The position numbers were made by a program, and so were the translations under genes. A stretch of DNA of 64,000 nucleotides, from contig OZ245046.1 of NCBI GenBank assembly GCA_965224245.1, forward strand, positions 1,152,001 to 1,216,000, given 5' to 3'. Below are positions 1 to 64,000 of the stretch, piece after piece (position 1 is the stretch's first letter; each line of letters begins with the position of its first letter). The stretch is from Candidatus Eiseniibacteriota bacterium. GTDB lineage: Bacteria > Eisenbacteria > RBG-16-71-46 > CAZAMP01. Below the pieces are notes generated by a model. That model was not told the DNA's origin, made no database searches, and saw only the letters and a program-made list of their open reading frames with translations.

Positions 1-110
1 TTGTCCCGTTCCCCGCGCAGATGAAACCGGCGGAGCGTCCGGACGAGGTCGTCGGGCACGCCGGGAGCGTTGCTGGGGCTGCGGTCGGACGTCGTGTTCT
101 CGGTCGGCAT
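1..110 (-). CDS. 5' end of a hypothetical protein running off the window (MPTENTTSDRSPSNAPGVPDDLVRTLRRFHLRGE...), probably the next gene of the korAB operon
   Basis: ATG at 110 preceded by GGAG, 37 nt after the korB stop; frame open to the window edge. Confidence 0.55.
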   Translation of the reverse strand, partial: MPTENTTSDRSPSNAPGVPDDLVRTLRRFHLRGERD

Positions 111-147
111 CGTCGTGTTCTCCACGCGGTCGTGTTGCGGCTCGCGC

Positions 148-1101
148 CTACACGGCGAAGCGCCCGAGCTCCTCGTGCAGCGCCGCCACCTTCTCCTTCA
201 CCGGCATCTCGAGCCCCATCGTCGTGAACGACTCGTAGCGCGGCCGGTCCGGATCGCGGTAGAACAGCCCGATGGGTACCACGTCGGTGCGATCGGCGAG
301 AGCGCGCGCGCCGGCCATGTCACGCGGATCGTGTTCGGTCTGCGTGGGAAGCGTCTTCTGGATCACCGGATCGAGCTGCACGCCGTCGGCGTGATTCAAC
401 ACGAGCAGCCGCGACGGATCCCGCTGGAGCTCGTCGAAGATCTGGGGCGTGTACGTCGGACAGCGCTGGAAGATCCGGACGAAGCTGAGCCCCCGATGCG
501 CGTGCGCGAGCTTCAGCGTGGCCTGAAGGTGGGCGGGGTTCCAGTCCACCGTCTGCGCGACGAACGACACGTTGGTGAAGCCGAGCGTCGACTGCGTCGG
601 ATTCAACGGCGGTAGCGGCGCACCCGACGGATGCGTGTTGCTCTTCCATCCCAGCGGCGACGTGGGCGACGTCTGGTTCTTGGTGAGGCCGTAGATCGCG
701 TTGTCGAACAGCATCACCACGATGTCCATGTTGTACCGGATGGCGTGGACCCAGTGTCCGGCGCCGATCGAGCAGCAGTCGCCGTCGCCGGTCGCCACCC
801 AGACGTCGAGATCGGGGCGCCGGGCCTTGATGCCACACGCGACGGGAAGTGGCCGTCCGTGCAGCCCGTGGAAGCCGTAGGTCTTCATGTAGTGCGGGAA
901 GCGACTCGAGCAGCCGATGCCCGAGACCGCCACCGTCTTCTCGGGTGTGAGCTGCTCGTCGCGACAGATCTTCTGAACCGCGGTCAGCACCGCGAGGTCG
1001 CCGCAGCCCGGACACCACCGGGCCGTGCCGCCCTCGTAGTCCTCCATCGTGAAGTAGCGGGGCGATACGTCTACTTCCCAATCGTCTTTCAGGCCGAACA
1101 C
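148..1101 (-). CDS. korB: 2-oxoacid:ferredoxin oxidoreductase beta subunit (TPP-binding)
   Basis: WCPGCGD, SGIGCSSR, HGLHGR and GDGD...DNAIYGLTKNQ motifs; GTG at 1101 after AAAGGAG, overlapping the alpha-subunit end. Substrate specificity not determined. Confidence 0.9.
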   Translation of the reverse strand: MFGLKDDWEVDVSPRYFTMEDYEGGTARWCPGCGDLAVLTAVQKICRDEQLTPEKTVAVSGIGCSSRFPHYMKTYGFHGLHGRPLPVACGIKARRPDLDVWVATGDGDCCSIGAGHWVHAIRYNMDIVVMLFDNAIYGLTKNQTSPTSPLGWKSNTHPSGAPLPPLNPTQSTLGFTNVSFVAQTVDWNPAHLQATLKLAHAHRGLSFVRIFQRCPTYTPQIFDELQRDPSRLLVLNHADGVQLDPVIQKTLPTQTEHDPRDMAGARALADRTDVVPIGLFYRDPDRPRYESFTTMGLEMPVKEKVAALHEELGRFAV

Positions 1102-2981
1102 GCGACTTCTCCTTTGCGCGAGCCGAGACGACGTGCGATCTCGTCGTAGATCTGACCGGGACGCAGCGGCTGACCGTGTACGTTCGACCACGAGTCGATG
1201 TCCACGAGCGTGCGGTTCCTGAGGAGCTTTGCGAGCTGTGCGTGCCGGCGCGCTTCGGGCGTCATGTGCGGGGCGTCCGGCGCGTCACTGTAGTTGATCT
1301 CCACCGTCAGCACCTGCTTGAAGCGTGAGAACATCTTGCCGAGCCCCTCGGGGAGCGGCGACACGAAGCGCAGGTGCGTGCTCGAGACGCGGTAGCCATC
1401 GGCCCGCGCCCGGTCGATCGCCTCGTCGATCGCGCCCAGCGTCGAGCCCCAGCCCACGACGAGGAGATCTCCCTCGGGGTCGCCGTGGATCTCGGGCAGG
1501 GTCAGGGTCCGGCGAAGCGCGGCGAGCTTCCGGCTCCGCATGTCGCAGCCGGTCTGGTTGGACTCGGGGTCGTAGGCCACCTTGCTCTGTCGCGTGTGGG
1601 CGAGTCCGGTCAACACGTATTCGCCACCGGCCTGTCCCGGGATCGGACGGGGGGACAGTCCGGTCTGGGGATCCCAGTCGTACGGCGGCGTGCCGGGCGT
1701 CCACGGCGACTGGTCGATCGGCGGGGCCATCCACTCCGATTTGAGCTCGGGACGCGGAAACGGTGCCACGCCGGTGGCGAGGTTCGCGTCGGTGAGGACC
1801 ACGACCGGTCCCCGGAACTCCTCGGCCAGGCGTCGGGCCAGGATCGCGAAGTGGAAGCACTCCTCGATCGTGGCCGCCGCGATCACGACCTTCGGCGCGT
1901 CACCGGGCTCACCGAAGATCGACGGCAAGAGCTCGCCCTGCTCGACCTTCGTGGGGAGACCGGTGGACGGCCCGCCCCGCTGGACGACGACGATCACGAG
2001 CGGGATCTCGGCCATGACCGCGAGCCCGACGAACTCCGTCTTCAGGGCCAGTCCCGGTCCCGAGGTGATCGTGCACGCGGTCTTGCCCGCGTAGGACGCG
2101 CCGATCGCGAAGCCGATCGCGGCGATCTCGTCCTCGGCCTGATGCACGACGCCGCCGACCTTGTGGAAGACGCCGGCCAGGTAGTGCGACGCCGACGTGG
2201 CGGGCGTGATCGGGTACATCGAGACCAGCTCGATCCCGGCCGCCATGATGCCGGCCGCCACGGCCTGGTTCCCGTTCATGACGATCATCTCGCGCTCGTG
2301 CGGCCACGGCGGGATCTCGTACGAGAAGGGGAGGTTCTCCCGCGCGAACTGAACGCCGTGCTCCAGGAGCTTCTCGTTTCGCGCGATGACCTCCTCGCCC
2401 TTGCGCGCGAAGAGGAAACGGATCTCCTCCTTGGCCTTCTGCACGTCCCGCTGGTAGAGCTGACAGAGCAGGCCCAGCACGAACATGTTCTTGCCGAGTC
2501 GAGGGTTCGTCGTGATCTCCTCGCAAGCCTTCTCCATCTCGAGCTCGTACACCACGAGCCCCTGCGCGCGGAACTCCTCGACCGCGGTCGTGTACTGGCT
2601 CCGGATCGACTCCTGGACGTCGTCCTTCCACTTGCTCTCGAGCAGAATGATCGTGCCGGGTCGGTAGGATCGCTGCTCGATCCGGCCGTACAACACCTGG
2701 TCGTTGAATGCGACCACGAGATCGGCCTCGTCGCCCATGTTGGTCACTTCGTCCGAGCCGATGCGGATCCGGATCCCACTGGCGCCGGCGCGCGAGCGCG
2801 AGGGCGGCTTGATCTCGGCCGGGATGATCTCCACGGTCCACACCCCGTTGCCCATCTTCGCGCACACGGCACCGAAGGACTGACCGGCCTTCTGCGCGCC
2901 CTCACCCGAGTCGCTGACGATCTCGACGATGTGTCCGTCCACCCGCTGGGGCACGCCCTCGCCGCTCATGTTCTCTCCCAT
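1089..2981 (-). CDS. korA: 2-oxoacid:acceptor oxidoreductase alpha subunit (gamma-alpha fusion)
   Basis: SDSGEG, MNGNQAVA, YPITPATS, QAEDEIAA, TSGPG, QRGGPSTGLPT and VGWGST motifs. Confidence 0.9.
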   Translation of the reverse strand: MGENMSGEGVPQRVDGHIVEIVSDSGEGAQKAGQSFGAVCAKMGNGVWTVEIIPAEIKPPSRSRAGASGIRIRIGSDEVTNMGDEADLVVAFNDQVLYGRIEQRSYRPGTIILLESKWKDDVQESIRSQYTTAVEEFRAQGLVVYELEMEKACEEITTNPRLGKNMFVLGLLCQLYQRDVQKAKEEIRFLFARKGEEVIARNEKLLEHGVQFARENLPFSYEIPPWPHEREMIVMNGNQAVAAGIMAAGIELVSMYPITPATSASHYLAGVFHKVGGVVHQAEDEIAAIGFAIGASYAGKTACTITSGPGLALKTEFVGLAVMAEIPLVIVVVQRGGPSTGLPTKVEQGELLPSIFGEPGDAPKVVIAAATIEECFHFAILARRLAEEFRGPVVVLTDANLATGVAPFPRPELKSEWMAPPIDQSPWTPGTPPYDWDPQTGLSPRPIPGQAGGEYVLTGLAHTRQSKVAYDPESNQTGCDMRSRKLAALRRTLTLPEIHGDPEGDLLVVGWGSTLGAIDEAIDRARADGYRVSSTHLRFVSPLPEGLGKMFSRFKQVLTVEINYSDAPDAPHMTPEARRHAQLAKLLRNRTLVDIDSWSNVHGQPLRPGQIYDEIARRLGSRKGEVACSA

Positions 2982-2982
2982 G

Positions 2983-3417
2983 TCAGGCGCCTCGCCCGAT
3001 GTCGGTCATGACCGAGTCGATGAACAGGTCGTTCTCGCGGCCCTCGTGCTCACGCAGTTCGGTCGCGAGCTCGGCGGCCCGCTGCTGGGCCTCGGGCCAG
3101 ATGTCCCGCCGTGCCGTGTCCACCAGCTCGGCCACGAGGTCGCGCAGGCGGGTGTGCTCGTTCAGCACCGCGTCCACGTGGGGGATGTGGTGCGGCGCGA
3201 TGTCCCGCACCGCCGAGTGGAGGCCGTCCTCGGCTTCCTCCGATGCAAAATGTTGTTCCAGAACGGTTTGAAGCTTCTCGGCGACCGGCAAGAGCGTCTC
3301 GCAGTCCGCGGCCTGCTCCATCGTCTCGAGGAGCCCGGCCAGCATGCGGTGCTCGGCGTCGATCCGGTCGCGGGCCTCGCTCTCGGGAGCGCCCGAAGGC
3401 TCATCGGCGTTGGACAC
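2983..3417 (-). CDS. Hemerythrin/HHE cation-binding domain protein
   Basis: AEH...HFASEE...EH...HEGREN His/Glu pattern; GTG after GGGAGG; stop 1 nt before the korA ATG. Confidence 0.8.
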   Translation of the reverse strand: MSNADEPSGAPESEARDRIDAEHRMLAGLLETMEQAADCETLLPVAEKLQTVLEQHFASEEAEDGLHSAVRDIAPHHIPHVDAVLNEHTRLRDLVAELVDTARRDIWPEAQQRAAELATELREHEGRENDLFIDSVMTDIGRGA

Positions 3418-3601
3418 GGGGTACCTCCCAGTTCGCTAAGTCGTAGCGGGACGGGCCTTTCGAGCCGTTCGAAAATACACGGTGTGACGCTATCAGGTGC
3501 TCCACCCGACGGGTATACGTTCCATCCGAAGCGGCCCTTCGGGTTTGCGAAGGCGCCCATCCGACGCGCTGGCCCGAAGTTGCGAGCACGGCGCCGAGCC
3601 G

Positions 3602-3621
3602 ATTGATGCCGATGCATCATT
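3602..3621. promoter_or_regulatory. Palindromic operator-like site ATTGATGC-CGAT-GCATCATT
   Basis: TGATGC-N4-GCATCA inverted repeat in a divergent intergenic region; same motif recurs at 21914-21933. Confidence 0.5.
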
Positions 3622-3701
3622 GCCTCGACTGCGCCCTTTTCGACACCGTCATCGTATCCAAATCCGGGACCCGATCCACGATCGAACGAGGGAGTCCGTC
3701 C

Positions 3702-4940
3702 GTGACCGCGACCTCCTTCCCGCCGGCGGAAGGCCGCGCCTGGATCGCCGGCTGCGCGGCCATCCGGCGGGGCATCCTGTTCGTGTACGCGGCGATGCTC
3801 GTGGTGGGCATCTCGGGCGTCACCGATGGCACGTATCCGCTGCCGCTGCTCACCGAGGCGCGCACGGCCGAGCTCGCCGCCGCACTCGACGCCGAGGGCC
3901 AGGCCCCGCTCGACTACGTCGTCCGAACGTTCGCCGATCACGATGCCGTGTTTCTGGGGGAGGTACACTGCATCGCCCACGTGGGACAGTTCGTTCAGGA
4001 CCTCCTGCCGCGGCTCCACGAAGCCGGCGTGAACGTGCTGGCGACGGAGCTCGCCCGGCGGGAGGACCAGCCGCTCGTGGACGAGCTTCTCGCCTCGCCG
4101 GTGTACGACGAGTCGCTCGCCCGGGAGATCGTGTTCCGCCAGTATCTGCACCACGGGCTTCGCGAGTACGTCGACGTGTTTCGCGCGGCCTGGGAGCTGA
4201 ACGCATCGCTCGCGCCCTCGGAGCCGCGCTTCCGCATCGTGGGCGTGAACGACTCCCCCGACTGGTCGATCGTGCGAACCCTCGCCGACCGCGACGACGC
4301 AGCCGTCGAGAGGGCCGTCTGGCGTGGACAGAGCGAGCGCGACTGGGCCGACGTCGTCCTGCGCGAGGTCGAGGCCGGTGAGAAGGTCCTCGTCTACTGC
4401 GGCATTCACCACGCGTTCACGGCCTACGTGATGCCCGTCGCGGACGCACGCACCGGCGAGTTCCGACCGCCGTTCCCCCGGCGCATGGGCAACTACGTGT
4501 ACGCCGAGATCGGCGAGCGCGCCTACACGATCGCGCTCCATGCGCCGTGGCTGGACCGTACGGGTCGCTCGCTGAGCGAGTACGCGGCCGGTGGCGTGAT
4601 CGACGCGCTCATGAGCACGCTCGGGCCGGGCGCGTATCCGATCGGCTTCGACACGCGCGGTACCCTCTTCGGCGACATCGGGGTGCCCGAGAGCTGCCTG
4701 TACGCGCAAGGGCGCGACGCGCTGACACTCGGTGACTGGTGCGACGGCTACGTCTTCCATCGCCCGCTACACCATTTCGAGGGGATGACGGTGATCCCCG
4801 ACTTCGTGACCGCGGCCAACGTCGAGCGTGCGCGCCGGATCACCTGGGACCCGCGTTTTCGCGACGCGACCCCCGCCGAGTTCCAGTGGTCCATCCTGGG
4901 CGAGGCCAGCGTCGAGTTCCGGCTCCGCGCGTTCCGCTGA
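3702..4940 (+). CDS. Exported ChaN/EreA (Tiki-like) family protein
   Basis: N-terminal hydrophobic segment; VFLGEVH, LATEL, FRIVGVN and YCGIHH motifs; GTG at 3702 after GGGAG. Confidence 0.55.
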   Translation: MTATSFPPAEGRAWIAGCAAIRRGILFVYAAMLVVGISGVTDGTYPLPLLTEARTAELAAALDAEGQAPLDYVVRTFADHDAVFLGEVHCIAHVGQFVQDLLPRLHEAGVNVLATELARREDQPLVDELLASPVYDESLAREIVFRQYLHHGLREYVDVFRAAWELNASLAPSEPRFRIVGVNDSPDWSIVRTLADRDDAAVERAVWRGQSERDWADVVLREVEAGEKVLVYCGIHHAFTAYVMPVADARTGEFRPPFPRRMGNYVYAEIGERAYTIALHAPWLDRTGRSLSEYAAGGVIDALMSTLGPGAYPIGFDTRGTLFGDIGVPESCLYAQGRDALTLGDWCDGYVFHRPLHHFEGMTVIPDFVTAANVERARRITWDPRFRDATPAEFQWSILGEASVEFRLRAFR

Positions 4941-5026
4941 CGCGTGCGCGGCCGCCCGGTTGCCGCCGCGGGAGCCAGCTGGTAAGTTGCCGACCTCTCC
5001 TCGTCGCTCCCAGGAGACCGCCAGGC

Positions 5027-6997
5027 ATGATCCCGTTTCCCGCCTCCGAGGGCGCACCACGAGACGGTGCCACGCGCGCCGGTCGCGTGACCGGCGTCGT
5101 CCGGCCCGATCTGGATGCCGGGCTGAAGATGCTCGGCTTCGACACGTTTCGACCCGGGCAGCGGGAGTCGATCGAGACCCTGCTGGACGTGGGGCGTTTG
5201 CTTCTCGTCGCGCCCACGGGCGGGGGGAAGAGCCTCATCTACCAGCTTCCGGCGGCCGTCCTGCCCGGCACCACCTTGGTCATCTCGCCCCTGATCTCGC
5301 TGATGAACGACCAGGTCAGCGCGCTGGCCGAGAGGGGCGTCCCGGCCACGTATCTCGCGTCCACGCTGTCGCCCGAGGAGATGCGTGCTCGCCTGTCCCG
5401 GACGGGGAACGGCGCATACAAGCTCGTCTACGTGGCGCCCGAACGTCTACGGCTCTCCAGCTTCCGGACGCTGGCGGCCGATCTCGACTGCCCGCTGGTC
5501 GCGGTCGACGAGGCGCACTGCATCAGCGAGTGGGGACATGACTTTCGCCGCGAGTACCTCGAGATCGGTGACTTCGTGGCCACGATGCCGTCGGCTCGGC
5601 TTCTGGCATGCACGGCCACGGCGACCCCGATCGTGCGTGACGAGATCCTCTCGCGTCTCGGCATGGAGGCCGACACCCCGCAGATCGTCCGGGGCTTCGC
5701 CCGACCGAACCTCGCGCTTCGGGTGGTGGAGACGCGCACGCGCCAGGAACGGCTGCGATGCGTGGACCGCGTCCTCGCCGAGGCGCTGGGAGCGCCGGGG
5801 GCCGGTCGCGGAACCGCCATCGTGTACGCGCCGACGCGCAAGGCCACCGAGGAAGAGGCGGCCCGCCTCACCGCATCCGGCTGGGCCTCGGCAGCCTACC
5901 ATGCCGGGATGTCCGGCCCCGTGCGCGAGTCGGTGCAGGACGACTTCCTCACGGGTGCGGTCGAGGTGACCGTGGCCACCAACGCGTTCGGCATGGGAAT
6001 CGATCGCGCCGACGTGCGCGCGGTCGTGCACCTCGCGCCGCCCGGCTCGATCGAGTCGTACTACCAGGAGGTGGGGCGTGCGGGCCGAGACGGGGACGAC
6101 GCCATCGGGCTGCTCGTGATCTCCCCGGGAGACCTGCCGCTCCGGCGACGCCTCATCGAAGGCGACGGTGCGAGCGGTGGCAACGGGCCGGACGTGATCG
6201 CGCACAAGTGGAATCTGTTCCTGGAGCTCATGCGCTGGGCCGAGGGGGGGAGCTGCCGGCACGATGCGATCCTCCGCTACTTCGGCGACGAGGCCGAGAC
6301 CCTGTCCGGATGCGGCCGGTGCGACGTCTGCCTGGATCTGAACGCGCCCGATGCACCCGGCGGGGAGGACGTCTCCATCGTGGTCCGGAAGGCGCTCAGC
6401 GCCGTCGCGCGCCTGCGCGGCCGCTTCGGGCTCACGATGGCGGTCAAGCTTCTCAGGGGCGTCTCGGACGATCGGCTCCGGCGCGCCGGGCTCGACCGGA
6501 CGAAGACGTTCGGCACGCTGGCCGATCGCAGCGACGACTGGCTCACGCGACTGCTGCGCCGCTGCGTCACCGCCGGCTGGGTCGACTTCGCGGGCGGCGA
6601 CCGGCCGGTGGTCATCCTCACCGAGGCCGGCCGTGCGACCGTGCTGGGCGATCACCCGGTGCGGCTGAAGCTGCCCTCCGAGCACGTCGGACGCGGGGTC
6701 ACCCGGGCGCGGGCGGCGGCCCGGCGCGCCGGATCGGCGGCCGAGTCCGAGGAGGCGCTCGACGAGCGGGCACAGCGCGTGTTCGACGCGCTTCGCGCGC
6801 ACCGGCTGGCGCTGGCCACGGCCGGAAACGTGCCGCCGTACGTGATCGCGTCCGATCGCGCGCTACGCGATCTCGCACGCCTTCGCCCTCGAACCCCCGA
6901 GGAGATGCTCGTCGCGCACGGGATCGGCCCCGCGAAGGTCGAGCGCTACGCAGAGGGCTTTCTTCAGGTGATCGAGCGCGCGTCGACCGACGCGTGA
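5027..6997 (+). CDS. recQ: RecQ family ATP-dependent DNA helicase (helicase core, Zn-binding, RQC, HRDC)
   Basis: APTGGGKS, DEAHCISEWGHDFR, ATNAFGMGID, YYQEVGRAGRDG, CR...CGRCDVC and C-terminal HRDC (VPPYVI...GIGPAKVERY); AGGAG before ATG 5027. Confidence 0.92.
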   Translation: MIPFPASEGAPRDGATRAGRVTGVVRPDLDAGLKMLGFDTFRPGQRESIETLLDVGRLLLVAPTGGGKSLIYQLPAAVLPGTTLVISPLISLMNDQVSALAERGVPATYLASTLSPEEMRARLSRTGNGAYKLVYVAPERLRLSSFRTLAADLDCPLVAVDEAHCISEWGHDFRREYLEIGDFVATMPSARLLACTATATPIVRDEILSRLGMEADTPQIVRGFARPNLALRVVETRTRQERLRCVDRVLAEALGAPGAGRGTAIVYAPTRKATEEEAARLTASGWASAAYHAGMSGPVRESVQDDFLTGAVEVTVATNAFGMGIDRADVRAVVHLAPPGSIESYYQEVGRAGRDGDDAIGLLVISPGDLPLRRRLIEGDGASGGNGPDVIAHKWNLFLELMRWAEGGSCRHDAILRYFGDEAETLSGCGRCDVCLDLNAPDAPGGEDVSIVVRKALSAVARLRGRFGLTMAVKLLRGVSDDRLRRAGLDRTKTFGTLADRSDDWLTRLLRRCVTAGWVDFAGGDRPVVILTEAGRATVLGDHPVRLKLPSEHVGRGVTRARAAARRAGSAAESEEALDERAQRVFDALRAHRLALATAGNVPPYVIASDRALRDLARLRPRTPEEMLVAHGIGPAKVERYAEGFLQVIERASTDA

Positions 6998-7028
6998 TCG
7001 CACGGGGTCGGTCGGTGGACGGGCACGA

Positions 7029-7484
7029 TCACCGGCCGCGGTCGTTCAGCCGGTCGGAGAGCGCGTCGATCGCCCGCTCGAGCGTCTCGCGCTCGGCGGC
7101 GCCCAGGGCCGACAGGAGACTCTCCTCGAAGGCCCGGGCCAGCGGTACGATCTCGCGGTAGACGCGATGTCCCTTGCGGGTCAGTGCCAGCTCCACGAGC
7201 CGTCGGTCGGCTCGATTGACCGTCTTCGCCACGAGCCCCAGTGCCTCGAGCCGGGACACGGCCCGGCTGATCTTGGCCTTGTCGAGATCGGCACGCTCGT
7301 GGATGTCCCGGACCGAGATCCTCGCCGAGGCGGCGAGGTGGGCGATGACCCGCCACTCCGAGGGCGAGAGCCCGGCGCGCTGGCCGTAAACGGCTGCAAG
7401 TCGGTTGCTTACGTCGGAGGCCAGGCGTGCGATCCGGTAGGGAAAGAACCGCTCCAGCTCCAGGGTCTCGGCGGGGTCGCTCAT
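7029..7484 (-). CDS. MarR family transcriptional regulator, divergent from hmgA
   Basis: LERFFPYRI, EWRVIAHL, DKAKISRAV and DRR winged-helix motifs. Confidence 0.9.
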   Translation of the reverse strand: MSDPAETLELERFFPYRIARLASDVSNRLAAVYGQRAGLSPSEWRVIAHLAASARISVRDIHERADLDKAKISRAVSRLEALGLVAKTVNRADRRLVELALTRKGHRVYREIVPLARAFEESLLSALGAAERETLERAIDALSDRLNDRGR

Positions 7485-7498
7485 GTTCCGCTCGACTT

Positions 7499-7521
7499 CG
7501 TTTCATGTGAAATGATATGGT
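7499..7521. promoter_or_regulatory. Probable MarR operator CGTTTCA-TG-TGAAATG overlapping an extended -10 (TGaTATGGT) for hmgA
   Basis: AT-rich inverted repeat in the ~105 bp marR/hmgA divergent spacer. Confidence 0.6.
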
Positions 7522-7590
7522 CCGCCGATAGGAAAGCACGGCGCCCCGGATCGGCGCAAGCGTTCTCGACTCCGAAGAGCGGAGGTGACG

Positions 7591-8907
7591 ATGGATCTCA
7601 GATACATGCCGGGCTTCGGTAACGACTTCGAGACCGAGGCGCTGGAAGGCGCCCTGCCCCAGGGACAGAACTCCCCGCAGCGCTGCGCGTACGGGCTCTA
7701 CGCCGAGCAGCTCTCGGGCTCACCGTTCACCGCGCCGCGCGGCACCAACGAGCGCTCGTGGCTCTATCGCATGCGGCCGTCGGTCCGGCACACCAATCGC
7801 TTCACGGCGATCGCACACGATCTCTGGAAGACCGCGCCGCACGTCCATCAGAGCTCGCTCCCGCTGGGGCAGCTCCGGTGGGATCCCGCGCCGGTCCCCG
7901 ACGAGCCGCTGACGTTCGTGACCGGCTTGCGCACGATGACGACCGCCGGCGACGTCAACACCCAGGCGGGCATGGCCGTCCACGTGATGAACGTCACGCG
8001 CTCGATGGTGGACGAGTACTTCTACGACGCCGACGGCGAGCTCCTCGTCGTGCCCGAGGTGGGACGGCTGGTGTTCTTCACCGAGCTGGGCAAGATGGAG
8101 GTGGCGCCGGGCGACATCTGTCTGATCCCGCGCGGCATGAAGTTCAAGGTCGAGCTCGTCGAGGGGCCGGCCCGTGGGTACGTGTGCGAGAACTACGGCG
8201 CGAAGTTCACGCTGCCCGATCGGGGTCCGATCGGCGCCAACTGCCTGGCCAACCCCCGCGACTTCAAGACCCCGGTCGCGGCTTACGAGGAGAAGGACGC
8301 CCCGTGCACGCTCACGGTCAAGTGGTGCGGAGGATTCCACGTGACCGAGATCGACTGGTCACCGCTCGACGTGGTGGCGTGGCACGGGAACTACGCGCCC
8401 TACAAGTACGACCTCCGGACCTACAGCCCGGTGGGCGCGATCCAGTTCGATCACCCCGATCCGTCGATCTTCACGGTGCTCACGGCGCCCAGCGAGACGG
8501 CCGGGACCGCCAACATCGACTTCGTGATCTTCCCCGAGCGCTGGCTCGTGGCCGAGCACACGTTCCGTCCGCCGTGGTACCACCTGAACATCATGTCGGA
8601 GTTCATGGGGCTCGTGCACGGCGTTTACGACGCGAAGCCCGAGGGGTTCGTGCCCGGCGGCATGAGCCTCCACAACTGCATGCTCCCGCACGGACCGGAC
8701 ACCGACGCGTTCTACGGGGCGTCGAATCAGGACCTCGGACCGCAGAAGCTCGCGAACACGCTCGCATTCATGTTCGAGACCCGGTTCCCGCAGCACCTGA
8801 CGCGGTACGCCGGCGAGCTGCCCACGCTGCAGGACGGCTACCTCGACTGCTGGAAGGGGCTCGAGAAGCACTTCGATCCCACCAAGCGCGAGTGGGACGG
8901 CCAGTAG
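7591..8907 (+). CDS. hmgA: Homogentisate 1,2-dioxygenase
   Basis: [49 protein letters not shown] and [17 protein letters not shown] before ATG 7591. Confidence 0.97.
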
Positions 8908-8929
8908 GCGGCCGGCCCGACACCGCTCG

Positions 8930-8965
8930 CCGCCGCCCGCCGAGCCGGAAGGCTCGGCGCGGCGG
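8930..8965. terminator. GC-rich hairpin between convergent hmgA and STAS genes
   Basis: CGCCGAGCC-GGAA-GGCTCGGCG stem with GNRA loop, extended by CCGCCG/CGGCGG; no U-tract. Confidence 0.6.
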
Positions 8966-9355
8966 TCACGCGTAGTCGATGCTCCCGGATGCGTCGCCCA
9001 GCTTCCCCATGAGGGCGTCCTCGGTGTCCGCGCAGTCGATCACGCCCAGGAGCCCGACCACCTGGAGCACCGCCATCGCGCGGTGCTGGACGGCGGCCAG
9101 ACAGAGCCGTCCCCCGGCGTTGGTCACCGTCGTGTAGCACGCCGCCAGCACGCCGACGCCGCCGCTGTTGATGTGATCGATGTTCTCCAGGTTGAAGATG
9201 ACGCCCTTGATGGGCTTCAGTGCGCTGATCTCCTCGCGGAAGTCCTTCAGAAACCGATACGCGTCGCGGGAGTCGGTCAGATTTCCGCTCAGCCGGTAGA
9301 TCGGAACGCCGCTCTGCTCGTTCCGCTCGACGGTGAGATGTGTCCAGGACGTCAT
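8966..9355 (-). CDS. STAS domain protein (anti-sigma factor antagonist)
   Basis: RLSGNL...VIFNLENIDHINSGGVGVL...GGRLCL...VLQVVGL pattern; GGAG upstream; TACAAT at 9426-9431. Confidence 0.85.
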   Translation of the reverse strand: MTSWTHLTVERNEQSGVPIYRLSGNLTDSRDAYRFLKDFREEISALKPIKGVIFNLENIDHINSGGVGVLAACYTTVTNAGGRLCLAAVQHRAMAVLQVVGLLGVIDCADTEDALMGKLGDASGSIDYA

Positions 9356-9516
9356 CGTGAACTCCGATCAGGCTCCAAGGAGGGGCGAGCCGTGGCGACC
9401 GGCTCCGCCGAGTCCGTGCCGGTCCATTGTAGCGCGAATCCGATGCGATGCGCGGCGACTCTGGCAGACCTCGGCCGGATTTGCCGGGTCGACGCGGATC
9501 CGGTGTCGCGTCCCCG

Positions 9517-10095
9517 TCACCCCTCCGCGCCGTCGCCGGCGAGCTCGGCCCGCAGCCACATCGCCGCCACCCGCCAGTCGTCGGCGACCGTCTTGCGCGA
9601 GACGCCGAGCTCGGCGCCGATCTCGGCCCCCGTGAGTCCGCCGAACACGCGGAGCTCCACGACGCGCGCCATCCGCGCGTGGCGCGCCGCGAGCTTGGAG
9701 AGCGCGTCCTCCAGCTCCACGGTGTCCAGGTCGCGGCCGGGCGATGCCAGCGCGTCTTCCTCGATCAGCACGCGCTGGCGGGACCCGCCGCGCTTCTCGG
9801 CGCCGTGCTTGCGGGCGTGATCGATCAGGACCTGACGCATCGCGCGGGCGGCGATCGCGAAGAAGTGGGCGCGATCGTTCCACTGAATCTCCGTCGGATC
9901 GATCAGCCGCAGGTAGGCCTCGTTCAGCAGCGCGGTGGGCTGGAGCGTGTGGTCCTCGCGTTCGCCGCGGATCCGGTTGGCCGCGATTGCGCGGAGCGCG
10001 TCGTAGCTGGCCGCGAACACGCGATCGGCATCGTCCCGCGAGAGGTGCTCGCCGTTCGAGGACGCGAGTATCCGCGTGATGTCGGCGTCGGCCAT
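9517..10095 (-). CDS. ECF sigma factor, ECF43/TIGR02999 type
   Basis: ITRIL, HTLQPTALLNEAYLRL, WNDRAHFFAIAARAMRQVLIDHAR, KRGG, VELRVFGGL and DWRVAAMWL; GGAGG before ATG 10095. Confidence 0.92.
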   Translation of the reverse strand: MADADITRILASSNGEHLSRDDADRVFAASYDALRAIAANRIRGEREDHTLQPTALLNEAYLRLIDPTEIQWNDRAHFFAIAARAMRQVLIDHARKHGAEKRGGSRQRVLIEEDALASPGRDLDTVELEDALSKLAARHARMARVVELRVFGGLTGAEIGAELGVSRKTVADDWRVAAMWLRAELAGDGAEG

Positions 10096-10256
10096 CCGGG
10101 ACCTCCCCACGGCATCGCTCTCCGTACCAGGTTACACCTCGGACCGCGATTGCGCCTCTCCAGATGAGGACCGAGGCGCCCGGTGTGTCTTCCGAGCTCA
10201 TCTCCTACCCGGCAGCTTCGCGTCGTACTGGAGGTCGATGTACGTAAAATATTGAA

Positions 10257-10269
10257 AATCAACATCTTG
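10257..10269 (+). promoter_or_regulatory. IHF-like binding site AATCAACATCTTG
   Basis: Exact match to WATCAANNNNTTR with an upstream A/T tract, in the sigma/VOC divergent region. Confidence 0.5.
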
Positions 10270-10456
10270 GGGTGCTCGAAAGCCCGAGCGACGCCGATCT
10301 CCACGGGCCCCGACTCGCCGAACGGGATCGACGCGCCCGCATTCGAGTCGAGCCACCGCACACGGTTTCCGTATCATGCCGTGATCGAACAGGAGCAGGG
10401 CGGGCCGGCAGCGGGGTGGGGTGCCGGGGACGCCGCGGGCCGAGAGGAGAGATCGC

Positions 10457-10861
10457 ATGACCGACGCGGATCGATTCGAGATCGTCGGGCTCGACTACGT
10501 GAGCATGTACGTGCAGGACTACGAGGCCGCGCTGGCCTGGTACACCCGCCTGTTCGGCGAGCCGGTGGGCACGATGGACAGGATCCGGGGCTGGAAGCTC
10601 GGAAGCACCTACCTGACGCTCCTCGACGCCAGCCGCGGTACCCACCCCGGCAGCAACCCGCGAAACGCCGAGTACGGCATCCGGGTAGCGAGCCCCGGCG
10701 CGGTGGATCGGCTCTACGACGCGCTGCTGGACGCCGGAGCCACGTCCTGCATGGCACCCGAGGACGGCGAGATGTACGAGCCGATGCGATTCGCCGCCGT
10801 GGACGATCCGTTCGGCATGCGAATCGACGTCTTCTGCCCGATCGGAAGCGCGGTCACCTGA
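10457..10861 (+). CDS. VOC (glyoxalase/bleomycin resistance) family protein
   Basis: LDYVSMYVQDYEAALAWYTRLFG and FAAVDDPFGMRIDV; AGGAGA SD. Confidence 0.85.
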   Translation: MTDADRFEIVGLDYVSMYVQDYEAALAWYTRLFGEPVGTMDRIRGWKLGSTYLTLLDASRGTHPGSNPRNAEYGIRVASPGAVDRLYDALLDAGATSCMAPEDGEMYEPMRFAAVDDPFGMRIDVFCPIGSAVT

Positions 10862-10927
10862 CCCGGCGGCGGACGGGCCGACCTGCGAGGTCTGCCACGA
10901 GTCGCCGGACCGCGGCCGGCGTCGCCC

Positions 10928-11599
10928 TCACGGCGACTTCGCAGCGGCTCTCGCCGCGGCCAGGATCACGTCCGGATCGCAGCGGATCTTGTAGTTCGGG
11001 TTCACGTAGCTGAACGTGATCGTGCCGCTCTCGTCGACCACGAACACCGACGGCACCGGCAGGGCCTGGGTGACGCTGGCGCTGTTGCCCTCGATGTCCA
11101 GACCGAAGTCGCCCAGTCGCTTGATGTAGCTCTCGGCCACGCGAAACGCGAGACCGAACGCTTCCGCGGCATGCAGATCGAAGTCGGACAGAAGCGTGTA
11201 GTCGATCTCCCCACTCTCGCGCGTGACGCGCAGGCGCTCGGGGGAGTCCCCGCCGACGGCCACCAGGTCTACCCCGAGCTCCGCGAGTGGTCCCGCGATG
11301 TCGCGAAGCCCGGCCAGCTGGGTGTCGCAGAACGGGCACCAGCCGCCGCGGAAGAACACGAGCACCGTCACCCGTCCCGCCACCGCGTCGGCGATCGAGA
11401 GGGCGTCGCCGTCGATCGTGCGCACCTCGGCGTCGGGCACCGGAGACCCGATCAGAATCGGTCGGATGGACTCGGCGTTGGGCGCGATCTCGGCCCGGGC
11501 GGACGGCGCGCTCACCGCGGCTGCGAGTGCAGTGATGGCGCAGATCCGGACGATCGCGCCGATCGTGCCGATCGGGTCGAAGCCGAACAGAAACGACAT
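10928..11599 (-). CDS. Exported peroxiredoxin-like (AhpC/TSA) protein
   Basis: Signal-peptide-like N-terminus; VLVFFRGGWCPFC, LLSD and LPVPSVFVVD..G.I.F.YVNPNY. Confidence 0.85.
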   Translation of the reverse strand: MSFLFGFDPIGTIGAIVRICAITALAAAVSAPSARAEIAPNAESIRPILIGSPVPDAEVRTIDGDALSIADAVAGRVTVLVFFRGGWCPFCDTQLAGLRDIAGPLAELGVDLVAVGGDSPERLRVTRESGEIDYTLLSDFDLHAAEAFGLAFRVAESYIKRLGDFGLDIEGNSASVTQALPVPSVFVVDESGTITFSYVNPNYKIRCDPDVILAAARAAAKSP

Positions 11600-11654
11600 C
11601 GTAGGGTCCTCCGATGCTCGGCGAGGCGACGCGGCGGGCCGGCCGCATTCGACG

Positions 11655-14600
11655 TCAGCTCGCGCTCGCCATCTCCTCGATCTCGGCGTGACGGTCGCGT
11701 ATGCGCGTGAAGCGGGACATGGCCGCGTATACCGCCGGCACCAGGATCAGCGTCAGGAACGTGGACACGAACATGCCTCCCACGATCGCGACGCCGAGCG
11801 GCTGCCGTGACTCGGCGCCGGCGCCGAGCCCGAGCGCGATCGGCAGAACGCCCACGATCGTCGAGAAGGACGTCATCAGGATCGGTCGGAGCCGGATCCG
11901 GGCCGCCTCCTGCACCGCCTCGGCCGGCTCGCGACCCCGTGCGCGCAGCTGGTTGGCGAACTCGACGATCAGGATGGAGTTCTTGGTGACCAGCCCGATG
12001 AGGATCACGAGCCCGATCTGCGAGTAGATGTTGAGCGAGAGCCCGAACAGGCCGAGCGAGAAGATCGCCCCGACCACGGCCAGCGGAACCGACAAGAGGA
12101 TCGACAGCGGATGCACGAAGCTCTCGAACTGCGCGCTCAGCACGAGGAAGATGAACACGACGGCCAGGATGAACATGAAGTACAGCTTCGAGCTCGACTC
12201 GCGAAACTCGCGCGACTGCCCGGCGAGGTCGGTTCGAACGCCGGGGGGCAGGGACTCGCGCGCGATCGCGTCGAGCGCATCGAGCGCGCTGCCGACGCTG
12301 GTTCCCGGGGCGAGATTGGCGGTGAGCGTGGCCGAGCGGACGCGGTTGTAGTGGTTGAGTTCCTTCGGTGACACGGACTCCCGCACGCTGATCACGTTGG
12401 CCAGCTGGATGAGCCCGCCGGTCTCCGAGCGCAGGTAGATCTCGTCGATGACGTCGGGCGTCGCGCGCTCGCGGGGGCGCAGCTGCACGATGACGTCGTA
12501 TTGCTTGGTCCCGCGCTTGAACTCCGAGGCGACGCGTCCGCCCAGGAGCGTCTCCAGCGTCGTGCCGATGTCCGTCACCGAGACCCCCAGGCGCGCCGCG
12601 CGCTCCCGGTCGATCCGGATGTCGAGCTCGGGCTTGTTCAGTCTCAGATCGGAGTCGAGGTTGATCAGGTAGCCGAGCTCGGACGCCTTCGCCATCATCG
12701 TGGAGACCGCCGTCTGCAGCGTGGCATAGCTGTCGGCGAGCAGCACGTACTCGATCGGACTGGACGAGAAGCGTCCCCCGAGGCTGGGTGGGTTGATCAG
12801 GAACGCCAGCACGCCGGGGATGGAGAAGGTCTGCGGAAAGAGCTCCTGCACGACCTGCTGCTGTGACTTCTCACGCTGGTCGCGCGGCTTCAGTCGAAAG
12901 AAGATGAACCCGTTGGTCACGCGGCCCGGTCCGCCGAAGCCGAGGCCGGTTGCGGTGAAGAGTCCCTGGTGCTCGGGTCGCGACAGCAGGATCTGCTCGA
13001 GTTGTCGCATGTAACGATCGGTGTAATCGAGGGTTGCGCCCTCGGGTGCGATGACCACTCCGAACGCGATCGACCGATCCTCGGTGGGGATCAGCTCCCG
13101 CGGCAGCGACCGGAAGACCACGATGCTTCCCGCGAATACCGCGAGCGCGATCGCGAACGCGATGAGCCGGTGCCGGACCACGACCCCCAGCGTCCGGGCG
13201 TAGATGTGGTCGAGCCCGTCGAAGAACCGGTCGAAGCTCCGGTTCGCCCAGTTCTGCCGCTCGGCCGTGGACGGCTTCAGGAGCTTCGAGCAGAGCATCG
13301 GCGTCAGTGTCAGCGCCACGAAGCTCGAGATGGCCACGGCCACGGCCAGCGAGATCCCGAACTCGTTGAACAGCCGCCCCACGGTTCCGGTCAGGAACGC
13401 GAGGGGGAGGAATACGGCCACCAACGCCAGCGTCGTGGCCACGATGGCGAACCCGACCTCGCGTGCGCCGTCCCAGGCCGCGCGGAGCGGGGGCTTGCCC
13501 ATCTCGACGTGGCGATACACGTTCTCGAGCATCACGATCGCGTCGTCCACCACGAGCCCGATGGCCAGCACGAAGGCCAGGAGCGTCAGGATGTTGATCG
13601 TGAACCCCATGAAGTACATCATGGCGAAGGCGCCGATGATCGAGATCGGAATCGTGGCCGCCGGCATCAGCGTGGCGCGTACGCTCTTCAGAAACGCGAG
13701 CACGACGAGGAGCACGAGACAGACCGCGAACACGATCGTCTTGACCACCTCGTTGATCGAGTCGCGGATGAACACCGACGAATCGTATGCGGTCGTCAGC
13801 AGGGTCGCTTCCGGCAGGAGCGACCGGAGCTCGGGCAGCGCGCGCTGGATCTCGTCCGCCACCTCGACCGTACTGGCCTTGGTTTGCTTGACGATTCCGA
13901 GGCCGATGGACGGGATGCCGTTGAACCGCGTGATCGTGCGATCGTCCTCGGGGCCCACCACGACGTCGGCCACGTCGCCCAGGCGAACCTTGTAGTCGCC
14001 CTCCTGGCTGACGATGATGGCGGAGAACTCGTCCGCGGTGGACAGGTCGCCGCGGGTGCGAACCGAGAACTCGCGCTCGGCGCCCTCGACCCGGCCGCCG
14101 GGGATCTCGGCGTTCTCCTCCCGGATCGCTCGCTCGACGTCGCCCGTGGTGAGGCCGTGGGCGGTGAGCCGTGCGGGGTCGAGCCACACGCGCATCGCGT
14201 AGCGCCGCTCGCCGCCGATGAACACCGAGCCCACGCCGGGCAGCCGCTGAAGACGGTCCTTCAACACCACATCGGCGAACTCGCTCAGGTCCAGCGTCGA
14301 CAGCCGCTCGCTGGACAGGGCCAGCCAGATGATCGGCTGCGCGTTGACGTCGACCTTCGCGATGATCGGGTCGTCCGACTCGCTCGGGAGTCGGCCCTTG
14401 ATTCGGGACACGCGATCGCGGACGTCGTTGGCCGCCTCGTCGACGTCCCGGCTCAGCTCGAACTCGATCGTGATCGACGAGCCCTGCTCCTGGCTGGACG
14501 ACGTGATCGTCTTGACGCCGTCCAGCGTCGACAGCGACTCCTCGATCACGTCGGTGATCTCGGTCTCCACGACGGTGGGGCTCGCACCGCGATAGAACGT

Positions 14601-14744
14601 GGTGATCGACACGATGGGCGGGTCGATGTCCGGATACTCCCGAACCGGCAGCCGCGAGAAGCCGATGACGCCGAAGATGATGATGACGAGGCTCATGACG
14701 GTCGCGAAGACCGGTCGCGCGATCGAGACCTCGCTGAGCTTCAT
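11655..14744 (-). CDS. RND efflux transporter permease (AcrB/MexW-like)
   Basis: RPVFATV, LPVREYP, AIGLVVDDAIVMLEN, GLVTKNSIL and RLRPILMT; 1029 aa. Confidence 0.95.
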   Translation of the reverse strand: MKLSEVSIARPVFATVMSLVIIIFGVIGFSRLPVREYPDIDPPIVSITTFYRGASPTVVETEITDVIEESLSTLDGVKTITSSSQEQGSSITIEFELSRDVDEAANDVRDRVSRIKGRLPSESDDPIIAKVDVNAQPIIWLALSSERLSTLDLSEFADVVLKDRLQRLPGVGSVFIGGERRYAMRVWLDPARLTAHGLTTGDVERAIREENAEIPGGRVEGAEREFSVRTRGDLSTADEFSAIIVSQEGDYKVRLGDVADVVVGPEDDRTITRFNGIPSIGLGIVKQTKASTVEVADEIQRALPELRSLLPEATLLTTAYDSSVFIRDSINEVVKTIVFAVCLVLLVVLAFLKSVRATLMPAATIPISIIGAFAMMYFMGFTINILTLLAFVLAIGLVVDDAIVMLENVYRHVEMGKPPLRAAWDGAREVGFAIVATTLALVAVFLPLAFLTGTVGRLFNEFGISLAVAVAISSFVALTLTPMLCSKLLKPSTAERQNWANRSFDRFFDGLDHIYARTLGVVVRHRLIAFAIALAVFAGSIVVFRSLPRELIPTEDRSIAFGVVIAPEGATLDYTDRYMRQLEQILLSRPEHQGLFTATGLGFGGPGRVTNGFIFFRLKPRDQREKSQQQVVQELFPQTFSIPGVLAFLINPPSLGGRFSSSPIEYVLLADSYATLQTAVSTMMAKASELGYLINLDSDLRLNKPELDIRIDRERAARLGVSVTDIGTTLETLLGGRVASEFKRGTKQYDVIVQLRPRERATPDVIDEIYLRSETGGLIQLANVISVRESVSPKELNHYNRVRSATLTANLAPGTSVGSALDALDAIARESLPPGVRTDLAGQSREFRESSSKLYFMFILAVVFIFLVLSAQFESFVHPLSILLSVPLAVVGAIFSLGLFGLSLNIYSQIGLVILIGLVTKNSILIVEFANQLRARGREPAEAVQEAARIRLRPILMTSFSTIVGVLPIALGLGAGAESRQPLGVAIVGGMFVSTFLTLILVPAVYAAMSRFTRIRDRHAEIEEMASAS

Positions 14745-15844
14745 GGTGCGGGCTCCGTCGCACCGCCGCTCTGGATGGGCATCACCCGTGCGCCCGGGAA
14801 GAGCTTCTGGTGACCGGCCCGAACCACCCGCTGGCCCGCGGTCAGTCCGTCCAGCACCTCGACGTCGGCCTCGAGCCGCGTGCCCAGGCGGACAGCCGCC
14901 CGCGCCACGGTGCTGTCGGGATTCACCACGAACACCAGCGTCTGGTCGCCCTCGGCGAACACCGCCTCGGACGGGATGGTCAGGGCGTCGAGGCGCTGAC
15001 TCAGGATGGCCGACACGTCGGCCGACATGCCCGGTCGCAGGCGCTCGCCGGTATTCTCGGCCACCGCGATGACCTCGACGCTCCGGGTCTCGGGATCGAG
15101 CACGGGATCCACCACCTGCACGGTGCCGGACACCGGGTCGTCGGGGTAGGCGGTCGTCGAGATTCGCACCGGAGCGCCCGGCGCCAGCTTCGGCACGAAG
15201 CGCTCGGGGGCGGTGAATACGACCTTGACCACGCCGATGTCCGACAGCTCCGTGATCGGCGTGCCGGGCTGGACGAACGCGCCGGGGCTGATCAGCTTGG
15301 TGCTCGTGCGCCCCGCGAACGGCGCTAGAATGCGTGTCTTGGCCAGCCGGGCCCGCGCGAGTGCGATGTCGGCCTCGGCGATCGCCAGCTCGGCCACGGC
15401 GTCGTCGAGATCCTGCGCGCTACCCGCTCCCTGTCCCGCGATGCGCTCGACGCGCTCGTAGGCGGCCTTCTTCTGGGCGCCGATCGCCTCGGCGCGGCTG
15501 AGCGCCGCGCGCAGCTCGGCGTCGTCGAGCTGGGCCAGGAGCGCGCCCTCCGCCACGCGGGATCCCTCTTCGAACGGCATCCGCGCGATCTTTCCCGGCA
15601 CCTCCGAGACGACGGTGATCTCCTCGTTGGCCGTGATCGTGCCGACGGCGTCGAACCGGTCGGCGACCGGGCCCTGCCGGACCTCGGCGATCTCGACCGG
15701 TGTGGGCGGGCGCCGAAAGCCGCCGGCAGCGGCGCCTCCGGCCGCGTCGTCGCCCGAGCAGCCGGCGGCCGTCGTCGCGATCGCGATCACGCCGGCGGTC
15801 ACGGCGTCGCCGATGCGCGGACCTGTGCGTGGACGTCTCCGCAT
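14741..15844 (-). CDS. RND efflux periplasmic adaptor subunit, probable lipoprotein
   Basis: AAGC lipobox-like; FEEGSRV..G.LLAQLD, IL-APFAG and LRPGMSA; stop overlaps the RND ATG. Confidence 0.92.
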   Translation of the reverse strand: MRRRPRTGPRIGDAVTAGVIAIATTAAGCSGDDAAGGAAAGGFRRPPTPVEIAEVRQGPVADRFDAVGTITANEEITVVSEVPGKIARMPFEEGSRVAEGALLAQLDDAELRAALSRAEAIGAQKKAAYERVERIAGQGAGSAQDLDDAVAELAIAEADIALARARLAKTRILAPFAGRTSTKLISPGAFVQPGTPITELSDIGVVKVVFTAPERFVPKLAPGAPVRISTTAYPDDPVSGTVQVVDPVLDPETRSVEVIAVAENTGERLRPGMSADVSAILSQRLDALTIPSEAVFAEGDQTLVFVVNPDSTVARAAVRLGTRLEADVEVLDGLTAGQRVVRAGHQKLFPGARVMPIQSGGATEPAP

Positions 15845-15851
15845 CTGATCC

Positions 15852-17468
15852 CTACTCCTGTGACGCGGGGTCGGGGAAACCCGCCGTGAGGTAATCCAGC
15901 TCGGCCGCGGCCCGGGCACTTCTGACCAGTGCCTGCGAGTGGCGCTGCTGCGCCGACGCGAGGTCGGCGCCGAGGCGAACGAGCTCGAACGCGGTCGAGC
16001 GACCGTTGTCATACTCGATCAGTCCGATGCGAACCTGCTCGAAGGCGGCGGCGACGCCTTCCTGAGCGATCTCGAGCCGCTCCCGGCTGTTCACCACCGC
16101 CCGGTGGGCGGCGCGCAGCCGAGTCTCGATCGAGTCCTCCAGCGCCGCCAGTCGAGCCTGGGCACGATTCACCTCGGCCCCGAGACGTGCGCGCTCGCCG
16201 CGGCCCTCGTTCATCATCAGCGGCCACGAGAGCTCGAGCCCGACCGACCAGCTCGGGAAGTCGCGTGCGAGGCTCTGATCGATCGCCTCGCCGTAGCCAC
16301 CGTCGGCGCCCACGCGCAGCGTGTCGCCGCCGAAGATCACCTCGCGCGTTGATCCGGCGAGCCCGGTGCCGCCCAGCGTGCCGACCAGATCGAGGCTGGG
16401 CAGCGCCTCCAGTGCAGCCCCTCGGGCATCCGCTTCGGCGGACGCGAGCATCAGCCGGGCGGCGCGGATCGAGGCGTTCCGATCGAGCGCGCGCTCCAGC
16501 AGCACCTCGATCGGCTCGAGCCCCTCACGCTCGGGGGGAGTGGTGGTCGGCCGGTAGCGCACCGCCTGGCCGGGGCGAGCTCCGATCAGGGCCGCGAGCC
16601 GATCCGAGACCGCGTCGAGGGCTTCCTCGCGGTCCATCGCCGAGAGCTTCTGGTCGGCCAGGAAGACGCGCGCGCTCGCGACGTCGGCCGGACCGACGAG
16701 CCCGGCGTCGCGTCGCAGACGCGCCTCGTCCAGAAGCGCCTCGGCCCGATCCACGATCACGCGCTGGACCGCGAGATCCCGCTCGGCCGCATAGAGCTCC
16801 CAGTACGTGGTCTCGACCTGCATGCGCACGAGATGGCGCGCGTCCCTGAGCGCTTCCGCCGCCGATCGCGCCCGCCGCCGGGCCGCCGTCCGGGGCGCCG
16901 AGGTGCCGGCCCCCAGCCCGCGCAGGAGCGGCTGGCGCAGCTCGAGACGGGCGTTGGCCCGATACTCCGGATCGATCGACGCGAACTCCGAGTTCGTGTC
17001 CAGACGTTGCGCGTCGAGAGCGGCTTCGAGCTCGGTCCCGATGGGGAGACGGAGGCGTAGGCCGGCACGACTCTCGGTCAGCTCGTCCTCGATGACGTCG
17101 GGTCGGGAGAATGGCGACGAGGAGGGCGTCTCCGACCCCGAGCGCGTGATCTCGGCGAAGAGCTCGGGGTCGAACGTACCTCGCTCTCGCTGAGCGGCGC
17201 CTTCGGCGGCGGCGGCGGCGGCCAGGGCCTCACGCACGTCGGTCGCGTTGGCCAGCGCCAGCGACACGGCCGTCTCCAGAGACAGCGGCTCGCCGACGAT
17301 GGCCTGGAGCTCGACGGTCAGGAAGCTGTCCGGATCGGCCGGCAGCGGCGCCACGTCGGCCACCGCGGGGGCGGCGGTCAGGATGGGGAAGGCGCCGACG
17401 AACGCGAGACTCACGAGCCCGCCTCGAGCACCGGGAACGCGCGAACGACGCGGGACGAAGCATGCCAT
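15852..17468 (-). CDS. TolC family outer membrane efflux protein
   Basis: LSLETAVSLALAN, LRQPLLRG, VETTYWEL, LPSLDL and YDNGRST; start placed at ATG 17468 (AGGAG and promoter upstream). Confidence 0.88.
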   Translation of the reverse strand: MACFVPRRSRVPGARGGLVSLAFVGAFPILTAAPAVADVAPLPADPDSFLTVELQAIVGEPLSLETAVSLALANATDVREALAAAAAAEGAAQRERGTFDPELFAEITRSGSETPSSSPFSRPDVIEDELTESRAGLRLRLPIGTELEAALDAQRLDTNSEFASIDPEYRANARLELRQPLLRGLGAGTSAPRTAARRRARSAAEALRDARHLVRMQVETTYWELYAAERDLAVQRVIVDRAEALLDEARLRRDAGLVGPADVASARVFLADQKLSAMDREEALDAVSDRLAALIGARPGQAVRYRPTTTPPEREGLEPIEVLLERALDRNASIRAARLMLASAEADARGAALEALPSLDLVGTLGGTGLAGSTREVIFGGDTLRVGADGGYGEAIDQSLARDFPSWSVGLELSWPLMMNEGRGERARLGAEVNRAQARLAALEDSIETRLRAAHRAVVNSRERLEIAQEGVAAAFEQVRIGLIEYDNGRSTAFELVRLGADLASAQQRHSQALVRSARAAAELDYLTAGFPDPASQE

Positions 17469-17520
17469 GTGGGCTCGCGCTCTCCTGAGTGACGGGACGG
17501 CGGACGTTCGAAGTGGGGTA

Positions 17521-17548
17521 ACGGTACCGGCCGGTCGGCGGGTGTCAA
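17521..17548 (-). promoter_or_regulatory. Sigma70-type promoter for the tolC-MFP-RND operon
   Basis: TTGACA-16 nt-TACCGT on the minus strand, about 50 nt upstream of ATG 17468. Confidence 0.6.
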
Positions 17549-17725
17549 GGACCATCCGGCGGCGCGAGGACGTGCCAGCCGTCGCCGGTGGGTAAATGGC
17601 TCACGAGCTGGAGTTGCGAGCCGGCGCGAGAGGTCGGGCGGTCGGCGCCCGGGAGCGCCGCGCGGTCGCGACGCCGCGGCCTCCCGACCCCGGACGCGCG
17701 CGAGGTACCGCGGGTGCGGCGTCAC

Positions 17726-17938
17726 TCACTGCGCGTCGTCGTCGTCCCGGTCGTCGTCGTCGTCGTCGTACTCGTCCGCGTCCCTGTCGTCGGCGTCGCC
17801 GTCGGCGGGCTCGGCGTTCTCGCCCAGGGCGGCGCGCTCCTTCTTCAGTCGCTTCTTCTCGAGCTTGGCTTCCTGCTTCTTCTTGCGCTTGAGCTCCTTC
17901 TGACGTTTCTCGAAACCATAGTGGCCGCGCTTCGCCAT
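17726..17938 (-). CDS. Small protein with Lys-rich N-half and Asp-rich tail (70 aa)
   Basis: MAKRGHYGFEKRQKELKRKKK...DDDD; GAGAGG SD; GC-rich third positions. Confidence 0.8.
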   Translation of the reverse strand: MAKRGHYGFEKRQKELKRKKKQEAKLEKKRLKKERAALGENAEPADGDADDRDADEYDDDDDDRDDDDAQ

Positions 17939-18115
17939 GACACCTCTCTTCGATGATGGACAGGATCGCTGCCTGGCGAGCGGCCGGTGCGACCCGGGGA
18001 GTGAACGCCGGGCATGTCGGGCGCTGGAACGTCGCCCGAGCCCGGGTTCGGTGTGACGACCCGCGAGGCGGATCGTACGTCGATCGACGCGACGGGCGCC
18101 GATCGAACGGGTGAG

Positions 18116-18144
18116 ACCGTACCATCGCGGGCCAGCGTCTTCAA
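18116..18144 (-). promoter_or_regulatory. Sigma70-type promoter giving a ~170 nt leader to the small K/D protein
   Basis: TTGAAG-17 nt-TACGGT. Confidence 0.5.
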
Positions 18145-18145
18145 C

Positions 18146-18841
18146 TCACCGGCCATCGGGGCACGCGCGTCCCGTGTGTGCGTCGTTCCGTGACAGCACG
18201 ACCCAGAATGCGGCCGCCGACGCGACGTAGAAGAGCCAGTGCGCGGACAGGCTCCAGACGATGCCGTCCCGGAGGTGCAGGATGAGGACCGGGAACACGA
18301 TGGCCGCGACCAGCGAGCTGATCAGGTAGTACCACCCGAAGAGGCGTCCGACGAGCCGGAACAGGAGCACGTGGCTGGCCCCGAATAGGGTCATGCACCC
18401 GAGCACGATGGCCACCGTGGACGCGCCGCGGGCGTCGAGCAGGCACACGAGCGACACCAGCAGGGTCTGCTGAAACAGGATCTCGAACGGCTTCGAGACC
18501 AGGTACCGATCGTCGAGGCGGAGCCAGTAGATGTGCGGATGTGCGGCGATGAACGCCGACGGTCGTCGCAGGCGTGCCCGGAGGAAGGCGTGCACGGCCA
18601 CCGCGACACCCGCCACGCCGAGGACGGCGAGGCCGGTCACCGGTGCCGTACTCGTGACGCGCGTGCGCACGAGGGGCCAGAACGGCTGGACGGCGATCAG
18701 CGTGAGGACGACGAACGTCGCGGCCACGCGCACGGGACGCGTGACGTAGTCGATCCCGCGTCGCACCAGGATCACGAACGAGGCTCCTCCCGCGAGCCAC
18801 AGGACGAGCCACAAGGCGAGCTGTCCGCTCAACGACGTCAT
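18146..18841 (-). CDS. Multi-pass membrane protein, divergent CPBP (CAAX/Abi) family-like
   Basis: Several hydrophobic helices; FEILFQQ, LFGASH and AHWLFY resemble the three CPBP motifs; GGAG before ATG 18841. Confidence 0.6.
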   Translation of the reverse strand: MTSLSGQLALWLVLWLAGGASFVILVRRGIDYVTRPVRVAATFVVLTLIAVQPFWPLVRTRVTSTAPVTGLAVLGVAGVAVAVHAFLRARLRRPSAFIAAHPHIYWLRLDDRYLVSKPFEILFQQTLLVSLVCLLDARGASTVAIVLGCMTLFGASHVLLFRLVGRLFGWYYLISSLVAAIVFPVLILHLRDGIVWSLSAHWLFYVASAAAFWVVLSRNDAHTGRACPDGR

Positions 18842-19119
18842 CGCGACACTCCGTCTCCGCCGGTCGCCCGGCCGACCCGATCCGAGTATCGCATCATTGG
18901 GACTGGAACGTCGGTGCATCCCGGATGGCGCCGCATCCGGGCGACGTCCGCGTGCGGGGTGAATGCCCACCCCGGCCGTGACCTGGCGGGACTCGGCCGG
19001 TGCCGCCGCTTCAGAGGCTCGTATCCGCCGCGGCCACATCGGCCACGGCGAGCCCTGCTATGCTCGTTGCGTCGGATTTCACCTCAGGTCCCCGCAACAC
19101 CACTCTTTCGGAGGGACGA

Positions 19120-20583
19120 ATGCGTCAAGCGCATCATGCACTCACCGGTCGTCACCGGACACACCTCGCCACGGCCGCCGCGATCACGGTGGCGGCGGCC
19201 CTGTTCGGATGCGAGACCGGCTCGCCGCTCTCGGATCTGGATCGGGCCCGGAACGGGTTCTCGTGGGACACCGATCTGCAGGCGCGCGGCACGTTCGAGA
19301 CGATCGACTACGAGTCGCTCGACCCCGGAACCATCGTGTCCGAGGTCTTCGGGAGCGGCGGCAGCGGACCGATCGCCGTACACGGGACGAACCCGTTCTT
19401 CGCCGACGGCGTGAATGCGGCCGTCGTCTTCGACTCCAGCAACCCGACCGGCGGCGACAGCGATCTCGGCACGCCCGCCGGGAGCTGCGGCGGACCGGGT
19501 GACGGCGGAGCCGACGTCGGTCTGGGGACGCCGTACGAGAACTGCGAGGCGCTCGGCCACATCATCATGGTCGCGGCCGATCTGGTCGACGGAAACGGCG
19601 ACAGTCTCGTGGACGATCCGGACGACATCGACGTCGTGGCTGCCGATGGGGTGACGATCGCGTACGACTTCTCGGCGATCGGCACGGTCACGGTGAGCAG
19701 CATCACGGTCATCGACATCGACGGCAACAATCCCGATCCGCGCGTCGAGCTCTTCGACGGCGACGACGTGCTCCTGGCCACGTTCCCGATCCCGAACGAC
19801 ATGCCCGAGAACGGCGTCGCCACGGTCAGCCTCGGGAACACGGCCGGCGTGGTCAAGATGGTCGTGTGGCTCCAGGGCTCCGGCGGCTTCGACACGATCC
19901 TGTTCACGCCCGACCGCGACGAAGAGCCGGTCGGCTGCCGCGTGACCGGCGGCGGCGTCGACTCGTTCGACACTCAGGGCGCCGGCGGCGAGCTCTTCCG
20001 CGGTGGGACGCCGGACGGCGCCAACCGCTACCAGTTCGGCGGCCAGGCGGGTGCGCCCACCGGCTCGCAGCCGCAGCCGTGGGGCGAGTGGACGCACCAC
20101 CAGCAGCAGGGACCCGACGGCAGCTTCATCTTCCACGCCGGTACCGCATCGGCCCCGGAGACGACGGAGATCGACTGGATCTCGTGCTCGGACCCCGGAT
20201 TCTGCTTCCCGGCCCGACCGGCGCCGACCAAGCAGATCGACTTCGAGGGTCTCGGGACGTTCCGCAACATTCGCAACCCGTCGGCCGCGCTCGCGGACGT
20301 CGTGCCGGGTGAGACGTTCCACTGGTTCGAGGTGCACATCGAGGACCTCGGCGAGCCGGGGCCGGGCGGCGAGCACGGAGAGCTCGACGACGCGCTCTGC
20401 CCGCCCGCCGGTCGTGACGGTCTGTCCGGCGACTACGCGAGCTGCGAGTGCGACGACTTCTACCGCATCACGATCTATGCGGGCGTTCCGCAGTTCGAGG
20501 AGCCGAACAAGACCGACGTGATCTACGAGGTCTACGGCTATCTCGACGGCGGCAACCTTCAGATCCACCCGCCGATCGACTAG
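19120..20583 (+). CDS. Acidic lipoprotein with C-terminal post-COAP-1-like domain
   Basis: LFGC lipobox; CRVTGGG...IEDLGEPG...DFYRITI...GGNLQIH; GGAGGG SD; extended -10 TGcTATGCT at 19056-19064. Confidence 0.7.
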   Translation: MRQAHHALTGRHRTHLATAAAITVAAALFGCETGSPLSDLDRARNGFSWDTDLQARGTFETIDYESLDPGTIVSEVFGSGGSGPIAVHGTNPFFADGVNAAVVFDSSNPTGGDSDLGTPAGSCGGPGDGGADVGLGTPYENCEALGHIIMVAADLVDGNGDSLVDDPDDIDVVAADGVTIAYDFSAIGTVTVSSITVIDIDGNNPDPRVELFDGDDVLLATFPIPNDMPENGVATVSLGNTAGVVKMVVWLQGSGGFDTILFTPDRDEEPVGCRVTGGGVDSFDTQGAGGELFRGGTPDGANRYQFGGQAGAPTGSQPQPWGEWTHHQQQGPDGSFIFHAGTASAPETTEIDWISCSDPGFCFPARPAPTKQIDFEGLGTFRNIRNPSAALADVVPGETFHWFEVHIEDLGEPGPGGEHGELDDALCPPAGRDGLSGDYASCECDDFYRITIYAGVPQFEEPNKTDVIYEVYGYLDGGNLQIHPPID

Positions 20584-20589
20584 ACTCCC

Positions 20590-20622
20590 CGCCGGGCGGC
20601 AACGCGCCGCCCGGCGTTCTCT
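20590..20622 (+). terminator. Intrinsic terminator-like hairpin after the lipoprotein gene
   Basis: CGCCGGGCGGC-AACGC-GCCGCCCGGCG followed by TTCTCT. Confidence 0.6.
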
Positions 20623-20667
20623 CCCCGAGACGCGCCCGCTCATCGAACTGATCCGAGGCGCTCCGTC

Positions 20668-21603
20668 GTGGCCACCCGACTTGCCCGATCCGACGAGCTC
20701 GACGCGATCGCGCAGCTGATCGTGGCCGAGAATGCCCATCCGGAGCGGCACTGCATCCAGAGCGAGACCGGCCCCGACGTCACCACCACGGCGGGCGAGA
20801 TGCGGCGACGGCTCGACGCCGACGAGCTCGTGGTCGTGATCGCGCGCGACGAGCCCGATCCCCGCCATGCCCACGGACCCGATCCCACCACCGGGCCGGA
20901 GCTCGACTCCGGCGGCATCCTGGGCGCATTCGCGTGCGAGGTGTATCCGCCGTCCGGGCGCGGCTGGCTCCGGGGACCCTTCGTGCGACCGGGCGTCGAT
21001 CCCGAGCCCATCTTCCACGAGCTCCTGTGCAGACTGCTGCGCGGACTGCCCGACCCCGTGCGACGCGTCGACGCGTTTCTGAACGTCGCCAACGAGCGGG
21101 CGGCGGCGTTCTATCGAGCGATGGGTTTCCAGCCCGTCCGACACGTTCACGTGTACTGGGCGAAGGCGGAGGACGTCGACCTCGGCGCGGCCCGTGACGG
21201 CGTCGAGCCGCCGCCCGAGCTCTGGGCCTCCGCCGCCGCTCTCCACGACGAGATCTTCCCCGACACGTACGTCTCGGGTGAGGGCGTTCTGGCCCAGCGC
21301 GACGAGGACCATCGCCTGTTCGTCCGCACCGACGAACGGGGCGTCGTGGGTAGCGTGTACGTCGAGGCCGATCACGACGCGTCGGAGGCGTTCGTCTCGT
21401 TCCTCGGCGTGCGTGCCGACGCGCGAGGCCGGGGCGTGGGAGAGGATCTCCTCCGGAGCGCGCTTCGCTGGGGGCTCGTGACGAAGGGATTCCCCGCGGT
21501 GGCGCTCAGCGTGCACGACGAGCTGGCCAACGCCCGGTCGCTGTACGAGCGCGTCGGCTTCCGGCTCCGCTACACCGGGCTGCACCTCCGCCGCGATCTC
21601 TGA
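20668..21603 (+). CDS. Tandem GNAT family acetyltransferase
   Basis: NERAAAFYRAMGF in the first domain; LGVRADARGRGVG...ARSLYERVGF in the second. Confidence 0.88.
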   Translation: MATRLARSDELDAIAQLIVAENAHPERHCIQSETGPDVTTTAGEMRRRLDADELVVVIARDEPDPRHAHGPDPTTGPELDSGGILGAFACEVYPPSGRGWLRGPFVRPGVDPEPIFHELLCRLLRGLPDPVRRVDAFLNVANERAAAFYRAMGFQPVRHVHVYWAKAEDVDLGAARDGVEPPPELWASAAALHDEIFPDTYVSGEGVLAQRDEDHRLFVRTDERGVVGSVYVEADHDASEAFVSFLGVRADARGRGVGEDLLRSALRWGLVTKGFPAVALSVHDELANARSLYERVGFRLRYTGLHLRRDL

Positions 21604-21913
21604 TCGCCTCGCGACGTCCAGCCGGTGGTCCGCCGTGTGAGCAGCGCCTCGGTCCTCGCGGAGGCGCCCCGGCGGACGCACTCGCCCGTGACGCGCTGGA
21701 GGACCGTCGCCGGTGGGGGGAAGTACGGTTCGGGCGACGCGGTGCGAGGTCGATCTGGGACCAGGCTCGAGCTGGTGGAGTCGAATGTCGAGCAGAGCCC
21801 GGCAGGTGCCTCCTGGGGCACTGGAGCACGGGGGTCGACCAGGGGCGAGCCGGTCGACCGTACGGTCACCCGAACCGTCGCTCGAAATCCTGCGTGGCCA
21901 GGGGTGGGGACAC

Positions 21914-21933
21914 AATGATGCGATCGCATCATT
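21914..21933. promoter_or_regulatory. Perfect 20-bp palindrome AATGATGCGATCGCATCATT
   Basis: Self-complementary and AT-rich relative to its surroundings; shares TGATGC-N4-GCATCA with 3602-3621. Confidence 0.55.
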
Positions 21934-21976
21934 TTCCGGTCCGAGGCGGGGCCGATCCGAGGCGCAGCGCCGCGGG

Positions 21977-22777
21977 TCAGAAGCGGAGCGAGAGCCCGAA
22001 CCCGATTCCGGTGCCCGAGCCGGTCACCCCGAGCGTGCTCGTGTCGGTGACCATCCGCCCCACCACGAGGCCGACCGCCGCGCCGACCAGCACATCGGCG
22101 AGATAGTGCCGGTTCTCCTCGAGGCGTCCGAGCCCCGTCAAGGCCGCGAGTGCGATCGCCACCGGGGTGGCCGCGGGCGCGTGTCGCTCCACGACCGGGA
22201 CCGCGGCGAAGGCGGTGGCGGTGTGTCCGGACGGAAACGAGTAGTGGCCGCCGTTCGGGCGACGCGCATCGATCGCGACCTTCAGCATCCACGTCGCCGC
22301 CCACGTGCCGATGAGCGACGACGTGAGATCGGTTCCGGCTCGGGTCAACGCGGCGTGTTCGGACGCGTGGCCCAGCGCGATCAGCACGAGCGCCGCTCCC
22401 CCCAGCACCGCTCCATCGCCGTACACGTTGCCCACGTCCGCCGCGGTGTCCAGAGGGGAGCGGCCGACGAGCGCGCCGAGATCGGCGTGGTTCTCGAACG
22501 CGGCGCCGACGAGCGCGGTCCCGGCCAGGGCGCCGAAGGTGATGGCGTCACGCCGATCCGGCCATGAACGCGCCGCGCGCGGCATCGACGCCCTTGTCGC
22601 GAGATCGGTGTGCACGCGTGCGCGCGGCATCGTGGTAGCGTGGTCGTTCGAGTCGCGGGCGCCGCGCGGAGGCGGTGCCGTCGACGCATCCGATCGCCGG
22701 GCCTCGGATGGGGACGAGACGGCCACGACGAGGAGCAGAAGCCATGCGATGCGATCTACCGCGTGTCGTCGGTTCAT
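21977..22777 (-). CDS. PAP2 family phosphatase (LpxE/LpxF/PgpB-like) with signal peptide
   Basis: K..IDARRP, FPSGHT and GRLEENRHYLADV (three PAP2 motifs); GAGGAG upstream; alternative starts at 22630 or 22585 possible. Confidence 0.85.
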   Translation of the reverse strand: MNRRHAVDRIAWLLLLVVAVSSPSEARRSDASTAPPPRGARDSNDHATTMPRARVHTDLATRASMPRAARSWPDRRDAITFGALAGTALVGAAFENHADLGALVGRSPLDTAADVGNVYGDGAVLGGAALVLIALGHASEHAALTRAGTDLTSSLIGTWAATWMLKVAIDARRPNGGHYSFPSGHTATAFAAVPVVERHAPAATPVAIALAALTGLGRLEENRHYLADVLVGAAVGLVVGRMVTDTSTLGVTGSGTGIGFGLSLRF

Positions 22778-23412
22778 GTGCAGCGTTTCTCCTCGTGCTG
22801 TCGTCGATTCCCGGCACCGGCTGCGATGCCGGCGTCAGCCTCGAGCTCCTCGTCGGGGCCCCGGTGAATGCCGGGACGTCGCTCGAGATCCGCCAGCGCG
22901 GTCACCCGCGGATCCGCCTCGACGCGCGGTTTCGCAGCGAGCCGCTCGACGCCCCGATCTACTGGACCCTTCGCGTCGCGATGACCGGCACCGCGTCCGG
23001 CTGGTGCGTCGAGCTCATGCACGACAAGGTCCACCTCGACACGTCGCACCCGGACGTCCAGGCGTTCTCCATCTCGCACGGCCTGAACTTCGTCACGGTC
23101 CAGCGCCGCTGGATTCGCCGGGCTCTGGAGCTGCACGCCGGCGCCGGCATCCTCGTGGCACACCCCGAGAACACGATCCGATTCCACGAGCTGGATCCCG
23201 ACTCCGGCGTCTGGGGAACCGGCTATCACCCGACGGGACCGGCCGCACTCCTGTCCGCCGCCTACCGGATCTCGCTCGGGGCCGATCTGTCCGCACTGGC
23301 CGAGCTTCGCGCGAGCATCGCGCGCGTGCGCGTTCCGGTGGACCGCGGCGACGCCCGGTTCGTCCACGTCGCGGGGCACCTGCTCGTCGGCGTGGCCGCC
23401 GTCGTCTTCTGA
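22744..23412 (+). CDS. Small outer-membrane beta-barrel protein resembling lipid A oxidase LpxQ
   Basis: Signal peptide and terminal Phe; PIYWTLR, VELMHDKV, SHGLNFVT, AGAGI..AHPE and YHPTGP parallel remembered LpxQ motifs; AGGAG 8 nt before ATG. Confidence 0.55.
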   Translation: MRCDLPRVVGSCAAFLLVLSSIPGTGCDAGVSLELLVGAPVNAGTSLEIRQRGHPRIRLDARFRSEPLDAPIYWTLRVAMTGTASGWCVELMHDKVHLDTSHPDVQAFSISHGLNFVTVQRRWIRRALELHAGAGILVAHPENTIRFHELDPDSGVWGTGYHPTGPAALLSAAYRISLGADLSALAELRASIARVRVPVDRGDARFVHVAGHLLVGVAAVVF

Positions 23413-23425
23413 CGCGTCCGTCATC

Positions 23426-23459
23426 AGCGTAGCCGGCTCCGATGAGAGAGCCATGAGAG
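23426..23459 (-). promoter_or_regulatory. OmpR/PhoB-type activated promoter: CTCTCAT-N4-CTCTCAT, 10 nt, TACGCT
   Basis: 7-bp direct repeat with 11-bp period ending 10 nt before a -10-like hexamer, adjacent to an OmpR-family gene. Confidence 0.55.
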
Positions 23460-23530
23460 GGGTGTGGCCGATCTCATGCGATCGGCGAATCGCGTCGACC
23501 GATCGCCGCGGCGACACCTACAATCACGTC

Positions 23531-24205
23531 ATGCGAGTACTCGTGGTCGAGGACTACGCGCCGCTGCGACGTTCGCTGGAGCGCGGGCTGCGCGAGGCGG
23601 GGTATGCGGTCGATGCCGTCGCCGACGGCGCCGACGGGCTCGCGTACGCGCGCTGCGACGTCTACGACGTCGTCGTGCTCGACGTCATGCTGCCGTCGAT
23701 GGACGGGCTCACCGTCCTGGAGCGCCTGCGCGGCGACGGCAACGCGGCCCGCGTGCTGCTCCTGACGGCGCGCGACACTGTCGATGATCGCGTGAACGGA
23801 CTCGACCGCGGCGCCGACGACTATCTCGTGAAGCCGTTCGCGTTCGAGGAGCTCCTGGCCCGCGTGCGCGCGCTCGTTCGCCGGCGCCATCGGCAGGCGC
23901 GCCCCACGATCACGATCGACGATCTGGAGATCGACACGTCCGCGCGCGCCGTGCGCCGCGGCGGTGAGCCGGTGGAGCTGACCGCGCGCGAGTACAGCAT
24001 CCTCGAGGTGCTCGCGCGGCGTGTGGACCAGGTCGTGACGCGCGACGAGATCTGGGACGCGATCTACGACTTCGACGCCGAGCGTGGCAGCAACGTGGTC
24101 GACGTGTACGTGGGGTACATTCGCCGCAAGCTCGAACGCAACGGCAGGCGGCGGCTCCTGCACACACGACGGGGGATCGGGTACGTGCTGAGCGGTGCAC
24201 CGTGA
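23531..24205 (+). CDS. OmpR/PhoB family response regulator, probably leaderless
   Basis: MRVLVVED, LDVMLP, GADDYLVKPF, LTAREY and HTRRGIGY; TACAAT ends 6 nt before the ATG with no SD. Confidence 0.95.
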   Translation: MRVLVVEDYAPLRRSLERGLREAGYAVDAVADGADGLAYARCDVYDVVVLDVMLPSMDGLTVLERLRGDGNAARVLLLTARDTVDDRVNGLDRGADDYLVKPFAFEELLARVRALVRRRHRQARPTITIDDLEIDTSARAVRRGGEPVELTAREYSILEVLARRVDQVVTRDEIWDAIYDFDAERGSNVVDVYVGYIRRKLERNGRRRLLHTRRGIGYVLSGAP

Positions 24206-25659
24206 TGCGGTCGATTCGCCGATCACTTCTGACCACGAGTGCGCTCGGGACCGCCGCTCTCGTGGTGCTCGCGGGGGCGGCGCTGGATCGCGGCGCCGTG
24301 GCGGTCCTCACCGGCGAGCTGGATCTCGGGCTCACCGAGACGGCGCGCCTCCTGGCCTCCACGATCGAGAAGACACCCAAGGGCATCGAGCTGGCCATCG
24401 AGGACGACGACCTCCGTGGCATCACGAGCGCCGGCGACGGCGCCTGCCTCTGGATCTGGCTGGAGAGTGACTCGCTGCTCCGCGCGATTCCGGACACCCT
24501 CGACGTCACGATGAGCCCCCGAGCGGGACACGCCGTCGGCACGACGTTTCGGAGCGGGACGGTGGGAGAGTCGGTGCCCGTCCGCGTGATCGAGCACACC
24601 TTCGCCGCGCGCGTCGATCTCGAGGAGGACGACGACGACGAGCCGGCCGGGGTGAGGGTGGAGCACGAGGACGCGCCCCTCGTGACGGTGCTTCTCGCTC
24701 GTCCCACGGAGCGGCTGAACGCGCTGATCGGGCGATTGCGCCTCCTGATCGCGGGCGTGGGGGCCAGTGTCGTGCTGCTCGGCGCCGCGGTGCTCCTGGG
24801 CAGTGTCGGGCGCGGTCTCCGACCTCTCGAGCGACTGGGGGCGGAGATCGCGCACCTCGACGAGCGAACGCTCTCGTCGCGCGTCGAGGTACCGGACGCC
24901 CCGGTCGAGATCCGGCCCATCGTCGGCCGGCTGAACGAGCTCCTGGCGCGTCTGGAAGGCGCGTTCGTGCGGGAACGACGCTTCAGCGCCGACGTCGCCC
25001 ACGAGCTCCGGACGCCTCTGACGGGTCTTCGGACGGCGATCGAGGTCGAGCTGACCCGTCCCAGGACCGCCGAGGAGTACCGGCGTGTGCTCGTCGAGTC
25101 GCTCGGGATCGTGACCCGGATGCAGGTACTCGTGCAGCGCATGCTGACGCTCTCCCGGCTCGACGCCGGATCGTTCCAGGTGGACGAGACCCGGATGGAT
25201 CTGGCCGACCTCGTCCGGTCGACCTGGAACATGGTGTCCGCGGACGCCAGCGCCAAGCGTTTGACGGTCGACCGATCGGTGACGGAGGCGATCCCGGTCC
25301 AGACCGACCCGGCGCTGATGGAGATGATCGTTCGCAACCTGATCGAGAACGCCGTCATGCACGCCGACGCGGGAGGGACGCTGACGCTGTCACTGAACGG
25401 GGACGAGCGACGGGCCGTGCTCCGCGTCTCGAACACCGGCTGCACGCTCTCGCAGGCGGACGTACCGCCCCTCTTCGACCGGTTCACGCGCGCGGACCTG
25501 GCGCGTCGGGCCGACGACGGGCACGTCGGGCTGGGCCTGGCCCTCGTGCGGCAGGCCGCCGATGCCCTCGGCCTCGAGGTGGACGTGAGCGCGGCTCCGG
25601 GTGGGGAGTTCTCCGCGACGCTCCGGATCGACCGGCCGGCTCCCCGCTCGGCGGGCTGA
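24202..25659 (+). CDS. HAMP-containing sensor histidine kinase (QseC/CzcS-like)
   Basis: Two TM segments; FSADVAHELRTPL, NLIENAV, LFDRF and GLGLA; start overlaps the regulator stop. Confidence 0.93.
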   Translation: MMRSIRRSLLTTSALGTAALVVLAGAALDRGAVAVLTGELDLGLTETARLLASTIEKTPKGIELAIEDDDLRGITSAGDGACLWIWLESDSLLRAIPDTLDVTMSPRAGHAVGTTFRSGTVGESVPVRVIEHTFAARVDLEEDDDDEPAGVRVEHEDAPLVTVLLARPTERLNALIGRLRLLIAGVGASVVLLGAAVLLGSVGRGLRPLERLGAEIAHLDERTLSSRVEVPDAPVEIRPIVGRLNELLARLEGAFVRERRFSADVAHELRTPLTGLRTAIEVELTRPRTAEEYRRVLVESLGIVTRMQVLVQRMLTLSRLDAGSFQVDETRMDLADLVRSTWNMVSADASAKRLTVDRSVTEAIPVQTDPALMEMIVRNLIENAVMHADAGGTLTLSLNGDERRAVLRVSNTGCTLSQADVPPLFDRFTRADLARRADDGHVGLGLALVRQAADALGLEVDVSAAPGGEFSATLRIDRPAPRSAG

Positions 25660-25755
25660 CCGACCCCGCGCGGCCGCCGTCTTGCGGGCCCCGCCGGGCC
25701 TCGCTACTCTGCCCCCTCGCCACGAAGGACCCCCACGGAAGAGAGAACGGCTCAC

Positions 25756-28221
25756 GTGTCACTCGATGAGAAGCGCTCGATCTGGGATCGCCTGATCTAC
25801 GGCGCGGCGCTCGTGTTCGGTCTCGCGGCGCCGTGGTCCATCGCGCTGGCGCAGACCGGCATCGTGAGCCTGGCACTGTTCGCGATTGCCCGGCGGCTCT
25901 CGCGTCGATCGGCGCCACCGCCGTGGCCCTGGACGCTGATCGCGGTGGCGGCCTATCTTGTGGTTCAGGCGCTCTCGATCCCGCTCGGGATCCACCCGGG
26001 ACACTCTCTCTCCTGCTATCGCGGCTCGTGGGTGCTCCTGTTCCCGTTCGTGTTCTGGGACGTGTTGCAGGACGCGCGCGTCCGGCGGACGGCGAGCGTT
26101 GCCCTTCTCGTCAGCGGCACGCTGGCGGCCGCGTACGGCGTCCTTCAATACGTGCAGGGCGTCGACTGGCTGCACGATCGCGAGACGCTCGAGCGGGTCG
26201 GCAACGGCTACATGGCGGTCGGCAACCTGAGCAGTCACCTGACCTACGCGGGAGTCCAGCTCCCGATCTTCTTCCTCGCCATCGGGACCGCGCTCGCGAC
26301 GTGCGGCCGCCGCCGGGCGATCGCCGGGCTGGCGGCGGCCGTTCTGGGCGCGAGCGTGCTGCTGAGCTTCACGCGGTCGGCCTGGGTGGGGGCGGCCGCC
26401 GGCGTCGCGTTCGTCGTGATCGGCCTCGGATGGAGACGGGCCGCCGTCGTCGTCGGGGCGCTGGTCATTCTGGTGGGCGGGGTCGCGCTGAGCGACTCGG
26501 CGCTCGTCTCGCGATTCACGTCGATCCTGGACGTCACCGATCGGCCGCGGTGGCGACTCTGGCAGACCGCGCTCCGGATCCTGGCCGAGCATCCGGTGCT
26601 CGGGGCGGGCCTCGGGTCGTTTCCCGCGCTGTTCCCCGTCTACAAGGTGGCCGGCGTCTACAAGTCCACGATCCATCCGCACAGCGACGTGCTGAACGCG
26701 GCGGTGGAGACCGGGCTCGTGGGGGCGTCGGTATGGATCGGGATCTGGGTCGCGTTCTTCCGGGAGAGCCGCGTCGTGCGCGCGCTCGGGGCCCGGGCGT
26801 GGATCCCACGCGGGATCGCGGCCGGGGTGTTCGCCCTCCTCGTCGCGGGGCTGGGTCAGTGCTACTCGACCGACGAGGAGGTGGCCCAGGTCTGGTTCTT
26901 CCTGATGATCGTCGCGCTCGTCGAGAGCGGCCTCGACACCGAGGGCGGGCGAGCACCGCTCAAGCGCCTGCGGCGGAAGGCAAAGGCGTGGTCGTTGCCG
27001 CTGGCGAGGCGGCTCTTCGCGAGGCGCGGCGAGGTACCGGCGACGTCGCCGTCACCCGGTCCCCCGACGGCGTCCCGGCGATCGTCGTGGCCCGGTGACC
27101 TCGCCGGGCCCGGATCCGTCCTCGTCGTGCGCCCCGACGATCGTCTCGGCAACCTGATTCTGATGACCCCGTTCCTGGCCCGGCTCCGCGACGCGCTTCC
27201 CGGGGCCCGCATCGGCATGCTCGTGGGCAGCGTGTACGCCCCGCTCCTTCGCGCCTGGCCGTGGGTCGACACGCTGATCGTGCAGGACAAGCGGGCACAC
27301 ATCCGGGCTCCCTGGACGTTCGGCACCTGGCTGGCCGGAATCCGGAGCGCGCGCTGGGACGTCGCGTTCGAGATGTCGAATCACAACACCCACTCGTACT
27401 ACAGCTGCCTCCTGGCGCTCGCGTCCGGCGCGTCCGAGCGAGTGGGCTTCGACGAGCCCCGGAACCAGGACGTGCTCACGCGCCCGGTGCCGGCGCCGGA
27501 CGCGACGATGCACTTCTCGCTCACGCCGCTGACGCTGCTCGGGTCGATGGGCTGGCCGGCCGAGCCGCTCGCGATCTCGTGCCCGCTCGCGGATGGGGAT
27601 GACGGGGCGACGCCGGCGATGTCACCGCCCCTCGACGGGCCGTACGTGATCGTCCACGTCGGCGGCCGCGGCACCAAGAGCCTCGACGACGAGGCGTGGA
27701 GCGCCTTTCTCGATGCGGCGACCAATCTCTTCGATGGGACGATCGTGCTGATCGCCGGGCCGGGCGAGCGGGATCGGCTGCGCTTCCTCCGTGCCATGGC
27801 CAGCGAGGCGGGGTCCGATGGCGACCGCGTGCGCGTGGCGCCTCCGCTGGAGCCGGTCGCGCTCGCGAGGCTGATCCGGGGGGCGGCGTGCTACGTCGGA
27901 TGCGATACGGGGGTCATGCACCTCGCGGTCGCGCTCGGGACCCCGACGGCTGCCCTCTTCTTTCGATCAAACCCCTATCATTACGCCCCTCTGGGGCGGC
28001 AACATGCCACCGTGCTCCTGGCCAATCCGTACGGCGTGGAGCCCGAGATCTGGAAGGGCGCCTCGGCGCTCGACCGCAGTCGTCTGGTGATCGCCCACGG
28101 GGACTCGCCGCGCTCGGCGGCCGGCGTCCCCGAGACCGGGGCGCGGGCGAACGCGGCCATGCTCGATGCGTTCTCGTTCACGCTGTCGAGCGGGACCGGA
28201 ACCCTCGACGTTCGGACCTGA
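25756..28221 (+). CDS. O-antigen ligase (WaaL/Wzy_C) fused to a GT9 glycosyltransferase (heptosyltransferase family)
   Basis: N-half polytopic with SFTRSAW, R.RLWQ...HPVLGAGLG and HPHSDVL; C-half VLVVRPDDRLGNLIL and GCDTGVMHLAVALGTPT; one uninterrupted frame. Confidence 0.85.
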   Translation: MSLDEKRSIWDRLIYGAALVFGLAAPWSIALAQTGIVSLALFAIARRLSRRSAPPPWPWTLIAVAAYLVVQALSIPLGIHPGHSLSCYRGSWVLLFPFVFWDVLQDARVRRTASVALLVSGTLAAAYGVLQYVQGVDWLHDRETLERVGNGYMAVGNLSSHLTYAGVQLPIFFLAIGTALATCGRRRAIAGLAAAVLGASVLLSFTRSAWVGAAAGVAFVVIGLGWRRAAVVVGALVILVGGVALSDSALVSRFTSILDVTDRPRWRLWQTALRILAEHPVLGAGLGSFPALFPVYKVAGVYKSTIHPHSDVLNAAVETGLVGASVWIGIWVAFFRESRVVRALGARAWIPRGIAAGVFALLVAGLGQCYSTDEEVAQVWFFLMIVALVESGLDTEGGRAPLKRLRRKAKAWSLPLARRLFARRGEVPATSPSPGPPTASRRSSWPGDLAGPGSVLVVRPDDRLGNLILMTPFLARLRDALPGARIGMLVGSVYAPLLRAWPWVDTLIVQDKRAHIRAPWTFGTWLAGIRSARWDVAFEMSNHNTHSYYSCLLALASGASERVGFDEPRNQDVLTRPVPAPDATMHFSLTPLTLLGSMGWPAEPLAISCPLADGDDGATPAMSPPLDGPYVIVHVGGRGTKSLDDEAWSAFLDAATNLFDGTIVLIAGPGERDRLRFLRAMASEAGSDGDRVRVAPPLEPVALARLIRGAACYVGCDTGVMHLAVALGTPTAALFFRSNPYHYAPLGRQHATVLLANPYGVEPEIWKGASALDRSRLVIAHGDSPRSAAGVPETGARANAAMLDAFSFTLSSGTGTLDVRT

Positions 28222-28224
28222 GAC

Positions 28225-30240
28225 ATGCGATTCGTGCAAGCCCGACTCTACGGACGCCTCCTGACGTTCCTGCGACCCCACCTGGGGACGCTCGTGGCGT
28301 CGGTGATCTTCATGATGGGATTCGCCGCGCTGAGCGGGTTCTCGCTCGCCATGATCGTGCCGTTCACCGAGATCGTCCTGTCCGGTGACGGTCCGGCCGA
28401 GCTGGCGACGCGCCACGATCGCACGTCCGGCGACGTGACTCTCCCCCCGGGAGTGGCCACGCCGGGCGACGACGGTGCGAGCGTCGCGGGGGACGAGGCG
28501 AGCACGAGTGGCGGCGGCGTGCGAGGCGTGGAGGCCGGCGGCAACCCGACATCCGGCGGCGAACGGCTCGATCTCCGCGCCGAGGTGGAGCGGCGTTTCT
28601 ACGACGCGATAAGCGGATCCACGCGGCGTTCCACCGTGAGTCGCTTCTGTCTCGCGGTGCTCCTGATCTTTCTGGCCAAGAACCTCTTCTGGTACGCGCA
28701 GAGCTTCCTGATCGTGAAGGTCGAACAGAACGTCATTCGCGACATCCGGAACCGCGTGTTCCGGCACTATCAGACGCTCTCGCTCGACTACTTCTCCGCC
28801 CACAACACCGGCACGCTGATCTCGCGCGTGACGAACGACATCGATCTGATCCGGGGCGCGATCGCCAACGGATTCGCCAACCTCATCCGCCAGAGCTTGC
28901 TCCTCTGCGTGTATCTGATCACGGTGCTCCTGGCCAACTGGCAGCTCTTTCTACTGGCCGTGCTCGTGCTGCCGCCGAACCTGTGGCTGATCGATCGGAT
29001 CGGGAGCACGCTGCGCCGGTCCAGCCGCGTCTCGCAGTCGAAGATGGCGCGGCTCACCGCGGTGCTGGACGAAGCGATCGGCGGCATGCGCATCGTCAAG
29101 GCGTTCGGGCTGGAGCGAAACCGGATCGAGCACTTCGGCGACGCCACCGAGAGCTACGCGCGTGTGATGATCCGGATGACACGCATCGGATCCCTCGCGT
29201 CGCCGTTGACCGAGATGCTGGGAGTGCTCGTGGCCGTCGGGATCCTCTGGTGGGTGGGAACGCGCGTGACCGACGGCAGCGCCACGTCCGGGCGCTTCCT
29301 AGTGTTCCTCGTCGGCATGTTGTCGATGATGCAGCCGATCAAGCAGCTCTCCCAGGTGAACATGCGCGTGCAGCAGGGGCTCGCGGCCGCCCGGCGGGTG
29401 TTCGACGTCATCGACACCGTGCCCACCGTGCGTGAGCGAGCAGACGCGCGCCGGGTCACCGGCGTCGAGGACGCGGTCCGGTTCGAGGGCGTCGAGTTCC
29501 GCTACCGCGAGGACAGCGCCGTGCTCCGAGGCATCGACCTCGAGATCCCCAGGGGGTCGGTCGTGGCGCTCGTGGGACCGTCGGGCGCGGGAAAGTCCAC
29601 GATGGCAGACCTGGTGCCGCGCTTCCACGATCCGACCGGGGGGCGCCTGACGCTCGACGGCGTGGACCTGCGCGATCTCCGCCTGGCCGATCTCCGCCGC
29701 AACATCGGCATCGTCACCCAGGACACGATCCTGTTCGAGGGGAGCGTCCGCGAGAACGTCGCCATGGGGCGAGAGGGCGCCAGCGACGCCGAGGTCGAGG
29801 CGGCCTGCCGCGCGGCCAATGCGCACGAGTTCATCGTGAAGATGTCGGACGGGTACGACACGTGGATCGGCGAACGGGGTCGCCTGCTCTCGGGAGGACA
29901 GCGGCAGCGTCTGTCCATCGCCCGCGCGCTGTTGCGCAATCCGCCGATCCTGATCCTGGACGAGGCGACGTCGTCACTCGACTCGGAGTCCGAGGCGCTC
30001 GTCCAGGAGGCGATCCTGCACTTGCTCCGGGACCGCACGTCGATCGTCGTCGCGCACCGGCTCTCGACGGTCCGCCACGCCGACAAGATCGTCGTCCTGT
30101 CGGAAGGGCGCATCGTGCAGACGGGCACCCACGACGAGCTGATGGCCACGCCGGGGCTGTACCGCAAGCTGTACGAGATGCAGCAGCTCGAAAGCCAGAC
30201 CCCGTCGCGGGACTGGGTGGTGGCACCGGAGGAATCGTGA
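28225..30240 (+). CDS. MsbA-like ABC exporter (TMD+NBD)
   Basis: G.LISRVTND, GPSGAGKS, LSGGQRQR, ILDEATSSLD and AHRLST; LPS gene context. Confidence 0.88.
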   Translation: MRFVQARLYGRLLTFLRPHLGTLVASVIFMMGFAALSGFSLAMIVPFTEIVLSGDGPAELATRHDRTSGDVTLPPGVATPGDDGASVAGDEASTSGGGVRGVEAGGNPTSGGERLDLRAEVERRFYDAISGSTRRSTVSRFCLAVLLIFLAKNLFWYAQSFLIVKVEQNVIRDIRNRVFRHYQTLSLDYFSAHNTGTLISRVTNDIDLIRGAIANGFANLIRQSLLLCVYLITVLLANWQLFLLAVLVLPPNLWLIDRIGSTLRRSSRVSQSKMARLTAVLDEAIGGMRIVKAFGLERNRIEHFGDATESYARVMIRMTRIGSLASPLTEMLGVLVAVGILWWVGTRVTDGSATSGRFLVFLVGMLSMMQPIKQLSQVNMRVQQGLAAARRVFDVIDTVPTVRERADARRVTGVEDAVRFEGVEFRYREDSAVLRGIDLEIPRGSVVALVGPSGAGKSTMADLVPRFHDPTGGRLTLDGVDLRDLRLADLRRNIGIVTQDTILFEGSVRENVAMGREGASDAEVEAACRAANAHEFIVKMSDGYDTWIGERGRLLSGGQRQRLSIARALLRNPPILILDEATSSLDSESEALVQEAILHLLRDRTSIVVAHRLSTVRHADKIVVLSEGRIVQTGTHDELMATPGLYRKLYEMQQLESQTPSRDWVVAPEES

Positions 30241-30821
30241 CGTTGCCGTTCGGCCTGCTCGTCGCGGGCGGGATCCTGGCCGCCGCGGCCGCGGCCGCGG
30301 TCGAGGGCGATGTCGAGTCGCGCGTGCTGCAAGGCATGGTGGTGGCGTGCCCCGGCGCCGAGATCGTGACCCTCGGGGCGCCCGACGTGGCAGCCCTCTC
30401 GCTGGATGACATGGCGCCGGGAGGTCCTCCGATCGGGGAGGAAGGCCAGCCGCCGTGTGTGATCTGGTCGCCCGACAGCGCGGCGCGCGTCGTGCTCACG
30501 TTCATCGACTCACCACCCCAGTGCTTCGTTCGGTCGTCGCGACACGGGATCGGAAGCGCCGTCCTCCACGACTTCACCGGACGCGATCTGCTATCGGCGG
30601 AGTGGATCGATCCCGATCGCTTTCTCACGATCACGTCTCCTCGTGACTCTCTCTTCGCCGAGCTCGATGGTCCATTGCGCGCGACGCTCGACGACTTCGC
30701 CCGTCACGAGCGAACGACGTGGGAGCCCGTCTTTCGCGGAGAGCTTCCGGAGTCGTCGGCGCTGGCGGACACCGTCCGTCGGCGGGAATCGCACGACGCT
30801 TGCGGCGCCGAGCACCCCTGA
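30237..30821 (+). CDS. Hypothetical exported protein
   Basis: GTG overlapping the ABC stop after GGAGG; Ala-rich signal peptide. Confidence 0.55.
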   Translation: MTLPFGLLVAGGILAAAAAAAVEGDVESRVLQGMVVACPGAEIVTLGAPDVAALSLDDMAPGGPPIGEEGQPPCVIWSPDSAARVVLTFIDSPPQCFVRSSRHGIGSAVLHDFTGRDLLSAEWIDPDRFLTITSPRDSLFAELDGPLRATLDDFARHERTTWEPVFRGELPESSALADTVRRRESHDACGAEHP

Positions 30822-30926
30822 GCTCGCTCCGGCGGGCGTCTCTGCCCGAGGCGTTCGCGCCCTCGGGATGTGCTAGAGTCGATCTCTCGATCCCTCGAAG
30901 ACCCCGCGGCTCTGCCGGAGACGCCC

Positions 30927-33587
30927 GTGAAACCGTCCATGCTCTGTCTCGTCCCGCTCGTCATCGGCTGGGCCGCCGCCGATGCCCACGCCCAGATCGA
31001 CGTCCGGGACGAGATCTTCTACCAGATCATGCCGATCGCGTGGCGCGACGCCGACGGTGACACGTACCGGTTCGGGGACTTCGGCGGAATGACCGCGTCG
31101 CTCGGCTACCTCGGCGACCTCGGCGTGACCGCGATCTGGCTGAACCCGATCTTTCCATCGCCGGCGTATCACGGCTATCAGCACGGCCGCGCCGACGAGC
31201 TGAACGCCTGGTTCGGCACCGACTCCGACTTCGTCGCCTTCGTGGAGGCGGCGCACGCCGCCGGGATCAAGGTCTTCGTGGATCTCGTGTGCTACGGGAT
31301 CAGTCACGATTCTCCGTGGTTCGCCGACGCGTACGGCAACCCGGCGAGCCCGTACGACACGTGGCTGGCGTTCGAGAACCCGGCGAACACCGAGTACCTC
31401 GGCAGCGTCTACACGACGTGGAACGGATCGACGGTGGGCTTCATCCACTGGGACCTGCGCGATTCGAACCCCGTGTCGCTGGTCACCGGCTGGGCCGAGA
31501 AGTGGCTCGACCCCGACGGCAACGGCGACTTCACCGACGGGATCGACGGCTACCGCCTCGATCACGTCTGGCGCACGTATCCCTACGGACCCGACGGCTG
31601 GGGCTACCACCTCGACACGTTCTGGGCGCCCTGGCGCGATGCGCTTCGGGCCGTGAATCCCGACGTGTTCGTCTTCGCCGAGCAGGCCGACTGGGGCTCG
31701 CACGGCTCGGAGCTCCTGTCCGGGCTGGACGCCGCGTTCACCAAGCCCTTCGAGTTCGCCGCACGCCATGCGCTCCAGATCGAGGAGTCCGGTCCGCTGT
31801 ACGGAGAGATGGCCACCACCCTGGCCACGCTGAACGGCGTGACCGAGGGCACGTACCTGTGCACGATCGGCAATCACGACGTGGATCGTCTGGCCACGTC
31901 GATCGGGGACGACTTCGAGAAAGGCAAGGCCGCGGCGGCGGTCCTCTTGACCCAGCCGCTGCCGCCGGTCATCTACCACGGCGACGAGATCGGAATGCGC
32001 GGAGCGAAGGACGGCTCGCTGGGCAGCGACGCGTCGGACATCCCGATGCGCGAGCCCTTCAAGTGGAACGCGGTGGCCGGCCCGCCGATGTCGAACTACT
32101 ACGCGGCGAACCCCGGCGCCTACGCGGCCAGCGTCTCGCATGACCACGACGGCCGGAGCGTCGAGGAGCAGCTGGGCGTCCCGGGATCGCTTCTCGAGGC
32201 TTACCGGCAGCTCATCGGCATTCGGGCCGACAACGTGGCGCTTCGTCGGGGAGCGTATCTACCGGTTACCACGACGTCGATGCGCGCCTGGGCCTTCGTG
32301 CGTGATCATCCCGACCAGCAGGTCCTGGTCGCCGTCAACGTATCTGGCAGTCCCGCGTCGTTCACGGCGGACCTGAGCGCGTACGGTATCCCCGGGGGAA
32401 GCACCACGCCGATCGACCTCGTGAGCGGGGCATCGCTGCCACCATTGACCGATGCGAACAAGTCCGCTTACGCGATCAGCCTCGCCCCGTACCAGGTCCT
32501 GATCCTCGACGTGGATCTGGCGGCGCCGGAGCCACCGGTGAGCCTGGTCGACGGTCGCGACATCCCGGACGAGTTCGGCGCCGGCGCCCACGTCGCGACG
32601 CAGGACACGCCCACGTCCCTCGGCGACAACCTCTCGGAGCTGGACGAGCTCTACGTGCGGCGCGAGGGCGAGGTCGTGTTCGTGGGCGCCACCGGTAACC
32701 TCGCACTCGACGGCACGGGCTTCGCGCTCCTCGTGGACGCGATGGCGGGCGGACAGAACGTCCTCGACATGACGGGCGCGAGCCCGCCGCCGTCGGGGCC
32801 CGAGGCCCTGACCGGCATGCGGCTCGACGCCGGCTTCGAGCCCGAGCGCATGCTCTTCGTGAACGCGTTCGGGGGAAACGTCTACGTCGACGAGTATCGC
32901 CTGCTGACCGGGGGCGGGACCACGAAGACGTATCGCGGGGTCGGACTCGTGAACGCCGGGAACGGCTTCCTGTCGGGCGGCGTGAACCCGAACGGCCTCG
33001 AGGTGGCGCTCGACGACACGAACGTCGATGGCGTGACCGACACCGACGCGTCCGGCGCCGCCACCGCGACGACCGGCTTCGAGCTGGCGATCCCCGTCGA
33101 AGATCTGGAGCTGCCGCCCGACGCCGAGACGATGGGCGTCGCCGCGTTTCTGCTTCTGACCTCGGGCGAGGTCTCGAACCAGTGGCTGCCGGGGGTCGGC
33201 GGCATCATGGGTCTCCTGGGCGTGGCGCCCGACATGACCGCCATTGCGGGAGATCAGTTCGGGATCGCGACGCTGGACGACCTGGCCGCCACGCCGCCCG
33301 GCGCGGCCGGCGGTTCGAGGCTCACGGTCTCGGCGAGAATGACCCGAGGCCCCCTGGCCCGGATCCGCATCGCGTCGCCCCGGGCCGGGTCGGTTCGGGT
33401 CACGATCACCGACGTGGCCGGGCGCGAGGTCGCAGAGCTCCGGCGCGACGTCGCCGGACCCGGTGACGTCGTCTTCACGTGGGCCGGTGACGACGTTCAC
33501 GGACGTTCGGTGGGGGCCGGCGTCTATCTCGTACGCGCGCAGCTCGGGCGCGACGCCGCCACGACACGGATCGTGTGGATCCCGTGA
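30927..33587 (+). CDS. Secreted GH13 alpha-amylase family protein with an accessory beta domain and FlgD-like C-terminal domain
   Basis: IFYQI, GVTAIWLNP, YHGY, GYRLD, FAE and GNHD catalytic motifs; CTD DVAGREV...W.G.D..G...AGVY; TGcTAGAGT at 30871. Confidence 0.88.
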   Translation: MKPSMLCLVPLVIGWAAADAHAQIDVRDEIFYQIMPIAWRDADGDTYRFGDFGGMTASLGYLGDLGVTAIWLNPIFPSPAYHGYQHGRADELNAWFGTDSDFVAFVEAAHAAGIKVFVDLVCYGISHDSPWFADAYGNPASPYDTWLAFENPANTEYLGSVYTTWNGSTVGFIHWDLRDSNPVSLVTGWAEKWLDPDGNGDFTDGIDGYRLDHVWRTYPYGPDGWGYHLDTFWAPWRDALRAVNPDVFVFAEQADWGSHGSELLSGLDAAFTKPFEFAARHALQIEESGPLYGEMATTLATLNGVTEGTYLCTIGNHDVDRLATSIGDDFEKGKAAAAVLLTQPLPPVIYHGDEIGMRGAKDGSLGSDASDIPMREPFKWNAVAGPPMSNYYAANPGAYAASVSHDHDGRSVEEQLGVPGSLLEAYRQLIGIRADNVALRRGAYLPVTTTSMRAWAFVRDHPDQQVLVAVNVSGSPASFTADLSAYGIPGGSTTPIDLVSGASLPPLTDANKSAYAISLAPYQVLILDVDLAAPEPPVSLVDGRDIPDEFGAGAHVATQDTPTSLGDNLSELDELYVRREGEVVFVGATGNLALDGTGFALLVDAMAGGQNVLDMTGASPPPSGPEALTGMRLDAGFEPERMLFVNAFGGNVYVDEYRLLTGGGTTKTYRGVGLVNAGNGFLSGGVNPNGLEVALDDTNVDGVTDTDASGAATATTGFELAIPVEDLELPPDAETMGVAAFLLLTSGEVSNQWLPGVGGIMGLLGVAPDMTAIAGDQFGIATLDDLAATPPGAAGGSRLTVSARMTRGPLARIRIASPRAGSVRVTITDVAGREVAELRRDVAGPGDVVFTWAGDDVHGRSVGAGVYLVRAQLGRDAATTRIVWIP

Positions 33588-34138
33588 AGCGTGTCGACGC
33601 GATCGCCAGGCATCGGCGGTCGGTCTGGCGCCTCGTCGTCCTCGCGGTCGCGTTCGCGCACGCGGGGTGTGCCGTCGATCGCGGCCGCGCCGCCGGGGCC
33701 GAGGACGTCGCGGCCCTCTACGCGTCGTATCGCCGCGCGTTCCCCGACGTCCCCGAGATCTCGGTCGAGGCGCTGATGGCCGCGCGCGACGAGGCCCGGC
33801 CCGGCGAGGGCGAGGTCGTCCTGGTGGACGTGCGCGACGCATCCGAGCGCGCGGTCTCGGTGATTCCCGGTGCGATCTCGGTGGAGGAGCTCCAGGCGGC
33901 GGGTGACGTGATTCAGGATCGGCTCGTCGTCACCTACTGCACGATCGGCTATCGCAGCGGGCGTTACGCCGAGCGGCTCCTGGAGCGCGACTTCCGGGTG
34001 GCGAACCTCGAGGGGAGCCTTCTGGCCTGGATCCATGCTGGCGGGGCGCTGGTCGACGCCGAGGGACCCACGCGACGGGTACACGTGTACGGAAAGCGAT
34101 GGAATCTGCTGCCGGCCGGGTACGAGCCGGTCTGGTAG
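33584..34138 (+). CDS. Rhodanese-like domain lipoprotein
   Basis: HAGC lipobox-like; LVDVR..ERAVSVIPGA, YCTIGYRS and NLEGSLLAW; GTGA overlap with the amylase. Confidence 0.85.
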   Translation: MKRVDAIARHRRSVWRLVVLAVAFAHAGCAVDRGRAAGAEDVAALYASYRRAFPDVPEISVEALMAARDEARPGEGEVVLVDVRDASERAVSVIPGAISVEELQAAGDVIQDRLVVTYCTIGYRSGRYAERLLERDFRVANLEGSLLAWIHAGGALVDAEGPTRRVHVYGKRWNLLPAGYEPVW

Positions 34139-34175
34139 ATCGACGAGCGGATGGGCCGAGAGGGGACGTTCCGGG

Positions 34176-34925
34176 ATGCGACTGACGACACGCCTGACCG
34201 CGATGCTGGCCACGTGGGCGGTGCTGGGCGCGACGTCGCCGGCCGGGTCGTCCATCGCGGCGGGTGGCGCCGATGTGCCCGACGTGTGGCCACCCCGGGT
34301 GCTGGCGGCGCTCCCCGCCGCGGATCCGCCCCCGGCGGGGTGGCCGGTTCTCCTGATGCTTCACGGCTACGGCGTGAACAAGGACGACTTCGACGACGTG
34401 GCCGGGTCGCTGTCGGACCACGGGGTGGCGGTCGTCGCGATCGACGGACCCGAGGATCTGGGCGGTGGTCGCCGGCAGTGGGGTCCTGCGTCGGACGTGA
34501 GTCGAACTCACGAGTACGTCCGGGACCGGCTCACGCCGCTCGCGGACGATGCGCGCTTCGACTGGTCGGCCCTCCACGTCGGCGGATTCTCGCAGGGTGC
34601 AACCCACGCGATCTTCCTCGCGCTCACCCATCCGGAGACCTACGACGGCGTGCTGGCGATCTCGCCCGCCGGGGGCAACGTCCCCGAATCCTGGGAGCCG
34701 GGCCCCGGGGCGCACCGGCTCTTCCTCGTCCTCGGCGAGGCCGAGCACGCCGGCATCGAGCGATCGGTCGCGAGCGCGCAGGCCCTGTGGACGACGGCCG
34801 GCCGGGATGTCCGGATCCATCGGCATCCCGGTGGTCACCACTTTCCACCCGACTGGCCGGCGGTCCTCGGCGAAGCCGTGGAGTGGCTGGCCGGGATCGA
34901 GCCGACGGCCGCCGGCAGCCGGTGA
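34176..34925 (+). CDS. Exported alpha/beta hydrolase (phospholipase/carboxylesterase-like)
   Basis: LMLHGYG, GGFSQG nucleophile elbow and HPGGH. Confidence 0.85.
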   Translation: MRLTTRLTAMLATWAVLGATSPAGSSIAAGGADVPDVWPPRVLAALPAADPPPAGWPVLLMLHGYGVNKDDFDDVAGSLSDHGVAVVAIDGPEDLGGGRRQWGPASDVSRTHEYVRDRLTPLADDARFDWSALHVGGFSQGATHAIFLALTHPETYDGVLAISPAGGNVPESWEPGPGAHRLFLVLGEAEHAGIERSVASAQALWTTAGRDVRIHRHPGGHHFPPDWPAVLGEAVEWLAGIEPTAAGSR

Positions 34926-34927
34926 CC

Positions 34928-34967
34928 GCGCAGGGCGCGCTGCGCACGGCGCGCTGCGCACGGCGCG
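34928..34967. repeat. About three tandem copies of a 14-bp unit GCGCACGGCGCGCT
   Basis: Fills the spacer between two convergent genes; first copy has one mismatch, third is partial. Confidence 0.75.
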
Positions 34968-34973
34968 GGCGAC

Positions 34974-36878
34974 TCAGTCCAGGATGACGACCTTTCGCCG
35001 GAACGTGTCGGTCTCGTCTCGCGCGCGGATGACGTAGATGCCGGCGGCCACGCGAGCCCCCGTGCCGTCGGTCGCGTCCCACGCGAGGCGGACCCAGCCG
35101 CGAACCCGGCGACCGTCGTCCAGTGTCCGCACGCGTCGCCCGCTCACGTCGAGCACGTCCACGGTCACGCGCCCCGACCGCGGGACGTGGAGCGAGACGT
35201 CCACGCCGTCCCGAGATGGGCTGACGATCGGGCTCATGCGCAGCCCGCCGCCCGGTACGACCGGAGGAACACCGACGGTGACCGGCTGGGGGTGAACGCC
35301 GTCGCGGCCGGGGCCGTACCGAACCATGGGCATCTGCACGTCGGCGGTGACGCCCGACGGCGCGAGGTTCCACACGTAGACCGTGTACTGCGGCTCGAGC
35401 GCCAGCCCGGAGACGACGGCCAGCTCGACGTCGCCGTCGGCGTCGACGTCGCCGAACGCGACCGAGTTGTTGAACGGCGAGCCGACCGTGTGAAGCGGCC
35501 ATCCGGCGACCGGCGTGCCGTCGTGGTGGTAGGCGAACAGCCGACCGGTCAGATCCGCGTACTCGGCGTTGTCGCCCCACACGAGCTCGGGATCCCCGTC
35601 GCCGTCCATGTCGGCCACGCTGATCTGTCCGAAGACCGCGTACATCGGCCCCACGGGCCAGCCGTCCACGGGCGTGCCGTCGTGGTGCCACGCATGCACG
35701 TAGTTGATGGGGGCGCCCAGGACGATGTCGGCGGCGATGATCTCGAGATCGTTGTCGCCGTCGAGATCGGAGAACGTCGGCGGCGTGTACACCCACTCGT
35801 CCACGAACACCGGCCAGCCCGGCATCGTGTGCCCGTTGGCGTCGAACACCCAGACCGCGCCGCGTCGTCCGAGGCTCGACAGGCGGTGGGCGCCCACGGC
35901 GATCTCGGGCCGCCCGTCGCCGTCGAGGTCCGCAAAGGTCGGCGTGGCGTAGGAGAACACGTCGCCGCCGAGCGGCGTGAACGGGAACCCCGGGAGCGGG
36001 GTTCCGTCGATGCGGAAGGCATGGAGCCGCACGTAGGTCTCGAAGAAGATCTCGCGCACGCCGTCACCGTCCACGTCGACGGCCCCCGGTGATCCGCCCG
36101 GCAGCCACTCGAACCCGACCGGCCACCCCGGCAGGAGGGCCCCCGTACCGTCGAAGACGTACAGCCGTCCCGAGGGGTAGGTCTTCTCGGTGACCAGGAT
36201 CTCGGCGGCGCCGTCGCCGTCCAGATCCACGACGACCGGGGACCCGACGACGTCGCCCGCGGTCTCCACCGGGAAGCCGGGCACGATCGAGCCGTCGGTC
36301 TCGAACGCATAGGTCCACGCGATCGTGCCGTTCGGCTGCCGGTCGGAGGTCGCGACCACCTCGCCCCGCCCGTCGCCGTCCACGTCGCCGAACGACGCGC
36401 CCCAGAGCGAGAACGTCCCCGTCGGGATCGTGAGCGGCCACCCGGGCAGCGGCGTGCCGTCGGTATCGAGAAGTCGCAGGCGCCGCTCGTCCTTGCCGGA
36501 CGACACGAGCAGCTCGAGCGCGTCGTCGTCGTCGGCCTGGACGAGCACGAGACCCCCGCGTGGACGCCACTCGTCGATCGTGACCGGCCAGCCGGCGAGG
36601 TCGGGGGGCAGAGCCCCCGAGACGCGACCGAGAGCGGCCGATGCGTGCTCGTCGCCCGTCGACGGGAGTCCCGGTCCGACGATCGGCACGAGCCCCGTCA
36701 CGTCGGCCGCCGGGTGGTCGGGACGGGCGATCTCGCGGACGTTCGCGGCGGACGCGGGGCCCACCGACGCGATCGTCACGAGGACGGCCGTGAGCGCGGC
36801 GAGTCCCTCTCGCACCGGCGTCGAGCCCGGGACACGGGTCGCGAGACGGCGACCGGCGGCGGCTTCGTGCGACGTCAT
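34974..36878 (-). CDS. Secreted FG-GAP/VCBS repeat protein with FlgD-like CTD
   Basis: Repeated DxDGDGxxE and G.P.PGWP units; CTD DVSGRRVRTL...W...AGIY; ATGA overlap with the upstream gene. Confidence 0.85.
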   Translation of the reverse strand: MTSHEAAAGRRLATRVPGSTPVREGLAALTAVLVTIASVGPASAANVREIARPDHPAADVTGLVPIVGPGLPSTGDEHASAALGRVSGALPPDLAGWPVTIDEWRPRGGLVLVQADDDDALELLVSSGKDERRLRLLDTDGTPLPGWPLTIPTGTFSLWGASFGDVDGDGRGEVVATSDRQPNGTIAWTYAFETDGSIVPGFPVETAGDVVGSPVVVDLDGDGAAEILVTEKTYPSGRLYVFDGTGALLPGWPVGFEWLPGGSPGAVDVDGDGVREIFFETYVRLHAFRIDGTPLPGFPFTPLGGDVFSYATPTFADLDGDGRPEIAVGAHRLSSLGRRGAVWVFDANGHTMPGWPVFVDEWVYTPPTFSDLDGDNDLEIIAADIVLGAPINYVHAWHHDGTPVDGWPVGPMYAVFGQISVADMDGDGDPELVWGDNAEYADLTGRLFAYHHDGTPVAGWPLHTVGSPFNNSVAFGDVDADGDVELAVVSGLALEPQYTVYVWNLAPSGVTADVQMPMVRYGPGRDGVHPQPVTVGVPPVVPGGGLRMSPIVSPSRDGVDVSLHVPRSGRVTVDVLDVSGRRVRTLDDGRRVRGWVRLAWDATDGTGARVAAGIYVIRARDETDTFRRKVVILD

Positions 36879-38170
36879 CGCGTCACCACGCGGTGAAGGC
36901 CGGTGCCGTCGGGGGTGACCAGCCGGAGATACCGAACGCCGGCCGGGCCCCCGGCGCCGTCCCAGGCCACGCGATGGCGCCCCGGCGAGAGCCGGCGATC
37001 GACGAGGACGTCCAGGCGGCGACCGCTCACGTCGAACACCTCGAGGCGGGCGTGTCCCCCGTGGACGAGTTCGAGGGTCACAGTCGCCGCACCGCGCACC
37101 GGGTGGGGGCTGACCGCGAGCAGAGCCGACGGGGAGGAGACGCCCGGGGGCACGTCGATCGTGCCGGGTACGAAGCGCGTTCGGAACACGCCGCTGGTCC
37201 GCGTCGCCACGTAGACCGAGTCGCCGACCACGGTCGCGTCGAGCACGTCGAGGCCGGCCAGGTTGCCGGTCTCGTCGTGGAAGCCAGCCGGCGCGAACGA
37301 CGAGAACGCCACCGTACCGGACGTCGTGACGAGGACCGAGGGCTGGAGGATCCCGCGCGCGGTGATGGACTCCTCGCCGACCCACATGTTGCGACCGGGC
37401 AGCGTGGATACCTGGCTCCACTCGCTCTCGTCCGTGCGGCGCATGAACGTGCCGGCGCTGGAGCCGGTGTAGATCGACGTGTCGCCGCCGAGAGGAGGCA
37501 GCGGCGCCGGCTGCCACGCGGCCACGAAGTTGGTCACGGCACCGGGAAGCCCCGTGGACCACGACGTCCAGGAGGCACCGCCGTCGGTACTCCTGGAGAT
37601 CGGCGCGTCCCCGCTCAGGTACACGGAGTTCGCCTGATCCACCATCACCGACGTCATGCCGAACTGACCCGTCCCGAACAGCGTGGTCCACGTCTCACCG
37701 CCGTCGAGCGACCGCAGGAACTCCCCGGGCGAGACGTCCGGCAGGCTACACGCGTAGTAGCGATCGCGATCGAAGCCGTCGCGGGCGAGACCGGTCACGA
37801 GCCCGCCGTCGATGGGGTGGAAGTAGTCGCCGTTCTCGTCGAGACTGTCGCTGGTCTCGACGTATCCCTTGAAGAACGCGTTGACGCGCCCGGTGATCAC
37901 CCGGCTGGGCCGCATCTGGTGACCGATGATCGCGCCGACGTGGCGACCGATCCAGTCCTCCTCGTCGTGCTCCGCCCAGGTGTGCGTCGCGAAGTCGTAG
38001 ACGTGGAATCCCTCGATCGTTCCCACGAGCAGCCGTTCGTGCCACGGATCGTACGTGAGGCTCGTACACGAGATACCGCTCATGCCGGCGAGCTCCCAGT
38101 CGGCCGACCGGGAGCGCTCGGCCACGAGCGTCGAGAGGGTCAGAACGGCGAGCGCGACGGCGAGACGCAT
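36875..38170 (-). CDS. Secreted BNR/Asp-box beta-propeller protein with FlgD-like CTD
   Basis: Signal peptide; RSLDGGETW and RSTDGGASW Asp-boxes; CTD FDVSGRR...WDG; GGAGG SD. Confidence 0.8.
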   Translation of the reverse strand: MRLAVALAVLTLSTLVAERSRSADWELAGMSGISCTSLTYDPWHERLLVGTIEGFHVYDFATHTWAEHDEEDWIGRHVGAIIGHQMRPSRVITGRVNAFFKGYVETSDSLDENGDYFHPIDGGLVTGLARDGFDRDRYYACSLPDVSPGEFLRSLDGGETWTTLFGTGQFGMTSVMVDQANSVYLSGDAPISRSTDGGASWTSWSTGLPGAVTNFVAAWQPAPLPPLGGDTSIYTGSSAGTFMRRTDESEWSQVSTLPGRNMWVGEESITARGILQPSVLVTTSGTVAFSSFAPAGFHDETGNLAGLDVLDATVVGDSVYVATRTSGVFRTRFVPGTIDVPPGVSSPSALLAVSPHPVRGAATVTLELVHGGHARLEVFDVSGRRLDVLVDRRLSPGRHRVAWDGAGGPAGVRYLRLVTPDGTGLHRVVTR

Positions 38171-38359
38171 GATGACCTCCAGCGTAGAGGAACGCGATGG
38201 CCGACGAGTATGGTATCACGGACACGGTCGTCGCTCGACCCCGCATCCGGCCACGGAAAGGGCAACCTGTCGCGCACGATCGCGTACGCTTCGGGGTTGT
38301 CCAGCACGTTCACGGCGAGCGCGGGGACACGACATCTGAATCTGCGAGGTGAGCCTGAA

Positions 38360-40993
38360 ATGCGGTTGCTCCACTCGGTCATCGGCATCGCCGTCCTGAC
38401 GGCGCTCTCGACGTCGTCACCGACGACGGCGCTCGCCGAGGTACGGTCGTACACGACCACCCGAACGCCGCGGCCCCCGCGCATCGACGGCGTGCTCGAC
38501 GATGCCGAGTGGAACGCGGTCCCGTGGGCCGGCGAGTTCACACAGTTCGAGCCGACCGAGGGCGCGGCGCCGAGCGCCGACACGCGGTTCAAGATCCTCT
38601 ACGACGATGCGAACCTGTACATCGCGTACCGGGCCTTCGATGCCGAGCCCGCTGAGATCGCCAGCGTTCTGAGTCGCCGCGACGAGTTCCCGGGCGACTG
38701 GGTGGAGATCAACATCGACAGCTACCACGATCACCGGACGGCGTTCTCGTTCACCGCGAGCGTATCGGGTACGCAGGGCGACGAGTTCATCTCCGAGGAC
38801 GGCGACAGCTGGGACGGCAACTGGGATCCGGTCTGGGAGCACGAGGCGCGCATCGACCGCGAGGGGTGGACGGCCGAGGTCCGTATCCCGCTCAGTCAGC
38901 TCCGCTACGGCAACCACGACGAGCACGTGTGGGGCATCCAGGTGCAGCGCCGCATCTACCGGTACGAAGAGCGCTCGGTCTGGCAGCCCATTTCCCGGGA
39001 CGAAGAGGGCTGGGTCAGCAAGTTCGGCGAGCTCCGGGGAATCCGCGGCATCCGGGCTCAGCGCCGGCTGGAGGTGCTCCCGTACACGGTCGCGCGCGCC
39101 GAGCGCGTCGAGCGAATGGACGGGAATCCCTTCGCCGACGGCAGCGAGAACCGGCTCTCGGCCGGGCTCGACGGGAAGATCGGGGTCACGAGCGACCTGA
39201 CCCTCGATCTGACGGTGAACCCCGATTTCGGTCAGGTGGAGGCCGATCCCTCGGTGGTGAACCTCACCGCCTTCGAGACGTTCTTCTCCGAGAAGCGGCC
39301 GTTCTTCATCGAGGGGGCCAACATCTTCTCGTCGCGACTGGCCCCGTCGGTGGCGTTCGGGACGCACACCCAGGACCGGATCTTCTACTCGCGACGGATC
39401 GGTCGCCCACCTCAGGCCGAGCCCCGCGTCGACGGGTTCGTCGATCAGCCGGACAACACGTCCATCCTCGGGGCGGCCAAGCTGACCGGCAAGACCACGG
39501 GCGGCTGGTCCATCGGGCTCCTGGAGAGCGTGACCGCGCGCGAGCGAGCGGACGTGGAGGAGGACGGGGAGCGCGGCCAGGTCACGGTGGAGCCCGCGAC
39601 GAACTACCTGGTAGGCCGGGTCCAGAAGGACTTCCGGCGCGGACAGACACGCATCGGTGCGATGGTGACCGGCGTCAACCGCGACGTCGGGGATCCGGAG
39701 GTCGCGTTCCTCCACTCGAGCGCCACCGTGGGAGGTGTCGACTTCTTCCACTACGTCGACGAACGACGGTACTACGTGGCCCTGAACGCGGCGGCGAGCC
39801 GTGTGCACGGGGGCGAGGACGCGATCCTCAGGACGCAGCTGGCTCCCGCACGGTACTACCAGCGCCCCGACAACCGCGGTCAGGTGGTTGACACCACGCG
39901 CACGTCGCTGGTCGGCCACGGCGGGTCGCTCCGGCTGGGGAAGTCCTCAGGCAAGCTGAACGCCGAGGTCGGCGTGGCCTGGCGCTCACCGGGGTTCGAG
40001 CTCAACGACGTCGGCTATCTCCGAAACGCAGACGAGGTCAACCAGTTCGCCTGGGCCGGCTACTCCATCCGGAACCCGGTGGGGATCCTCCGCCGCATGT
40101 CGTTCAACGTGAACCAGTGGCTGGACTTCGAGTACGGGGGCGAGAACCTCTACCAGGCCGCGAACTTCAACACGAACGCCACGTTCCTGAACAACTGGAG
40201 CACCAACGCCTCGATCACGCGCGAGAACGAGCGCATCTCCGTGCACGAGCTCCGGGGCGGACCCTCGATGCGACTGCCGGGCTCGGTCAGCGCGAACGCC
40301 GAGCTGAACACCGACTGGCGCCGGACGCTGTCGGGGGGCGTGGGGGGCAGCGTCACGCGTCTCGACGACGACGCCGGCGATTCCAACGACCTGTGGTCCT
40401 GGGTGGCGTGGCGACCGAGCAACGCGATGCGATTGGAGCTGAGCACGTCGTACGGGCGAAACCGGCCCGAGCTCCAGTACGTGACGACCGCCGACCGGGC
40501 CGGGGAGGCCGCCTACGTGTTCGCGCGTCTCGAGCAGGAGACGCTGGATCTCTCGCTGCGCTTCGACTATGCGATCACGCCCGATCTCACCGTGCAGTAC
40601 TACGGGGCGCCGTTCGTGTCCGCCGGGACGTACGACGCGTTCAAGCGCATCGTCGACCCGCGGGCCGGCGAGTACGGTGACCGCTTCGTCGAGCTCGGCG
40701 AGGTGGCGAGGGACGACGCGTCGGCCGGGGTCTACACGGTCGACGAGGACGGCGACGGAGCCGAGGACTATCGCTTCAGCCAGCCGAACTTCGACGTCCG
40801 CGACTTCAACTCGAACCTGGTCGTTCGCTGGCAGTACTCGCCCGGCTCCAGCGTCTTCCTGGTGTGGTCTCAGGCCCGATTCGGCTTCGATCGCACCGGG
40901 CGGTTCGCGGCCGCCGACGACCTCGACGCGCTCTTCGATCGCCATCCGGACGACGTCTTTCTGATCAAGATCAACCGCTGGCTGGACCTGTAG
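38360..40993 (+). CDS. CBM9-like plus DUF5916 outer-membrane protein
   Basis: Signal peptide; PPRIDGVLDDAEW, WTAEVRIPLSQLRY, DLTVNPDFGQVEAD, FETFFSEKRPFFIEG and FYSRRIG; the ORF-track extension from 36893 is an antisense shadow. Confidence 0.88.
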   Translation: MRLLHSVIGIAVLTALSTSSPTTALAEVRSYTTTRTPRPPRIDGVLDDAEWNAVPWAGEFTQFEPTEGAAPSADTRFKILYDDANLYIAYRAFDAEPAEIASVLSRRDEFPGDWVEINIDSYHDHRTAFSFTASVSGTQGDEFISEDGDSWDGNWDPVWEHEARIDREGWTAEVRIPLSQLRYGNHDEHVWGIQVQRRIYRYEERSVWQPISRDEEGWVSKFGELRGIRGIRAQRRLEVLPYTVARAERVERMDGNPFADGSENRLSAGLDGKIGVTSDLTLDLTVNPDFGQVEADPSVVNLTAFETFFSEKRPFFIEGANIFSSRLAPSVAFGTHTQDRIFYSRRIGRPPQAEPRVDGFVDQPDNTSILGAAKLTGKTTGGWSIGLLESVTARERADVEEDGERGQVTVEPATNYLVGRVQKDFRRGQTRIGAMVTGVNRDVGDPEVAFLHSSATVGGVDFFHYVDERRYYVALNAAASRVHGGEDAILRTQLAPARYYQRPDNRGQVVDTTRTSLVGHGGSLRLGKSSGKLNAEVGVAWRSPGFELNDVGYLRNADEVNQFAWAGYSIRNPVGILRRMSFNVNQWLDFEYGGENLYQAANFNTNATFLNNWSTNASITRENERISVHELRGGPSMRLPGSVSANAELNTDWRRTLSGGVGGSVTRLDDDAGDSNDLWSWVAWRPSNAMRLELSTSYGRNRPELQYVTTADRAGEAAYVFARLEQETLDLSLRFDYAITPDLTVQYYGAPFVSAGTYDAFKRIVDPRAGEYGDRFVELGEVARDDASAGVYTVDEDGDGAEDYRFSQPNFDVRDFNSNLVVRWQYSPGSSVFLVWSQARFGFDRTGRFAAADDLDALFDRHPDDVFLIKINRWLDL

Positions 40994-41040
40994 CCCATCG
41001 CCGGGCGAGGTCGCGCTCCGGGGGCGCCAGAGGGCGGCCG

Positions 41041-41059
41041 CAGGGCGCTCGGCGCCCTG
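41041..41059 (+). terminator. Hairpin downstream of the DUF5916 gene
   Basis: CAGGGCGC-TCG-GCGCCCTG; no U-tract. Confidence 0.35.
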
Positions 41060-41108
41060 GCGGGCCGGCTCCCCGGCGTCGGTGTTGGGCGGGAACCCGA
41101 TCCTCGTG

Positions 41109-41170
41109 GATTCTGGACATTGTGGAGGACACGATCATTCTATATTCTTGACCAATGATGTTCTCATAGA
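41109..41170 (+). promoter_or_regulatory. AT-rich promoter patch upstream of the HlyD-VTC-DUF4956 operon
   Basis: Local GC drop, TATATT hexamer, ATCATT...AATGAT inverted pair. Confidence 0.4.
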
Positions 41171-41306
41171 CACCGAGTGTGTCCCCTTTGCGGCAATCGG
41201 GCGCCGGTCCACACGCCGATCCTCGCGTGACCGCGCGGGGTCGAAGTTCTCCGGTCGAATGGCCGGGTCGGCGCCGGTGGCCGATCGACGAGGGGCTACG
41301 ACATCC

Positions 41307-42419
41307 ATGGCAAGCGTCCCTGAGCCAAGACGGGTCCTGACGGTCTGGTTGGGCATCGGGCTCCTCCTCGGCGCGGTGGTGGTGACCAGCGCCGTCGTCG
41401 ACGTCGATCGGCGCGTCTCCGGTCGATGCCGCCTGCGTCCGCTCGCGCAGTGGACCCTGGTCGAGCTGCGTCCGGGAACGCTCGAGTCGAAGGCCATCGA
41501 CTACACCACGGGACAGACGCTTCACTACCAGCTCTACCAGTTCGAGCGCGACGCGTTCGTGGAGCTGCAGCTTCCCCAGTTCGAGTCCGAGGTCGATTCG
41601 CGCATTCACTACGACAGCGGCCGCCCGCTCGCGCACATCGAAGCCTCGTCGCTCGCCCTGATGATGGCCGAGCGACGCACCGCGTTGGAGCGGGCACGAG
41701 CGCGTCTGGCCGCCCTGGAGGCCGGAGCGAAGCCGGAGGAGCGCCGTCGGGCCGAGGTGGCCCTCGAGCAGGCGCGCGCTTCCCTGGAAGCATACCGGCC
41801 CCGGTACCAGCGCCAGCAGGGGCTGCATGCCGAGCGCCTCGTCAGCGACGACGTCTGGGAGGAGATCGAAGCCACGTATCGCCTGCGCGAGCTGGACGTC
41901 GAGCTGGCCCGGCGCGAGCTGGACGTGATCACGAGCGGCGCGCGCCCCGAGGAGATCGAGGCGGCAAGGGTGCTGGTAAACAACCTCGAGAGCGAGCTGG
42001 ATGTGCAGTCGCGGATGATGTCGGCACAGGAGGTGTCCTCGCCGGTCTCCGGCTGGCTGCGCGTCGGTGGACCCGACCAGGCGATGGTGACCGTGACCGA
42101 TCTCGATTCGATGGTCGTGGAGATCGCACTGCCCCAGCGCCACAGCGGTCGCCCGGAGCCCGGCAACCCCGTCCAGGTGTGGGTTCCCGGGCTCACGCGT
42201 GACGTGATCGACGGATGTGTCCTTCGTGTGGATCGGCGCGCGGCGTTGACGGCGCGGGGCGCGTACGTGACGGTGTGTGCCGCGATTCCGAACCCCGGGG
42301 GCATTCTCGAAGAGGGGCTGGAGGGGCGTGCCACGATCCGCTGCGGCCGGACATCGCTTCTGACGCAGTGGATGGACGACCTCTCCACGCTCGTCCGGCG
42401 CGAGCTGGCCGGGCTCTGA
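41307..42419 (+). CDS. HlyD/membrane-fusion family periplasmic adaptor
   Basis: N-terminal TM; long coiled coil with GAKPEE and GARPEEI; VSSPVSG; G..EGLEG.A.I..G. Confidence 0.75.
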   Translation: MASVPEPRRVLTVWLGIGLLLGAVVVTSAVVDVDRRVSGRCRLRPLAQWTLVELRPGTLESKAIDYTTGQTLHYQLYQFERDAFVELQLPQFESEVDSRIHYDSGRPLAHIEASSLALMMAERRTALERARARLAALEAGAKPEERRRAEVALEQARASLEAYRPRYQRQQGLHAERLVSDDVWEEIEATYRLRELDVELARRELDVITSGARPEEIEAARVLVNNLESELDVQSRMMSAQEVSSPVSGWLRVGGPDQAMVTVTDLDSMVVEIALPQRHSGRPEPGNPVQVWVPGLTRDVIDGCVLRVDRRAALTARGAYVTVCAAIPNPGGILEEGLEGRATIRCGRTSLLTQWMDDLSTLVRRELAGL

Positions 42420-42423
42420 CCGC

Positions 42424-43185
42424 GTGGATGCCCGGCGCCGGAACGGCGGAGCCTATACCCGGCACGAGCTCAAGTTCCCACTACCGGTCGCGCTCGTCGA
42501 CGAGATCCGATCGCGAGTGGAGAGCCACGTGGAGCCGGACCCCAACGCCGCCGGAGACGGCCGCGCCGTGTACACCGTGCGGAGTATCTACTTCGACACC
42601 GAGGATCTTCGCTTCTACTTCGAGAAGATCGACGGGCGCCGCACGCGCCGGAAGCTTCGCATCCGGACGTACGGCTCGAAGGCATCGGCGACGAACGCGT
42701 TCCTCGAGATCAAGCGCAAGCTGGACCGCACGTCGTTCAAGGAACGCGCCCGGGTCCCGGTGGCGGCCGTTTCGGCCATCCTGTCCTCGCGCTGGCCGGA
42801 TCCGCCGGACGCCGCCGCGCTCGACCGCGTGGGGGAGCGCGAAAGACGGGTGATCGAGAAGTTCCGGTACAACATGGACGTGTGCGAGCTCCGGCCCAGC
42901 GTGCTCGTGACCTACGATCGCGAGCCCTACGTCGCCACGCGCGGCGACATGGCGCGCGTGACATTCGACATGAACCTGCGTAGTCTCATCCGGCCCGGGC
43001 CGGACGATCTCTTCTCCGAGCGCCCGTTGCGCGAGTTTCACTCGGGGGGCTTCGTGCTGGAGCTGAAGTTCGACGAGTTCATGCCGCGCTGGATGGCCGA
43101 TCTCATGTCGGCCTTCAATCTCCGATCTCGAGCGTTCTCGAAGTACTGCCACGGCATCGACGCCTGGGAATGTCACGCCAAATGA
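42424..43185 (+). CDS. VTC (polyphosphate polymerase, CYTH/TTM-like) domain protein
   Basis: RHELKF, VRSIYFDT, KLRIRTY, FLEIKRK, YDRE, RVTFD, LELKF and FSKY. Confidence 0.9.
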   Translation: MDARRRNGGAYTRHELKFPLPVALVDEIRSRVESHVEPDPNAAGDGRAVYTVRSIYFDTEDLRFYFEKIDGRRTRRKLRIRTYGSKASATNAFLEIKRKLDRTSFKERARVPVAAVSAILSSRWPDPPDAAALDRVGERERRVIEKFRYNMDVCELRPSVLVTYDREPYVATRGDMARVTFDMNLRSLIRPGPDDLFSERPLREFHSGGFVLELKFDEFMPRWMADLMSAFNLRSRAFSKYCHGIDAWECHAK

Positions 43186-43212
43186 CCGAGACTCCGCGCC
43201 GAGACGGCAGAG

Positions 43213-43911
43213 GTGACCTCCTTGGATGACTTCCTGCAAGGTCTGGCGATCCAGCCCGAGCCGTGGACGGTTCCCCAGATCGGGGTCAACATCGGGGTCG
43301 CGTTCGTCCTGGGCGTGTTGATCTCCTGGGTCTACCGGAGTACGCACCGCCAGCTCGCGGTGTCGTTCTCGCTGATGAACACGCTCGTGCTCCTGGCCAT
43401 GATCATGTCCATGGTCATGATGGTGATCGGCAACGACATCGCTCGTGCGTTCGGTCTGGCCGGCGCCATGTCGATCATCCGCTTCCGGACCGTGGTCAAA
43501 GACACCCGCGACACGGCATTCGTGTTCTTCGCGATCGGCGCCGGGATGGCGGCGGGCACCGGCAACCTCAAGATCGCCGTCGCGGGCACGCTGCTCATCT
43601 CGATCGGCGCCGAGATCCTCCACTGGACCCGACACGGGGCCGCGGCACGACGCTCGTATCTGCTCACCTTCGACGTGGCTCCCGAGCAGGCAGAGAGCGG
43701 CGCGGAGGTGTTCCGCGGCGTGTTCGACGCGCAGCTGGCGCGGCAGTCCCTGGTGAGCGTGAAGTCGGTCCGCATGGGACAGTTCCTGTCGCTCACCTAC
43801 CAGGTGGAGCTGCAGCCGCGCGCCACTTCGGAGCGCCTGGTGGCCGAGCTCTCGGCGCTCGAAGGCGTGCACCGCGTGACGCTCTCGTTCGGGGAAGAGG
43901 CCGAGAACTAG
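43213..43911 (+). CDS. DUF4956 family membrane protein
   Basis: MMVIGNDIARAFGLAGAMSIIRFRT.VKD..D..F.F.AI..GMA.G; soluble C-terminal domain. Confidence 0.9.
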   Translation: MTSLDDFLQGLAIQPEPWTVPQIGVNIGVAFVLGVLISWVYRSTHRQLAVSFSLMNTLVLLAMIMSMVMMVIGNDIARAFGLAGAMSIIRFRTVVKDTRDTAFVFFAIGAGMAAGTGNLKIAVAGTLLISIGAEILHWTRHGAAARRSYLLTFDVAPEQAESGAEVFRGVFDAQLARQSLVSVKSVRMGQFLSLTYQVELQPRATSERLVAELSALEGVHRVTLSFGEEAEN

Positions 43912-43936
43912 CGTCGTCCAGGGTCGTGGGCGCCGG

Positions 43937-46015
43937 TCAATCCATCCGTACGATGGGCAACGTCGACGTCCGGCCGCCGCCGTCGACGCGAATCAGATAG
44001 CGACCGGCCGCCGCCGTTCGTCCGTCGTCGTCGCGCCCGTCCCAGTCGAGCGCATGCTCTCCGGACTCCAGCCTTCCCGCGAACAAGCGGCGTACCCGGC
44101 GGCCCGAGACGTCGAACACGTCGATGGCCAGGTCCGCGGGGTCGAGAAGCGAAAGCGACAGCCGCACGGAGCGAAGGCCCGGATTGGGGGCGGCATGGAG
44201 GACGAGCACCGCCGGCCCGTTCGATCCGGGGCTGATACCCAGCGGCTCGGGATTCGGGCCGCCGGGCGTGGGGGTGGTGAGCGCGGTCCAGCTGGCGACC
44301 CCGTTGGGCACGCGGCCCTCGCTCACGTCGGGCTCTTGTGGTCCATAGTCGTAGTAGTCCTGGACGGTCGTGCTGTCGGCGCCGGTGAGCATGACGACCT
44401 CCGATCCGCTCGACGAGAGGCTGAACCCGAGCGCCGTCTCGAACACCACGAGATACTCGTTCTCGCCGATCGTGGTACCCGCAGGGAAGCGGTACTTCAT
44501 CGGCTCGTCGGCATCGTCGGTGAGTCCCCACGCGCCGATGCCGACGGCGCTGTCTCCGCGGTTGTAGATCTCGATCCAGTCGTCCACGCCACCGATCGCA
44601 CTGGTCGTGAGCAGCTCGTTGAGGCACACCGCCGAGAAGAGCTGCGAGGTGTCGTTCGGCGTCCCCGGGGTCGGCGAGAGCAGATACTCCGGCGCGGTGG
44701 CGTCTCCCTCGGGGAAGTAGCCGAACGAGACGTCTTCTTGCTGTGGACCGAAGGACATCGCGTCCACCACGGTGTTGCCGTACGTCGCGGCGTCGAACAG
44801 GAAGAGTGACTCGCCCCCGGCGGATAGCCGAAACGTCGTGTGGCGCGGGCCATCTGCGGGGTCGCCGTCCGCCCAGAACATCACACGCTCACCGGGCGCG
44901 AGCGGGGTCGATGGAACGGCCCACATCTGCGTCTCGCCTGCGTCGTCGGACAGGTACATCCCGCCGAGGTCGACGCTGACCGCGTCGACGTTGAGGATCT
45001 CGATCCAGTCGTCGTAGTCGCCGGCCTCGTCCGAGGCCGTGGTGGCGTTGTCGGCCACGATCTCGTTGATTCGAACGCGCGGCGGCGTGTAGCCGACGAC
45101 ATAGCCCAGCACCGTTGTGGGCGCCCCCGCCGGGACGTTCGTGCGCCGACCGCCGCCGTCGACCGCGCTGACGAAGTACCGGACCGCGGTCCCCGTCGCG
45201 CGGGGGGCGATGACGGCCGTGTACACCGAATCGCCGGCCACGGCGTCGCCGAGCATGCCGTCGTCGCGCATCGCGGTCGGTGAGTAGCCGCCACCGTCGG
45301 AGACGAAGACGGCCGTGCTCACCACGACGTCGTCGTCCACGATGCGCGCCGCGATCGTCACGACGTCCGAGTCGATCGGCAGCCCGGGAACTCGGGTGAG
45401 GTCGGAGATCACGGGCGGGCGTGCGACGAGCACCGTGTTCGGGGCTCCGGGCGTGCCCGCGGGGTAGCCGTTGAGGCTGACCCCCCAGGAGGAGGCGAGC
45501 CCGTTGTCCGAGGCGGGATCGATCAGCTCCAGCGACGGGCCATCTCCGTCGGCCTCGGGCGGCCAGGGCGGGTCGTCGTCGTATGCGACGTCGTCGACCA
45601 TCGTCGAGCCGTCGTCGAAGAGCCGCACCGCGTCGCCGCCGTTGCCGAGTCCGAAGTCGAGGTTTCCGACCACCGGCACCGCCCCGCCGTACCTGGCGCG
45701 CATGCCGATCGTATCGGCCGAGACCACGAGGAAGCTCCCGGGCGCCAGGGCGACACCGCCAGGGATCGTGAACACGTGGGCGTCGTCGTCGTCCCGGAGC
45801 GACCATCCCGCGAGATCGATCGTGCTGGTTCCCGCGTTGAAGAGCTCCACGTACTCGGTGTCCACGTCGGCGCTGTTGTACATGATCTCGTTGATCACGA
45901 TGTCGCCGGGAGCGGAAGGAGCGGGGGCGTCGCTCCCCGGCGCCGCGGGCGCCGCGATGCGGACTGCGGCGCACAGGGACGCGATCGAGATGAGGGAGAC
46001 GACTCGGCGGTGCAT
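43937..46015 (-). CDS. Secreted protein with three lamin-tail domains, a DDG..GD..AGD (choice-of-anchor X-like) module and FlgD-like CTD
   Basis: IVINEIMYN, VRINEIVADN and VCLNELL repeats with D/E-W/Y-I/V-E..N and TPG.PN; GAGGAG SD; TGgTATGCT at 46059-46067. Confidence 0.85.
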   Translation of the reverse strand: MHRRVVSLISIASLCAAVRIAAPAAPGSDAPAPSAPGDIVINEIMYNSADVDTEYVELFNAGTSTIDLAGWSLRDDDDAHVFTIPGGVALAPGSFLVVSADTIGMRARYGGAVPVVGNLDFGLGNGGDAVRLFDDGSTMVDDVAYDDDPPWPPEADGDGPSLELIDPASDNGLASSWGVSLNGYPAGTPGAPNTVLVARPPVISDLTRVPGLPIDSDVVTIAARIVDDDVVVSTAVFVSDGGGYSPTAMRDDGMLGDAVAGDSVYTAVIAPRATGTAVRYFVSAVDGGGRRTNVPAGAPTTVLGYVVGYTPPRVRINEIVADNATTASDEAGDYDDWIEILNVDAVSVDLGGMYLSDDAGETQMWAVPSTPLAPGERVMFWADGDPADGPRHTTFRLSAGGESLFLFDAATYGNTVVDAMSFGPQQEDVSFGYFPEGDATAPEYLLSPTPGTPNDTSQLFSAVCLNELLTTSAIGGVDDWIEIYNRGDSAVGIGAWGLTDDADEPMKYRFPAGTTIGENEYLVVFETALGFSLSSSGSEVVMLTGADSTTVQDYYDYGPQEPDVSEGRVPNGVASWTALTTPTPGGPNPEPLGISPGSNGPAVLVLHAAPNPGLRSVRLSLSLLDPADLAIDVFDVSGRRVRRLFAGRLESGEHALDWDGRDDDGRTAAAGRYLIRVDGGGRTSTLPIVRMD

Positions 46016-46386
46016 GAGTCTCCTCGGAAGCGTGCGACACGCCAGTGGATCGAGATCAAGCATACCACGACCGTCTGCGTGTCCCGGCGGGCCACGGTGA
46101 CCGCCGGCCGCGCCGGCTGCGCACCGGGTGCGCTGCGGAGCTGCCGCATCGATGGCGTGCCGCCGGGGCGCCTCCCATCTCATCGAGCGGCACGTTTCCG
46201 ACCACCACGTCCACGGACCGGGCATCCGACCGGCACGTCGATGGTGATTGCGCGAGTGCCCGGCGAGCAGGTCGGACCGTGGTGCCGTGAGGAGATCCCT
46301 GCTAGAATCCTGCCATTCGCCACTCGCCCGGTACCGGGGACGACCCGTGCCGTCGTCGACGTCCAGTGGCAGGAACGGGGGCGGGA

Positions 46387-49300
46387 ATGACCGGTCTTCG
46401 GTCCTTGCTGATCGGTGCCACGCTTGTCTTCGCCTGCGCAGCGCACGGCTACGAGCAGCGCTTCAACTGCGGTGGGCCGGCTTACACCGCCGTGTCCGGC
46501 GACCTGTTCGCCGCCGACCAGCCCTACTCGGCCGGCGGCGCCGGCTACGTGTGGAGCGCGTTCGCCGACGACACCTGGGAGCCCATCCGCGGCACCCCGG
46601 ACGACTTTCTCTACGAGACCGTCCGGATGGGCAGCTACCGGTTCGACGTACCGAACGGCTGGTACCTGCTCACGGTTCACGTTTGCGACTTCTGGAGCCA
46701 CGGCCCACGCCAGAACCAGTACGACGTGCTGGCAGATGGTACCCAGGTGATCGCCGATCTCGACATCTATGCCGAGGTCGGCAAGGACCACCCGATGGTG
46801 TTCCGGTTCGCCGTCGAGATCACCGACGGCGCGCTGGACGTCGACACGCACGTCGACCGTCGCCACGCCTACCTCAACGCGCTCGAGGTCGAGTCGATCG
46901 TCCCCGACTCCGATGCTCCCGCGATTCCGGTCGGCCTGGTCGGGTACGACGGCTACAACCGGACCTCGCTTCGCTGGGATCCGAACACCGAGTCCGATCT
47001 GGCGGGCTACCGCGTGTACCGGAAGACCGAGCCCGCGGGGTCGTGGGTGCTCCTGACGGCGACGCCGCGCGTGGCCACGTGGTACCACGACGACACGGCC
47101 GTGGTCGGCACGTCCTACCGCTACCGGATCCGCGCGATCGACGTCTTCGGCAACCAGAGCGCCGACTCGCCGGACACGCCGGCGTCGCCCCGATCGATCG
47201 CCACGTCGACGCGTCCGGTGTACGAGATCTTCATGGATCTCGCCGATCTCGACGTGCTCAACACCGACGAGGCCACGCAGGGCGACGAGTACTTCCCGGC
47301 CACGTTCGTGGCGGGCGGCCAGGTGTTCCAGAACGTCGGCGTCCGGTACCGCGGAAACATCACGCGGACGCTTCCCAAGAAGTCCTGGAAGGTCCGGTTC
47401 AACGACGACGAGCTCTTCACCGCGACGGACCGGCTCAACCTGATCGCCGAGTACCCGGACATGTCGTTCATGCGCGAGTATCTCGCGTACGAGATGCTCC
47501 GCGAGAGCGGTCTCCCGTCGTCCACCAGCCGGATGATCAACCTGATGCTGAACGGCGAGTACATGGGCGTCTTCAACGACGTCCAGCAGGTCGACGAGAT
47601 ATACCTGCTCGAGAACGGCTTCACCGTGGGCGGCGACCTCTACAAGTGCGAGTCCGACTTCTCGGTGCTCCCCGACACGACCGCCTACGAGGCGGCGTAC
47701 GAGAACGAGACGAACCCCGGCGAGGGATACGGCGACCTGATCGACCTGATCCTCCGCGTGAACGAGACCCCGACCGACGTTCTCTGGCAGGCGCTGGCGC
47801 CTGATCTGGACATTCAGAACGCGGTCATGTGGTACAGCATCAACGTGTTCCTGGCGAACATGGACTTCCGATACAAGAACTACTACGTCTACCACGACGA
47901 GTCCGCCGATCGCTGGTCGTTCATCCCGTGGGACGTCGACTTCACCTTCGGCAAGGTCGCCATCTTCGATCAGAGCTACTACTCCGCGTCGTCGCTCTTT
48001 CTCGGAAGCGCCCACAAGTGGGCCTCGCGCATCCAGTCCACGCCGGCGCTGCGACGACTGCACCTCGAGAACATGACCTGGCTCGCGAACGACATACTCA
48101 CACCGGCGGTGTGGGTGCCCCGGATCCAGGCACTGCACGCCGATCTCACCGGGGACGTGACCATCGACTGGAGCAAGTTCGCGGTGACCGACCTCGCGGC
48201 GTTCGAGGCCGGGGAGCTCGGGATCGAGACCTTCCTCACGGATCGGGGACAGTTCGTCAGGGACAGCGCACCCGCGGTGGTCACGGACGACGGCCTGGTG
48301 ATCAACGAGTTCATGGCCCGGAACGCGACCACGGTTTTCGACGAGGCCGGAGAGCCCGAGGACTGGATCGAGATCTACAACGGATCGCCCGGCGCCAAGG
48401 ATCTCACCGGGATGTACCTGACCGACGATCCGGAGAACACCACCAAGTGGCCCATCCCACCGCTGGTGCTGGAGCCGGGGGGCTACGCGCTCTTCTGGGC
48501 CGACGACAGCGTGGCCGCCGGGCCGATGCACACGAACTTCCGGCTCGACGGCGACGGCGAGTTCGTGGGACTGTTCGAGTCGCTGGCGGCCGCGAACGTC
48601 CCACTCGACGTGCAGTACTTCGGCCCACAGCTCGTCGACGTCTCGCGTGGACGGTACGGCGAAGGCGAGCTGTACTGGACCGCGTTCGGCAATCCCTCTC
48701 CCGGGGGCGCGGCGAACGGTCCACCCAACGATCCGCCGGTCATCTCGGGGACGACACACACGCCCGCGTTTCCGGGCGCGATGGATCCCATCGACGTGTC
48801 GGCCTCGATTCAGGACCCGGACGGGATCGTGGAGGCGCTCGTCGTGTTCTCCGACGGTGCCGTGGTCGACTCGCTGGCGATGGCGGACGACGGAGCGAGC
48901 GGCGATGGCGAAGCCGGGGACGGGGTGTTCGGGGCCACGATTCCCGCGCAGCCCGACGGCACGACGCTCGACTACTTCATCCACGCACGGGATGGGGCGG
49001 GTGTGTCGGCCACCGATCCGATCGGCGCACCGGGCGAGACGTACGTCGTCGCCGTGGGCTACGCGCCACCGCCGTTGACCGTGAACGAGTTCATGGCCGA
49101 CAACACGGCCAGCTACGCGGACGAGTCCGGGGACTTCGACGACTGGGTCGAGATCCACAACGGCGGCACGACTCCGGTTCAGCTGGGCGACATGACGCTC
49201 ACCGACGATCTCCTCGTGCCCACGAAGTGGGCGTTTCCGGACACGATCCTGGCCCCCGGCGGTTTTCTCGTCGTCTTCTGCGACAACGAGCCGGGAGAGG

Positions 49301-50595
49301 GGCCGCTCCACGCGACCTTCCGGCTCGGGGCCGACGGCGAGGAGATCGGGCTATTCGAGCGCGTCGCGCTGGGAGGCGGACAGCTCGATGCGATCACGTT
49401 CGGCGCGCAGCGTCCCGACATCTCGTACGGACGCTACCCCGATGGCGGTGCCGCGCTGCAGTTCTTCGGGATTCCCACGCCGGGCGCGCCGAACGAGCCC
49501 GGCAACGCACCCCCGAACATCACCGACGTGGCCATCTCTCCGGATCCACCGGCGGCTGACTCCCCGGTCGTGGTCACGGCGGAGATCGTGGACGATGCGT
49601 CGGTCGCGGAAGCACACCTGCTCTACGACGCGACGGGGGCCGAGGAGTTCGTGCCGGTTCGGATGTGGGACGACGGCCTCCACGGGGATGGCGTCGGTGG
49701 CGATCGGGTGTACGGCGCGTCCATTCCCGGGTATCCCGATGGCACCGTGGTGCGGTTCTACCTGGAGGCCGAGGACGGAGAGGGGCTGGTCACCGCCGAC
49801 CCACCCGCGGGCGCGGAGGCCCCCTACGGATACCAGATCGGATACGTGTCACCGGCGCTCGCCGTCAACGAGATCATGGCCCTCAACACGACCACGATCG
49901 CCGACGAGATGGGGGAGTTCGACGACTGGGTCGAGATCCTGAACGACGGTCCGGACGCGGTCGATCTGGGGGGGCTGTACCTCTCCGACGATCTCGAGGC
50001 GCCGACGGCGTGGGCGTTGCCGGAGACGACGCTGGCCCCGGGCGGGTTCCTGCTCGTGTGGTGCGATGCGACGCCCGAGCAGGGTCCCCTCCACGCGTCC
50101 TTCCGACTGTCCGCCGACGGCGAGGAGATCGGGCTCTTCGAGTCGGAGAGTCAGTTCTTCGCACTGATCGACGGGTTCTCGTTCGCGGCGCAGATGCCGG
50201 ATACCTCCTACGGGCGGTTCCCCGACGGGTCTGGCGCGCTGCGCTACATGCCCATCCCGACTCCGGGCGCTCCGAACGAGCTGATCGGTGCTCCGGAGTC
50301 GCCGGGCATGCCGGGTGCGTTCACGATGCACGCGGCCTCACCCAATCCCTTCCGGAGCCGGGTGGCCCTGTCGTTCGATCTGCCCGAGGAGCGGGCCGAG
50401 GTTCGTCTCATGATCTACGACGTCGCGGGACGCCGGGTTCGCACGCTCGTCTCCGAGCCTCGGCGGCCGGGTCGCCATCTCGTCGTGTGGAACGGTCGCA
50501 CCGAGGACGGGCTCTCGTGCCGGCCCGGCGTGTACTTCGTGCGCCTGACCGCCGGCGCGGACCGTGCCTTGCGAAAGCTCATCAAGCTCGAGTAG
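46387..50595 (+). CDS. Secreted malectin-FN3-CotH kinase protein with three lamin-tail domains, two DDG modules and FlgD-like CTD
   Basis: RFNCGG...LYETVR (malectin); GYRVYR (FN3); GVRYRGN...KKSWKV, MREYLAY, NGEYMGVF, KNYY and IPWDVDFTFG (CotH); PNPF...YDVAGRRV; TGcTAGAAT at 46300-46308. Confidence 0.9.
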   Translation: MTGLRSLLIGATLVFACAAHGYEQRFNCGGPAYTAVSGDLFAADQPYSAGGAGYVWSAFADDTWEPIRGTPDDFLYETVRMGSYRFDVPNGWYLLTVHVCDFWSHGPRQNQYDVLADGTQVIADLDIYAEVGKDHPMVFRFAVEITDGALDVDTHVDRRHAYLNALEVESIVPDSDAPAIPVGLVGYDGYNRTSLRWDPNTESDLAGYRVYRKTEPAGSWVLLTATPRVATWYHDDTAVVGTSYRYRIRAIDVFGNQSADSPDTPASPRSIATSTRPVYEIFMDLADLDVLNTDEATQGDEYFPATFVAGGQVFQNVGVRYRGNITRTLPKKSWKVRFNDDELFTATDRLNLIAEYPDMSFMREYLAYEMLRESGLPSSTSRMINLMLNGEYMGVFNDVQQVDEIYLLENGFTVGGDLYKCESDFSVLPDTTAYEAAYENETNPGEGYGDLIDLILRVNETPTDVLWQALAPDLDIQNAVMWYSINVFLANMDFRYKNYYVYHDESADRWSFIPWDVDFTFGKVAIFDQSYYSASSLFLGSAHKWASRIQSTPALRRLHLENMTWLANDILTPAVWVPRIQALHADLTGDVTIDWSKFAVTDLAAFEAGELGIETFLTDRGQFVRDSAPAVVTDDGLVINEFMARNATTVFDEAGEPEDWIEIYNGSPGAKDLTGMYLTDDPENTTKWPIPPLVLEPGGYALFWADDSVAAGPMHTNFRLDGDGEFVGLFESLAAANVPLDVQYFGPQLVDVSRGRYGEGELYWTAFGNPSPGGAANGPPNDPPVISGTTHTPAFPGAMDPIDVSASIQDPDGIVEALVVFSDGAVVDSLAMADDGASGDGEAGDGVFGATIPAQPDGTTLDYFIHARDGAGVSATDPIGAPGETYVVAVGYAPPPLTVNEFMADNTASYADESGDFDDWVEIHNGGTTPVQLGDMTLTDDLLVPTKWAFPDTILAPGGFLVVFCDNEPGEGPLHATFRLGADGEEIGLFERVALGGGQLDAITFGAQRPDISYGRYPDGGAALQFFGIPTPGAPNEPGNAPPNITDVAISPDPPAADSPVVVTAEIVDDASVAEAHLLYDATGAEEFVPVRMWDDGLHGDGVGGDRVYGASIPGYPDGTVVRFYLEAEDGEGLVTADPPAGAEAPYGYQIGYVSPALAVNEIMALNTTTIADEMGEFDDWVEILNDGPDAVDLGGLYLSDDLEAPTAWALPETTLAPGGFLLVWCDATPEQGPLHASFRLSADGEEIGLFESESQFFALIDGFSFAAQMPDTSYGRFPDGSGALRYMPIPTPGAPNELIGAPESPGMPGAFTMHAASPNPFRSRVALSFDLPEERAEVRLMIYDVAGRRVRTLVSEPRRPGRHLVVWNGRTEDGLSCRPGVYFVRLTAGADRALRKLIKLE

Positions 50596-50688
50596 CGCGC
50601 AGGAGACCCCGTCGGGCGGCGGGATCTCTCCACACCAACCGCGCCCGTCCCCGCGGCTGCCGGACTCGGCACGCAGTCTCGCCCGAGG

Positions 50689-51726
50689 TCACCGGACGAG
50701 CGAGATCCGCCGTGTCACGACGGCACCCGGCCGATCGAGCCGTTCCACGCGAACGAAGTAGCAGCCGGAGGGGGCCCGGTCCCCGGGCGCCCAGGCGAGA
50801 ACGTGCCGGCCCGGCGCCACCGCTCCCGACGCGAGCTCGGCCACCCGGCGTCCGGCGGCATCGAAGACGTCCGCGCGGACCGCGAGAGCCTGCTCGGCAT
50901 CGAGGGCCACCCGAACGTCCGCACGCGCCGGATTGGGGCCGACCGAGAGCACGCGAAGTCCTTTCGGTGCCGCGTCGGCGAAGCCGACACCGACGGTCCC
51001 CCGGAAGTCGTCGTACAGCTCCTGCAGGAGATCGATCGGGTTCTGACTGGACGTCGTGCTGTTGACGTTGAGATCCATCCAGAGGTCGGATACCGCATCC
51101 CCGGGCTTCGCCACGCGGATGAACGCGGAGATCGCCGGCTTCGACGTGCAGCGGGTGTCGGCGCCCGGCACGTTCGCGGCCTGAAGCGCGGCCATCAGCT
51201 TGTCGGCGAGATCGCCCGGCGTCGTCTGGAACGCGGTGGCCATGTCGTCGAGGATCACCTGGCCCAGGAGGATGTTGCCGGCCACGACGAACGTGGGGAA
51301 CAGGTCGTGCCCCTTGTAGTCGTAGCAGTTCTCCCCGGTGAACCCCGCGGTGCGGCCACCATCCACGAGGTCGACGATTCCGTACTGCCGGACGGTCGGA
51401 TCGCCCTGAGCGTCGTTGACCACGAGCGAATCGATGATGTCCTCGGGAGCGAAGCCGGCGTCCATCAGGGCGCGTGCGTAGGCCTGATTGGTACCGTTCC
51501 AGAACGACTGGGTGTGGATCACACCCAGATCCGGGTGCACGTCGCTGAGGATGATCGACCCCGAGATGCAGGATGCCCCGGCGCTGCCGACCTCTCCGGT
51601 CGCGGGATCCACCGCCGCGATCGAGAACGTGGCGTGCGCCGATGGGGCCCATGTCGCCAGAGCCGCGGCGAGGAGAAGCGGCTCGAGGCGTGACGGGCGC
51701 GAGAGCGATGGATGCAGGCGAAACAT
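50689..51726 (-). CDS. DUF1028 (Ntn-hydrolase-like) protein with FlgD-like CTD
   Basis: AHA/TFSIAAVDPATGEVG.AGAS, RQYGIVD, GNIL and LADKLMAAL; CTD GPNP...FDAAGRRV. Confidence 0.85.
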   Translation of the reverse strand: MFRLHPSLSRPSRLEPLLLAAALATWAPSAHATFSIAAVDPATGEVGSAGASCISGSIILSDVHPDLGVIHTQSFWNGTNQAYARALMDAGFAPEDIIDSLVVNDAQGDPTVRQYGIVDLVDGGRTAGFTGENCYDYKGHDLFPTFVVAGNILLGQVILDDMATAFQTTPGDLADKLMAALQAANVPGADTRCTSKPAISAFIRVAKPGDAVSDLWMDLNVNSTTSSQNPIDLLQELYDDFRGTVGVGFADAAPKGLRVLSVGPNPARADVRVALDAEQALAVRADVFDAAGRRVAELASGAVAPGRHVLAWAPGDRAPSGCYFVRVERLDRPGAVVTRRISLVR

Positions 51727-52045
51727 GGCGGACTCCAGTCGGCCCCGGCGGGCCGTGCTCGAAACGGCGAGGGCGCGAGGCTCGACTATACCGCATTCCT
51801 CCGGCCTCCGATCACCAGAAGGCGGCGGAGACACCGGGCGAGCCCGCGTGCATGGATCTCCACCGGACGCCCCGGACGAGACCACGAGCGGACGGACCTG
51901 GGAGTGGCAACACGCCGGCTCCCTCGCGAGCCGCATCCGCGGGACCGCCGCCGCCCACCGCGTTCCCGAGAAGCCCCGGTGACTGATACACTCGTGGGCC
52001 TGGATGGGTGGTTCTAACGTCCTTGCGTCACACGAGGAGGGAATC

Positions 52046-52894
52046 GTGTTTGCATCCGCAGCTCGCGCAGCGGTGGTGACCGCGATGGGAATTGCGGTGG
52101 CCGGCCCCGGGGTCGCCATGCCCACGTCGATCACCGACACGACGGCGGGTACCGCCACAAACGACGGCACGATCGGCGGCGGTGAGTACGTGGGCTCGTC
52201 GCTGGGCATCAACTCCGGCTTCGGGAACGTGATCGGAGATCTCTCCGAGCTGTTCATCGATTCCGACACCGGCGGTGCGGTCAACCTCGGCCTGCGCACC
52301 GGTGGCGGCGGTCTGTTCGACGCCGTCGTCATCTATCTCGACGTCACACCCGGCGGGTTCGGCGACACGACCCCGTTCGACGACATTGCCGACGGCCTGC
52401 GCCGCGCAATCTCCGCGACAGACGGTACGAACCGCTCGGACATCACGTTCGCGCCGGGTTTCGAGGCCGACTACGCGATCGGAATCGAGCAGAACTTCGC
52501 GGGTGTCTGGAGCCTCGTCGGGGGAGGGAGCCACACGTTCCTGACCTCGGCCAACCTGACCCCGACCGGGAACCCGAGCGCCGGCGAGTTCGAGATCGAC
52601 TTCGACCTGTCGACCATCGGCCTGTCACCCGGCGACTCGTTCGACTACGTCGTGACGTACTTGAACTCCGGCAACGCGTTCCGGTCCGACGAGTTCCACG
52701 GCGTGGCCTCGTCGACGGTCCCGCCGGGTAACCCGGGCCAGAACCCGACGACGCTGGCGTCGGGCGACTTCAACACGTTCACGTCCGTCGCACCGTCGGA
52801 CGGTGTCCGCGCACCGGCAATGGCGCCGGTGACCGTGCTCCTGGTCACGGGGGCGATGGGGCTGGCCGCGCGCCGGCGCCTCCGCCGCCGCTAG
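52046..52894 (+). CDS. Secreted protein with a PEP-CTERM/IPTL-CTERM-like sorting tail
   Basis: GAGGAGG SD; signal peptide; C-terminus APAMAPVTVLLVTGAMGLAARRRLRRR (Pro motif, TM, Arg cluster). Confidence 0.7.
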   Translation: MFASAARAAVVTAMGIAVAGPGVAMPTSITDTTAGTATNDGTIGGGEYVGSSLGINSGFGNVIGDLSELFIDSDTGGAVNLGLRTGGGGLFDAVVIYLDVTPGGFGDTTPFDDIADGLRRAISATDGTNRSDITFAPGFEADYAIGIEQNFAGVWSLVGGGSHTFLTSANLTPTGNPSAGEFEIDFDLSTIGLSPGDSFDYVVTYLNSGNAFRSDEFHGVASSTVPPGNPGQNPTTLASGDFNTFTSVAPSDGVRAPAMAPVTVLLVTGAMGLAARRRLRRR

Positions 52895-53074
52895 GCGAAC
52901 GTCCCGATATCACACGAACGGGGCCGGCGTCACCCTCGGTGGCGCCGGCCCTTCGTCTTGCACGGTCCTCGGTGTTTCGTGGACACGACGTCGTCCGGAC
53001 GCGGGCCTCCGGCGGGTCTGACGGGGGACCGGTGGTGGAGCGCATCGCCAACCGGTCGAGCCGACCCGGATCGG

Positions 53075-54988
53075 CTAGCGGGACACGACGAACTTGCCCG
53101 ATGCGATCGACGTGCCGTTCGCCGTGATCTTGTACACGTAGACCCCCGGCGTCACCGCGACGTCTCCATCGGTCCGTCCGTTCCATCCGATGATGCCCGA
53201 GCCGCCGCCCGCGTTCACGCGGCTGTGGTGGACGAGCCGGCCCGACGGCTCGAAGACCGACATCTCGAGCGTCGCCGCCTCATCCAGCGAGTACGGCACG
53301 GTGAACAGGGCTCGGCTCGGATTGGGATACGGCGCACCGAGGGTGATGTCCGGCGCCCCGCCGGCGGTCGGCGTCGAGAGCGCGCCCCGCTCGTAGGTGA
53401 CGACCTGATCCGCCGCGACGTCCGAGTGGGACTCGACGAACCCGTCCGCCCAGTGGATCTCGAGCGTCGTGACGAGGGTCTCGGCACCGAGGCCGAAATG
53501 CACCTCGGACGGCGTGCCGACCAGGTAGCTGTCACCGTGAACGATGTCACGCCGTTTCGTGACCCCACCGATCGTGGCATACACGCGGGCGCCGACGGCC
53601 TTGGCGTCGGGCTTCAGGCGTACCTCGAGCCAGTGCCCCTGGTTTAGCGTGATGTTCTCGTACAGACGGACGGTATCGTCGATGTTCGTGGTCAAGATGT
53701 CGAGATCCCCGTCCCGGTCGAAGTCGAACGTCACGAGTCCGCGGCCGTCGTCTTTCTGCTGGAGTCCCGTGAAGAGTGCACGGGTGAAGTTGCCGCTGCC
53801 GTCGTTCACGAGTAGCACCGTCGGCGTGTCGTAGATGGGGGAGAACTCGTCCTCCAGTGCGAGGATCATGTCCTCCATGCCGGTGGCCGCGACGAGATCC
53901 ACGTCGCCGTCGTTCTCGGCGTCGAACCACTCAACACCCCAGCCCCAGTACGTGTCGTGCACGCCGTGGGCGAGGGCCTCGTCCTCGAACCAGACCGTTC
54001 CGCCCATCTCGGCCGTCTTGTTGACGTACAGGCAGTTGTACTGCGTGCTCCCGAACGCACCGGAAGGATCCGTGATGTTCGTGGTGTAGATGTCGAGGTC
54101 GCCGTCATCGTCGAAGTCGCACGCGGTGGCGCCCATGTCGTTCCCGAAGTGGTCGAGCTGGACGTCGTCGGTTCCGATGACGAAGGTGCCGGCTTCGTTC
54201 CACCAGTAGACGTCGTCTCGGTTGTCGATGGCCTGGTAGAGGTCGAAGTCTCCATCGTCGTCGAAGTCGGAGAAGATCGCCGAGAAGCAGTCGCGTGTGT
54301 ACTCGCCGAATCCCGCCGCCACCGAGACGTCCTGGAAGATCATCCCGCCCTGGTTCTCGTGAAGGGTGTTGTATCCCGGGAACGCGGGAGGACCGAAGAG
54401 CCCGTAGAGAATCCACACGGTGGCGTAGATGTCGAGCTGACCATCGAGGTTGTAATCGGTGATCGCGGTGCCGCAGTGGAGGTACCCCACCGGCGCGAAT
54501 CCCGATCCGGTGGTGACGTCGTTGAAGACGCCGTCGTCGTTCCGGTAGATCACACTCGTGGCCGTGCCACCGCCCTCGCCGAACGAATCGTTCACGAGCA
54601 GGAGATCGAGGTCGTCGTCGTCGTCTAGATCGACGAAGTGGGCCGAGCGAGACATGTCGGTGTTCGCGAGCGCCGGCGTGGTCACGTCCACGAAGGTCTT
54701 GGTCCCGAGGTCGAGCTCGTTTCGATAGAGCTTGTTCGCGGAACCGAGCTGCCCGCAGAAATAGATGTCGAGGTCGCCGTCGTCGTCGTAGTCGCCGACG
54801 GCCGCGCCGTTGCCCATGGTCTGGACCATCAGCTCCTTGAGACCGCTCTCGCCCGGGATGTCGGCCGGTACGACGTTCGTGAACGAGATTCCGGCGCTCG
54901 GGGTGATGTCCGTGAACAGCGGTGCGGCAGTCAGCCCGCCGGCCGCGCAGACCGACAGGACGGTGACCGTTGATGCGATGCGTCTCAT
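53075..54988 (-). CDS. CRTAC1/ASPIC-UnbV family FG-GAP protein with FlgD-like CTD
   Basis: FTDIT..AG, repeated D.D.DGDLD, YWGWG, LYEN, AVGARV and VHFGLG...IHW..G; CTD YPNP. Confidence 0.88.
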   Translation of the reverse strand: MRRIASTVTVLSVCAAGGLTAAPLFTDITPSAGISFTNVVPADIPGESGLKELMVQTMGNGAAVGDYDDDGDLDIYFCGQLGSANKLYRNELDLGTKTFVDVTTPALANTDMSRSAHFVDLDDDDDLDLLLVNDSFGEGGGTATSVIYRNDDGVFNDVTTGSGFAPVGYLHCGTAITDYNLDGQLDIYATVWILYGLFGPPAFPGYNTLHENQGGMIFQDVSVAAGFGEYTRDCFSAIFSDFDDDGDFDLYQAIDNRDDVYWWNEAGTFVIGTDDVQLDHFGNDMGATACDFDDDGDLDIYTTNITDPSGAFGSTQYNCLYVNKTAEMGGTVWFEDEALAHGVHDTYWGWGVEWFDAENDGDVDLVAATGMEDMILALEDEFSPIYDTPTVLLVNDGSGNFTRALFTGLQQKDDGRGLVTFDFDRDGDLDILTTNIDDTVRLYENITLNQGHWLEVRLKPDAKAVGARVYATIGGVTKRRDIVHGDSYLVGTPSEVHFGLGAETLVTTLEIHWADGFVESHSDVAADQVVTYERGALSTPTAGGAPDITLGAPYPNPSRALFTVPYSLDEAATLEMSVFEPSGRLVHHSRVNAGGGSGIIGWNGRTDGDVAVTPGVYVYKITANGTSIASGKFVVSR

Positions 54989-55549
54989 GCGAATCCCCCT
55001 GGGGCGCGACCGCCGTGCCGGCGTCCTGGCGGCTCTCCCCTTCCGAAACGTGGCGTTTTGCAGTGGTGTGACCGGGTGAATCGTACAGTGGATGATCGCG
55101 CCGGGGCAACCGGCTGCGATCAGCCGCCGGCGCCACGAATGGAACGCGCGTTAGAGCGCATGCGAGCGAGTTCGAGCACGACTCCGATCCCGATCGCCGA
55201 TCCCGCGGGCGGGAGCACGCGACGCGCCGTCGAGCGGCATCCGCGATCCGTGTGCGACACGTCCTCGCGCGAAACCGTGTGCCCGCACGCGCGTGTCGGA
55301 TCGAGGCTCCGTCGCCACCGGGCGTCGGGCGTCCCCGCGGGCGATCCTCGTCCGAGCGCGCCGGAAAGTGGGTGACGTGGCGGTGCGATCCGGCTCCACG
55401 GATGCTCCCCGCTCGGGGGCGGGGCGGTGAGGCGGCCTTCTACGTGACGAGCTGCGCGACGGGGCGATCACGACGATCGAGGGCCGGTGGGGGGAGCGTC
55501 GAGGCACCTGCCGTCGGGGCCCGTCGTACGGCGCGGTGAGCGATAAAAA

Positions 55550-55590
55550 AATCAATTCAGACATTGATAAAATCAATAATACAATTGATT
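55550..55590. promoter_or_regulatory. Tandem palindromic operator, two copies of ATCAAT-N6-ATTGAT 21 bp apart
   Basis: Copies at 55551-55568 and 55572-55589 within a ~60-bp AT-rich island just upstream of the DUF2089 SD. Confidence 0.7.
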
Positions 55591-55614
55591 ATTATGTCAA
55601 CGGGGAGGTGTCGG

Positions 55615-55965
55615 ATGGACGTTTCACAATCCAGATGTTCGAGCTGCGGACGCCCGATGGAGGTGACTCGGTTCTCCTGCGACCGGTGTGACGTCACGGT
55701 CGAGGGCCGCTTCGACATCCCGGCGCTCGCCCGCCTGTCGCTCGACGACCAGGTCTTCGTGGTCGCGTTCGTGCGTCACCACGGGTCGATCAAGCAGATG
55801 GAGCGTGTCTTCGGCATCAGCTATCCCACCGTCAAGAACCGTCTCAACGCGATCATTGCCGAGTTGGACAAGAGCTTCGCGGCGCCATCACCCAATCTAC
55901 TCGTGCTCGAACGGCTCGAGCGGGGAGAGATCGGAGTCGACGACGCACTCGACCTGCTCGAATGA
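55615..55965 (+). CDS. DUF2089 family protein (Zn-ribbon plus HTH)
   Basis: CSSCG...CDRC..VEGRF and HGSIKQMERVFGISYPTVKNRL; GGGAGG SD. Confidence 0.9.
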   Translation: MDVSQSRCSSCGRPMEVTRFSCDRCDVTVEGRFDIPALARLSLDDQVFVVAFVRHHGSIKQMERVFGISYPTVKNRLNAIIAELDKSFAAPSPNLLVLERLERGEIGVDDALDLLE

Positions 55966-55978
55966 GAGGAGAGCCCAC

Positions 55979-56434
55979 ATGTCGTTGGAGCGAAAGAAGA
56001 TTCTCGATCTCCTGGCCAGCGGGAAGATCTCGCCAGAGGAGGCCGACCGCCTCTTGGGGCGCCTCGATGCGTCGAGTGGGCGGGGCCCCGGTCCGTCCTC
56101 GCATGCCGGCGACGGGGCCGCGACCTCGGCGCATGCGGTCTCGGTGGTCGCCTCGCCCCAGGGAACTCGGCGACGGCTTCGCTTCCTCCGCATCCTGGTC
56201 ACGGGCTCCCGCGGCGATGTCGTGAACGTCCGGGTGCCGCTGGATCTGGTCAGAGCCGGAGTCAAGCTCACCGCCGCGCTCCCTCAGGAAGCGAAGGACA
56301 AGCTGGCCGCGCGCGGAGTGGATCTGGACCACCTGTGCGGACTCGACGGCGAGAGCCTGATCGACGCCCTTCGCGAGCTCTCGATCGACGTGGACAGCGA
56401 CGACGGCGATACCGTGCGGATCTTCTGCGAGTGA
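55979..56434 (+). CDS. SHOCT-like N-terminal domain protein (usual DUF2089 partner)
   Basis: ERKKILDLLASGKISPEEADRLL, FLRILV...VNVRVPL.LV and IDVD..DGDTVRIFCE; AGGAG SD. Confidence 0.8.
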   Translation: MSLERKKILDLLASGKISPEEADRLLGRLDASSGRGPGPSSHAGDGAATSAHAVSVVASPQGTRRRLRFLRILVTGSRGDVVNVRVPLDLVRAGVKLTAALPQEAKDKLAARGVDLDHLCGLDGESLIDALRELSIDVDSDDGDTVRIFCE

Positions 56435-56472
56435 TGGGGGGAGAGTCGCGGCGCACCGAGAGTGTCGGGACA

Positions 56473-56528
56473 GACGGTGCCGGAGACCGGCGCGCCGCTC
56501 GGATCCGAGCGGCGCGCCGGAGACCGTC
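56473..56528. terminator. Perfect 34-bp palindrome (56487-56520) with outer GACGGT/ACCGTC arms, probable bidirectional terminator
   Basis: CCGGCGCGCCGCTCGGA-TCCGAGCGGCGCGCCGG between convergent genes. Confidence 0.65.
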
Positions 56529-56608
56529 ATGTGACGTTCGAGCGCGTTGCCGCGACGGAGCGCGGCTTCACGGTCCGGGCGCGCGGCGTCGCCGCGCGAA
56601 CCGGGGGC

Positions 56609-56875
56609 CTACCAGCGATCGCGCCGTTCGCCGCGCGGCCGGGCCTCGTTGATGTTGAGGTTGCGCCCGTCCATCTGATAGCCGGCGAGCGCCGCGATGG
56701 CAGCATCGGCCGCTGCATCCTCCATCTCGACGAATCCAAAGCCGCGCGGCCGTCCGGTCTCGCGATCCTCGATCAGCGCCACGGACAGGACCGTGCCGTG
56801 CTGCTCGAACAGCGCCCGGACCTCGTCTTCCGTCGCCGAAAAGGGCAGGTTTCCAACGTAGATTCTCTTGGCCAT
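56609..56875 (-). CDS. RRM (RNP-1) RNA-binding protein
   Basis: IYVGNLPF (RNP2), DRETGRPRGFGFVEM (RNP1) and GRNLNINEARPR; AGAAGGA SD. Confidence 0.95.
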   Translation of the reverse strand: MAKRIYVGNLPFSATEDEVRALFEQHGTVLSVALIEDRETGRPRGFGFVEMEDAAADAAIAALAGYQMDGRNLNINEARPRGERRDRW

Positions 56876-57096
56876 GGATTCGTTCCTTCTCGCCTCAACA
56901 CCGTCGAGGACACCAGAGACCACCCCGCTCTCGCGAACGGAGCATCGCAACCGCGTGTTACGGCGTTCGTGAGTCGGTGGAAGGGAGACTCGTCAGGAAA
57001 GCTCGCGAAGGCCTCTCGAAGTCCGCTGACGCCAACGAACGGCGCACGCCACGCCACACCAAAGAAACGCTAGCGCGGCAGCGGGCGCGCCGTCAA
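56876..57096 (-). promoter_or_regulatory. Promoter and ~185-nt structured 5' leader of the RRM gene
   Basis: TTGACG(57096-57091)-18 nt-TAGCGT(57072-57067); nested complementary segments at 56953-57049. Confidence 0.6.
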
Positions 57097-57221
57097 GCGT
57101 CAGTTGTGTGAGATCCCGTCGCGCCGGCCCATTCCGGGTATCGATGTTTTGCTATCCAGCAGTCGGCGGAGCGCGGCGAGGTCGGCAGGCCAAGGTGGCA
57201 CCGCACGCTGCACGGAGCCGG

Positions 57222-57695
57222 TCAGCGTCCGTCGTTCCGCGGCTCGTCGAGCGCGTCGGGCACGGACGCCTTCGGGGCCAGCTCCGTGCCCAGTCCGACC
57301 CCCGGAAACCCGACGTTCCGCAGGATGTCGAGCACCTGCACGATCTCACCGTGACGAACACCCGCCTCGGCCTCGAGCATCACGGGGCGATCGGGCGCGG
57401 CGGCGTGTGCGGCGCGCAGCCGGGACTCCAGCTCGGATGCGTCGATGGCCAGGCCGTCCAGCGCGTAGCCGCCGGCCTCGGTCACGACCAGCTCGAGCTG
57501 TCCGCCGGACCCGCCCGGATCCGCGGCGGTGGCGGTCTCCGAGGACGGCAGGCGAAGCTCGAGCTCGCCGAAACGCTTGAAGGTGCCGGTCAGCATGAAG
57601 AAGATGATCAGGAGGAACAGCACGTCGATCAGCGGGGTCACGCTCAGATGGACGGCCTCGCGTCCGCGCCTGGCCCTGAACTCCATCGCGCTCAT
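57222..57695 (-). CDS. exbD: ExbD/TolR family biopolymer transport protein
   Basis: VTPLIDVLFLLIIFFML; ATGA overlap with exbB. Confidence 0.88.
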   Translation of the reverse strand: MSAMEFRARRGREAVHLSVTPLIDVLFLLIIFFMLTGTFKRFGELELRLPSSETATAADPGGSGGQLELVVTEAGGYALDGLAIDASELESRLRAAHAAAPDRPVMLEAEAGVRHGEIVQVLDILRNVGFPGVGLGTELAPKASVPDALDEPRNDGR

Positions 57696-58324
57696 CGCGC
57701 GGGCCCCTTCGTGGACGACGCGGCATCGGGGCGCAGTCGCGCGACCAGACGACTCGCGTGCGCCTCGATCTCGGTGATGAGGCTCTCCGCACGCGCGGCC
57801 AGGAGGTTGTACGCGACGAGGGTGGGGATGCCGACGGCCAGCCCGACGGCCGTCGTGATCATCGCTTCGCTGATCCCTTCCGAGAGTGCCCCGGGATCCC
57901 CCAACCCCGAGATCGAGATCGACGCGAAGACCTTGATCATGCCCAGGACGGTGCCCAGGAGCCCCAGGAGCGGGGCGGCCTGGGCAATGGTCTGAAGCCA
58001 CACGAGATGCCGATCCAGCACCGTCGTCTCCTGCCGTCCCGCGTCGAGCACGGCGTCCCGGACGACGTCCCAGGGCTGATGGGCCTGCGTCAGGCCGACG
58101 CACATGATGTCCGAGAACGCACCCGGGTTTCGCCGGCACACGTCGATCGCGACGCTCAGGTCGCGACCGGGTCGGACCGCCTCCACGACCTCGATGATCT
58201 CCCGCCGAAGCACGCGACCGCGGCGGAGCGCCAGGAGCCGTTCGATCGTGATCGTCATGGCCAGAAGGCTGCACGCGGCGAGTGGGTAGATGATCGGACC
58301 GGCCTGTTCCAGGAACTCCAGCAT
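57692..58324 (-). CDS. exbB: MotA/TolQ/ExbB proton channel family protein
   Basis: APLLGLLGTVLGMI and GISEAMITTAVGLAVGIP; GAGGAG SD. Confidence 0.9.
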   Translation of the reverse strand: MLEFLEQAGPIIYPLAACSLLAMTITIERLLALRRGRVLRREIIEVVEAVRPGRDLSVAIDVCRRNPGAFSDIMCVGLTQAHQPWDVVRDAVLDAGRQETTVLDRHLVWLQTIAQAAPLLGLLGTVLGMIKVFASISISGLGDPGALSEGISEAMITTAVGLAVGIPTLVAYNLLAARAESLITEIEAHASRLVARLRPDAASSTKGPAR

Positions 58325-58368
58325 CGAAGATCGCTCCTCGTTGAGTGCGCCCGCGCGGTCGCGGTGGG

Positions 58369-59331
58369 TCAGCGGCGAAGATCCGGATAGATCAGCGTGA
58401 TGTCGAGGACCAGCGCGTCCTCGGGGAAATCGGCCGGCAACGGTGGAAACGGGCTGGCGGCCTCGAACGCGCGCACGCTCGCGTTACGAAGCTCGCGGTG
58501 CCCTTCCTCGTCGATCACGGCGAGCTCGAGCATCTGGCCGCTCGGCGCGATGCGGACCCGAACCCGCGTCCACCCGTGAATGAGCCCGTACAGGTGGCCC
58601 GAAGGTGACAGCCAGCGCGGCATGAAGTCGCGCCGGAACTGCCGCATCCACTCACCCCATGCCCAGCGCGTCGTGTTGAGACTGATGTCGCCGGCGAGAC
58701 GGACGCTCCCGGCCGGGTTCGACACCGAGGCCTGTCTGAGATCACCCGGTGCGATCGGATGCACGATCTCGTCCTCGAGCGAGCGAGCAGGTGCGGACGC
58801 GGTCGGCGTGGCGACCGGAGCGGCGCGAGAGCCGGGCTGATCGACCGCGACGGCGTCACGTGGCACCGGAGTGGAGGTCACGTCCGCCTCGGCGGTCTCG
58901 GTCTCCGGCTCGTCGTCCGGCTCCTCGAGGGGCGGGGTGACGGCGTCGGGAGAGCCGTCGGAGATCTCGACCTGGGCGATCTCGGCGAGTCCGTCAGACT
59001 CGGGCACGACGTCGTCGTCGGTGTGGTCGGAGTGGTCGCGGGCGCGACTGTCGACGTTGCTCAGGAAGTCGGCCCGTTCCGGCGGCTCGTCCGCGCGATC
59101 CTCGGGCAGCTCGGTGAACGTCGCGGGCTCGGCCGCCGGGAGCGGCTCCGGCGCGAACACGAGGCGGATCGGGTCGGGGGCGGCGTCGGCGAGCGGGGTC
59201 GGCGACAACGGATCGATCGCGACGATCGCGCCGATGACGAGCGCGTGGGCGAGCAACGTGGCCGCGAAGGCCGCGGCCCACATGCGTGTCCGCGTCTCCC
59301 GTCTCCCGATGCCGCCCAAGACCCCTCCCAT
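58369..59331 (-). CDS. TonB/TolA family energy transducer
   Basis: TM with conserved His (TLLAHAL), Pro/Asp/Glu-rich linker, C-terminal ASVRAFEAASPFPPLP; start 59331 or 59283. Confidence 0.8.
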   Translation of the reverse strand: MGGVLGGIGRRETRTRMWAAAFAATLLAHALVIGAIVAIDPLSPTPLADAAPDPIRLVFAPEPLPAAEPATFTELPEDRADEPPERADFLSNVDSRARDHSDHTDDDVVPESDGLAEIAQVEISDGSPDAVTPPLEEPDDEPETETAEADVTSTPVPRDAVAVDQPGSRAAPVATPTASAPARSLEDEIVHPIAPGDLRQASVSNPAGSVRLAGDISLNTTRWAWGEWMRQFRRDFMPRWLSPSGHLYGLIHGWTRVRVRIAPSGQMLELAVIDEEGHRELRNASVRAFEAASPFPPLPADFPEDALVLDITLIYPDLRR

Positions 59332-59843
59332 GTGTGACCCACGACCGGCGCCGCGTCTCCCTCGTCACACCGCGCATGTGGCACGAGTGTGGCAACGTCG
59401 AGACAGAGTGCGTTACGCCGGGGCCGACGTGCAACGTCGCGATGTCCGGCGGCGAGTGGGAAGCGCTCACGACGGGCGAGCGTCCCTCGCCAGATGGCCG
59501 TCCGCGGTGCGTGTCGTGAACCCCGGCCGTCGGTCCGAGGTTTCGCCGCTCCGCGCGGGGCTCGGGCCGGCCGCCGCCACCGGCCCCCAGGATGTCCGCA
59601 AGTGCCTCGACGTGAAGCATGGTAGTCTCGTTCGACTTCGTGACGACCGGCCGGGCACGCGACCCGCCACGGCGTCTGCCGAGAGCTCGGCTACGGTCAG
59701 GGCGAGGCGACCCGGATCCGACGGCCTCGTCCGGAGCCAGGAGGGCACCGAACGTGACGCATCCACGCGACCGCGAGAGACGCGCTCGTCGCGAGACGGG
59801 GCTCGCCTCCAGCATCCGTTCGATCCCGACCGGAGGTGACTGA

Positions 59844-60425
59844 GTGTCGAGCCGATCCGAGGTCACCAGGATCCTGACGTCGCTCGCCCGTGGGGAAGCC
59901 CCCGTCGGCGCCGACGAGAAGCTCATGGATCTCGTGTACGTCGAGCTGCGCCGCATGGCGGCGGGGTTCCTCCGGCGCGAGCGAGAGGGACACACGCTCC
60001 AGCCGACCGCGCTGGTGAACGAGGTGTACCTCAAGCTCGTGGACCCGGGCCAGTCGACGTGGGCCGACCGGGCGCACTTCATGCGGGTCGCCGCGCGGGC
60101 GATGCGTCAGATCTTGATCGACCACGCACGTCGCAAGCGGGCGGCTCGCCGCGGTGGCGACTGGCAGCGCGTCACGTTCGACGAGGCCGTGGGGCTCGCG
60201 GTGAACGACGCCGACGAGCTGATCGCGCTCAACGACGCCCTCGAGGCGTTCGCGGAGCTCGATCCACGCGCCGCGAAGGTCGTCGAGCTGCGAGTGTTCG
60301 GCGGCATGACGGTCAAGGAGGCGGCCGAGGTGCTCGAGGTGTCGCCTCGCACCGTGGACGGCGACTGGGCGATGGCGCTGGCCTGGCTGGGGCGCGAGCT
60401 GAGCGGCGACGACGCGACGTCCTGA
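59844..60425 (+). CDS. ECF sigma factor, ECF43/TIGR02999 type (second paralog)
   Basis: EVTRIL, HTLQPTALVNEVYLKL, RAHF..AARAMRQILIDHAR, VELRVFGGM and DWAMALAWL; GGAGG SD. Confidence 0.93.
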   Translation: MSSRSEVTRILTSLARGEAPVGADEKLMDLVYVELRRMAAGFLRREREGHTLQPTALVNEVYLKLVDPGQSTWADRAHFMRVAARAMRQILIDHARRKRAARRGGDWQRVTFDEAVGLAVNDADELIALNDALEAFAELDPRAAKVVELRVFGGMTVKEAAEVLEVSPRTVDGDWAMALAWLGRELSGDDATS

Positions 60426-60474
60426 CGTGCGTTCGCGGGCCGCCCGGGGCCGGATCGACATCGTCACCCGCCTC

Positions 60475-60687
60475 TCACCGCCGTCGGAGCGCACTCCGAA
60501 CGCTCTCGATCCAGTCGCGATCTCGAATGAGACGCGGTGGCGGCTGCTCGAGCAGCGCCTCGACGTCCCGCCGGAGGGCGGCGTCCCGGCCGCACTCGCG
60601 TTCGAGGAACGCCGCGCGTTCGGTCGGGGCGATCGCGAGAGCGTCGAGCAGAACTCGCTTGAGCCGCCGGTATCGCAGTACGTGCAT
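60475..60687 (-). CDS. 70-aa protein resembling the N-terminal pre-kinase segment of ECF43-associated Ser/Thr kinases
   Basis: RYRRLKRVLLDALAIAPTERAAFLERECGRDAALRRDVEALL; GAGAGGG SD before ATG 60687. Confidence 0.7.
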   Translation of the reverse strand: MHVLRYRRLKRVLLDALAIAPTERAAFLERECGRDAALRRDVEALLEQPPPRLIRDRDWIESVRSALRRR

Positions 60688-60956
60688 CGGAGCCCTCTCG
60701 GGTCTCGTTGGACTCGTCGTGATGTCGAGCGAAGTCTGTACCCTGGAAAGCGTGTCCGGACGCCGAAACACGCAGTGCGCGCCCCAAAAGTGGGGAGCCA
60801 CGTCGTGACGTCACGCCGGGACCGCGGTACAGTGCGCCGACGGTGCGCGACCGGCGACCCGAGCTCGCCCGGGTCGCCCACGTCGGACCGACGGTGAGTA
60901 GCTCGAAGCCGCGTTCGCCCGGCTCGGAGTGCGTTCATTCAGACAGGAGACCCGCG

Positions 60957-63900
60957 ATGGGATCCCAGCGCAGTCGCTTGCGTCGCCCCGTGTGGAGCGG
61001 CGTGCTCGGAGTGTCCATCGCCGCCGCACTCCTTCCCGCATCGGCCGGGGACGAACCCCCGGCCGAGCGTGCCGACTGGGTCGCCGACGGCGAGCAGGAC
61101 GGCTCGCTCTTCGGGTGGGACGTCTCGATCGGCGGTGACGTGAACGGTGACGGCTACGCCGACGCGGCCGTGGGGGCTCCGCTCTTCGACAGCCAGGAGG
61201 TCGACGGCGTACCGGACGTCGGGGCCGTCTACGTGTACCACGGATCGTCCGCCGGCCTCGGCCTGAACCCCGCACGCCGCCTCGACGGCTACGCCTTCGA
61301 CCCGGAGGCGCTCGGCCGCGCCGTCGCCCTCGGCGACGTGAACGGCGACGGCTACGCGGACCTCGTCGCGGGCCGGCCGTACGCGTCGGTCAAGGGGTTC
61401 GAGGAGGGTGCGGTCTCGATCTATCGCGGGTCTCCCGAGGGGGTCGACGGCTTCCCGAGCACCGATCTGTACAGCTTCTCGACCGGGGCCTGGTTCGGAG
61501 AGTCGGTGGCCACGCTCGACGCCAACGGGGATCGAATCGCCGACGTGCTCGTCGGGTCGCCGCTCCATACGAGTCGCATCGAGGGCGCCGGCGCAGCCTA
61601 CCTGTACCTCGGGTCCACCGATGGCGTCTCCGCCAACGAGTTCTGGTCGTACTTCGGGGCCGAGACCGGCGCCCAGCTCGGGTTCGACGTGAACGGTGCG
61701 GGCGACGTCAACGGCGACGGCGTTGACGACATCCTCGTGGGTGCGTACCTCGCCGGCGTCGACGATCGCGGACTGGCGATGCTGTTCCTGGGGAGCCGGA
61801 GCGGGATCGCGACCGAGCCCGACTGGGTCTTCGCCGGGGGACAGCCCGGGGAGGAGCTCGGCGTGTCGGTCTCGTCGGCCGGTGACGTCGACGCCGACGG
61901 CTACGACGACGTCGTCATCGGTGCCTGGAACTTCGACGGACGCGTGGGGCAGGACTGCGGCCGTGTGCTGTGGTTTCGCGGAGGGCCCGACGGCCTGGAG
62001 CCGGCGGGGACCACGCTGGCCGAAGGGGAGACCGTCGGCGCGGCCTTCGGACGATGCGTGGCCGCGGTCGGTGACGTGAACGGAGACGGCTACGACGACG
62101 TCGCCGTCGGGGCGCCGACGCACACCGGGCCGCTCGGCGCCGCCGCCGGCCGCGTCTACGTGTTCCCCGGCGGTCCCGCGGGCCTGGCGGGCGCGCCGCT
62201 CTGGGTCCTGGACGCGACGGCGCCGACGTCGGTCCTTGGCGCCTCGGTGGCGGGACGTGGCGATGTGAACGGAGACGGCTACCCGGACGTGATCTCCGGC
62301 GCGATCCTGGCCAGCTCCCTGGGCGCACAGACCGGTCGGGCCGAGCTGGTTCACGGGGGGCTTCCCCTCGTCTCCGGCTTCGGCGTGGCTCTCGACATGG
62401 TGACCGAGAGCGCCGACGCGCCGCCGTTCTTCGTCACGATCACGTACACGCTGGCCAACCTCGGCAACGGTCCGCTGACGGCCCTCGATCTCGCGAACGA
62501 CCTGAGCGAGGTCTTCGGCGCCGGACGGTACGAGGTTCTCGGCCCGCCCCGGCTCCTGACCGACTCGCCGATCCTCGTGAACGGCGGCTTCGACGGCGGC
62601 GCGTCGACCTCGATCACGTCGCCGCCGGCGTCGGCGCTGTTCGCGGGCGAGCTGGCCCGGATCGCGGTCGACGTCGAGGTATTCGAGTCCGGACGGTTCA
62701 CCAACCAGGTCGTCGCGACGTGTCAGGACGGGGATGGCGTGCTCCTGAGCGACGCCTCCACTCGCGGCATTCTCCCCGACCCGGACGGGGACGGTGACGC
62801 CGACGAGGCGGAGCCCACGACGATCTCGCTGGGTGCCTCGACCACGTCGCGAACCGTGCCCGACATGCCGCTGGCCAGCTGGCACCTGTGGTCGGTGCCG
62901 CTCGAGGTCGCCGCCAGCGACCCGATGGACCCGCCACGCCTCGAGCCCACGCTCCGCCGCGTGTTCGATCGTCCGTCGGACATCCGCACGTGGCTCGCGT
63001 ACGCCCAGATGGACTCCCTGATCGAGGATCCGATCCTGGCCGCCGGACAGGCCTACTGGGTGAACTCGCGATACCCGGTGACGCCGAGCCGCGTCAGCGG
63101 CATCGAGCGCCCCGCCGCCGAGCTGGAGCTCGTCCCCGGCTGGAACGCGGTGGGATGCCCGTCGGGGGAGGCCGCGGCATTCTCGACGATGCGGCTCCGG
63201 CGCGTGCGCGTGCCGAGCGAGGCCCTGACGCTGGGCCAGGCCCGCGATCTCGGTCTCATCGACGGCTTCTTCCGCCACTACGAGGACGACTCGCCCGATC
63301 TCCTGAACAACGGGGTCTGGCGGTCCGAGTCGGTGAGCTCGGTCACCCCGGGTGCGGCGATCGAGCCCTGGGGCGGGCGTCTCCTCCGTGTCTTCGGTGA
63401 TCCCCTCGTACTGTCGTTCGGCCGGAGCGCCTCCGATACGCTCGATGCACGGCCCGCGGCGCCCGCGTGGTCCCTGACGATCACGGCGCGGTCCGGGGGG
63501 CACCGCTCGTCGGTCGTGCTCTCGGGGGTCGACGGCGCGAGTGCGCGCTGGGACGTCTTCGACGTGGCGGCGCCTCCGAGCTGGTCGGACGCGCTAGGGC
63601 TGAGCGTGGCTCCCACCGACTGGGGCGTTCATGCAGGCCCGTTCGAGCGGTCGGCGGTGGATCCGAGCCTGACCACGCCGGCCAAGTTCCCGCTCGCGCT
63701 GGAGTCGGCGGCCAGAGCGACGCTCTCGCTGGCCGTGGACGGAGTCGACGGCATCGATGCCGTCGATGCCGGGCTCCAGGTTCACCTCCTGCTCGAGAGC
63801 GGCGTCGGCATCGACCTCGGAAGACGACCGGTCGCGTTCGAGGCCGGCACGCACCGCGTCACGATCCGGGTTGCCCGCACGGCCTGGCCGGGGCCGACGG

Positions 63901-64000
63901 CGACGAGCATCCGCGGCGGCGTGACCGCGGTCGCGCCGACGGTGTCGTGGGGGCCGTTCCACGTGCGATACGAGCTGACGTGGCCCACAGACGCCGCGCA
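60957..64000 (+). CDS. Large secreted integrin-alpha-type FG-GAP repeat protein with a DUF11-like domain; truncated at the window end and absent from the ORF track
   Basis: AGGAG SD; MGSQRSRLRRPVWSGVLG signal peptide; FG..V...GDVNGDGY.D..VGAP repeats; ITYTLANLGN; LVPGWNAVG; no in-frame stop seen to 64000. Confidence 0.85.
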   Translation, partial: MGSQRSRLRRPVWSGVLGVSIAAALLPASAGDEPPAERADWVADGEQDGSLFGWDVSIGGDVNGDGYADAAVGAPLFDSQEVDGVPDVGAVYVYHGSSAGLGLNPARRLDGYAFDPEALGRAVALGDVNGDGYADLVAGRPYASVKGFEEGAVSIYRGSPEGVDGFPSTDLYSFSTGAWFGESVATLDANGDRIADVLVGSPLHTSRIEGAGAAYLYLGSTDGVSANEFWSYFGAETGAQLGFDVNGAGDVNGDGVDDILVGAYLAGVDDRGLAMLFLGSRSGIATEPDWVFAGGQPGEELGVSVSSAGDVDADGYDDVVIGAWNFDGRVGQDCGRVLWFRGGPDGLEPAGTTLAEGETVGAAFGRCVAAVGDVNGDGYDDVAVGAPTHTGPLGAAAGRVYVFPGGPAGLAGAPLWVLDATAPTSVLGASVAGRGDVNGDGYPDVISGAILASSLGAQTGRAELVHGGLPLVSGFGVALDMVTESADAPPFFVTITYTLANLGNGPLTALDLANDLSEVFGAGRYEVLGPPRLLTDSPILVNGGFDGGASTSITSPPASALFAGELARIAVDVEVFESGRFTNQVVATCQDGDGVLLSDASTRGILPDPDGDGDADEAEPTTISLGASTTSRTVPDMPLASWHLWSVPLEVAASDPMDPPRLEPTLRRVFDRPSDIRTWLAYAQMDSLIEDPILAAGQAYWVNSRYPVTPSRVSGIERPAAELELVPGWNAVGCPSGEAAAFSTMRLRRVRVPSEALTLGQARDLGLIDGFFRHYEDDSPDLLNNGVWRSESVSSVTPGAAIEPWGGRLLRVFGDPLVLSFGRSASDTLDARPAAPAWSLTITARSGGHRSSVVLSGVDGASARWDVFDVAAPPSWSDALGLSVAPTDWGVHAGPFERSAVDPSLTTPAKFPLALESAARATLSLAVDGVDGIDAVDAGLQVHLLLESGVGIDLGRRPVAFEAGTHRVTIRVARTAWPGPTATSIRGGVTAVAPTVSWGPFHVRYELTWPTDAA

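Follow-up and report, generated by a model that had tools for sequence, protein, structure and literature searches.

A pump-less adaptor–VTC–DUF4956 cassette as a candidate supply route for secreted CotH kinases in a Candidatus Eiseniibacteriota genome

Secreted CotH kinases are common, yet the phosphoryl donor for a kinase outside the cell is not obvious. CotH occurred in 80 of 201 genomes sampled from one phylum (that of genome G158) and in 30 of 151 sampled from the phylum of the present genome; it is also found in cellulosomes and pel loci. The locus described here raises the question of whether a neighboring cassette is a candidate supply route for such a donor. Within the window (the whole 64,000-nucleotide stretch of DNA that was analyzed), the locus comprises the following features:

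41307..42419, + strand: periplasmic adaptor (membrane-fusion protein), 370 aa, ATG at 41307
41811..41846, + strand: RLS motif of the adaptor, R169-x3-L173-x6-S180, at the hairpin tip
42424..43185, + strand: stand-alone VTC protein (Vtc4-type triphosphate tunnel), 253 aa, PF09359
43213..43911, + strand: DUF4956 inner-membrane protein, 232 aa, PF16316
43937..46015, - strand: secreted lamin-tail protein, ~692 aa (ORF open to 46225), with three LTDs, choice-of-anchor X, and a FlgD/T9SS-like C-terminal domain
46387..50595, + strand: secreted CotH kinase, ~1402 aa (ORF open from GTG 46366)

The ORF coordinates reproduce exactly the 4- and 27-nt gaps from which a preliminary description had proposed a tight adaptor–VTC–DUF4956 operon. 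The lamin-tail and CotH genes are present beside it as described, with the added detail that the lamin-tail gene lies on the minus strand, convergent with the operon (25-nt gap) and divergent from cotH (~370 nt). With this gene in between, cotH falls outside the operon's transcript and was ruled out as a member. At L012, a related locus, a lamin-tail homologue likewise diverges from cotH. Neither a promoter nor a terminator consensus emerged, and no RNA holder is listed. By tblastn, the genome carries one copy each of the adaptor, VTC, and DUF4956 genes and two of CotH. A single short-read contig, which may come from the DNA's own source sample, covers the entire 64-kb stretch with zero differences. 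The adaptor had been said to lack an adjoining ABC/RND partner, and ORF inspection and family searches of the window indeed revealed no ABC, RND, or MFS gene next to the operon; the closest RND-sized pump operon, which has its own OEP gene, is ~24 kb upstream. Flanking genes encode DUF5916/CBM9, FG-GAP, amylase, and DUF1028 proteins, and no pelDEADAFG genes contiguous with the triad were found among the genes flanking the locus in the window. Across related loci, genes for glycoside hydrolases and polysaccharides are frequent neighbors, phytase-like/SdiA propeller genes occur at 6/80, and some loci have a metallophosphoesterase gene, one for a CYTH protein, and genes for solute-binding proteins in the vicinity.

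We give even odds to a reading in which surface CotH kinases receive a phosphoanhydride donor that is exported by DUF4956, the adaptor, and a TolC-family protein supplied in trans. From the observed gene anatomy, motifs, and co-occurrence, we infer that a DUF4956 oligomer in the inner membrane would assemble through physical contacts into a pump-less envelope duct with the adaptor and with a TolC-family channel that the RLS motif recruits, and that this duct would move a high-energy phosphate donor out to CotH kinases beyond the outer membrane. VTC would sit at the duct's cytoplasmic mouth as an optional polymerase with coupled translation, in this genome probably making polyphosphate (polyP) and feeding it in; in VTC-less relatives, the cargo would be ATP or PPK-made polyP.

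The adaptor matches HlyD_3 (E 4e-4, just below the curated cut-off), PRK03598 (E 9e-14), and RND_mfp (E 5.5e-10), and PF25881 was detected on its relatives. An N-terminal TM helix (residues 13-31) precedes a long alpha-hairpin and a barrel domain. RLS, the TolC-binding motif of MacA/AcrA/MexA (PMC3391258), is invariant in 6/6 close homologues; among 27 aligned adaptors (one locus counted twice), R is kept in all 27, L in 23, and S/T in 21. An adaptor gene is encoded ≤2.5 kb from DUF4956 at 31 of 80 GTDB loci, and the gene order is identical (adaptor–VTC–DUF4956) at 26 of the 80. Within the same phylum, the adaptor gene is immediately upstream of VTC in 15 of the 18 genomes with a strong VTC match. 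This linkage is far beyond chance. The adaptor as a local accident is thereby ruled out, and the predicted conservation of the HlyD linkage is upheld, with RLS kept. Scanning metagenomes with the aligned adaptors yielded no confirmed locus.

Several relatives encode an outer-membrane partner in the cassette itself: an OEP gene is present at L087, L207, L161-163, and L188; at L188 alone of these, an ABC-2 permease gene was seen after it. This genome has ~9 OEP (TolC-family) genes, none within the locus. No ABC, RND, or MFS pump was found among the scanned co-directional neighbors of adaptor loci. An OprO/P-type porin is encoded at 5/80 loci (plus L016-018 and L139), and DUF2490 takes the place of the adaptor at L191, L193, L198, L200, and L202; adaptor and porin never share a locus. 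On the DUF4956 tree (FastTree, modest support), porins occupy several branches and adaptors two. A tblastn search of this genome for close homologues of the porin or of the second-type adaptor was negative. The expectation that the adaptor would be confined to diderms is supported: monoderm Chloroflexota had neither adaptor nor porin at four loci or in 12 further regions, the monoderm evidence comprising Chloroflexota genomes and published papers. However, many diderm loci have a porin, DUF2490, or nothing, which rules out an obligatory adaptor in diderms. Unannotated neighbors at the adaptor-less diderm loci gave no match to the porin profile, and an undetected conduit is possible there.

The association with CotH extends across many phyla, with CotH encoded ≤10 kb from 52 of 80 DUF4956 loci. 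In the G158 phylum, 61 of 62 genomes with the module have CotH versus 19 of 139 without it, and in the present phylum, the figure is 21 of 24 genomes with this type of DUF4956; kin are not independent, and Fisher P values for these counts overstate their significance. Among 14 control genomes, VTC, DUF4956, and CotH all occur in the same three, and B. subtilis has CotH alone; the three families are all present in B. thetaiotaomicron, C. glutamicum, and M. acetivorans, which are amenable to experiment. The B. subtilis CotH acts within the mother cell. These counts strengthen the earlier statement that the three families co-occur in bacteria. In a hand tally that is confounded with phylum and includes non-independent kin, all 11 scorable loci with a T9SS/FlgD-tailed CotH have an adaptor (nine) or a porin (two), compared with 7 of 39 other diderm CotH loci. 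A SprA homologue is encoded in this genome.

VTC proved dispensable to the DUF4956 (+adaptor+TolC) and CotH set, an observation that is new here. VTC-less cassettes were found in 27 of the 49 strong-DUF4956 genomes of the G158 sample, in five genomes of the present phylum, and in four Poribacteria/Blastocatellia genomes. Several lineages retain DUF4956 and CotH genes, often with adaptor and TolC, in the absence of VTC, and DUF4956–CotH operons lacking VTC occur at L057, L062, L063, and L180. Given that VTC is optional, ATP may in some cases be what is carried, and the VTC-less variants offer a natural experiment on this point.

The CotH protein itself (PF08757, E 9e-52) is composed of a signal peptide, malectin, FN3-like, and CotH domains, three LTDs, and a FlgD/T9SS-type C-terminal domain. 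It aligns with B. cereus CotH 5jd9 (E 7e-23), retaining D500, D523, and the adenine-stacking Y426/W522, with reference residue numbers taken second-hand from 10.1101/469122. The adenine-site aromatics are kept in 52/64 and 59/64 CotH sequences at the two sites. Loss of the pocket in favor of polyP is thereby ruled out, and retention of both aromatics leaves the suggested direct use of polyP as phosphodonor unsupported, as judged by sequence. Since the nucleotide pocket is kept, CotH most likely uses ATP, which would be exported as such or rebuilt from ADP and polyP. The kinase would phosphorylate surface proteins or glycans, with targeting to them by its malectin and LTD domains.

The retained pocket is also compatible with a reading in which polyP leaves the cell through the cassette to serve as a surface polyanion (for matrix, cation binding, mineralization, or as a chaperone) and CotH is a co-traveler rather than a consumer. 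The module lacks CotH in 9 of 25 VTC genomes of the present phylum, VTC–DUF4956–porin types included, and Cthe_2159 replaces CotH as partner at L154, L157, and L189, both of which fit this reading. So does the presence of PPK1 and PPK2 elsewhere in this genome, because of which VTC is not needed for cytosolic polyP. Export of a polyanion would nevertheless leave unexplained both the VTC-less DUF4956–CotH operons and the 61/62 co-occurrence, and we regard it as improbable, although it survives best among the alternatives. Further exceptions run in either direction. No CotH lies near 7 of the 17 adaptor loci with wide flanks, and CotH occurs without the module in 9 of 30 CotH genomes of the present phylum and in 19 of the 80 from the G158 sample. 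One genome of the same family (G001, 97% complete) has 12 CotH genes and no VTC or DUF4956 match.

The DUF4956 protein (PF16316, E 2.6e-16) is predicted by AF2 (pLDDT 91.5) to form an MgtC-like bundle in which residues 20-139 make up five long helices, followed by an ACT domain at the C terminus; it bears a conserved R90-F91-R92 motif. Profile matches to MgtC are weak (PF02308, E 0.0013; PRK09977, E 1e-7). The ACT domain resembles the MgtC C-domain 2lqj (Z 9.2, rmsd 2.9 over 90 aligned residues), and other ACT-fold matches score equally. The ESM Atlas yielded only MgtC leads, each scoring below 0.9. For the TM domain, Foldseek gave no match at E≤0.001. Vtc chains were absent from the listed fold matches of the TM model, the best of which (Z 7.6) was unrelated, with nothing above Z 8. 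The five-helix DUF4956 model thus showed no structural match to the yeast VTC channel, whose Vtc1-type subunit has three helices, and any likeness to VTC would be one of analogy. A VTC–DUF4956 complex prediction scored 0.00, which is uninformative either way.

MgtC is a regulator (of ATP synthase and PhoR) rather than a channel. By homology, DUF4956 could be an MgtC-like sensor whose ACT domain reads phosphate or energy status and controls VTC, with the adaptor as an outer-membrane tether and no transport at all. According to the main text of PMC12345266, S. intermedius DUF4956 and CotH deletion mutants each lose >50% of aggregation in sputum medium, with no such change reported there for the VTC mutant, and shift Pel levels in opposite directions; the opposite Pel phenotypes would suit a regulator. 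The repeated recruitment of three different outer-membrane conduits argues against this role, as do the intact RLS, the TolC genes in operons, and the lack of another pump at most loci. We consider it unlikely and place it second among the alternatives.

The VTC protein consists solely of PF09359 (E 3.5e-42), with no hydrophobic segment or TM helix in its 253 aa. Its profile matches Vtc4 3g3q (E 4.6e-26); at E≤1 it picks up none of the CYTH hydrolases. Residues R79/R81/K97/E213/K240 align with R264/R266/K281/E426/K458 of Vtc4; R79, R81, and E213 are invariant in 108/108 VTC sequences and K240 is kept in at least 90%, in agreement with the intact tunnel motifs noted earlier. We placed the four-glutamate acidic patch of the hydrolases, their second metal site, by presuming that the ExExK motif marks its positions and by mapping to AtTTM3 indirectly through the Vtc4 alignment; three positions are basic (R13, R108, and K215) and one is acidic (E15). 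With the catalytic lysine also kept, the protein is probably a polyphosphate polymerase, resembling a polymerase more than a hydrolase, rather than a mere triphosphatase. Of the proposal that VTC and DUF4956 together make and export the donor, the polymerase-like character of VTC stands; the proposal needs revision in that VTC is dispensable in several lineages.

The polymerase-like patch bears on the direction of transport. OprO and OprP are uptake porins, and adaptor–TolC assemblies are exporters. External polyP or Pi could enter through a porin or the duct and DUF4956, with VTC capturing or cleaving it; the OprO/P-family porins, the propeller, metallophosphoesterase, CYTH, and solute-binding protein genes near some loci, and E15 of VTC would fit such phosphorus scavenging. 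This reading seems quite unlikely in view of the established role of adaptor–TolC assemblies, the three basic patch positions shared with Vtc4, the catalytic lysine, and the fact that an external kinase consumes phosphoryl groups and does not release them. Export of another product (a peptide, a glycan precursor, or a nucleotide derivative from a VTC of different specificity) is very improbable: TTM enzymes with near-identical tunnels do catalyze different reactions (PMC4641920) and polysaccharide and glycoside hydrolase genes are common nearby, but Vtc4 is the nearest relative of solved structure and the sole TTM matched, and the neighboring genes share a phosphate theme.

In favor of the phosphate-donor duct are the adaptor linkage, RLS, in-cassette OEPs, interchangeable conduits, the lack of adaptor and porin in Chloroflexota, the conduits at loci with a tailed CotH, CotH co-occurrence, VTC-less cassettes, and the aggregation losses of the S. 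intermedius DUF4956 and CotH mutants; against it are CotH without the module, the module without CotH, adaptor loci without a nearby CotH, cotH outside the operon, few basic residues in the DUF4956 membrane span, the regulatory role of MgtC, uptake by OprO/OprP, the opposite Pel shifts in S. intermedius, and E15 of VTC. More tentatively, with odds somewhat against it, DUF4956 may be the inner-membrane channel of an undescribed tripartite class that is dedicated to exporting ATP and/or polyP and powers truly extracellular CotH kinases across many bacteria and in some archaea. For any kinase located past the outer membrane, it would be joined to a TolC adaptor, phosphate porin, or DUF2490, and VTC would be a bolt-on generator. 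If true, this would assign functions to DUF4956 and bacterial VTC proteins, define a new inner-membrane class of tripartite systems, bear on bacterial polyP or ATP release, and imply regulated extracellular protein or glycan phosphorylation in bacteria with its own energy supply line.

Comparison with known systems qualifies the claim that the system is undescribed. The CotH/VTC/DUF4956 triad is in print, without an assigned function, as a cotH/polyphosphate-polymerase (PPP, VTC)/DUF4956 accessory set in Gram-positive pel loci (10.1101/768473; PMC12345266) and in C. perfringens NELoc-2 (PMC2879425); the adaptor link and the VTC-less variants are described here. In the main text of 10.1101/768473 and PMC12345266, the pel authors were unable to locate the triad away from pel loci, and they proposed that the polyP remains in the cytoplasm. 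The pel triad shares the three families, the secreted CotH, and the MgtC-like TM plus ACT protein, whereas the present locus is from a diderm, adds an RLS-bearing adaptor, has no pel genes among those seen nearby, and belongs to a wider set in which CotH is often close (the 52/80 loci above). The eukaryotic VTC complex (Vtc1/Vtc3/Vtc4; 3g3q, 7ytj, 8i6v) has the same Vtc4-type catalytic tunnel and couples synthesis to membrane passage, which by analogy is proposed here; unlike it, our enzyme has neither SPX nor TM helices, is dispensable in relatives, and is encoded with a periplasmic adaptor and an MgtC-like membrane partner for which no resemblance in fold to the VTC channel turned up. CYTH/TTM triphosphatases differ in their four-glutamate acidic patch, of which only E15 is acidic here. 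The C. thermocellum cellulosome list includes an LTD-Fn3-CotH architecture (PMC6083626). Bacillus spore-coat CotH (5jd9) and cellulosomal CotH (CseP, Cthe_0239) share the kinase fold, catalytic aspartates, and adenine-stacking aromatics, whereas the present kinase has a T9SS-like tail for surface secretion and malectin and LTD domains. The MgtC/SapB family shares the TM bundle, the ACT domain, and weak profile matches, but DUF4956 has its distinct R90-F91-R92 motif and is partnered with VTC, adaptor, and CotH rather than MgtB. MacAB-TolC, EmrAB-TolC, and HlyBD-TolC likewise use an inner-membrane-anchored hairpin adaptor with RLS, and TolC is encoded in cis in relatives of our locus; here, however, a 232-aa MgtC-like protein stands in the place of the ABC, RND, or MFS pump.

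The window's genome (6.9-Mb, 69% GC) holds single copies of the adaptor, VTC, and DUF4956 genes, and the coordinates bear out the three-gene operon of the preliminary description, with all three genes on the plus strand:

41307-42419, plus strand: adaptor, first gene of the operon
42424-43185, plus strand: VTC, 4-nt gap after the adaptor gene
43213-43911, plus strand: DUF4956, 27-nt gap after VTC
43937-46015, minus strand: lamin-tail (LTD) gene, convergent with the operon and divergent from cotH
46387-50595, plus strand: cotH, beyond the divergent lamin-tail gene

Because the minus-strand lamin-tail gene is transcribed toward the operon and away from cotH, the latter is a neighbor and no operon member. 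A second malectin-CotH-LTD gene is unlinked, ~845 kb from the operon (L019:7798-11286; G000:C1, about 2,042,800-2,046,300). PPK1, PPK2, an SprA homologue, and about nine TolC-family proteins are also encoded. Several unrelated secreted proteins carry FlgD/T9SS-like tails (window 30870-33587, 34974-37691, 50689-52332, and 53075-54988), so such a tail on the CotH and LTD proteins is commonplace in this genome. A three-gene unit at 11655-17555 (minus strand; 1029, 423, and 567 aa, the last an outer-membrane channel, OEP) would fit an ordinary RND pump and could supply a TolC in trans. Translations read by eye place an ExbB/ExbD/TonB-like set of three genes at 57222-59331 (minus strand). A gene for a CBM9-like and DUF5916 protein (about 38370-40993, plus strand) shares the operon's strand and stops 313 nt 5' of it; it was not among the recurring neighbors at other loci. 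A secreted-looking protein with no Pfam match (52004-52894, plus strand) ends in a hydrophobic helix and basic tail, which we take to resemble a sortase-type sorting signal.

Gene context was read at 80 DUF4956 loci, the best of 553 confirmed in GTDB; many of them end at contig edges. Of these 80, 71 have VTC within 1.5 kb of DUF4956, 52 have CotH within 10 kb, 31 have an adaptor within 2.5 kb (in 26 it lies upstream, as in the window; in five it is of a second type and lies downstream), and five have a porin of the OprO/P family within 4.5 kb. No locus has both adaptor and porin. The proposed HlyD linkage is thus conserved, the adaptor gene being immediately 5' of VTC in 15/18 strong-VTC genomes of the window's phylum (of the other three, one is truncated and two are without). 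The adaptor combines a TM anchor with an RxxxLxxxxxxS motif that is invariant in 6/6 close homologues and largely retained across 27 aligned adaptors; PMC3391258 gives this as the TolC-binding motif of MacA/AcrA/MexA. OprO is a pyrophosphate/polyphosphate porin according to PMC11129675, and porins of this family replace the adaptor beside VTC-DUF4956 at loci L016-L018, L025, L031, L033, L074, L083, and L139. L018 has VTC-porin repeats in tandem, and its genome gave no CotH match. A second DUF4956 subtype (Bacteroidota) pairs with DUF2490 at 5/12 regions (L191-L202). DUF2490, with a weak PorP/SprF match, is presumably a barrel. An SdiA-regulated/phytase-like beta-propeller gene is immediately 3' of DUF4956 at L029, L073, L081, L087, L124, L126, L128, and L133. 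At L158-L160 (Chloroflexota), a DUF4956/MgtC-like gene precedes two genes, which at L158 encode thymidylate-kinase-like and HD/Ppx-GppA proteins, another phosphate-metabolism pairing.

In line with the expectation that adaptors occur in diderms only, Chloroflexota loci (4/4) have CotH directly 5' and no conduit (adaptor or porin), and none was seen in 12 further Chloroflexota regions. Nor was a conduit present at numerous loci of diderms (Verrucomicrobiota, Acidobacteriota, Gemmatimonadota, most Planctomycetota), whose CotH proteins are anchored at the N-terminus or have just a signal peptide. A conduit occurred at 11/11 scorable loci with T9SS/FlgD-tailed CotH versus 7/39 others, with L069 left out as truncated and a few other CotH C-termini incomplete. 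This pattern, confounded with phylum, fits a conduit being required when the kinase sits outside the outer membrane.

The VTC protein is likely, though not certainly, a polymerase, judging from its sequence. Ca. Eisenbacteria is the source of some named VTC homologues. A profile of 108 homologues found yeast Vtc4 (E 4.6e-26) and, less strongly, Vtc2/3; no CYTH hydrolase was matched at E<=1. R79, R81, and E213 correspond to Vtc4 R264/R266/E426, the triple used for inactivating Vtc4 (PMC9911596), and K240 to catalytic K458 (PMC4641920). The latter source notes that TTM hydrolases carry glutamates in place of four basic Vtc4 residues; by our mapping, three of these are basic here (R13, R108, K215) and one acidic (E15, kept in 104/108 homologues).

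VTC is optional in the DUF4956 cassette, although its absence from an incomplete MAG may be only apparent. In a second phylum sample (201 genomes), 27/49 strong DUF4956 genomes gave no VTC match; a repeat search of four with our own VTC profile was blank, the window's genome serving as positive control. CotH was present at E<=1e-10 in 26 of the 27, and the 27th has a divergent CotH adjoining DUF4956. Among 13 of these genomes whose loci were read, DUF4956 was followed by an adaptor-like gene in 13/13 and then, usually, by a 404-416-aa gene; an Atlas lead (0.98; 11% of the members of the matched cluster have OEP) hints that it is TolC-like. Five genomes of the window's phylum have DUF4956 and CotH without VTC, and in four DUF4956 faces an adaptor and a Pfam OEP. 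VTC is also absent from three Poribacteria and one Blastocatellia genomes, with DUF4956 adjoining cotH in three of the four. VTC-less DUF4956, adaptor, and TolC-like cassettes in CotH-containing genomes were recorded for the Bacteroidota group (L141-L148, L167-L170, L179, L180, L203-L205) and the window's class (L161-L163, L188), the latter with a DUF3616-like propeller or unannotated gene 5' of DUF4956. A FastTree phylogeny of 109 DUF4956 proteins splits these VTC-less groups over three branches; the one from Bacteroidota is nested among VTC-plus-adaptor cassettes (support 0.87), suggesting VTC loss. PPK1 or PPK2 is retained in the VTC-less genomes checked, so the cargo there may still be polyP.

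The proposal that CotH uses polyP in place of ATP found no support. The window's CotH aligns with B. cereus CotH across 350 residues and retains both catalytic aspartates and both adenine-sandwiching aromatics (Tyr142/Trp245 in 10.1101/469122, a one-residue numbering offset being inferred). Among 64 CotH domains from the DUF4956 loci, an aromatic is kept at the two adenine sites in 52 and 59. Enzymes of this kind still appear to use nucleotides. Ten of the 64 have His in the catalytic Asp column. CotH of a separate type, anchored in the membrane at its N-terminus and carrying a beta-helix at its C-terminus, occurs at L014, L031, L032, L052, L056, L059, L068, L070, L074, L080, L083, L091, and L096. 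Cellulosomes contain CotH (PMC6083626).

Pairing of CotH with the module is frequent across genomes. Within the window's phylum (151 genomes), VTC is found in 25, CotH in 30, and the window's DUF4956 type in 24, with DUF4956 and CotH together in 21 and VTC and CotH in 16; CotH is missing from 9/25 VTC genomes. In the second sample, which is rich in close kin, CotH is present in 34/34 genomes with VTC and 61/62 with the module, alone in 19, and absent together with the module from 120. An unexplained counter-example is G001, a 97% complete genome of the same family as the window's, with 12 CotH genes and no VTC, DUF4956, or PPK2 match. At some loci, Cthe_2159 partners the module.

We put at about even the chance that a phosphoanhydride donor is exported to surface CotH kinases, DUF4956, the adaptor, and a TolC carrying it outward and VTC serving this route as an optional polyP generator. 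The phytase-like propellers and porins near module loci are also compatible with phosphorus uptake. AF2 models DUF4956 with confidence (pLDDT 91.5) as five long helices joined to an ACT domain that resembles the MgtC C-terminus; R90-F91-R92, conserved at least 90%, would lie on the cytoplasmic side by positive-inside reasoning.

The system is real, conserved, and unexplained. A cotH/PPP/DUF4956 group is known from Gram-positive pel loci (10.1101/768473), C. perfringens NELoc-2 includes VTC and CotH genes (PMC2879425), and VTC is treated as eukaryotic in PMC10657179 and PMC12526157. An S. intermedius study (PMC12345266) models all three proteins, suggests that polyP remains cytoplasmic, reports reduced aggregation upon DUF4956 and CotH deletion, and did not find the triad outside pel loci. 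In the largely open literature on DUF4956, CotH, VTC, and polyphosphate export, we found no description of an adaptor-linked cassette or export function. The yeast VTC channel is built of three-helix units with basic TM1 residues; any likeness of DUF4956 to it would be functional analogy. The cassette is a variant of a published triad without assigned function, outside both the VTC complex and classic tripartite pumps, although its mode of action is probably a cross between them.

Follow-up and report, generated by a model that had tools for sequence, protein, structure and literature searches.

The window, a 64,000-nt stretch of DNA (C1:1152001-1216000 of a 6.9-Mb assembly, 69% GC), contains a gene for an ECF43-type sigma factor that converges on a 70-aa open reading frame (ORF). 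This ORF, the mini-protein gene below, corresponds to the pre-kinase N-terminal segment, or head, of Ser/Thr kinases. The locus comprises the following features.

57692-59331, minus strand: TonB-C-terminal protein gene and ExbB/TolQ gene, divergent from the sigma gene, given as context (Pfam/NCBIfam profile matches)

59844-60425, plus strand: ECF43-type sigma factor gene (PF07638, TIGR02999), with coding-like codon use (GC3 0.92) and a strong Shine-Dalgarno sequence (duplex -13.8)

60006-60008, plus strand: codon of Thr55 in the QPTA motif of region 2.2, the position of the activating phospho-threonine (T51 of EcfK, second Thr of STTA in EcfP, in the available text of PMC13147305 and PMC8999054)

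60360-60395, plus strand: predicted head-binding site, sigma residues 173-184 in the C-terminal half of the region 4.2 recognition helix (plus L139, D140 and A143), from the complex model and covariation

60426-60474: 49-nt spacer between two convergent stop codons

60475-60687, minus strand: 70-aa stand-alone ORF (P0001), ATG to TGA, 49 nt from the sigma stop; a gene call in NCBI/ENA collections and a singleton cluster

60478-60546, minus strand: residues 48-70 of the ORF, a tail without homologues, with non-coding-like codon use and a modelled fourth helix (56-69, pLDDT about 76)

60547-60687, minus strand: residues 1-47 of the ORF, the three-helix kinase-head module (helices 3-17, 21-32 and 36-46), undecayed according to profile match, AlphaFold2 and codon use

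60693-60699, minus strand: weak Shine-Dalgarno-like GAGAGGG, not beyond chance

60957-64000, plus strand: gene for a large secreted FG-GAP repeat protein (PF01839 x7), divergent from the mini-protein gene and continuing beyond the window end

The sigma ORF is intact and encodes 193 aa. It matches PF07638 (E 3e-56) and TIGR02999 (217 bits for a cut-off of 126), and its designation as ECF43-type refers to these matches and to its motif rather than to an ECF43 group model. The protein lacks the DAED motif and carries a QTTA-like motif with Thr in third position (QPTA); a Thr occupies the T55 position in 171 of 178 aligned sigma factors. From this motif we infer that T55 would be phosphorylated directly. 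The absence of DAED is shared with EcfP, the ECF43 partner of PknT in Vibrio parahaemolyticus, which lacks this acidic motif and is inferred, in the available text of PMC8999054, PMC7826278 and PMC13147305, to need phosphorylation to bind RNA polymerase. At our locus the nearest of the 96 kinase ORFs of the genome ends about 105 kb away, and no kinase domain was detected in or near the 70-aa ORF. Because a Ser/Thr kinase gene adjoining the sigma gene is absent, the locus holds an orphan ECF43-type sigma factor and not a canonical pair.

No sigma70 promoter, terminator or Rfam family was detected at the locus; in particular, there is no intrinsic terminator in the 49-nt spacer and no sigma70-type -10 element upstream of the mini-protein gene on its strand. 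TAnnnT hexamers lie 5′ of the sigma gene (59623-59628, plus strand) and of the FG-GAP gene (60828-60833, plus strand). They failed the full promoter scan, and none was found on the strand of the mini-protein gene. A 13-nt repeat 5′ of the same two genes was discarded as a chance occurrence, with 62 matches genome-wide at one mismatch, unlinked to these loci. The FG-GAP gene is a possible target gene, as a candidate only, and the TonB neighbour has no match in the single genome of the same family. A DUF2089 HTH/zinc-ribbon gene with a SHOCT-like partner, and a bacterial RRM protein, lie at window positions 55564-56434 (plus strand) and 56609-56950 (minus strand).

The earlier note on this DNA had described a 70-aa ORF with a Shine-Dalgarno sequence and a clean stop, on the opposite strand 49 nt beyond the sigma stop. 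The ORF and the quoted peptide were confirmed. The Shine-Dalgarno motif is present, but it is weak: its duplex energy of -6.3 is equalled by 28.5% of 2000 random ATGs, the median of kinase starts in this genome being -5.9. The kinase origin proposed for the ORF was borne out by a pre-kinase segment profile built from the 45 other copies in this genome, with the mini-protein left out. The mini-protein scored 50.8 bits (E 6.9e-13) among 101,096 six-frame ORFs. A family profile (alignment A1, 35 rows including the mini-protein) matched residues 9-56 of the kinase PknS (E 4.9e-9). AlphaFold2 predicted the three helices listed above followed by the tail helix, with a mean pLDDT of 86. The mini-protein has no Pfam or NCBIfam match; fold searches gave no Foldseek hit at E≤0.001, and the best VIA Z score, 5.8, is below the level meaningful for helical bundles.

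Codon use of residues 1-47 is that of kinase-borne heads (GC3 0.85, compared with 0.83±0.07 in 44 such copies). The head reaches the 56th percentile of a leave-one-out score among 177 other copies, and is therefore considered undecayed; among the kinase-borne copies of the genome it stands at the 75th percentile. The stop codon falls 23 codons past the segment, and the kinase domain, transmembrane helix and sensor of a PknS-type protein are all absent behind the head. The 70-aa gene is thus confirmed as a copy of the three-helix head found on ECF43-linked Ser/Thr kinases, without the kinase itself. Its tail has a codon score of -0.40, identical to the non-coding mean (-0.40±0.32) and reached by 2% of 1385 gene ends. 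No coding-like frame was found in tail plus spacer, and the remaining 121 nt show no kinase 3′ trace in whichever frame they are read. The tail was also considered as a kinase C-terminus (mean score against 117 kinase ends 18.9 versus 18.0 for shuffles, p 0.02; best match p 0.39) and as a decayed alpha-C helix (maximum-score p 0.95, PSSM p 0.12, not significant), and both were rejected. Taken together, the kinase-borne type of codon use, the undecayed head and the non-coding-like tail make the gene look like the start of a kinase gene cut at a domain boundary, with the break at the domain end and start codon and frame intact.

No orthologue of the mini-protein was found in 206 genomes of the phylum or among 413 length-matched candidates, nor among the matches listed (21 loci) in a metagenome scan or the best 150 of 325 matches in 1.84 billion representatives; the order of the source organism is represented by only 2 genomes, which limits this search. 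Since no orthologue was found, selection on this copy is not measurable.

The head is common in this genome, which encodes 44 ECF43-type sigma factors. The profile without the mini-protein matched 45 ORFs at E<1e-9, namely 43 long kinases and two short ORFs (the mini-protein and a 73-aa ORF at C1:1063441). Two further matches were weak, one to another kinase and one to a 31-aa remnant, and about 50 of the 96 kinases have no head. Of 31 genomes, 20 have sigma and head together; in the other 11 neither was found, and the kin among the 31 genomes are not independent. Such segments had been expected to sit co-directionally after the sigma gene, and this is the rule: among 180 sigma/head pairs the head is downstream and co-directional in 157, divergent in 12, upstream in 6 and convergent in 5. 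The convergent arrangement is thus uncommon but normal. Three of the five convergent cases are intact kinases of this genome, whose stop codons lie about 12, 21 and 1015 nt from those of the sigma genes; two of the three belong to the same sigma clade.

Free heads are rare overall. Among the matches listed from the 31 genomes (150 of 157), four frames are shorter than 200 aa: the two of this genome, one real free head (G006) and one contig end. Of the 82 matches in 78 loci of named genomes, 78 are on kinases, two are frameshifted, one is truncated and one lies at a contig end. In the search of 206 genomes of the phylum, 12 short-frame loci yielded no clean free head; neither did the 10 short-frame loci fetched from a search around locus L062, in which 68 of 251 genomes of another family had matches (G344 is counted in this tally, its locus being left out). 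These 22 loci are broken kinases, contig ends or a chimera. Of the best 120 of 267 short proteins, mostly fragments, 55 continue into a kinase and 40 stop soon after the head, a group in which contig ends and real stops are indistinguishable without context. At L062, a free head of 65 aa with three cluster members of the same length lies upstream of a sigma and a kinase gene, and differs from the head of that kinase with a dN of 0.36 and saturated dS. Three further free-head proteins of 58 aa are 84-86% identical, two of them on contigs of 788 and 61 kb. Judged by these sequences, free heads that appear to be under selection exist elsewhere. A profile search for other stand-alone copies, as the earlier note had in mind, did recover some (C1:1063441, G006, L062), but most of the short frames were broken kinases or contig ends.

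Other arrangements point to a modular head that is also used without a kinase. In G006 (L242:5859-8965; also L042), a divergent headless kinase, a PF07638 sigma factor and a 68-aa free head stand in a row, as a naturally split system. In G013 (L235:6511-8226, minus strand) the head is fused to an AAA_16 ATPase directly behind the sigma gene, and the divergent kinase is headless. In G029 (L043:46-825, plus strand) it is fused to a proline-rich protein without Pfam match. Kinases with 2, 3 or 10 tandem heads occur as well (C1:90500-93691; P0144, P0148 with up to 10, and P0193). Among viral contigs, 85 pattern matches were obtained with P0102 as query, none of which was confirmed.

Structure prediction of the complex, foreseen in the earlier note, was carried out for the mini-protein and the neighbouring sigma factor. 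Three runs gave ipSAE values of 0.68, 0.68 and 0.65, whereas the best of three controls gave 0.07. Of 157 solved pairs, 116 attain the mark used for this score, as do 2 of 215 mismatched ones; the mark is a rough guide here as our own alignments were used. The runs share at least 48% of their contacts, with a partner pLDDT of at least 74, and no solved ECF43 complex was found that the model could have memorised. In the model, helix 1 and the end of helix 3 of the mini-protein (Y6, K10, L13, L14, L17, D41, A44 and L45) pack on sigma residues 139-140 and 173-187, the contacts being made by L139, D140 and A143 and, within the recognition helix, by G173, A176, M177, A180, W181 and R184.

Covariation was analysed in 180 neighbouring sigma/head pairs from the fetched loci and this genome, reduced to 178 (Neff 156) after two doubtful pairings were dropped. 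The top five of 10,340 inter-protein column pairs (sigma-head) were 184-41 (z 8.3), 184-44, 143-10, 177-6 and 180-13, all of them on or beside the modelled interface. The 18 modelled contacts had a mean z of 2.14, compared with 0.80±0.15 (maximum 1.06) in 40 swaps of partners between near relatives; for three of these 18 contacts z was negative. The complex model and covariation support, and the co-occurrence also fits, a head that probably binds sigma region 4, which supports the suggestion that the segment is a sigma-docking module.

By profile match to 2H27, and on the assumption that its 122-191 construct carries a 3-residue tag, S172, F175 and R176 of E. coli sigmaE are the counterparts of G173, A176 and M177 in our sigma factor. 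These sigmaE residues contact the -35 element, and R176 is called conserved in group IV sigma factors, in the available text of PMC1540707. The R176-equivalent position is hydrophobic in most of the 178 sigma factors. This suggests that in ECF43 sigma factors this face of the recognition helix may serve to receive the kinase head, which, once bound, would interfere with canonical reading of the -35 element.

A compatibility score was computed on 16 covarying or modelled residue pairs, which were taken from the same model and alignment, so that the score is partly circular. Cognate pairs of the genome had a mean of 0.5, compared with -4.6 for non-cognate pairs, with a median cognate rank of 4-4.5 out of 34. 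For the mini-protein, the neighbouring sigma factor ranks first of 34; with training on 144 foreign pairs only, the mini-protein and its neighbour rank 3 of 44 and 3 of 46. A membrane kinase that bears a head and has no sigma gene of its own (C1:3082613-3085267, minus strand), 1.9 Mb away, ranks 2 of 46 with its head for this sigma factor. In quick FastTree trees its kinase domain groups with the kinases beside the closest relatives of the sigma factor (supports 0.86/0.91). It fits another orphan sigma factor, C1:1766453, slightly better, and for this reason is regarded as a candidate partner in trans only.

Known ECF43 systems resemble this locus in part. EcfK, the partner of PknS in Xanthomonas citri, is the same type of sigma factor with a threonine in region 2.2, and it is PknS that the family profile matches. 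Unlike in EcfK/PknS, the segment here has a gene of its own, and the sigma gene has neither a kinase nor a membrane anchor or sensor beside it. In PknS the N-terminal segment of 83 aa, predicted to form 3-4 helices, is described as conserved, possibly functional and invisible in the crystal, and is given no function in the available text (PMC13147305, PDB 9EED). In contrast to our locus, the EcfP/PknT group is kinase-adjacent and typically lacks anti-sigma factors, and the available text describes no small third component; kinase-linked ECF groups in general typically lack anti-sigma genes in the available text of PMC7826278. Within the literature covered, our searches returned no function for the head segment and no description of free copies.

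NepR, Rsd and AsiA are anti-sigma factors that bind sigma4. Like such factors (RseA-type anti-sigma domain), the mini-protein is small and helical, and in the prediction it covers region 4 together with the -35 face. Unlike known anti-sigma factors it is kinase-derived, would compete for kinase docking besides sequestering the sigma factor, and has no family or clear fold match. The prediction suggests that it may work like a sigma4-binding anti-sigma factor or as a decoy of the docking site.

Our preferred reading, to which we give a probability of about one half, is that the 70-aa gene acts as a brake or decoy on the neighbouring sigma factor. On a kinase, the head would tether the cognate sigma factor and thereby ensure that, among some 44 paralogous kinases, the matching one phosphorylates T55. 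As a separate protein, the head would occupy the docking site in competition with a kinase in trans, for which C1:3082613-3085267 is the best candidate, and so block docking there; it would also mask the surface with which other ECF sigma factors read the -35 element. The gene would have arisen from a kinase gene severed at the domain boundary, its frame continuing to the first stop in non-coding DNA. The anti-sigma or decoy role suggested in the earlier note is plausible, but no orthologue of the copy was found in the collections searched, and its tail is non-coding-like. It is also a singleton with an unremarkable Shine-Dalgarno sequence; the complex test would give the same result for a close cousin or a recent relic of the true partner; most of the short frames found elsewhere are degenerate or incomplete; and the genome contains a clear 31-aa remnant and another truncated copy.

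These last observations bear on a serious possibility that we hold to be somewhat improbable, in which the sigma factor once faced its own convergent kinase, and one deletion from codon 48 through the stop left a functionless stub that still fits the sigma factor. The relic of a deleted and inverted kinase considered earlier is strong in its first part, but the inversion is unneeded: because intact convergent sigma/kinase pairs occur in the genome, two of the three in the same sigma clade, a deletion suffices. Relics of head-bearing kinases do exist, as seen from the broken kinases among the short frames and from L307/L308, a recent truncated kinase common to two genomes (dS 0). If the deletion was recent, the cognate fit and lack of decay would be expected, and the singleton ORF with its non-coding-like tail agrees with this. 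Truncated copies of the same clade are present at C1:1063441 (73 aa) and C1:1767016 (31 aa). However, of the roughly 950 codons of such a gene, only some 30 separate head from kinase, and the break falls among these (a chance of about 3%, a post hoc figure); the remaining 121 nt hold no kinase 3′ coding trace. In addition, the genome's three short derivatives all stop within 75 codons, and none of the 43 kinases is truncated further down. The short ends of the two co-directional derivatives are explained by erosion towards the sigma gene, which does not apply to the convergent mini-protein gene. Three features tip the balance slightly towards retention: the cut lies cleanly at the end of the domain, the interface residues are intact and no trace of a kinase is left.

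The 73-aa free head (C1:1063441-1063662; L049:4442-4663, plus strand) begins at the stop of a same-clade sigma gene and keeps the linker to 'LRTG'; the gene after it presumably encodes a CorA transporter. Scoring at the 21st percentile, it seems more relic-like than the mini-protein. The 31-aa broken head at C1:1767016-1767120 follows an orphan sigma gene, overlaps a repeat-protein fragment on the other strand, and is a clear relic. A second kinase-less ECF43-type sigma factor of the same clade is encoded at window positions 9517-10110 (minus strand), with no kinase or head in the surrounding 10 kb. Just downstream of it lies a gene for a 129-aa protein (8966-9355), a putative STAS anti-anti-sigma factor.

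A positive role of the free head, as an adaptor or chaperone that presents the sigma factor to a headless kinase or stabilises it in unphosphorylated form, is unlikely. It would be in keeping with the headless kinases of G006 and G013, whose heads are found free behind the sigma gene (L042/L242) or on the ATPase (L235), and with the headless half of the kinases of this genome. Nevertheless, there is no headless kinase near the locus, the mini-protein has no evident second binding surface and an unconserved tail, and a head-bearing kinase that fits the sigma factor exists in trans.

Short-read contigs from runs X1 and X2 cover window positions 58000-63000 with 0 differences, and X3 and X4 also span the locus; all four runs come from one sample, possibly the source of the assembly itself, and an assembly error is unlikely. 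That the gene is an artefact of misassembly or a chance antisense ORF is very improbable given its E value of 6.9e-13 to an independent profile, its coding-type codon use over residues 1-47 and the short-read identity over 5 kb, even if a 69% GC genome has many shadow ORFs and the confirming runs share one sample.

The docking of the head on the sigma factor is the robust part of our preferred brake or decoy reading, and the regulatory role of this copy stands at about even odds. The literature covered leaves unanswered how a Hanks kinase picks its own sigma factor among dozens of paralogues, and how phospho-activated sigma factors without anti-sigma factors are held off. It may be, slightly against the odds, that ECF43 kinases generally carry a built-in sigma4-capturing domain which gives specificity and masks the -35 helix until phosphorylation, and that free copies form a kinase-derived class of anti-sigma factors or decoys setting a threshold, shut-off or insulation in a cell with 44 such sigma factors. 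The head/sigma4 interface provides predictions at residue level (sigma 140, 143, 177, 180 and 184 with head 6, 10, 13, 14, 41 and 44), the natural free head would be a ready-made competitor, and the locus offers a case in which the arrangement is convergent, the adjacent kinase is missing and a candidate kinase exists in trans. Elsewhere in the genome, ten head-bearing kinases have no sigma gene within 6 kb, and at C1:2978589-2982230 (minus strand) sigma factor and kinase are encoded within one open frame.
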